DNA of 25,434 nt from a virus. Its lineage: Duplodnaviria; Caudoviricetes. Made by a program: the position numbers and the translations under genes. The stretch is from positions 1 through 25,434 of IMG/VR virus record IMGVR_UViG_3300017540_000017. One strand, 5' to 3'. This document shows, in pieces, positions 1-25,434 of the stretch (within the stretch, counting starts at the first letter, position 1; each line of letters starts with the position of its first letter). The notes under the pieces were generated by a model. The model did not search any database. It saw only the letters and a program-made list of their open reading frames with translations, and was not told the DNA's origin.

Positions 1-375
1 ATTCTTGGGGCGGTCGCGGCGATAATTGCTTCGATATCTCCAGCTTCGGCAGACTCCCGGAAGTGGGTCGCAGTTGACGACCTGAGAAGATACACCTGCC
101 CCTCGGTAAAGTGCGGCGTCGTCGGCCGCTTCTTCTTCCGGGAAACGCTACAGGTTTTTGAGGCCGCGGATGGATGGTCGAGGATATCAAACTACAAGAC
201 GGCCGGGTGCTTTGATGGAAAGTCATTGTACGTGGAGACTGGCCCCAGCGATTGCTCTGCCGAGAATGGTGTTGCGAACGGCAAGTTTGCTGAGTGGGTA
301 AAGTCAAAGTTCCTGGCAAGCGAGCCGCCGATCGAGCCGATGAAAAGAGGTCCCGAGGATATTGGGGAGGGGTGA
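1..375 (+). CDS. Partial (5'-truncated) secreted protein, SH3-like domain; absent from the ORF track
   Basis: Frame 1 is open from base 1 to TGA 373-375: ILGAVAAIIASISPASA|DSRKWVAVDDLRRYTCPSVKCGVVG...VFEAADGWSRIS; signal-peptide-like N-terminus ending ASA, 4 Cys. Confidence 0.7.
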   Translation: MLGAVAAIIASISPASADSRKWVAVDDLRRYTCPSVKCGVVGRFFFRETLQVFEAADGWSRISNYKTAGCFDGKSLYVETGPSDCSAENGVANGKFAEWVKSKFLASEPPIEPMKRGPEDIGEG

Positions 376-404
376 TTCCAGCAACTGCCCTCTCCCCCTT
401 TCTT
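364..404 (+). terminator. Possible intrinsic terminator after the SH3-like gene
   Basis: GGGGAGGGG (364-372) pairs with CCTCTCCCC (389-397), followed by CTTTCTT; loop is long. Confidence 0.4.
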
Positions 405-589
405 ATGTCTCGGTCTTGCTTCATCAGACTCCTCCTGATCCTCCCAAGGCAGTCTGACACACAGCAGCTTGGATCGCTAGGTGATCGGCGCACACGATCT
501 TCCCTGGCAAAACGGGTAATGCCTAAGCTCGCTCCACTAGACAGGGCGCTTGCTTTTCCCCCATAACTTGCATTGGGGGCAATGAAACG

Positions 590-1042
590 ATGCAAAAATT
601 GACCATTACTGCGGTTCTGGCGCTTGGGCTCGCCGGCTGCGCAACCACAAGCTACAATGTTGACGAACTACCAACAAAGGACACTCGCGCCCTTTGCCGA
701 ATCGTCGCTGAACATCCTAACCAGGAATTCAAGGCCGAAGCGGTCAAACTTCTCGCGAAACGCGGCGCTACTCCTGAAAGGTGTGTACGATTAATCCAAG
801 CCGACAACGCCATGATAACTGGGATCGCAGTTGCCGGAGCCGCAGTAGCGGTTGGAGCCGCCGCGAACAACGGCGGGTACTACACGCCGCGATATCGCGC
901 CTATGGCGTCGCCTGGGATCAGTTCCAAAACGAATATTACCAAACGACATGGCGTTGCCGCGATCGGGCTAATGGTCAGTTCGTTCCTGATTATCAGTGC
1001 AGCCACCTGGCAATGGTGGATTCCACTTGGCCTGGCTGGTGA
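590..1042 (+). CDS. Lipoprotein of unknown function (moron)
   Basis: Lipobox LAGC after a hydrophobic signal peptide; Ala/Gly-rich glycine-zipper-like segment; small Cys-containing C-terminal domain. Confidence 0.85.
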   Translation: MQKLTITAVLALGLAGCATTSYNVDELPTKDTRALCRIVAEHPNQEFKAEAVKLLAKRGATPERCVRLIQADNAMITGIAVAGAAVAVGAAANNGGYYTPRYRAYGVAWDQFQNEYYQTTWRCRDRANGQFVPDYQCSHLAMVDSTWPGW

Positions 1043-1057
1043 TCTCATGCAGGACCA

Positions 1058-2488
1058 CTAGCGAGGCAATTGCGACAACAACTCGCCCCTGAATTTCGAA
1101 AAGTTGGACCTTGGCCAAGACGTATCGTGGTTCACTTCGGCGTAAGCACGCCAATCGCCATTGCCGAATCGCTCCCTCATTCCGTCCAGAGCAGGCTTCA
1201 TGACCGCTGCCATCTCAATGTATTCAGACCTTAGCGGCGAAAACCGCCGCTGAACTTCAGCCTCCGAAAGCTGCGGTGCTAGGTGACCATACGTCCGATC
1301 CACCGTGGCAATGTCGGCGTGGCCAAGCTGCTTTGCCACAATGGACAATTGCATTCCGGCCTGCACCAGTTGGCTGGCATAAGTGTGCCTGAGACTGTGA
1401 AACACCGTACTCTTCGGGAGCCCGCAGGCATCGGTCAGATCGCGAAACAGGTGTTTGTAACGCTCACTCCAGGGACGCCCGTCCTGGTTTCGGAAAACAT
1501 ATTCGTGGCCCTGCCGCTCACGGCAGAGTGAAAGAAAGAAAGCCATCCCCTCTTCCGGCAGGAGGACGAACCGCGGCCTATAGTTCTTCGATGGAGAAAC
1601 GTAGATTCCGAAACCCTCACGGCCAACGTCTGCAACTTTGAGATAGACCAATTCACGCACTCTGCAGCCGGTATAAAGGGCGCCAAGAACAAGCTCCCGG
1701 AGGTCCGGACGGGCCGCCTCTATAAGCCGCGTGCATTCTTCTCTTCTGAGGAAGACCATGCGTGGACGGTCGACATTCGGAAGGTGCCTCAGGCACCGTT
1801 GCGGGCGATCAGTATCAATCTCGCCATTGTCCCAAGCTAGCGCAAATGCACCACGCAGGGTGCTGGTCAGCGCATTCATCGTCTTCTTTCGTTTGCGCAG
1901 CGCCTCGGGATCCAAATCGCTGATATCGCGACGCGCACCGATGGCACGATTCCCGTATTTTGGGGGCGTTTCCAGAACGTCGACGCATAGCTGGTGAAAG
2001 TGCCGCCCATTGAAATCAGCCAATGGCACGCTCGCAACGCGGCCCGCCAAGTGGTGATTGATCATGGTAAGGACCGAATAGAAGGTTGTTGGTGCTGCAG
2101 CCAGTCGCTTCCATTCAAGATAGTCTCGGAGCGCATGCCCAACGGTATAGACCGGCCCGATAGGGCAGTAGATCAGTTGGCCGTTGTACCGGACGATGTG
2201 GCGCGAAATGGCCTTCTCGCAAATTGAAGTCGAGGCAAACCATTGCTCGGCTTCCCTGACTGCCCCCTTGAAGGTGAGACCGGGATAGCGGGCGCTTTCC
2301 ATCGGCCCCAGCGAAGTCTCATGATAGAGACCATTCCTGGCTCGGTAGCGCGCCTTCCAGATGGCTTTGGTATTGCCCTTGCAGAGAATTCCGACGTGGC
2401 GCCCCGGGCCAAGTTCATACCAATATGGAGCCCTCCTAGGAGCGAGACTGTCTCTGATCTGCTGTGACGTAAGGTCATACTTTGCCAT
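1058..2488 (-). CDS. Second tyrosine recombinase / site-specific integrase (476 aa)
   Basis: TGCR (Arg), SKN (Lys), FHSLRH (HxxR), LGH...TYGH (His, Tyr); GGAGG upstream of ATG 2488 (preferred over the ORF-track start 2527). Confidence 0.92.
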   Translation of the reverse strand: MAKYDLTSQQIRDSLAPRRAPYWYELGPGRHVGILCKGNTKAIWKARYRARNGLYHETSLGPMESARYPGLTFKGAVREAEQWFASTSICEKAISRHIVRYNGQLIYCPIGPVYTVGHALRDYLEWKRLAAAPTTFYSVLTMINHHLAGRVASVPLADFNGRHFHQLCVDVLETPPKYGNRAIGARRDISDLDPEALRKRKKTMNALTSTLRGAFALAWDNGEIDTDRPQRCLRHLPNVDRPRMVFLRREECTRLIEAARPDLRELVLGALYTGCRVRELVYLKVADVGREGFGIYVSPSKNYRPRFVLLPEEGMAFFLSLCRERQGHEYVFRNQDGRPWSERYKHLFRDLTDACGLPKSTVFHSLRHTYASQLVQAGMQLSIVAKQLGHADIATVDRTYGHLAPQLSEAEVQRRFSPLRSEYIEMAAVMKPALDGMRERFGNGDWRAYAEVNHDTSWPRSNFSKFRGELLSQLPR

Positions 2489-2548
2489 GCCGCTGATCCT
2501 CCAGGCCTGAATGGCCGTAAGGATCACACGCTCGCGTGGCGCTGTCGC

Positions 2549-3208
2549 CTAAATAACTTCCCGCTCCTTCTGCTTTAGTCCTCTCCGGCGCCTGCGCTCA
2601 TTGCGCTTTCTGGCCCACGAAAAATCAGCTGGCCGATCGGAGAAGAAAGAGCTGAATGCATCATCAGCGGCCCATGAAACGATGCTGGATGTCTCCTGCA
2701 CAGGTGCCGCGAGGCTATCCAAAGTATCCTCGATTTCAGGCTCCTCAGGCAACACCCCGAAACCTGCATTTTCGTTATTCTGCGATGCCCTGCCGAGCAG
2801 TTTTCGCGCAATGCATGCAAGCGCGCGGTCTTTGCGACGCCTTCCTGTTTCAGGGTGAATGCCGGCCTTCTCGAAACACCAGTCCTTGAAGTGCAGGTGC
2901 GGGTTGGCCATCGCCCATACCCAGGCGGATAAAGCAGCACGATCTTGCTCCTTAGCGACCAGTGCCAGCCAGCCCAGTGCTTCCTCACCTTCGGAGACCT
3001 GCTGCGGTGTCGGCCGGCGTAGTATCCGCTCCCAGAGCAACCGCGCTTCTTCCTCTAATCGCTCCTTGCCCCAGCCGTTCACGTCCGCCCAGGAATGGGC
3101 ATAGCCGAGATTGAGGGATCGGGCATGCGACGGCCCCACCTGACCGCCACTGAAAATGGCGATTTCCGCCGCCTGAATCAGGCGCTCTGAAATCTCGCCT
3201 GGGTTCAT
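2549..3208 (-). CDS. Putative phage late transcriptional regulator (DUF6362-like, antiterminator position)
   Basis: Last phage-type gene of the replication operon; ISERLIQAAE...RRPTPQQVSEGEEALGWL pattern and an HTH-like GIHPETGRRR segment; function inferred from position. Confidence 0.55.
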   Translation of the reverse strand: MNPGEISERLIQAAEIAIFSGGQVGPSHARSLNLGYAHSWADVNGWGKERLEEEARLLWERILRRPTPQQVSEGEEALGWLALVAKEQDRAALSAWVWAMANPHLHFKDWCFEKAGIHPETGRRRKDRALACIARKLLGRASQNNENAGFGVLPEEPEIEDTLDSLAAPVQETSSIVSWAADDAFSSFFSDRPADFSWARKRNERRRRRGLKQKEREVI

Positions 3209-3399
3209 GGATCGAGCTTTCCTCGCGTGGTGGATGCGCGCCAGGTCTCACCGTGGCACTTGATGACGAATATTCCCTCGCCGGTTTCCCGGTTCGTGTC
3301 GGCAATCTCAGGCGTGAATTCCTCAACATCCTTTCCGCACACGCCGCAGAACAGAATGTCACCTATGCCGCCGCGCGGTATTCGAGGAACCCTGACCAT
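3205..3399 (-). CDS. Small hypothetical protein, possible zinc finger
   Basis: CGVC...CHG; overlaps both neighbours. Confidence 0.7.
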   Translation of the reverse strand: MVRVPRIPRGGIGDILFCGVCGKDVEEFTPEIADTNRETGEGIFVIKCHGETWRASTTRGKLDP

Positions 3400-3845
3400 T
3401 AGATCCTCCTCCGATCATCCAGCAGATCGAGCTGATCCGCATTCGGGCCAAACCTACGATATAACCGCTCGTAGACCATACCGCCCAAGGCAAACCGTTG
3501 GGGAATGAGGCCCCTCAAATCCTGGCACATGAACTGCAGTTCACCAGCGGGGATATGGTCCCACGTTTCCAGCCAAGCGCCGGCTTCTCGCTCGATGAGC
3601 GCCTGACACGCGCAAACCATATCCGAGACCATCCAGAGCCCCACCTCATCTAGCAAGAGCTTGTGATTGCCTGCTTCCATGAGCGTCGATAGCACGAGCC
3701 GCAAATGCCCTTCCCCATGACGTCGATATATGCGGGCGAGCGTTTCCACTGCGCGCGTTTCGCCGGGCTCTGGGTAGCGGTGCTTGTCGATGATGCGGAT
3801 GCCGTACTCATCGCATAGGCTCTGGATGTGAGCGGGGATGATCAT
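3399..3845 (-). CDS. Hypothetical phage protein (148 aa)
   Basis: Protein-like composition; coupled to neighbours. Confidence 0.8.
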   Translation of the reverse strand: MIIPAHIQSLCDEYGIRIIDKHRYPEPGETRAVETLARIYRRHGEGHLRLVLSTLMEAGNHKLLLDEVGLWMVSDMVCACQALIEREAGAWLETWDHIPAGELQFMCQDLRGLIPQRFALGGMVYERLYRRFGPNADQLDLLDDRRRI

Positions 3846-4018
3846 GTGGGTTCAACCCCGTTCTTTCGAAGGAAGGCCGCGAACACCTCATCGTGCTTCG
3901 CCATCTCCCAAACAAAGCCGTGAGAAAGGAGCCCGCGCCGGAAGGTTTCCAGCGTATCGGTGTAGGAGGCTCGATAGCCAACCGGTCTGGGGAGTGCGGA
4001 AAAGTCGAATGAGTTCAC
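3842..4018 (-). CDS. Small hypothetical protein (58 aa; not in ORF track)
   Basis: GGAGG SD, GTG start overlapping the upstream TGA, stop overlapping the next ATG; MNSFDFSALPRPVGYRASY...GVEPT. Confidence 0.7.
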   Translation of the reverse strand: MNSFDFSALPRPVGYRASYTDTLETFRRGLLSHGFVWEMAKHDEVFAAFLRKNGVEPT

Positions 4019-4326
4019 GGCCGCCTCCGCGTCTCTACTTTTGTGTACCGGGTTGATCCCTTCTGCCTGATGAGCGTCGGGAACAAGGCATCTCCTGCAG
4101 AGACGGCAGCTGAAATCACGGCGCCATCCCGCCGGTATTTCCGCTCCTCGATCTTGTGTTTGATGCGCCAGGCCGCGAGCTCGGCTTCCTCCGCCGTACC
4201 GAAATAGAGTACGCGCCCTTCCCTATGCTCTCTCACCAGGAAGGCCTCGGAGCGCCACGCTACTCGGAAGCGTCCGATATAGGCGCCGCCTATGGTCTTC
4301 TCCGCGAATGCCGTGGAGTGATTCAA
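4015..4326 (-). CDS. Hypothetical phage protein (103 aa)
   Basis: ATGA overlap with the dnaB stop; SD within the dnaB tail. Confidence 0.75.
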   Translation of the reverse strand: MNHSTAFAEKTIGGAYIGRFRVAWRSEAFLVREHREGRVLYFGTAEEAELAAWRIKHKIEERKYRRDGAVISAAVSAGDALFPTLIRQKGSTRYTKVETRRRP

Positions 4327-5768
4327 AGCATCGCCTCCATAAGCTCGGGCTGGTCGTTCACTTGCTCGCTGCGATAGCGGGTAAAACGGGCCTCGAAGAT
4401 GAGATTGCGGGTGATGGCGGCATTGCCGAACCTCACCTTGATCGCGCCGATCTGGGCGATGTCCTCTCCACCCTCGCGAACAGCTGATGGGAACACCTTC
4501 CCAATTTTCTTCCAGTCGCTCTCAGACGAGGCGATGGCCTTCCGCTCCTCGAGGAATTTCAGATAGCGGTAGACGTAGAAGATGGCGTCGTAGGCCTGCT
4601 TGGCCGGATCACCGCCAAAGAGGTCCGCTGAGATTGGCCGGGGGTTGTCGCGCTTCATGCCGTAGCTGTTGCGCTGATTGAGGACGAGCCACGCCGCCCC
4701 GGTCTGCTCCGCGCCGACCTTGAACACCTTGTTGATGTCCTTGGCCTTGGTGCCCTCGTCCGCCCGTCGGTCTTCCGGCTTCACCGCGCCAATATGGTCA
4801 ACGACGATCAGCGGGACATTTCCGTTGCCGAAGCGCTTCACAAAGGCGCGGGCGAAGGCGAGGAGCTGCGGCGCGCTATGATCTGTGCATTTGACCACCT
4901 CGAAAGGCTGGCGATCGATCCATTCGGAGAAGTCGACGACCGTCTCCCATTCCTTCTCTGAGAGGTCGCCTGCCCGCTGCCGTCGCGCCTCGATGCCGTG
5001 CTCTTGCGCCACCAACTGCCGGATGCACTGCTCGGCGGATTGGTCGAAGCTCAGGAACTGGACCGGATGCCCCTTCTTGAGCGCGTGCATGATGATCTGC
5101 AGGGTGAGCGAGGTTTTGCCCTCGCCTGATGAGGAAAGAAGCCCGTAGAGGTTTCCTGCCTCGAATGATGGCTCGGAGATGACCGCGGCAATCTCCGGCA
5201 GGCAGATCGGCACACCGAGCACCTTGCCACGCTGGCGGGCCTCTGTGAGGCTCTGAAGGTACTGCCGGCCATGGGAAGCTGTTCCGCTGGCGCTCACGCG
5301 CTCGGCGCGGAGCTTAGCAAGCATATCCTCGACCGGGACCGCCTCCGTCAGTGGGTCCATGCCTGGGCGCCTCTGGTAGAGCTTGGCAACCGTGTCCTCG
5401 CAGGCGACGATGATCTGCCGGGACATCCAAGCATCGAAGATCGAGGCTGCATAATCCTGTGCCATGACGATGGTCACGGCATCGGCGCAGAGCGCGGCGA
5501 GATATTGCGCCACCGTCATCTCTCCGACCTTGGCATCGGCCGGGAGGAAATCGCGCAGGGTGATCGGGTCCGCTCTGCGGCCGACGGTGATCAGATCCCC
5601 CGAGGCCTTGAAGATGTCGCGGTGCAGCGGCTCAAAGAAGTGCTCAGGCCGCACTATACGCGAGACCAGGTCGTAGCAGGCGTTGTTCACCATCACGGCG
5701 CCGAGCAGTGCTTGCTCGGCTTCGATGTTGTGCGGGACTTCGCGGATGGGATCGGCGAGCGCGTTCAT
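4323..5768 (-). CDS. dnaB: DnaB-like replicative helicase (divergent, 481 aa)
   Basis: N-terminal PHNIEAEQALLGA; Walker A SSSGEGKTS; Walker B IVVDH; KVRFG finger motif; start at ATG 5768 with GAGGG SD. Confidence 0.92.
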   Translation of the reverse strand: MNALADPIREVPHNIEAEQALLGAVMVNNACYDLVSRIVRPEHFFEPLHRDIFKASGDLITVGRRADPITLRDFLPADAKVGEMTVAQYLAALCADAVTIVMAQDYAASIFDAWMSRQIIVACEDTVAKLYQRRPGMDPLTEAVPVEDMLAKLRAERVSASGTASHGRQYLQSLTEARQRGKVLGVPICLPEIAAVISEPSFEAGNLYGLLSSSGEGKTSLTLQIIMHALKKGHPVQFLSFDQSAEQCIRQLVAQEHGIEARRQRAGDLSEKEWETVVDFSEWIDRQPFEVVKCTDHSAPQLLAFARAFVKRFGNGNVPLIVVDHIGAVKPEDRRADEGTKAKDINKVFKVGAEQTGAAWLVLNQRNSYGMKRDNPRPISADLFGGDPAKQAYDAIFYVYRYLKFLEERKAIASSESDWKKIGKVFPSAVREGGEDIAQIGAIKVRFGNAAITRNLIFEARFTRYRSEQVNDQPELMEAML

Positions 5769-6682
5769 CCGATCGCCCTCCCTGGTACCAAGCCGTTGAC
5801 TGAGATCCCGATTGCCTGTTCCCTTTCCGAAATGGGCAGGGATGGGAGAATCCACAGATGGCGTGGGGTTATGAGCGCGACCGCATCTACAACCGCCGGC
5901 GTGACATTCACGCAAGATTTCGGGGTCAACAACAGGGAGGCATAATCACACCAGCCGCTCACCCCCTGGTGATCATCATTACAGGAGAAGAGGGCCTGGA
6001 GCACGGCTATGCCGACCGTTGGCGAGATGATGGTGCGTTCGAATATTTCGGTGAAGGACAGATCGGTGATATGCAAATGCTCCGCGGGAACGAAGCGATC
6101 GCGCGACATTCCGAGCGTGGCAAAGACCTTCTTCTCTTCAGGAAGGAGCGAAGCGGTCTCCGATTCATCGATGAGCTGGTCTACGAGGCACACCACATCG
6201 AACGTGCACCTGACCGACAAGGCGATCTTCGTAATGCAATCGTTTTTGAGCTTCGTCCCCTGGATGGAATAGCAGAGGCTATAGGCGAGCCTGAAGCCAT
6301 CGCTCACCCTAACCTCGCACTCATGCGGGCCGCTGCTTTTCGAGCGGCGAACTTCGCCCCCGATCGCCGCCCGGTACAGGGAGCCGCGATCGAACGAAGC
6401 CGAGCAGTGAGGGACTATGTCGTGGCCCGTGGGAACGGCCGGTGCGAGGGGTGCGAGAGTCCAGCTCCATTCATGCGCGCTAACGGCACTCCTTATCTGG
6501 AGCCACACCACTTGCGCAGACTGAGTGATGGCGGCCCGGATGATCCGCGTTTCGTTATTGCGCTTTGCCCGAACTGCCATCGCCGAGTTCATCATGGGAT
6601 GGACGGCCAGGCCTATAACACAGAGCTTTTGGACCGAATGGCACTCATTGAGCCGCCGGTTGAGGTTTGAACGAAAGCTCAC
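5765..6682 (-). other. Antisense 'bridge' ORF (305 codons) coupling ruvC-like gene to dnaB across the SRA-HNH gene
   Basis: GTG 6682 overlaps ruvC-like TGA; its TGA overlaps dnaB ATG; no internal stop; product not recognisable. Confidence 0.45.
5858..6670 (+). CDS. SRA-HNH modification-dependent (McrA-like, type IV) restriction endonuclease
   Basis: N-terminal YNRRRDIH..GQQQGGIITP..GYADRW..EYFGEGQIGDM..GNEAI (SRA-like); C-terminal CEGC...EPHH...CPNCH HNH; inverted relative to the operon. Confidence 0.85.
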   Translation: MAWGYERDRIYNRRRDIHARFRGQQQGGIITPAAHPLVIIITGEEGLEHGYADRWRDDGAFEYFGEGQIGDMQMLRGNEAIARHSERGKDLLLFRKERSGLRFIDELVYEAHHIERAPDRQGDLRNAIVFELRPLDGIAEAIGEPEAIAHPNLALMRAAAFRAANFAPDRRPVQGAAIERSRAVRDYVVARGNGRCEGCESPAPFMRANGTPYLEPHHLRRLSDGGPDDPRFVIALCPNCHRRVHHGMDGQAYNTELLDRMALIEPPVEV

Positions 6683-7230
6683 GCCGCCGCCCTCACCCGT
6701 TGCAGCAATTTCAGTTCTTGGCAGTGGCCAGCGCACCAGAGAGCTATTACGGCGGCATCCCGCGAATCGGCGTTCGGGCTGTCAATGCGGAGCATGTCGC
6801 AGTACGCCTTGGCGCGCTGCTTGGGCGCGCCGCGGATATGGTCCGGGATGATGCTCTGCCACGTCCTTGGCGAAACCAGCGTGCAGGGTACGTTCTGCCC
6901 AAGCACAACCATTTCAGCCGCGCCGGCGAGCCAGTTGAGCTGCATAATCGTGTTGGCGTTGATGGTACTGGTCTCCTCCTCAACGCCCATGAGGGTGCGG
7001 GTTTTCTTCTTGAACTGCGGGATGAAGGTCAGAGGCGCTTCCATGGCCGCGAACGCCGGCTGATGCTGGCGGATCAGCTTAGGCAGCTTCCGGCGCATAT
7101 CCTGCGTCTTCTCGAAGGCGTTGGAGCCCTCCAGCTTGATCGAGCCGGAGAGTATGGCGGATGGCGTCTTATCCGTATCGTGGATGGCCCAGCCGAGCTT
7201 GGAAGCCACATCGAGCGCCAGGATCAGCAT
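6679..7230 (-). CDS. RuvC-like Holliday junction resolvase
   Basis: MLILALD..GWA, AMEAP and DSRDA acidic motifs of the RNase H fold; GGAGG before ATG 7230. Confidence 0.8.
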   Translation of the reverse strand: MLILALDVASKLGWAIHDTDKTPSAILSGSIKLEGSNAFEKTQDMRRKLPKLIRQHQPAFAAMEAPLTFIPQFKKKTRTLMGVEEETSTINANTIMQLNWLAGAAEMVVLGQNVPCTLVSPRTWQSIIPDHIRGAPKQRAKAYCDMLRIDSPNADSRDAAVIALWCAGHCQELKLLQRVRAAA

Positions 7231-7265
7231 GGAACCTGCCTCCATGCGGGGCGATTTGGCCGGGT

Positions 7266-7517
7266 ATGACTATTGGATCGTGGAGAACGCCCATCAGAAT
7301 ACGCGCCGGACAGCGGGGCACCGTGCTTACGTTTGTCAATGATGCGCTGAGTGCTGCGGTGCTCCTTTTCCACGGCTGGCCCGAGCAGGCAATGCTGACC
7401 CCGAAGCATCTTGAGGCTCAGGAACGGTGTCATCTCTGCATGGTGGGCAGATGCGATCCTGAGGAAGCTCGGAAGGCGTTCATCAAGGCCGCAGAGGAAG
7501 CCGGCATTCTGGATTGA
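7266..7517 (+). CDS. DUF982 family protein
   Basis: W..PI.I...A..LL..WP...H..A...C......EEARKAFIKAAEEAGIL. Confidence 0.85.
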   Translation: MTIGSWRTPIRIRAGQRGTVLTFVNDALSAAVLLFHGWPEQAMLTPKHLEAQERCHLCMVGRCDPEEARKAFIKAAEEAGILD

Positions 7518-7556
7518 GGCGGGAACAAGCCCCCTCGCCTGCGGTTCGGCAGCGCT

Positions 7557-7808
7557 ATGGTTGTTGGTGGATGGAAGCCGGCTGTTTCGGTTCATGCGGG
7601 GCGGCACGGCGGCAGGAATTACGTCATCACCGATGCGGCGAAGGCCGCAGACGTACTCCTGCATGATTGGCCGGATAACGCGCCAAGAGGCCGGAAGCAC
7701 CTGAAAGCGAGAAAGGTTTTGCTGCGCTGCCTGGAAGGGAAGTGCGATCCCGGACAGGCGAGACAGGCATTTGTCGAGGCTGCGGAGGAAGCAAATATCC
7801 TGGCGTAG
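7557..7808 (+). CDS. DUF982 family protein (second copy)
   Basis: LLHDWP...H..A.......L......ARQAFVEAAEEANIL. Confidence 0.85.
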   Translation: MVVGGWKPAVSVHAGRHGGRNYVITDAAKAADVLLHDWPDNAPRGRKHLKARKVLLRCLEGKCDPGQARQAFVEAAEEANILA

Positions 7809-7810
7809 CG

Positions 7811-8731
7811 TCATTCGGCCGCCTCCGCGAAGAGGTCACCGAAGACACCCGAGGCCTCTGCATCGATCAGGTTCTTGATCGCCTGTCGAAAATAGGCCGG
7901 GTTGAGCTCTGTACCGATGAACTTGCGGCCTTCCTCGATCGATACAACGCCCTCAGACCCGATACCCATAAAGGGGGAATAGACGACATCGCCCCGGTTC
8001 GACCACATGCGCAGCGCGCGCCGCGTGATGTTAAGCGGCATTGGGCAAAGGTGCTTCTCGTCTTTGTCGCTACGAGCAACCTTGACGTTCAGCACGTCCG
8101 TCTCAGGAAGGTCTTGGCGCGGATAGTTCCACACCGGTGAGGCGTATTGCTGCCACTCTTCGACGGGGAAGGTTTCCTTGGTGTGGGTAACCGGTCGGAT
8201 TTCCTCACCATCACTCGCCCACTTGCGGAACACGAGTAAATACTCTGGCAATCCCATGCGGGAGAAAGTGGAGTCGGCGCGTAGGGTCTTCCAAAGCAGA
8301 CCGTGCGCCTTCGTCTTTTGCATCTCGCGAACGGGATCGCGCCAGATCGTGATCCTGGAATGGAAGTCCCATCCCTCTTCGATGTGGAGCCGAGTGCAAT
8401 CATCAGAGAAGGGCCGGAGCCCCGCCGTGCCTCGCTCACTGGAGTTCTGATAATAAACGAGATCCTTGACGTGAATAGCCGTCAGGCGCCCCGGGCGCGT
8501 TGCACGAAATTTCTCGCGGACAAGGAACCGGTATTGTTCAAAGAATTCATCATCCGACGCGCAGTTGCCCATGTCAGCGACGCTCTCGCTGTAGATGTAC
8601 AGCGAGGAGAACGGCGGCGAGTAGACGCTGAAATCTATACTGTTGGCAGGCAGAGCCGCGGTGAACGGCACGCAGTCAGCGCAATAAGCATTGAAGCTTC
8701 GGCCTGCGGCCTGGTCGATGACATTCGTCAC
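7811..8731 (-). CDS. DNA N4-cytosine/N6-adenine methyltransferase, beta class
   Basis: Motif IV SPPF precedes motif I PFMGIGS; HLCP motif; GTG start overlaps the helicase stop. Confidence 0.92.
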   Translation of the reverse strand: MTNVIDQAAGRSFNAYCADCVPFTAALPANSIDFSVYSPPFSSLYIYSESVADMGNCASDDEFFEQYRFLVREKFRATRPGRLTAIHVKDLVYYQNSSERGTAGLRPFSDDCTRLHIEEGWDFHSRITIWRDPVREMQKTKAHGLLWKTLRADSTFSRMGLPEYLLVFRKWASDGEEIRPVTHTKETFPVEEWQQYASPVWNYPRQDLPETDVLNVKVARSDKDEKHLCPMPLNITRRALRMWSNRGDVVYSPFMGIGSEGVVSIEEGRKFIGTELNPAYFRQAIKNLIDAEASGVFGDLFAEAAE

Positions 8732-10110
8732 GCGGCTTCCCCCCTCATCCATACGGGCAACTGCATGGGCTGCGTTGGCTGGTAATCGATCTTGATCTGC
8801 CGGCTCTCGTGGGCGCGGCGCATGGCGGCGTACATCTCCGCCTTCATCGCTTCGTGATCGGCGCTTTTGCGCATCACCACGTCCCAGATGTTGCGCTCCG
8901 TGTCAGCCATCGCAATATGGCATTCAACTTCGCGCGACTGACCGAAGCGCCAGCAGCGACGGACCGCCTGGTAGAACTGCTCGTAGGAAAAGGAGAGGCC
9001 GACAAACGCCACACGGGCGCAGTGTTGCCAATTAAGGCCGAAGCCGGCCACCGAAGGCTTGCTTACAATGATGCGCAGACTGCAGTCGGAGAAAGCGACG
9101 AGACGTTCCTCCTTCATGGCGTCCGGCATCGAACCGCGAACCTCGACCGCATCGGGAATACGCTCGGTCAGCGCATCGGCCTCATAGTCGGTGTCGCACC
9201 AGATCACCCAAGCCTCATTCGGCTCGGCTGAGACGATTTCGGCAATCCTCTCTGCCCGCTGGTCGGCCGTCAGTCTTTTCTCGCGATGAATCGACGTTGC
9301 CGAAGTTTCGGGGATACGAAATAGCGTTTCATCTGCGCCTATTGAGATGTCGGCCGCGACCACATGCCGATGGATGTTCAGCTTTGGGAGGATGAAGCCC
9401 TCATCGGTAAACCCGAGATCCGACGGTTTGGATATGCAGCGTGACCAGCTCGCCACCCAATTCCAGAACGGTTTTACCGCGTGCCCCTTGAGACGATACC
9501 GCCCCATATTCGTCTGGTCAGCAATGAACCAGCGCGACAGCATCTCATTCGATGGCATTACGCCCAAAAATTGGGAATGCTGTCCGAGCTCCATATGATC
9601 GTTTGGCGCCGGCGTGGCCGTGCACGCGAGCCGGAACGGTGTTTGCGCGAACATCGATATGAGCTTACGCGAGGTCGCGCCGGTGAAGTTCTTGATGATG
9701 GAACTCTCGTCCAGTATCACGCCGCCGAATGCGTACGGGTCGAAATTGTCCACCTTGGCGTAATTTGTGACGTTCACCCCGGGGCCGATCTCGGATTGAT
9801 TACGCACAACGCGCGCTTCCAGGCCGAACTTCTTCGCTTCGCGCACATGCTGCGGCGCGACGGCGAGAGGAGCGAGCATTAGTACAGGCTTCCCGGTATG
9901 CTCGGAGACAACCCTGCCCCACTCCAGAGACACCAGAGACTTGCCGAGTCCGGTATCAAGGAATGCGGCACCGGAACCGACAGAGAGAAGAAATTCAGTG
10001 ACGGCGCGCTGGTACCCGAACATGCCGTCGTGGAGCGGCGGGATACTCGTCAGGCCCCGCTTAGGTGCCTCTACGGCTCGGCGGCGGAGAAGCTCGAGAT
10101 AGTCTTGCAT
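8728..10110 (-). CDS. SF2 (SNF2-related) helicase
   Basis: DTGLGKS, LDESS, TATP, GLNWQ, QAVRRCWRFGQ. Confidence 0.92.
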   Translation of the reverse strand: MQDYLELLRRRAVEAPKRGLTSIPPLHDGMFGYQRAVTEFLLSVGSGAAFLDTGLGKSLVSLEWGRVVSEHTGKPVLMLAPLAVAPQHVREAKKFGLEARVVRNQSEIGPGVNVTNYAKVDNFDPYAFGGVILDESSIIKNFTGATSRKLISMFAQTPFRLACTATPAPNDHMELGQHSQFLGVMPSNEMLSRWFIADQTNMGRYRLKGHAVKPFWNWVASWSRCISKPSDLGFTDEGFILPKLNIHRHVVAADISIGADETLFRIPETSATSIHREKRLTADQRAERIAEIVSAEPNEAWVIWCDTDYEADALTERIPDAVEVRGSMPDAMKEERLVAFSDCSLRIIVSKPSVAGFGLNWQHCARVAFVGLSFSYEQFYQAVRRCWRFGQSREVECHIAMADTERNIWDVVMRKSADHEAMKAEMYAAMRRAHESRQIKIDYQPTQPMQLPVWMRGEAA

Positions 10111-10111
10111 A

Positions 10112-10204
10112 TCACCCTGCCCCCACCAGAACGGCGACGAAGCCGACGATCGCCGGGATCGCCATGGCCCAAATCACCAGCATCCATTTTGCTTGAACGG
10201 ACAT
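10112..10204 (-). CDS. 30-aa single-TM peptide (not in ORF track)
   Basis: MSVQAKWMLVIWAMAIPAIVGFVAVLVGAG fills the gap between two operon genes. Confidence 0.55.
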   Translation of the reverse strand: MSVQAKWMLVIWAMAIPAIVGFVAVLVGAG

Positions 10205-10212
10205 GATTGCGC

Positions 10213-10743
10213 TTACTCGGCGGCTTCGGGGAAAGGCTCGTCTGCGGTCTCATCCGCCTTCATGGCGTTCCGCTTTTCCATCGCGGCCTGGAGCTCTTCG
10301 CGCATGATGCGCTGACCCTCGTGCCAGCCTTTCATCCAGGCTTGGCCCTGCTTGCTATCGGCTCCGTAAGGCGGCTCGGGGTTCTTGCCGGCCAGGCCCG
10401 CGACCTTGCCTTCATCGAAACAGCGCTCGTCGGCAGGGCGCCGGTCGGGGAACAGATCGCCTTGCTCACCGGGTGGCAGAGCGTTGAAGGCCTTAGCAAT
10501 CTCGATCAGCTCCTTGATCTCGGCCACGAAGATGGACGTGTCTTCCATCGTGGAGAGCCGGATCGCCGCATCGATCTCGGAAAGCTTGAAGCCGTCGCCC
10601 TTAGCTTCGGCACGGATCTGTTTCCGGCGTTCTCGGAGCGGCTGCATTTCCTCCTCAAGCTCAAGCAGCCGGCGCACATGGTGCATGCGCAAGGCGCTCT
10701 TCTGCTCAGGTGTCAACTCGCTGTTGTGGCCGATATCAGTCAT
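10213..10743 (-). CDS. GapR/DUF2312-like protein with a C-terminal RMF-like motif
   Basis: RLLELEEE...RKQIRAEAKGDGF.....AIRL (GapR-like); EG..AG..GK....PY.......W.KGW.EG (RMF-like). Confidence 0.7.
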   Translation of the reverse strand: MTDIGHNSELTPEQKSALRMHHVRRLLELEEEMQPLRERRKQIRAEAKGDGFKLSEIDAAIRLSTMEDTSIFVAEIKELIEIAKAFNALPPGEQGDLFPDRRPADERCFDEGKVAGLAGKNPEPPYGADSKQGQAWMKGWHEGQRIMREELQAAMEKRNAMKADETADEPFPEAAE

Positions 10744-11180
10744 GTTGCGTCCTTTCGGCTCGGAAAATCAGCATCGCGCCCCAGGCCTGAAAGCGGCCGC
10801 CCAAGGCGATCAATTTCTGCCCGGTAAAGATCAGGATCGATCGCCCGAAGCTTCGCGGCGAGGACGGCGTTTTTCTGCTGCGCGATGAAGAGCTCATGTT
10901 TGGCACGGGTCAGGCTTCCCTCGTTGTGCTGGTGAACGGCCTCGCGCACGGTGTCTGCGATGTCCGCTGGAATTCGTTTGATCTTCTTCCAGCGAAGCCG
11001 CTCGATGATGGTTTGCTTGAGCCCGGTGGCGCGGGCCGCCCTCCAGTTCTGTTCTTTGGCTGTCCCCGTGCCGCCCAGCAGGCGGACGGCAGACGCCATC
11101 TCATCGGCAATCAACTCAGCACGCATGATTTCCGTCTCGCGCCGTGAGATTTCCGTGGCGCGCCCCTGATTTTCCGTCAT
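10740..11180 (-). CDS. Putative CII-like transcription regulator
   Basis: HTH-like RAARATGL....IERLRW; located downstream of cro; start at ATG 11180. Confidence 0.6.
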   Translation of the reverse strand: MTENQGRATEISRRETEIMRAELIADEMASAVRLLGGTGTAKEQNWRAARATGLKQTIIERLRWKKIKRIPADIADTVREAVHQHNEGSLTRAKHELFIAQQKNAVLAAKLRAIDPDLYRAEIDRLGRPLSGLGRDADFPSRKDAT

Positions 11181-11370
11181 TTGGAATTTCTCGCTCGCTA
11201 TCTTCGTGACGGTCGAAGACGGCGACTGAGCCAGCGCCGTGCTGGCCAACGAGCCGAAGCGGCTTGATTTCGAATGGAAGGAAAGGAACGACGAATGAAC
11301 CGATCGGAGAACCACCAAGTCCGTAAATCGGTGCAGCTATCGTTTGATTTTGCGGACGCGAGCGGGGCAT
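11116..11370 (-). CDS. Possible small hypothetical or linker ORF
   Basis: TGATG coupling to the upstream gene; overlaps the start of the CII-like gene. Confidence 0.3.
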   Translation of the reverse strand: MPRSRPQNQTIAAPIYGLGGSPIGSFVVPFLPFEIKPLRLVGQHGAGSVAVFDRHEDSEREIPNDGKSGARHGNLTARDGNHAC

Positions 11371-11558
11371 CAAACACCCCCTCGCCGCGCCGCGTCCTCG
11401 GGCGAAACCCGAGGAAGGAATTCATCTGGAATCCGGACTGGCGCCCCTTCTCGACCGGCATGATGCCAATGATGCCGAAGCGTGGCGCAGGCATAGCCCG
11501 CAAGCCAGCCAATGGCAGATCCAACCAGCGCGCTTAGGAGGATGGCTAATGCCGTCAT
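11370..11558 (-). CDS. Small membrane protein (62 aa)
   Basis: Hydrophobic N-terminus; ATGA overlap; GGAG SD. Confidence 0.65.
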   Translation of the reverse strand: MTALAILLSALVGSAIGWLAGYACATLRHHWHHAGREGAPVRIPDEFLPRVSPEDAARRGGV

Positions 11559-12265
11559 GCGTCGACACTCCTCAGGAATGTCGGGAGACCTTCCGCGGCG
11601 CGCAGCTCATCAACGAACCTGATAACCTTAGCCCAAGTCAGCATCCTTGGCCGGCCGCGGCCGCCGGAGATCTTGTTCTTCCCCTGCCAACCGCTGAGCG
11701 TGTAACCTCGCTCTTCGAGGAACTTCTCTATCGAATAGCGATCCGTTGCCTCCCCAGCATCGAACCGACGCACGCCGTTTCTGGCTATGAATTCCTCTAT
11801 GAGCTTCTGCTCATTGCTGATGACGTGGAGAGCTGCATTGTCGTCTGGCTGCGGTTCACGCTGCCAATGCCGGCGTGTTTCGCCCCTGAACACTGCGGAA
11901 GCCCTTACCGTGGCATTCCGGCCAACGCTGCTGTGTCGCTTTTCGGCGTTCTTGTTGCCGGTTCCCGGCGTTATCAAACGGATGCCGAGCCGATTTGCTC
12001 TGCCGAGGATGGAATTTCGGCTTCTGTCGAGCCTCGCTCCGATTTCGCTGCCGGTGCGCCCCTCTGCAGCCATCTCGGCAAGGATTCGGTCTTCCTCTGC
12101 CGTCCACGATACCCGCGCCGGCCGGGCTTTATCACAGTGCTGGCGAGCCCCGTATTGAGACCTGCCATCCCCCCTGCCGGCCGGCTGGCCCTGGATCAAG
12201 GTGGGCGTTCTCTCACTACTGGCCGCAACATGGCGGCGGTCATGCACCAGAGCGTCTGAATTCAT
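11555..12265 (-). CDS. GcrA-like HTH (Myb-like) regulator
   Basis: WTAEEDRILAEM..EG.TGSEIGARL.RSRNSILGRANRLG; ATG 12265 overlaps the upstream stop. Confidence 0.75.
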   Translation of the reverse strand: MNSDALVHDRRHVAASSERTPTLIQGQPAGRGDGRSQYGARQHCDKARPARVSWTAEEDRILAEMAAEGRTGSEIGARLDRSRNSILGRANRLGIRLITPGTGNKNAEKRHSSVGRNATVRASAVFRGETRRHWQREPQPDDNAALHVISNEQKLIEEFIARNGVRRFDAGEATDRYSIEKFLEERGYTLSGWQGKNKISGGRGRPRMLTWAKVIRFVDELRAAEGLPTFLRSVDA

Positions 12266-12450
12266 GCTGCCCACCACACGATGGCGACGAGCCAGAAAGC
12301 GGCGCAGCCGAGACACACCACGCGCCAGGCCCACTGGCTTCTTGTTTCGGGATAGAAATCCTGGGGAGACGGGGAGGAGTTCGCCTCCCCAGGACGCGGC
12401 ACCACGCAAAGGGGGCTAGCGCGGTGATAGGTGTTGCCGCCGCCCCTCAT
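12262..12450 (-). CDS. Small protein with a C-terminal TM helix (62 aa)
   Basis: ATGA overlaps with cro and with the GcrA-like gene; WAWRVVCLGCAAFWLVAIVWWAA. Confidence 0.6.
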   Translation of the reverse strand: MRGGGNTYHRASPLCVVPRPGEANSSPSPQDFYPETRSQWAWRVVCLGCAAFWLVAIVWWAA

Positions 12451-12689
12451 ACGGCAGGCTCCGGCATGTGGAAGAAATCGGCAGGAGAAAGGGCGACGTC
12501 GTTTTCGCGCGCCCACGACAGGAGCTTTTGAGCATCGCCAGGGGGAATAATGCCACCCGTCCCTCCCCGCTCTTGCGGGTACATCCAACGATACACGCGT
12601 GAGACATGCTTGCCGGTAATCTCGGCAACCTTCTCGACGCCAATTTTGGCGATCACAGACCGGGCGGGTTCGAGGTGTTCGGGCTTCAT
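12447..12689 (-). CDS. cro: Cro-like repressor
   Basis: 80-aa HTH VEKVAEITGKHVSRVYRW...GGTGGIIP, divergent from cI. Confidence 0.88.
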   Translation of the reverse strand: MKPEHLEPARSVIAKIGVEKVAEITGKHVSRVYRWMYPQERGGTGGIIPPGDAQKLLSWARENDVALSPADFFHMPEPAV

Positions 12690-12691
12690 AA

Positions 12692-12781
12692 CCGCAATAT
12701 TTGCGATTATCGCGAGTTTATGTCAAGCGAATTTTGCGATCTTCGCGATAGCGATTTTTGCGGCTTTCGCGATTATCGCGG
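12692..12781. promoter_or_regulatory. OR-like operator cluster and cro promoter
   Basis: TTGCGATTATCGCGA 12701-12715, TTGCGATCTTCGCGA 12734-12748, TCGCGATTATCGCGG 12767-12781; minus-strand CTTGACA at 12727-12721. Confidence 0.85.
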
Positions 12782-12782
12782 T

Positions 12783-13463
12783 ATGAGTGATCCACAAAGA
12801 GAAATCCGCCTCTGGTTGCAGGAGGAATTGGCGCAGCGGCCGCACGGCACCAAGGGGCTTCTGGCGAAGTTCTTGGGTGTTCGGCCGGATGCGATTACGC
12901 GCATGGCGAATACGGATCCTCACAAGGAGACAAGGGAGATCCGCGCGCACGAGCTCGTTAAGATGCGCGAATTCTTTCAGGAGGCAGAGAAACAACACGC
13001 GGATATTAGTGTCGTTCCAGTGATGGGCTATCTAGGTGCTGGCGCAGAAGTAGAGCCTGAATACGAGCAGGTTCCCCCTGAAGGGCTCGACCAGATCCAG
13101 ATCCCGTTCCAGATGCCCGACGACATGATCGCCTTCAAAGTTCGCGGCGAGTCAATGCTGCCCGTCTACAAGGATGGTGCCGTCATCATCACCTATCGCG
13201 AGCAAAAGAAGCCGCTGCAAGCGTTCTATGGCGAAGAGGCCGCGGTACGCACCTCTGACGGCCGGCGCTTCATTAAGACCATCATGCGCGGCCAGGACGA
13301 TACCGTAAACCTGCTTTCCCACAACGCGAGCCCGATCGAGGGTGTGCGGTTGGAGTGGATCGGCGAGATATTCGCGGTCATCCCACCAGGCGCACTCCGA
13401 AGTGTCGGAAAAAGCGTTGAGAAGGAAGGCGGGATCCAGGGTCAGTTGAAACTGAGAGCCTAG
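12783..13463 (+). CDS. cI: CI-like repressor (HTH plus S24 autocleavage peptidase)
   Basis: N-terminal HTH (LAKFLGVRPDAITRM), GAG cleavage region, VRGESM (Ser), FIKT (Lys); start at ATG 12783, no SD. Confidence 0.92.
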   Translation: MSDPQREIRLWLQEELAQRPHGTKGLLAKFLGVRPDAITRMANTDPHKETREIRAHELVKMREFFQEAEKQHADISVVPVMGYLGAGAEVEPEYEQVPPEGLDQIQIPFQMPDDMIAFKVRGESMLPVYKDGAVIITYREQKKPLQAFYGEEAAVRTSDGRRFIKTIMRGQDDTVNLLSHNASPIEGVRLEWIGEIFAVIPPGALRSVGKSVEKEGGIQGQLKLRA

Positions 13464-13493
13464 TCTAGGGAGCATTGGACAGTGCCAACGTTT

Positions 13494-13522
13494 TTGAAAT
13501 GTTCTCAAATTGTGCTATCAAT
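13494..13522 (+). promoter_or_regulatory. Putative promoter with a near-consensus alphaproteobacterial LexA box
   Basis: TTGAAA...TATCAAT surrounding GTTC-N7-GTGC (13501-13515). Confidence 0.45.
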
Positions 13523-13558
13523 ACCATACAGTACCAACTTAGACGCTGAGGTGACAAC

Positions 13559-14062
13559 GTGACTGATACGCTGGTTGCGCCTGATTATGTTCGCGTCAAA
13601 CAGGCGGTTAGGGATATCCACGAGAGGTTTGGAATCACCACCCCGCCAGTGAACCCGGTCGAGATCGCGCGCAACCTTGGCACTAAGGTGCTTTTTGCTA
13701 GATTCGCCGAGGGGTTTGGGAACATCTCTGGTTTCTACGACTGCGATGACAATACCATTTACGTCAATCATGACGAGTTCCCCTTACGGCAGACATTCAC
13801 GGTAGCTCACGAACTGGGCCATAAGGTGCTTCATGCTGAGTGGGCCAAATCGTCTGACTACAAAATGTTAATGCGCGATTCAGATTACTCCGGCAGCGAG
13901 CCGCATGAGAAAGAGGCAAACGCGTTTGCGGCACACCTCCTTGTGCCAAGATTTTTGCTCGATCAGTATTGGAGAGGCAATTCTATCGAAGCATTGTCCC
14001 GACTGTTCGCGGTTTCCGTGCCCGTAATTAAAAACAGGCTTTCGATCGAGTATGGCGTCTGA
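13559..14062 (+). CDS. ImmA/IrrE family metallo-endopeptidase (no HTH)
   Basis: RQTFTVAHELGH (HExxH) and EKEANAFAAHLLVP. Confidence 0.92.
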   Translation: MTDTLVAPDYVRVKQAVRDIHERFGITTPPVNPVEIARNLGTKVLFARFAEGFGNISGFYDCDDNTIYVNHDEFPLRQTFTVAHELGHKVLHAEWAKSSDYKMLMRDSDYSGSEPHEKEANAFAAHLLVPRFLLDQYWRGNSIEALSRLFAVSVPVIKNRLSIEYGV

Positions 14063-14438
14063 CAGATCGGCCGCTAAGGGCGCCATCGAGGAAAGCAGCC
14101 CTGACGATCCTGAGTTAGACGCTGCGTTATCGTCGGGACATGATCTTCAACTGAAGCTGGCGCAGGAGCAGAACCGCCACACAGAAGCCATGCATAAGGC
14201 GGACATCGGTTTTTTGGGGCGGGCCTTTGGCGGCGAGAAATCTGCACCGACATACATTGCGTTTATCGCGATGGTGGCGGGCTTGGCTGGCGCCACATTC
14301 TGCTGGATGCAGGCAGTCGGTACTGCTGAGAATCCCATCTCGATAGAGACAGCTGAATTCTGGTCCAAGCAAGCTGAGCGTGCCCTATCGTTTGGGGCAG
14401 CAGCACTCGCATTTATCTTCGGCAGAGGCGCCAAGTGA
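14052..14438 (+). CDS. Two-TM membrane protein
   Basis: Acidic N-terminus then two hydrophobic segments; overlaps the peptidase gene by 11 bp. Confidence 0.8.
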   Translation: MASDRSAAKGAIEESSPDDPELDAALSSGHDLQLKLAQEQNRHTEAMHKADIGFLGRAFGGEKSAPTYIAFIAMVAGLAGATFCWMQAVGTAENPISIETAEFWSKQAERALSFGAAALAFIFGRGAK

Positions 14439-14896
14439 GGCTGCCTTTTTTGACTTTCATTAATAGACCTCCAAAAGGATGGTCCTGTGAAGGCCACCCT
14501 GCCCTGCCTCGCTCCTGGGCGGGACCAAGCATCCGTGAAGCCAATTTGAACCGACAGGTAGTTTTGTTTTCCCGGACCCTACCGGGCTGTGACGGCATCC
14601 TCGCACTGGTCAGGTGGTCTAAGGGTACACGCCGTCCAACTCGTCTTCACATCAGTCCTGTCGTTATCCCGCGGCTTGCAAGGCCATTCTCGGGCGGGCC
14701 ATCAACCCCGTCTGGCTTCGTCCGGCGATTCGCGGCACCGGCACCGTTTGGACAATTCATGCACCGGATGATCGGCGTGGCGGGGCAATCGTCCGTGAAG
14801 ACCGCCGCTTTGGCACCTTGACCGCTTCATCTTGCCGGGAACCTCCGAGCAGACACAAGATTTTGCGATTTCAGTGCCGAGAGGCAGCAATTTCGA

Positions 14897-14925
14897 TTGC
14901 ATCCGCAGTTACGTAACGGTATAAC
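14897..14925 (+). promoter_or_regulatory. Sigma70-type promoter
   Basis: TTGCAT-N17-TATAAC; palindrome GTTACGTAAC in the spacer. Confidence 0.65.
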
Positions 14926-14930
14926 AATCA

Positions 14931-14987
14931 CGACTTTGTTGCCGCGCTCTCGCCCCGGTCGGATCATCCCGCCGGGGCTCTTCTTTT
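14931..14987 (+). ncRNA. Candidate ~55-nt small RNA
   Basis: Strong promoter immediately followed by an intrinsic terminator with no ORF between. Confidence 0.5.
14952..14987 (+). terminator. Rho-independent terminator
   Basis: GCCCCGG...CCGGGGC stem followed by TCTTCTTTT. Confidence 0.8.
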
Positions 14988-15017
14988 CGCGCAATCGCAA
15001 ATGCTCGTCAACAAAAT

Positions 15018-15069
15018 TTGCGATCTTCGCGATTTTCTTCTTGACTGATTTTGCGATTATCGCGAATAT
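15018..15069 (+). promoter_or_regulatory. OL-like operators and PL-like promoter
   Basis: TTGCGATCTTCGCGA 15018-15032 and TTGCGATTATCGCGA 15051-15065, identical to the OR sites; CTTGAC at 15040-15045. Confidence 0.85.
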
Positions 15070-15135
15070 CTCCCCATCAACACCGCCGGCACGAAGAAGC
15101 GACCGCCGATCTGCCGGGAACTGATGGGGATGAAG

Positions 15136-15459
15136 ATGAATGCCCTCGCAATCACCACCGCCGGCCTGACGCGAGCGCTTAGCGGCCTTGCTGCGGAACC
15201 GACGATCTCCGACGTTCACCGCTGGGGTTTGCCACTCGGCAAGTACGCGCACTTCCTTTGGGCCATCGAAGCTACTGCGCTTCTCAAGCCCGACGCCACG
15301 ATCAGCACGGCGAAGGCGAGGCTGCAAAAAGTCATTGCACGCGACGAAAGCCGCCGGGCTGCCGGTGATTGGAAGTTCGACGCAAACCGCCTCATCGCGG
15401 CCAAGCAGCAGCTCCGCCACATCGAGGCGTTCGAGCAGCGGCATGCGAGGGCTGCGTGA
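15136..15459 (+). CDS. Hypothetical protein, first gene of the PL operon
   Basis: Protein-like ORF; alternative starts at 15124 and 15130. Confidence 0.7.
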   Translation: MNALAITTAGLTRALSGLAAEPTISDVHRWGLPLGKYAHFLWAIEATALLKPDATISTAKARLQKVIARDESRRAAGDWKFDANRLIAAKQQLRHIEAFEQRHARAA

Positions 15460-15674
15460 TGTTGGATCGCAAGCGTTGGCACAAGTCGCTCACCGAGGAT
15501 GCGATCATGGACGCCTGCGCTCGCAGGCTCACCTCGCTCGATAATCCCGGCTTCTGTCTCATCTGCGGCTTCGAGCAGGATGGGTGCGAGCCCGATGCTC
15601 AAAATTACGAGTGCGAGGCATGCGGAGCAGAAGAGGTCTTCGGCTGCGAAGAAATCTTCATGGAGATCGCCTGA
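15459..15674 (+). CDS. Zinc-ribbon protein (71 aa)
   Basis: CLIC...CEAC; TGATG coupling. Confidence 0.8.
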   Translation: MLDRKRWHKSLTEDAIMDACARRLTSLDNPGFCLICGFEQDGCEPDAQNYECEACGAEEVFGCEEIFMEIA

Positions 15675-15772
15675 TGCGCCTCCTCCCCCTCGCTCAAGAC
15701 CTTCTCAGCCTCATCGCCGTGACGGCATTCGTGCTGGTCGCCGGCGCCTATCTGGATTGGATCGCGCCATGA
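15674..15772 (+). CDS. 32-aa single-TM peptide
   Basis: MRLLPLAQDLLSLIAVTAFVLVAGAYLDWIAP; GGAG SD; coupled at both ends. Confidence 0.65.
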   Translation: MRLLPLAQDLLSLIAVTAFVLVAGAYLDWIAP

Positions 15773-15960
15773 AATCCAACCTCGTCGATATCGAAGTTCG
15801 TGCCATCCACATGACGGCCAACGCCATCCTCGTCACTGCAGACGATCAAAACAAGGTCTGGCTCCCGTTCTCGCGCATCGAACTCCAGAGCACCGGGAAG
15901 GTGAACGAATACCTCGTGACGATGCCAGAAGATCTGGCACTAGAGAAAGGGCTGATCTGA
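15769..15960 (+). CDS. Small hypothetical phage protein (63 aa)
   Basis: MKSNLVDIEV...VWLPFS...MPEDLALEKGLI; coupled. Confidence 0.8.
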   Translation: MKSNLVDIEVRAIHMTANAILVTADDQNKVWLPFSRIELQSTGKVNEYLVTMPEDLALEKGLI

Positions 15961-16967
15961 TGTCCGATTTTCAGAACGCGGGCGACCTGGCGCTTGCGAA
16001 CCTCAACCGCTGGGCCTGGTATCAGAAGGCGCTCGCGAACCCTGCCGAGATCGGCAAGAGCCTGATCGTCCATGAAAGCGATCCTCAGCAGGGCTATTAC
16101 CGCACGCGCCAGAAGGGAGGCCAGTGGGAGCCGGTCGCGATCTTCTATCCTGAGGGATCGGATCAGCTCGTCGCGTATCGCGGCGGACGGGAAATCCGAG
16201 ACATCAACACCCTTTGGGTGTGGTGTTGCCGCTATCCGATTGCGTTCGAAGCCTACGAGAAGGCTATGGCGGGCGGCGGGTTCGATGACGAACCGCCCGC
16301 CGCAGTCGGCCATAACTCAGGCGTTGACGATCCATTCGAGGCGATCAAGCTCGAACTTGCCGGCGAAAAGGAAACCGCCGAGGGCTTCCTCAAGGGTGAG
16401 GTGAAATCCCAGGCCGACGCCGACAAAGCCGGCATATGGGCGAAGCGGTTCACCGACCTCGCCAAGCGCATCGACAATCTGCGCGAGGCGGTGAAGGCAC
16501 CACATCTAGCCAAGTGCCGCGAGATTGACGGCGAATACAAGCCGGTCGAAGCGGAAGCAAAGGATTGGGCGACCAAGCTCAAGCGCCATGTCGAGCCGTT
16601 CCTGCTCGAGCAGAAGCGCAAGGCCGATGAAGCGGCGCGCAAAGCGCGAGAGGAAGCCGAACGGCAACGACGAGAGGCGATGCAGGCTCAGGATGAGGAA
16701 GCCAAGGCCGCCGCGCTCAAGGCCGCCCAGGAGGCCGAGAAGGCCGCAGAAGTGAAGAACGCCAGCGCCGGCCGAACCGGGGCGCGGGTGTCCATCAGGA
16801 CGGAGAAGCGCGCCAAGGTGGTGGATTACCACGCCGCTGCGAAGGCGCTCGTGGACGCCAATCACAAGGACATGCTCGCGACCATCGATCAGCTCGCCCA
16901 ACGCGCGGTGAAAGCCGGCGTGCCGCTGGCGGGCGTCGAGGTCGAGACCGTCGAAAAGGTGGTGTGA
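15960..16967 (+). CDS. Coiled-coil phage protein upstream of bet (possibly Gam-like)
   Basis: Long Ala/Glu/Lys-rich helical region; recombination-module position. Confidence 0.8.
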   Translation: MSDFQNAGDLALANLNRWAWYQKALANPAEIGKSLIVHESDPQQGYYRTRQKGGQWEPVAIFYPEGSDQLVAYRGGREIRDINTLWVWCCRYPIAFEAYEKAMAGGGFDDEPPAAVGHNSGVDDPFEAIKLELAGEKETAEGFLKGEVKSQADADKAGIWAKRFTDLAKRIDNLREAVKAPHLAKCREIDGEYKPVEAEAKDWATKLKRHVEPFLLEQKRKADEAARKAREEAERQRREAMQAQDEEAKAAALKAAQEAEKAAEVKNASAGRTGARVSIRTEKRAKVVDYHAAAKALVDANHKDMLATIDQLAQRAVKAGVPLAGVEVETVEKVV

Positions 16968-17167
16968 TGCCCAAGTGGAAGAAGGGCGGCCGGATCGATG
17001 ACCCGCAGATCGTAATCGACTGCATCCTCGCCGGCCGCGTCGTCTTCAACGGCCACAAGCCGCAGAACGCTGGCTGGCTCCAGAACTGGAGCATCAGCCA
17101 GATCAAGCGCGAAACAGGCTTGGGCAGGTTCTTCTTAGCCCTGCCGACCGAAAGGAAACCGTCATGA
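16964..17167 (+). CDS. Small hypothetical protein
   Basis: Coupled to both neighbours. Confidence 0.7.
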   Translation: MMPKWKKGGRIDDPQIVIDCILAGRVVFNGHKPQNAGWLQNWSISQIKRETGLGRFFLALPTERKPS

Positions 17168-18090
17168 ACGCCGTCACCAAAGCCGAGCCGCAGCAGAAGC
17201 TCATGCTTCTCGAATACATGGCCGACAAATACGGCCTTCGCCCTCAGGAATTTGCAGACACAGTTCGCAAGACATGCGGGCTGGCGACGGCATCGCCGGA
17301 GGAGTTCGCCGCCTTCATCATGGTGGCGCGCGAATACGATCTGAATCCGCTCCTCCGAGAGATATTCGCCTTTCCCAAGCGTGGTGGCGGCATCGTGCCG
17401 ATCGTCTCGATTGACGGGTGGGTGAATCTCGTCAATTCGCATCCAGCCTGCGACGGCTTCGAATTTGACGTGGAGCACGGCGAAAACAGCGATCTCGTCG
17501 CAATCACCTGCCGCATGTATCGGAAAGACCGGAACCGCCCCGTCGTCGTCACCGAGTATTACGACGAATGCAAGCGCGACACCGAGCCATGGAAGATGAA
17601 GCACCGCATGCTTCGCCACAAGGCGATGATCCAGGCGGCGCGGTACGCCTTCGGCTTCTCCGGCATCTATGACGAGGACGAGGGCGCCAAAATCGCGGAG
17701 ATGAAGGACGTCACGCCACCACAACCCCCAGCCCCGCCCAAGCCGCCCGTGCCGCCAGCACCGCAGAGTGAGGCGAAGCCCGAGGTGGAAGACGCCGAAA
17801 TCATCACCGAGGATCCGGTTGCCGACGGCATTGATGCTGACGAGCACGATCCGGAACCAGGCGAGATCCTGGGCACGTCAGCAGATCGCACTGAGTTCAA
17901 CCCAACGGCCTTCTTCGAGGAAATGGAAACCTCCTTCGCCGCCGAGACCACGGTTGAAGGCGTCGAGGAGCGCTGGAACGAGTTCGATCCAATGGCGCAG
18001 TTCGATGGGGACGACACCAACCAGGGAATTGCCAAGGCCATCAAGAACCAGCGTTTGCAGGAAATTAAGAGGGCCAACGGCAATGGCTAA
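17164..18090 (+). CDS. bet: Phage single-strand annealing recombinase Bet (RecT family)
   Basis: LNPLLREIFAFP..GGIVPIVSIDGW; RMLRHKAMIQAARYAFGFSGIYDEDE. Confidence 0.93.
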   Translation: MNAVTKAEPQQKLMLLEYMADKYGLRPQEFADTVRKTCGLATASPEEFAAFIMVAREYDLNPLLREIFAFPKRGGGIVPIVSIDGWVNLVNSHPACDGFEFDVEHGENSDLVAITCRMYRKDRNRPVVVTEYYDECKRDTEPWKMKHRMLRHKAMIQAARYAFGFSGIYDEDEGAKIAEMKDVTPPQPPAPPKPPVPPAPQSEAKPEVEDAEIITEDPVADGIDADEHDPEPGEILGTSADRTEFNPTAFFEEMETSFAAETTVEGVEERWNEFDPMAQFDGDDTNQGIAKAIKNQRLQEIKRANGNG

Positions 18091-18994
18091 GACCGAATCT
18101 CCTCCGTTTCGAATGGTGGTGGAGAAAGGCCCACGCCTTGTTCCAGCCACGGCCGCGGACGCCGAGCGCCTCGATACATGGCGCATAGGCTCGAAGGTGA
18201 ATGTCAGTTTCGTTCGCGATGGCAGCCGGCCGATGGAGCGCAAGTGGTTTGCGATACTCGGTCTTGTGGTCGACCAGTGCGACGTTCCGTGGACGACAAA
18301 AGAGGCCGCAAGCGAGGCGGTAAAGCTGGCGCTCGGCATCGTCAACTACGGCAAGACTGTCGGCGGCCAATTCATGCTATGGCCGAAGTCCCTCACAGAG
18401 CTTTCCGACCCAGAGCTTGATGATGCCGTTCGCGACATGATGGACCTGATCCACAAGATGACCGGCGTGGATCCGGAAACCTTACGCAAGGAATCCGCCG
18501 ACGTTGGCGATGATGAAGACGATTACGAACCGTCGGCTCCCCCCGCCGACGACGACGCGGCGGCATCCGACTCCGCCCCCCAAGCCCAGGATGCCGCCGC
18601 GAACCCTTCCGCTGCCGATACCGGTGGCGATGAGGAGGCCGGCGCCACTGTCCCAACTGAGAAGGCGGCTCATGGTGAGCCGTCGGCGCCGGCCTCCGCC
18701 CTTCCCCGAGACGATAAATCGTGGCTTCCCGCTGCGGCAAAGATGCTCATTGGCGCAGCTATGCCCGGTGGCGATCCCGAAGTGGTTCGATGCCAGTATG
18801 CGGGCCTGCTGAAGATGACGCCGGCGACGATCAGCCAGGAGGCTATTTCCAAGGCCATCAGCATCAGCAAGCGCTTGGTCGCAGTGTGCGAGCAGACGGA
18901 AGAGCTCGACCTTGATCTGATTGCCGGCATTGCCGGTTGCGAGGCAAAGGATCTGAAGCCCGCCAAGCAGGAGGCTGTTGCCGCTCATGGGTGA
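18083..18994 (+). CDS. Hypothetical protein, DUF1367/NinB-like N-terminus with an acidic linker
   Basis: RLVPA...RKWFAIL...PKSL pattern; follows bet; start at ATG 18083. Confidence 0.65.
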   Translation: MAKTESPPFRMVVEKGPRLVPATAADAERLDTWRIGSKVNVSFVRDGSRPMERKWFAILGLVVDQCDVPWTTKEAASEAVKLALGIVNYGKTVGGQFMLWPKSLTELSDPELDDAVRDMMDLIHKMTGVDPETLRKESADVGDDEDDYEPSAPPADDDAAASDSAPQAQDAAANPSAADTGGDEEAGATVPTEKAAHGEPSAPASALPRDDKSWLPAAAKMLIGAAMPGGDPEVVRCQYAGLLKMTPATISQEAISKAISISKRLVAVCEQTEELDLDLIAGIAGCEAKDLKPAKQEAVAAHG

Positions 18995-20024
18995 GATAAC
19001 AGCAATTTCCTGGTGCGATCACACTTTCAATCCCTGGATCGGCTGCACCAAGGTCTCGCGGGCATGCGACGGCTGCTACGCTTGGGCGATGATGGACCTG
19101 CGCTACCAGCGCGTCCAATGGGGTGCGCCAGGGCACGGGAACGGCACGCGCGAGCGGACATCGGCCGGAAACTGGAGCAAGCCGCGCGCATGGGACCGGA
19201 AGGCAGCCGCTTCCGGGACGCGCCCGTTCGTCTTCTGCGCCTCGCTGGCGGACGTATTCGACAACCAGGTGCCGAGGGAGTGGCGCGAGGAGCTTTTCGA
19301 ACTGATCCGCGTCACGCCGAATCTGGTCTGGCTGCTTCTGACGAAGCGCCCACAGAACATCGTGCGCATGGTGCGGGATCACGGCGCCATCGCCGGGAAT
19401 GGCACGCGGTACCTTCCAGGCAATGCGGCGATCGGCACCACGGTGGAGGACCAGGATCGGGCGATTAATCTATTCAGGCTCGCCATTGCCGCCCGTGACA
19501 CAGGCCCGCTCTTCACGTTCGCAAGTTTCGAGCCGCTGCTCGGGCCGGTCGATCCGACTCGCATCGTTGTTCATGAAGGGCCGGCCGAATTCTACGGCAG
19601 CCCGGAAATCAAAAGCGTGGTCATGAACTTCAATGCCTTGGCGGGCGCGCCGTCGATGCATCTGCCGCCGCTCGGCTGGGCAATCACAGGCGGCGAGACC
19701 GACCAGGGCGGCCACAAGGCGCGGCCGTCGCATCCTGATTGGTTTCGTTCGTTGCGCGATCAATGCGCCGCTGCCGGCGTGGCCTACCACCACAAACAGA
19801 ACGGCGAGTGGCAGGACGGAAGCGACTTCGCGCCCGATGCCATGGTGATGATGACGGATGGCCGACTCTGCGAGTTCGGAGCGGCTGAACTGGTCGATAT
19901 GGACCGCGACGCTCCGGTGATGCCTCACAACCCAACACTTATCAGGCGCGTCGGCAAGTCCCGTTCCGGCCGCCTCCTCGATGGTGTCGAGCACAATGCA
20001 AGGCCGGAGGTCCATGCGGCATGA
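18987..20024 (+). CDS. DUF5131 / phage Gp37-Gp68 family protein
   Basis: ISWCDHTFNPWIGCTKVSRACDGCYA, LLLTKRP, SFEPLLG, GGET. Confidence 0.92.
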   Translation: MGEITAISWCDHTFNPWIGCTKVSRACDGCYAWAMMDLRYQRVQWGAPGHGNGTRERTSAGNWSKPRAWDRKAAASGTRPFVFCASLADVFDNQVPREWREELFELIRVTPNLVWLLLTKRPQNIVRMVRDHGAIAGNGTRYLPGNAAIGTTVEDQDRAINLFRLAIAARDTGPLFTFASFEPLLGPVDPTRIVVHEGPAEFYGSPEIKSVVMNFNALAGAPSMHLPPLGWAITGGETDQGGHKARPSHPDWFRSLRDQCAAAGVAYHHKQNGEWQDGSDFAPDAMVMMTDGRLCEFGAAELVDMDRDAPVMPHNPTLIRRVGKSRSGRLLDGVEHNARPEVHAA

Positions 20025-20122
20025 TCGACGCCATCATCATCTATTTCCAGGCACCCATCACCGCTCAGGAAATCATCCTTCTCCTGACCGGAGCCGCAGC
20101 GATGCTTCTGAGGCAGCCATGA
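20021..20122 (+). CDS. 33-aa hydrophobic peptide (not in ORF track)
   Basis: MIDAIIIYFQAPITAQEIILLLTGAAAMLLRQP; ATGA overlaps at both ends. Confidence 0.5.
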   Translation: MIDAIIIYFQAPITAQEIILLLTGAAAMLLRQP

Positions 20123-20179
20123 CCGAACGCACCGCCCTCATCCCCGAACACATGATCGCCCATGCAAAGGAGAGCAGCC

Positions 20180-20422
20180 GTGGTTGATCGATCCAACCGC
20201 CCTGACGTGCGCAACCCCGTCCTAGGGCTGCCGGCAGCGCGGCGCCTCCTCAATCTGCCGCCAGAGACGCGCGCTGCGGTGGCCGACGTGTTGCGCGATC
20301 TCTCGAAGGATGCGCGAAATAGGGCGCAAGAAAGCTGGCGCAAAAACAAGGGGCCAATGGCCGTCTACTGGAAGGCGGTCGGCGCGTATGCGACCCACCT
20401 TTACCGAGCGGTGCGGCCATGA
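20180..20422 (+). CDS. Hypothetical phage protein (80 aa)
   Basis: AAGGAG SD before GTG 20180; RNPVLGLPAA...YWKAVGAYA. Confidence 0.75.
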   Translation: MVDRSNRPDVRNPVLGLPAARRLLNLPPETRAAVADVLRDLSKDARNRAQESWRKNKGPMAVYWKAVGAYATHLYRAVRP

Positions 20423-20832
20423 CGATGCCCCTCCGCATCCAACTCTCCCGCAGAAAGGGCTGGCGCATGCCGCCCAACACAGTGAAGGTGGACCGCAGCA
20501 CGCGGTGGGGCAACCCATGGAGGATTGGGGATAATCGATATGACGCCGCAACTAATTCCTTCATGTGCTGCGAGACGACGGCTGACACCGTGCTCGCGTT
20601 CCGGCAATTCGTGGACTGGGATCCTGGAAAGCCGTTGATACTTCCCTGCGCAGAGTGCGGCCACCTAGAAATATGGGGCGGATATAGCGACGAAATCCAT
20701 CTCAATCGGCGCAGTATCCGCAAATTTCTTGCAGGCAAGAACCTCGCCTGCTGGTGTAAGCTAGGCGAGCCCTGCCACGCCGATGTTCTCCTTGAACTCG
20801 CCAACCGTCCGATCTGCAAGGAGGTATCATGA
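20419..20832 (+). CDS. DUF4326 family protein
   Basis: RIQLSRRKGWRMP...WGNP...LAGKNLACWC...CHADVL. Confidence 0.88.
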   Translation: MTMPLRIQLSRRKGWRMPPNTVKVDRSTRWGNPWRIGDNRYDAATNSFMCCETTADTVLAFRQFVDWDPGKPLILPCAECGHLEIWGGYSDEIHLNRRSIRKFLAGKNLACWCKLGEPCHADVLLELANRPICKEVS

Positions 20833-20975
20833 CGCTCTGGGACAGCCTAAACGCCGCCCGCGGCTTCGGCTGGGATGCGAACCCCTGGGTTTGTGCGGTC
20901 TCTTTCCGCGTCATCAAGCAGAACATCGACCAGATCGACGCAGAGTTCGCAGGAACGGCGGGGATGGCCCTATGA
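20829..20975 (+). pseudogene. C-terminal remnant (48 aa) of a common phage ASCH/PUA-like protein
   Basis: LWDSLN..GFGWDANPWV.AVSF normally ends much larger phage proteins; coupled by ATGA at both ends. Confidence 0.55.
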
Positions 20976-21610
20976 GCGTTTCAGCCTATCCGCTTCAATG
21001 GCCCGCCGGCCGGCCGCGCACTTCATCCAGCGCTCGTCAACTCGGTCGTTTTAACAAGAAGCAGCACAACGGCCGATGGAATGAAACCAAGAGCCTAAGC
21101 GTGGCCGACGCACTCGGCAGGCTTCAGGACGAGATCGAGCGCATCGGCGCCCGTTTCCCGGTGATATCGACCAATTTGGAGCCACGCCTGGATGGCCTGC
21201 CGCGCTCCGGTCAGCCGGAGCCGGTCGATCCTGGTGTAGCGCTTTACTTCGACCTGAAGGGCGAACCTCATTGCCTGCCTTGCGATACCTATACCCGCGT
21301 TGCCGACAACATCGCCGCAATTGCCAAGCACATCGAGGCGACACGCGCGATCGAGCGATACGGGGTTGCCAGCATCAGAGAGATGTTTGCTGGTTTTGCT
21401 GCCTTACCTCCTCCTGGCGGGGCAGAAAGCCAACTGTGGTGGAAAGTGTTGCGCGTCGAGCCAACCGCGAGCGAGGACCAGATCCAATCGGCCTACCGCA
21501 AGCGCGCGGCCGAACTCCATCCGGATCGGCCGGGCGGATCGGCTGCGGCCATGGCCGAATTGAACGCCGCTCGGGATGCCGCCCTTAAAGCTGTGCGTGG
21601 GATGGCGTGA
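20972..21610 (+). CDS. Phage J-domain (DnaJ-like) protein
   Basis: AYPLQWP N-terminus; C-terminal AYRKRA..LHPDRPGGS...ELNAA. Confidence 0.9.
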   Translation: MSVSAYPLQWPAGRPRTSSSARQLGRFNKKQHNGRWNETKSLSVADALGRLQDEIERIGARFPVISTNLEPRLDGLPRSGQPEPVDPGVALYFDLKGEPHCLPCDTYTRVADNIAAIAKHIEATRAIERYGVASIREMFAGFAALPPPGGAESQLWWKVLRVEPTASEDQIQSAYRKRAAELHPDRPGGSAAAMAELNAARDAALKAVRGMA

Positions 21611-22005
21611 TGGCGCGCACCGTCTCTGAATGGATCGGCCGCACCGCTGACAGCCAGCCGACCGACGCATGCAAACTGCGCATTCTGGAGCGGCAGGGAT
21701 ATCGCTGCGCTCTGACGGGCGTAGAGTTCTCGCCAGCTAATAAGCCAGAGTTCGACCATATCACGCCGCTATGGCTGGGTGGCGAAAACCGCGAAAGCAA
21801 CCTGCAGGCCGTCACGGCAGACGCCCACAAACGCAAGACCAAGGCAGAGGCCACGGTGCGCGCGAAGGTGAAGGTCAACGCCAAGCGCCATCTGCTCGGC
21901 AAGAAAAAGTCGGCGCGGCCAATCCCAGGATCCAAATCCACCAGGTTCAAGAAGCTCATCACCGGCGAGGTCGTAGACCGTCGGACAGGCGAGGTAATTT
22001 CATGA
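21607..22005 (+). CDS. HNH endonuclease
   Basis: EFDHITPL..GG.N.ESNLQ......H. Confidence 0.85.
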   Translation: MMARTVSEWIGRTADSQPTDACKLRILERQGYRCALTGVEFSPANKPEFDHITPLWLGGENRESNLQAVTADAHKRKTKAEATVRAKVKVNAKRHLLGKKKSARPIPGSKSTRFKKLITGEVVDRRTGEVIS

Positions 22006-22901
22006 CGAGCAATTCAGAGATAAGCGAGAAGGAAGTCGAGGCGGCGTTCCGAGCATTTTGCGATGCTTGCCAATTTCGTGACGGTGAGGAGCAATATCGG
22101 GACTTCGATACGGAAAAGGCGGCGCGTCCTGAACTGTATAACTTTGGGATGAAGGGAATGCGAACGGCCCTCGAAGCCGCCGCCCTTGCCAGAGCGGAAG
22201 CCAATGCCGGGGAACCGGTGGCTTACCTGCGAGTGCAGAGAAAGAGCGGCGAAAAGATACTCAGCTTCGAGCCACTTGCAGATCTGCCGTTCAATAGGGA
22301 GTGGTGGGAGGAAATCCCGCTTGGCCCTATCGCCCGCCCCGCCCCGCAGCCGAGCGGGCCGGTAATAGGGGACGAGCGTATTTATCCAAATGAAGCCTTC
22401 GGCTCCGCCCACCCCACCCTAGAAGACGCTCCCATCACGCGACCATTCCGCGATGACGGTTCTCCTGAGTGGATGCAGATCGAGAGGCTGTTCGAGCGAT
22501 TCCGCGTACCCGCGCCCGACTATCGCCTCCGCGATGAGCTTGTGGTTCTCCTGTCGTGGGCAAGATATGGCGAGCGTCTTCATGATCGCGCCCCGCAGCC
22601 GAGCGGGCCGGTGAAGGCGTTGGTTGAGCGTTTGCGGCATCATTACAATCACGCTCGCGACACGCACCATTTTAAAGCCGCGTACACAATCGAGGAAGTC
22701 CTCTCCGCCATCACGGCAGGCAAGCCGGAGCAGGCGGTGCCGAGTGATTATTCGGAAGAGGCAATGCTCACGCTTGCTCGGGAAGCAGTTCGCACAGGCA
22801 TTACCCGCTCATCTTTCTCACAGTGCGCCGAATGGGCACATGACGAGGCCACGGATGAGACCGCCGCCCCTACAGCAGGAGGTGGCGATGAAGTTCGGTG
22901 A
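22002..22901 (+). CDS. Mosaic hypothetical protein (299 aa)
   Basis: GAGG SD, ATGA overlap; internal repeated linker APQPSGPV. Confidence 0.75.
   Translation: MTSNSEISEKEVEAAFRAFCDACQFRDGEEQYRDFDTEKAARPELYNFGMKGMRTALEAAALARAEANAGEPVAYLRVQRKSGEKILSFEPLADLPFNREWWEEIPLGPIARPAPQPSGPVIGDERIYPNEAFGSAHPTLEDAPITRPFRDDGSPEWMQIERLFERFRVPAPDYRLRDELVVLLSWARYGERLHDRAPQPSGPVKALVERLRHHYNHARDTHHFKAAYTIEEVLSAITAGKPEQAVPSDYSEEAMLTLAREAVRTGITRSSFSQCAEWAHDEATDETAAPTAGGGDEVR
22340..22612 (+). repeat. 24-bp direct repeat (22340-22363 and 22589-22612)
   Basis: CGCCCCGCAGCCGAGCGGGCCGGT twice, 249 bp apart (in frame). Confidence 0.95.
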
Positions 22902-23164
22902 ACTGATCGCAGTTGCCCGTGAGTGCAAAGGCTGGACGCTTCGCGACCTTGAGAGGGCGAGCGGCGTTTCGAACGCGCTTATCTCGCAGATCGAGACGCA
23001 CAAGGTCCGTGATCCCGGCTTTTCGACGGTCGTTCGGCTTATCGACGCCCTTGGTATTTCAATGGAGAGAGCCGCCGAAACCGCGCGCTTGAAGCGGGAT
23101 ATCCTGCGCCGCCATGGCGTGGACAAATCCGGCCCCGCCGCCCCTACAGCAGGAGGTGGCGATG
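22861..23164 (+). repeat. 30-bp direct repeat (22861-22890 and 23135-23164) containing SD and ATG
   Basis: CCGCCGCCCCTACAGCAGGAGGTGGCGATG twice. Confidence 0.95.
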
Positions 23165-23172
23165 CGGAGTAG
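22888..23172 (+). CDS. XRE-family HTH regulator
   Basis: ARECKGWTLRDLERASGVSNALISQIE....DPGFSTVVRLIDALG; AGGAGG SD. Confidence 0.88.
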   Translation: MKFGELIAVARECKGWTLRDLERASGVSNALISQIETHKVRDPGFSTVVRLIDALGISMERAAETARLKRDILRRHGVDKSGPAAPTAGGGDAE

Positions 23173-23350
23173 GCTAACGGAAGCGCAGAAGCGCATTGTG
23201 CGGCAAATCCTTGAGACAGGCCACGTTTCGCTGTCTCGCGACAGTAGCGATGACTACGTTGCTGCCTCTGCGTTCATTTTCGATAATGGTCTTTTCTTCA
23301 CGCCCGACGCATACCGCGCCGCCCTCAAAATGGAGGGCCGCGATGGGTGA
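23162..23350 (+). CDS. Small hypothetical protein (62 aa)
   Basis: AGGAGG SD; MRSRLTEAQKR... Confidence 0.7.
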   Translation: MRSRLTEAQKRIVRQILETGHVSLSRDSSDDYVAASAFIFDNGLFFTPDAYRAALKMEGRDG

Positions 23351-23759
23351 TCTGCGGGAACTGATCGCACGGCTGGAGAAGCTGGAAGGGCCGAGCCGGG
23401 AGGTGGATTGCACAATCGCGCTCACACTCGACGGATTTGAGATTGATGAGCGGGGAGGCTACGCGTACCGCGATCCTGACGGCAATTTGAATATGTCAGG
23501 CAATGCCAAAGACATGCTCGTACCGCGCTACACGGCCTCTCTCGACGGAGCGATAGCGCTGTGTGAGCGTGTGCTGCCAGGGTGGTCGATCAATCTCGAA
23601 TTCACCAACGGCATAGCTGATGACGTGTATCTAATCGGCCCTGGATATCGGAGTGACCAGCCGCACCTGCAATCCTCGCCACCTGTAGCGGGCAAGCCTA
23701 TCTGTGTTGCCCTTCTCCTTGCCACCCTCCACGCCAAAGCACAGGAGAGTGGCAAGTGA
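23343..23759 (+). CDS. Phage protein, ABA-sandwich-like domain
   Basis: LIARLEK.EGPSRE.D..IA...VPRYTASLD.A..L.ERVLPGW; GGAGG SD. Confidence 0.7.
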   Translation: MGDLRELIARLEKLEGPSREVDCTIALTLDGFEIDERGGYAYRDPDGNLNMSGNAKDMLVPRYTASLDGAIALCERVLPGWSINLEFTNGIADDVYLIGPGYRSDQPHLQSSPPVAGKPICVALLLATLHAKAQESGK

Positions 23760-24100
23760 ACGCGCGCGAAGAACTCCTGCGTTACCTCATTCGGTACGGT
23801 GGGACGTGCCGAGACTGCGCCGATGAGGATGGCGTCTGCCCTCAAACGGGCATTGGATGCGGAGACCGGCGCAAAGCCACCGAGTTTGTCCTTGAGGCGC
23901 TGGAATACGGCACCAAGCATGGCTTCGCCGCAGGCTACCGCATCCTCGCCCCCGGACAGCTAGACGATGAGACCCTGGAAAGGGCGGCGAGCATAGATCC
24001 CAAGCAATTTTGGGATGAAGATGCGGCAATCCAAGTTCTCGACGCCATCCGCGCCCTGAAGGAAGACCGCCGCTCACTCGAAGGGGACGGGCGGGGATGA
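23756..24100 (+). CDS. Hypothetical protein, Cys-rich
   Basis: CRDC.....CP....C; GTGA coupling. Confidence 0.75.
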   Translation: MNAREELLRYLIRYGGTCRDCADEDGVCPQTGIGCGDRRKATEFVLEALEYGTKHGFAAGYRILAPGQLDDETLERAASIDPKQFWDEDAAIQVLDAIRALKEDRRSLEGDGRG

Positions 24101-24303
24101 CGCGACGGGCCGCCCGCATCACTCATGATGAAGTTTCAAGGCTGCTCAAGGCAGCCAAGGCATCGGGCTTCCCTGTCGGCCGAATTGAGTATGACGGTCG
24201 CTCCGTGTCCCTTGTGATTAGCGTGGATACCGTGGAAACACCGGAAAAGACTATTGCACCTCCAGAGGAAGATGAAGGGCTGATAAGGGAGCCGAAGCTG
24301 TGA
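24097..24303 (+). CDS. Putative excisionase-like protein
   Basis: 68 aa, directly upstream of and overlapping int; function inferred from position. Confidence 0.55.
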   Translation: MTRRAARITHDEVSRLLKAAKASGFPVGRIEYDGRSVSLVISVDTVETPEKTIAPPEEDEGLIREPKL

Positions 24304-25340
24304 ATGCTCCCACCATGGAATTTAGCCTCGATCACGTCACCGCCCGGAAAAACAAGGACGGCACCCTTCGGTACTATTTTCGCCGCCGCGGTCAGCCACT
24401 CCACCGCCTGCCAGGCGAGCCCCTGTCGAGCGAGTTCATGGCGGAATACAATCGCTGTCTCAATTGGGAAGGGATGCGCGCCAAGGCCTACGAGGGCACG
24501 TTCGAGTGGCTATGCGATCAATATATGGATTCGGTCGACTTCAAGGCTAAGGCAGAAGCGACGAGGTCGGCGCGTCGCCGCGTCATCAAAACCATGGTCA
24601 ACGAGCCCCTCGAGCGGGGCAAACCTGAAAAGTTCGGCCAGGAGAAGGCGAAAAGGCTCAAGCGCATCCACATTGAAATCCTGCGTGACCGCAAGGCTGA
24701 CAACCCGAATGCCGCGAATGAGAGGCTCAAAATCTTGTCGCGCATCTTCAAGCTCGGCGTTTCCAACGGCTGGGTAGACGTCAACTTCGTTCGCGACGTG
24801 GAACGGCTGCGCGTGCCTAAAGGCGGGCATGAAACCGCCACGGATGAGGACATCGAGAAGTATCTGGCAGTGCATAGGACTGGCCCGGCACATTTGGCGA
24901 TGATGCTTCTCGTGCATACGGGCGTTCGCATTTCTGACCTTAGGATTCTGGGCCGGCAACACGTCCGCAAGGGGCTTCTGGTCTTCAAAACGGTGAAGAC
25001 CGGCGTGCAATGCGAACTGCCGATCGACCCCGAGCTCGCCGCGGCCCTGCCGATGAACAACATGACGTTTCTACTGAACGAGTGGAACAAGCCCTTCGCT
25101 TCCGACAAAGCGCTTTCTCAGCGCGTCGCAAAATGGTTCAGACAGGCGGGCATCGAGGGCGTTTCCGCGCACGGCGTGCGGAAGTGGCGCGCGACCAAAA
25201 TGGCAGAGCGAGGCGCTACAGAGTACCAGCTCATGGCCTGGTTCGGCTGGAGTGACCCCAAGGAAGCACGCCCATATGTGCAGGCGGCGAGCCGCCGCAG
25301 GCTGGCCCAAGAGGGTGCCGACCGGATGAATGCTGTGTAA
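24300..25340 (+). CDS. int: Phage integrase (tyrosine recombinase)
   Basis: RYYFRR N-terminus, TGVRISD, KTG, HGVRK, FGW, RPY; adjacent to a tRNA end. Confidence 0.95.
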   Translation: MNAPTMEFSLDHVTARKNKDGTLRYYFRRRGQPLHRLPGEPLSSEFMAEYNRCLNWEGMRAKAYEGTFEWLCDQYMDSVDFKAKAEATRSARRRVIKTMVNEPLERGKPEKFGQEKAKRLKRIHIEILRDRKADNPNAANERLKILSRIFKLGVSNGWVDVNFVRDVERLRVPKGGHETATDEDIEKYLAVHRTGPAHLAMMLLVHTGVRISDLRILGRQHVRKGLLVFKTVKTGVQCELPIDPELAAALPMNNMTFLLNEWNKPFASDKALSQRVAKWFRQAGIEGVSAHGVRKWRATKMAERGATEYQLMAWFGWSDPKEARPYVQAASRRRLAQEGADRMNAV

Positions 25341-25417
25341 CGTCTTGCCGGGAATTACGCCGCATTCGTGTAACGCGGCAGCTAAGTCATTGAGGAATAA
25401 ATACGAAATTTGGTAGT

Positions 25418-25434
25418 TGGAGGCCTCGCCCGGA
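25418..25434 (-). tRNA. 3' end of tRNA, probably tRNA-Cys; probable att core (truncated by the window edge)
   Basis: Minus strand reads TCCGGGCGAGGCCTCCA: T-arm end, acceptor strand, U discriminator and CCA. Confidence 0.7.

Follow-up and report, generated by a model that had tools for sequence, protein, structure and literature searches.

Backward cargo genes in a prophage replication operon

The window, meaning the whole 25,434-nt stretch of Caudoviricetes record IMGVR_UViG_3300017540_000017 analysed here, contains a leftward prophage replication operon that carries cargo on the opposite strand: a McrA-like HNH nuclease gene and two DUF982 genes (Table 1). These genes are flanked by co-oriented genes of one functional block, an arrangement characteristic of noncontiguous operons, and the gene order suggests that a single transcript would span them. 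Chelativorans also carries this prophage. A search of phage GenBank entries with positions 5600–8000 returned a single match, short and to dnaB. Promoter and terminator scans of positions 2300–13600 were at chance level (2 found vs 3.4, and 11 vs 9.4), and the sigma-70 scan, itself at chance level, gave no promoter site for the cargo.

Table 1. Features of the operon and its cargo (positions in the window)
Feature	Positions	Strand	Evidence or description
Final gene of the leftward early operon, putative late regulator, 219 aa	2549..3208	-	phrog_37864; DUF6362 match below cut-off
dnaB-like replicative helicase, downstream operon gene	4323..5768	-	PF00772 and PF03796
Bridge 1	5765..6682	-	305-codon stop-free frame, ruvC stop (GTGA) to dnaB start (ATGA)
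SD of dnaB (GGGAGG)	5777..5782	-	within the final codons of bridge 1
HNH endonuclease, inverted cargo 1, 270 aa	5858..6670	+	PF01844 above cut-off
ruvC-like Holliday junction resolvase, operon gene separating the two bridges	6679..7230	-	phrog_159, 8e-11
Bridge 2	7224..7814	-	196-codon stop-free frame, methylase stop (ATGA) to ruvC start (ATGCTGA)
Second insertion, 291 bp (97 codons)	7231..7521		alignment with L012, L013 and L017
DUF982 protein, inverted cargo 2a, 83 aa	7266..7517	+	PF06169, 4e-13
DUF982 protein, inverted cargo 2b, 83 aa	7557..7808	+	PF06169, 4e-14
N6/N4 DNA methylase, upstream operon gene	7811..8752	-	PF01555; start at 8752 or 8731

The HNH cargo matches phrog_15103 (1e-82) and the PADLOC family mREase_IV, and it matches PDB 6ghc and 5zmm in the HNH part only. 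Judged by homology, its C-terminal domain is McrA/type IV-like and its N-terminal domain is perhaps SRA-like. Pfam gave no SRA match for the window's protein; a weak SAD_SRA match, below the cut-off, was seen in a homologue (L083).

The initial annotation had described a stop-free frame across each insertion, coupled at both ends to its operon neighbours, and both frames are confirmed. Bridge 1 (918 nt) begins at a GTG that overlaps the ruvC stop and is preceded by GAGGG (7 nt upstream); at its other end, the TGA overlaps the dnaB ATG, 8 nt upstream of which lies GGGAGG. Besides the entire HNH gene, it spans two non-coding stretches, of 8 nt and 89 nt. Bridge 2 (591 nt) begins at an ATG that overlaps the methylase stop, with GGAGG 7 nt upstream, and ends in a TGA 4 nt inside ruvC, whose start has its own GGAGG. 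Both frames are in codon-aligned register with all three cargo genes. The second insertion lies exactly before the ruvC ATG and brings the first DUF982 gene and a new SD; it is in frame, and bridge 2 remains stop-free across it. The older junction sequence survives at ~7522–7545, and the second DUF982 protein shares 70% identity with the only copy in L004. Counterparts of bridge 2 are shorter in relatives (95 aa in L002 and L013; 98 aa in L004 and L017).

One explanation for these frames is chance, whereby GC-rich codon use opens the aligned antisense frame and the ancestral junction has left its RTGA ends behind. Codon usage is known to yield long frame -1 ORFs (PMC3454372). At control rates, the probability of finding no stop opposite the window's HNH gene is ~0.016 (~1.6% by chance). 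In the window, ruvC itself lies opposite a third frame coupled at both ends (6667–7269, + strand), which we rejected as a further bridge and attribute to chance; the equivalent frame is open in 17 of 55 ruvC homologues. Because ruvC and dnaB are joined directly through RTGA in L003, L004 and others, the RTGA ends in the window are inherited from the ancestral junction. The precise double coupling had been offered as the main evidence for a designed feature. The frames are real, but the window alone does not convincingly exceed chance. Comparative data across relatives, in contrast, put the bridges far beyond it.

Stop-free antisense frames in relatives

No aligned antisense stop is present in 48 of 68 non-redundant HNH homologues, whereas 171 flanking genes, used as controls in GC3 bins, predict 4.9, and two of the open copies have a GC3 of only 0.39–0.42. 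Over the 60 nt that precede the HNH start codon, the 48 open copies have 4, 22 and 24 stops by frame (aligned frame first), whereas the 20 other copies have 21, 22 and 21. This frame-specific depletion indicates that openness reaches beyond the HNH gene. The aligned frame ends on the start of the next operon gene (ATGA/TRATG overlap) in 30 of the 44 open copies that have a called opposite-strand neighbour, but the other two frames do so in only 3/88. The coupled neighbours of these 30 copies belong to 11 families. The start end is less precise: the overlap there is exact in 16/31, and it is exact at both ends in only 9/29, counts obtained with a gene caller that misses small genes.

Four-fold sites are saturated between most HNH pairs (identity 0.31–0.35 at <80% protein identity), so simple inheritance cannot account for the absence of stops. 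Stops do occur in copies that are nested among the open ones yet lie outside a phage operon: six in L237, on a plasmid, and one in L209. In a quick tree of the HNH copies, the open and closed states need only 7 changes, 4 of them forced by strong branches; the copies are thus related, and a binomial P value is overstated. An apparent contrast between TCA (0) and TCT (63) in open copies was discarded: having zero stops is what defines the open group, which makes the argument circular.

The DUF982 family differs in the same way between contexts. Phage loci have open frames in 31/33 copies and coupled frames in 27/33; among genus-wide genome copies, 19/32 are open, as a chance account would allow, but only 1/32 is coupled.

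Together, these comparisons demonstrate selection against TTA, CTA and TCA in the cargo and in its non-coding flank, and in the coding frame the absence of these codons is itself selected. The frequency of open frames is neither explained by GC3 and codon use nor independent of context. Chance is refuted for the HNH family, with a small possibility left for any single copy, and we regard it as a very improbable account of the bridges as a whole.

Dependence on operon position

Openness follows position in the operon, a further observation at odds with chance. Using homologues of the last early gene (found in 40 loci) as the divider between cargo within the operon and cargo after it, we found that inverted genes within the early operon are open in 18/18 cases, and those behind its last gene in 0/9. 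Leaving out the sister of the window and two cases added by hand gives 13/13 vs 0/9. These genes come from 116 candidate inverted ORFs, checked against Pfam and given an amino-acid score. The filter passed 39 (18 within the operon, 9 after it and 12 unplaced, of which 3 are open) and dropped 77 as unconfirmed or probable shadows, including an open 214-aa gene in L085. The ruvC junction is also bridged where it holds unrelated cargo (L031, L033, L087 and L093). As anticipated in the initial annotation, relatives retain stop-free, coupled antisense frames where the cargo or the junction differs, and TTA, CTA and TCA are depleted relative to homologues outside such operons; relatives are not commonly broken at these sites.

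The rule has exceptions. Six HNH copies inverted in evident phage operons carry 3–7 stops, so the earlier proposal that makes passage by ribosomes a strict condition for such insertions is too strong. Three of the six (L141, L163 and L164) lie upstream of a primase-polymerase gene, and three (L150, L153 and L158) lie at a head-tail adaptor site that other phages bridge. In five stop-bearing in-operon copies, inspection revealed no chain of ORFs that could replace the bridge. L008 and L018 have one aligned stop in an inverted gene of 89 aa near the beginning of the operon.

Unlike in the window, no aligned bridge crosses the inverted genes of lambda and P22, all six of which carry aligned stops (3–14 each), a contrast confounded by the low GC3 of these genes (0.29–0.51). 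The lambda and P22 operons use N/Q-type antitermination.

The bridge peptides

Could the bridges be true overprinted genes, whose proteins serve the phage, for example as inhibitors of the cargo? They have proper starts and SDs, a gene caller had entered bridge 1 in the protein collection (as P0063), and functional antisense overlapping phage genes have been described (Fc02 olg1/gene 10; PMC9936078). However, antisense peptide identity at equal protein distance is the same in open and closed HNH pairs (0.38 vs 0.41 at 70–80% protein identity; 0.27 vs 0.27 at 50–60%), with four-fold sites equally saturated in both. The bridge peptide thus diverges like an ordinary shadow, and we find no purifying selection on it as a second protein. 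Neither bridge in the window has a Pfam, PHROG or PADLOC match, three bridges of relatives have no match in PHROGs, and bridge 1, searched among proteins of 167–534 aa, found only itself. Furthermore, bridge length follows the cargo, from 95 to >400 codons. At the family level, overprinting is largely refuted. The suggestion in the initial annotation of dual coding is therefore not supported, and we consider overprinting highly improbable as an explanation of the bridges.

A proposed role for translation itself

What, then, might be selected? We propose that the frames are probably stop-free “ribosome bridges” rather than protein genes, selected because they provide ribosome cover against polarity. 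Rho-dependent polarity on untranslated RNA is well established (PMC12360218). On the operon strand, a backward cargo cassette would likely act as an ordinary coupled gene: ribosomes would reinitiate at the bridge start and travel on from the stop of the upstream gene as far as the start of the downstream one, and Rho, the presumed agent, would likely not terminate within 0.6–0.9 kb of otherwise untranslated RNA. Lytic read-through would silence the cargo, as in noncontiguous operons. We saw no clear rut site in the bridges, whose best 78-nt C>G windows resemble those of ordinary genes; the C/G ratio is 1.04 for bridge 1 (barely C-rich) and 1.35 for bridge 2.

The stop-start overlap is more precise than protection from Rho needs, and it fits equally well with an alternative function of the bridges, in which initiation at ruvC and dnaB requires a ribosome terminating on the start site and transcription passes regardless. 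The downstream end is indeed the most exact feature of the bridges in both the HNH and DUF982 families, and sense-strand inserts at this junction in relatives are all RTGA-coupled too. Folds predicted over 71 nt, computed without a shuffle control, pair the start regions of dnaB (-21.7 kcal/mol) and ruvC (-24.1 kcal/mol). Yet for such coupling it would suffice to have a short ORF, preceded by an SD, directly in front of the downstream gene, 270 stop-free codons would not be needed, and both dnaB and ruvC have strong SDs. We consider coupling of this kind unlikely to be the explanation, although it and protection from polarity may both hold.

Ribosome cover could instead guard the finished operon mRNA, either from RNase E or from pairing with the cargo mRNA and cleavage by RNase III, rather than act against Rho. 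This would require equal openness over the full length. RNase III processes noncontiguous operons at the overlap (PMC7154746), and ribosome shielding has been proposed for the narnavirus reverse ORF (PMC8316113). By analogy with a described noncontiguous operon (PMC11087260), however, transcription of the cargo should fall during lytic read-through, which argues against such protection. Protection of the finished mRNA seems to us decidedly improbable.

A more general design rule may apply to proteobacterial prophages, and we lean slightly towards it. Accessory and defence genes would be ambigrammatic drop-in cassettes whose back strand mimics a coupled operon gene, with a start, a stop-free frame, an SD and a stop-start overlap; translation for its own sake would replace protein antitermination, and backward cargo could be stacked at almost any early or late operon junction.

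Comparison with known systems

A literature search, covering main texts and mostly outside subscription papers, found no paper on stop-free bridges across inverted phage cargo. Noncontiguous operons such as the Staphylococcus aureus men operon and cI-tha/ith of phage 80alpha (PMC7154746, PMC11034616, PMC11087260) likewise have a gene of opposite orientation inside an operon, and in phages the life cycle can thereby switch the cargo off or on. In those accounts the overlap is described as untranslated, whereas here it is a selected, coupled open frame in proteobacterial prophages. Read-through in Gram-positive bacteria has been explained by uncoupled, “runaway” transcription (PMC11034616). The same report raises the question of how, in a noncontiguous operon, transcription gets past a gene's untranslated back strand, and the bridges offer a testable answer for bacteria in which Rho couples transcription to translation. 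They also account for a limit on the defence and accessory genes open to uptake by a prophage, and for the recoding of those genes. Our data suggest a route for inserting genes backward into engineered operons without polarity, and they warn that gene callers may annotate a junk frame, as with P0063.

Like the proposed bridges, lambda N and Q, P4 Psu and RfaH allow transcription to pass Rho-sensitive RNA, and in uORF control of Rho, ribosomes on uORFs shield rut sites (PMC12360218). The anti-polarity devices described there are proteins or short regulated leaders; the shield proposed here is a long, constitutive junk frame on the back of the cargo. The bridges share their codon-to-codon register and junk-like peptide with the shadow ORFs of GC-rich genomes (PMC3454372), but they far exceed the measured shadow background in frequency, dependence on operon position, extension into non-coding flanks and coupling. 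Opposite-strand ORFs in a temperate phage are also known from Pseudomonas phage Fc02, where olg1 and olg2 lie over gene 10, and one strand is lysogenic and the other lytic. In that description both strands yield proteins with exclusion activity (PMC9936078), whereas here the operon-strand peptide is unconstrained.

The bridges show a reading frame that is under selection while its protein is not, a combination so far known mainly from narnaviruses. The ambigrammatic narnaviruses resemble the bridges in having a codon-aligned reverse frame without stops, for which translation, not the product, is proposed to be selected; as described, theirs is a whole-segment frame in a eukaryote-infecting RNA virus, with neither an operon nor stop-start coupling (PMC8316113). 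The bridges, in contrast, are small modular DNA cassettes in bacterial operons.

Inverted genes of the early operon are crossed by selected frames

The early operon of this 25.4-kb virus record runs leftward through an SNF2-like helicase, a DNA methylase, a ruvC-like resolvase, dnaB, small genes and a last gene of 219 aa; two inserts, an HNH nuclease gene and a DUF982 pair, oppose its direction. The initial annotation described two coupled, stop-free frames over these inserts, and re-reading the sequence bore out their coordinates and overlaps (see table). SD-like words lie upstream of all four starts (both bridges, ruvC and dnaB). These frames, hereafter bridges, are in the codon-aligned register with the cargo, and owe their openness to the absence of TTA, CTA and TCA from the cargo. 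Taken by itself, the window is weak evidence; at the rates of control genes (flanking genes binned by GC3), the chance of zero stops in its HNH gene is P about 0.016. The junction motifs are ancestral, with ruvC joined directly to dnaB by RTGA in relatives L003 and L004. A third doubly coupled frame, the mirror image of a bridge, lies antisense to ruvC; it is probably due to chance, since the antisense of ruvC is open in 17 of 55 homologues.

A Chelativorans multitrophicus genome (L006) carries a near-identical copy of the window, and the identity of L005 is 98.6%. The window's dnaB has 63 differences from these sister prophages and the bridges and methylase 2 each, a pattern suggesting that the dnaB segment has recombined.

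Features of the window and of related loci (L numbers)
Feature	Coordinates	Strand	Details
Bridge 1	6682->5765	-	305 codons; GTGA at ruvC stop, ATGA at dnaB start
Bridge 2	7814->7224	-	196 codons; ATGA at methylase stop, ATGCTGA in ruvC start
HNH nuclease	5858-6670	opposite to operon	270 aa; PF01844, phrog_15103, PADLOC type IV enzyme, McrA structures (HNH part only)
DUF982-a	7266-7517	opposite to operon	
Other DUF982 gene	7557-7808	opposite to operon	
Frame antisense to ruvC	6667-7269	+	200 codons; overlaps HNH stop (TTGA) and DUF982-a start (ATGA)
dnaB	4323-5768		
Lipoprotein-like gene	590-1042	+	150 aa; past last early gene; 2 aligned antisense stops
Second tyrosine integrase	1058-2527	-	past last early gene
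Other integrase	24300-25340		
Early-operon ORFs	10213-10743, 11555-12409	-	weak, below cut-off matches to GapR-like and GcrA-like domains, look-alikes of host cell-cycle regulators
205-aa ORF	14827-15444	-	no Pfam or PHROG match; opposes rightward genes
ORFs overlapping the 205-aa ORF	14897-15124, 15124-15459	+	
89-aa inverted gene	L008:1779-2045, L018:1584-1850		near operon start; one aligned stop
Unbridged inverted cargo	L082:11834-13287, L090:12248-13800, L093:13469-14227		behind last early gene
Transcription antiterminator (PHROG)	L128:2266-2832		early operon's last gene

Openness follows position and context

In relatives, the ruvC-dnaB junction is empty or holds RTGA-coupled sense genes or unrelated inverted genes. 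Stop-free frames were expected to persist over different cargo, as they do in the cases read: at this junction, a 221-aa inverted gene (L031; ATGA start, TGATG end), an inverted DUF378 gene (L033; ATGA start, GTGA end at dnaB, spanning 84 and 243 nt of flank) and a further inverted gene (L087) are all bridged, as is one upstream of ruvC (L093). At the DUF982 site, bridges of 95 codons (L002/L013) and 98 codons (L004/L017) cross genes with 43-70% identity to the window's. Alignment with relatives identifies DUF982-a as a later 291-bp insert placed exactly 5' of the ruvC ATG, in frame, without stops and bringing a new SD. Several inverted genes, all in the same phase, are stacked beneath one open frame in L136, L083, L092 and L123; that of L136, around HNH and two DUF982 genes, has about 600 codons or more.

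For a position test, 48 of 60 oriented ruvC loci were used (duplicates, short and poorly called ones were dropped); 114 candidate inverted ORFs were drawn and two added by hand, and a filter on Pfam matches or amino-acid score retained 39 of the 116. Within the early operon 18/18 were open (no stop among 315 Leu/Ser codons; mean GC3 0.65), behind its last gene 0/9 (51 stops in 248; GC3 0.59), and without placement 3/12. Three of the 18 come from the window's sister and two were hand-added after being seen bridged; without these, the comparison is 13/13 versus 0/9. Across the unplaced 89-aa gene of L008 and L018 another operon-strand frame is open, possibly a bridge in another register. The unbridged cargo behind the last early gene, which includes a SMODS-SLATT pair, Rap1a, DUF2321 and DUF1796, marks another hotspot, where defence genes probably collect.

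HNH homologues were collected in genomes, in plasmids and in viral contigs, the best 80 of 95 being used from the last; length and redundancy filters left 68, one being the window's sister. In this set stop counts were bimodal, with none in 48 copies and 1-17 in 20. The depletion of TTA, CTA and TCA anticipated for the cargo is evident: control genes with similar GC3 would give 4.9 open copies, and their rates account well for the closed group (127 stops expected, 138 seen). By context, called blind to stops, open/closed counts were 23/1 with tight opposite-strand neighbours, 16/7 with loose ones, 6/12 for other and 3/0 at edges. Openness reaches beyond the gene: over the 60 nt upstream, the three frames (aligned first) hold 4/22/24 stops in open copies and 21/22/21 in closed ones. 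In 30/44 open copies the aligned frame finishes at the start of the following gene, versus 3/88 in other frames, and the 30 neighbours belong to 11 families that include dnaB and a head-tail-adaptor-like gene (labelled by resemblance to a typed L150 gene). The start end is exact in 16/31 bridges and both ends in 9/29. The copies share ancestry, with 7 state changes on a quick tree, and formal P values therefore make the evidence look stronger than it is. Four-fold sites are saturated between most pairs, yet the frames are open, which requires ongoing selection.

DUF982 copies in phage loci are mostly open (31/33) and coupled (27/33); genus-wide genome copies are open in 19/32 and coupled in 1/32, where shorter flanks weaken neighbour calling. 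DUF982 is recurrent backward cargo in these prophages and is multicopy, often paired, with up to 11 per genome in G001 and Chelativorans genomes.

What is selected, and why

The bridge is a real, selected feature, and what it preserves is a frame that can be read through between consecutive operon genes. Dual coding, or an overprinted gene, had also been suggested as possible. At equal protein distance, open and closed pairs have the same antisense identity and the same four-fold-site identity, and the bridge 1 peptide, searched against proteins of 167-534 aa, matched only itself; these comparisons argue that the peptide is not what is selected.

Most likely, ribosomes would reinitiate at the stop-start overlap; they could then traverse the cargo on the operon strand, and their cover would withhold long naked RNA from Rho, whose polarity on untranslated RNA is described in PMC12360218. 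Rut-like composition gave no clear signal in bridges. A bridge that serves coupling to the next gene's start, or that protects operon mRNA from decay, is compatible with the data, and sequence cannot separate these readings from protection against Rho.

The proposal that inserts are tolerated only if ribosomes traverse them proved too strong. Six HNH copies inverted in evident operons have 3-7 stops, three upstream of a primase-polymerase (L141, L163, L164) and three in a head operon with a second large inverted gene (L150, L153, L158); inspection showed no substitute ORF chain in five of the six loci. Bridging is therefore usual but not strictly required. In lambda and P22, six inverted genes were inspected and all have 3-14 aligned stops, which fits N/Q-type antitermination there, in a comparison confounded by low GC3. 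In L128, where the operon ends in a predicted antiterminator gene, the HNH cargo upstream is nonetheless bridged.

Comparison with known systems

No published description of bridges in phage operons was found in the literature searched, coverage of which was incomplete. The noncontiguous operon, as presented in PMC7154746, PMC11034616 and PMC11087260, has the same arrangement, judged here by gene order. PMC11034616 names crossing an untranslated stretch as a difficulty and offers a solution restricted to Gram-positive bacteria. The codon signature of ambigrammatic narnaviruses (PMC8316113) matches that of the bridges.
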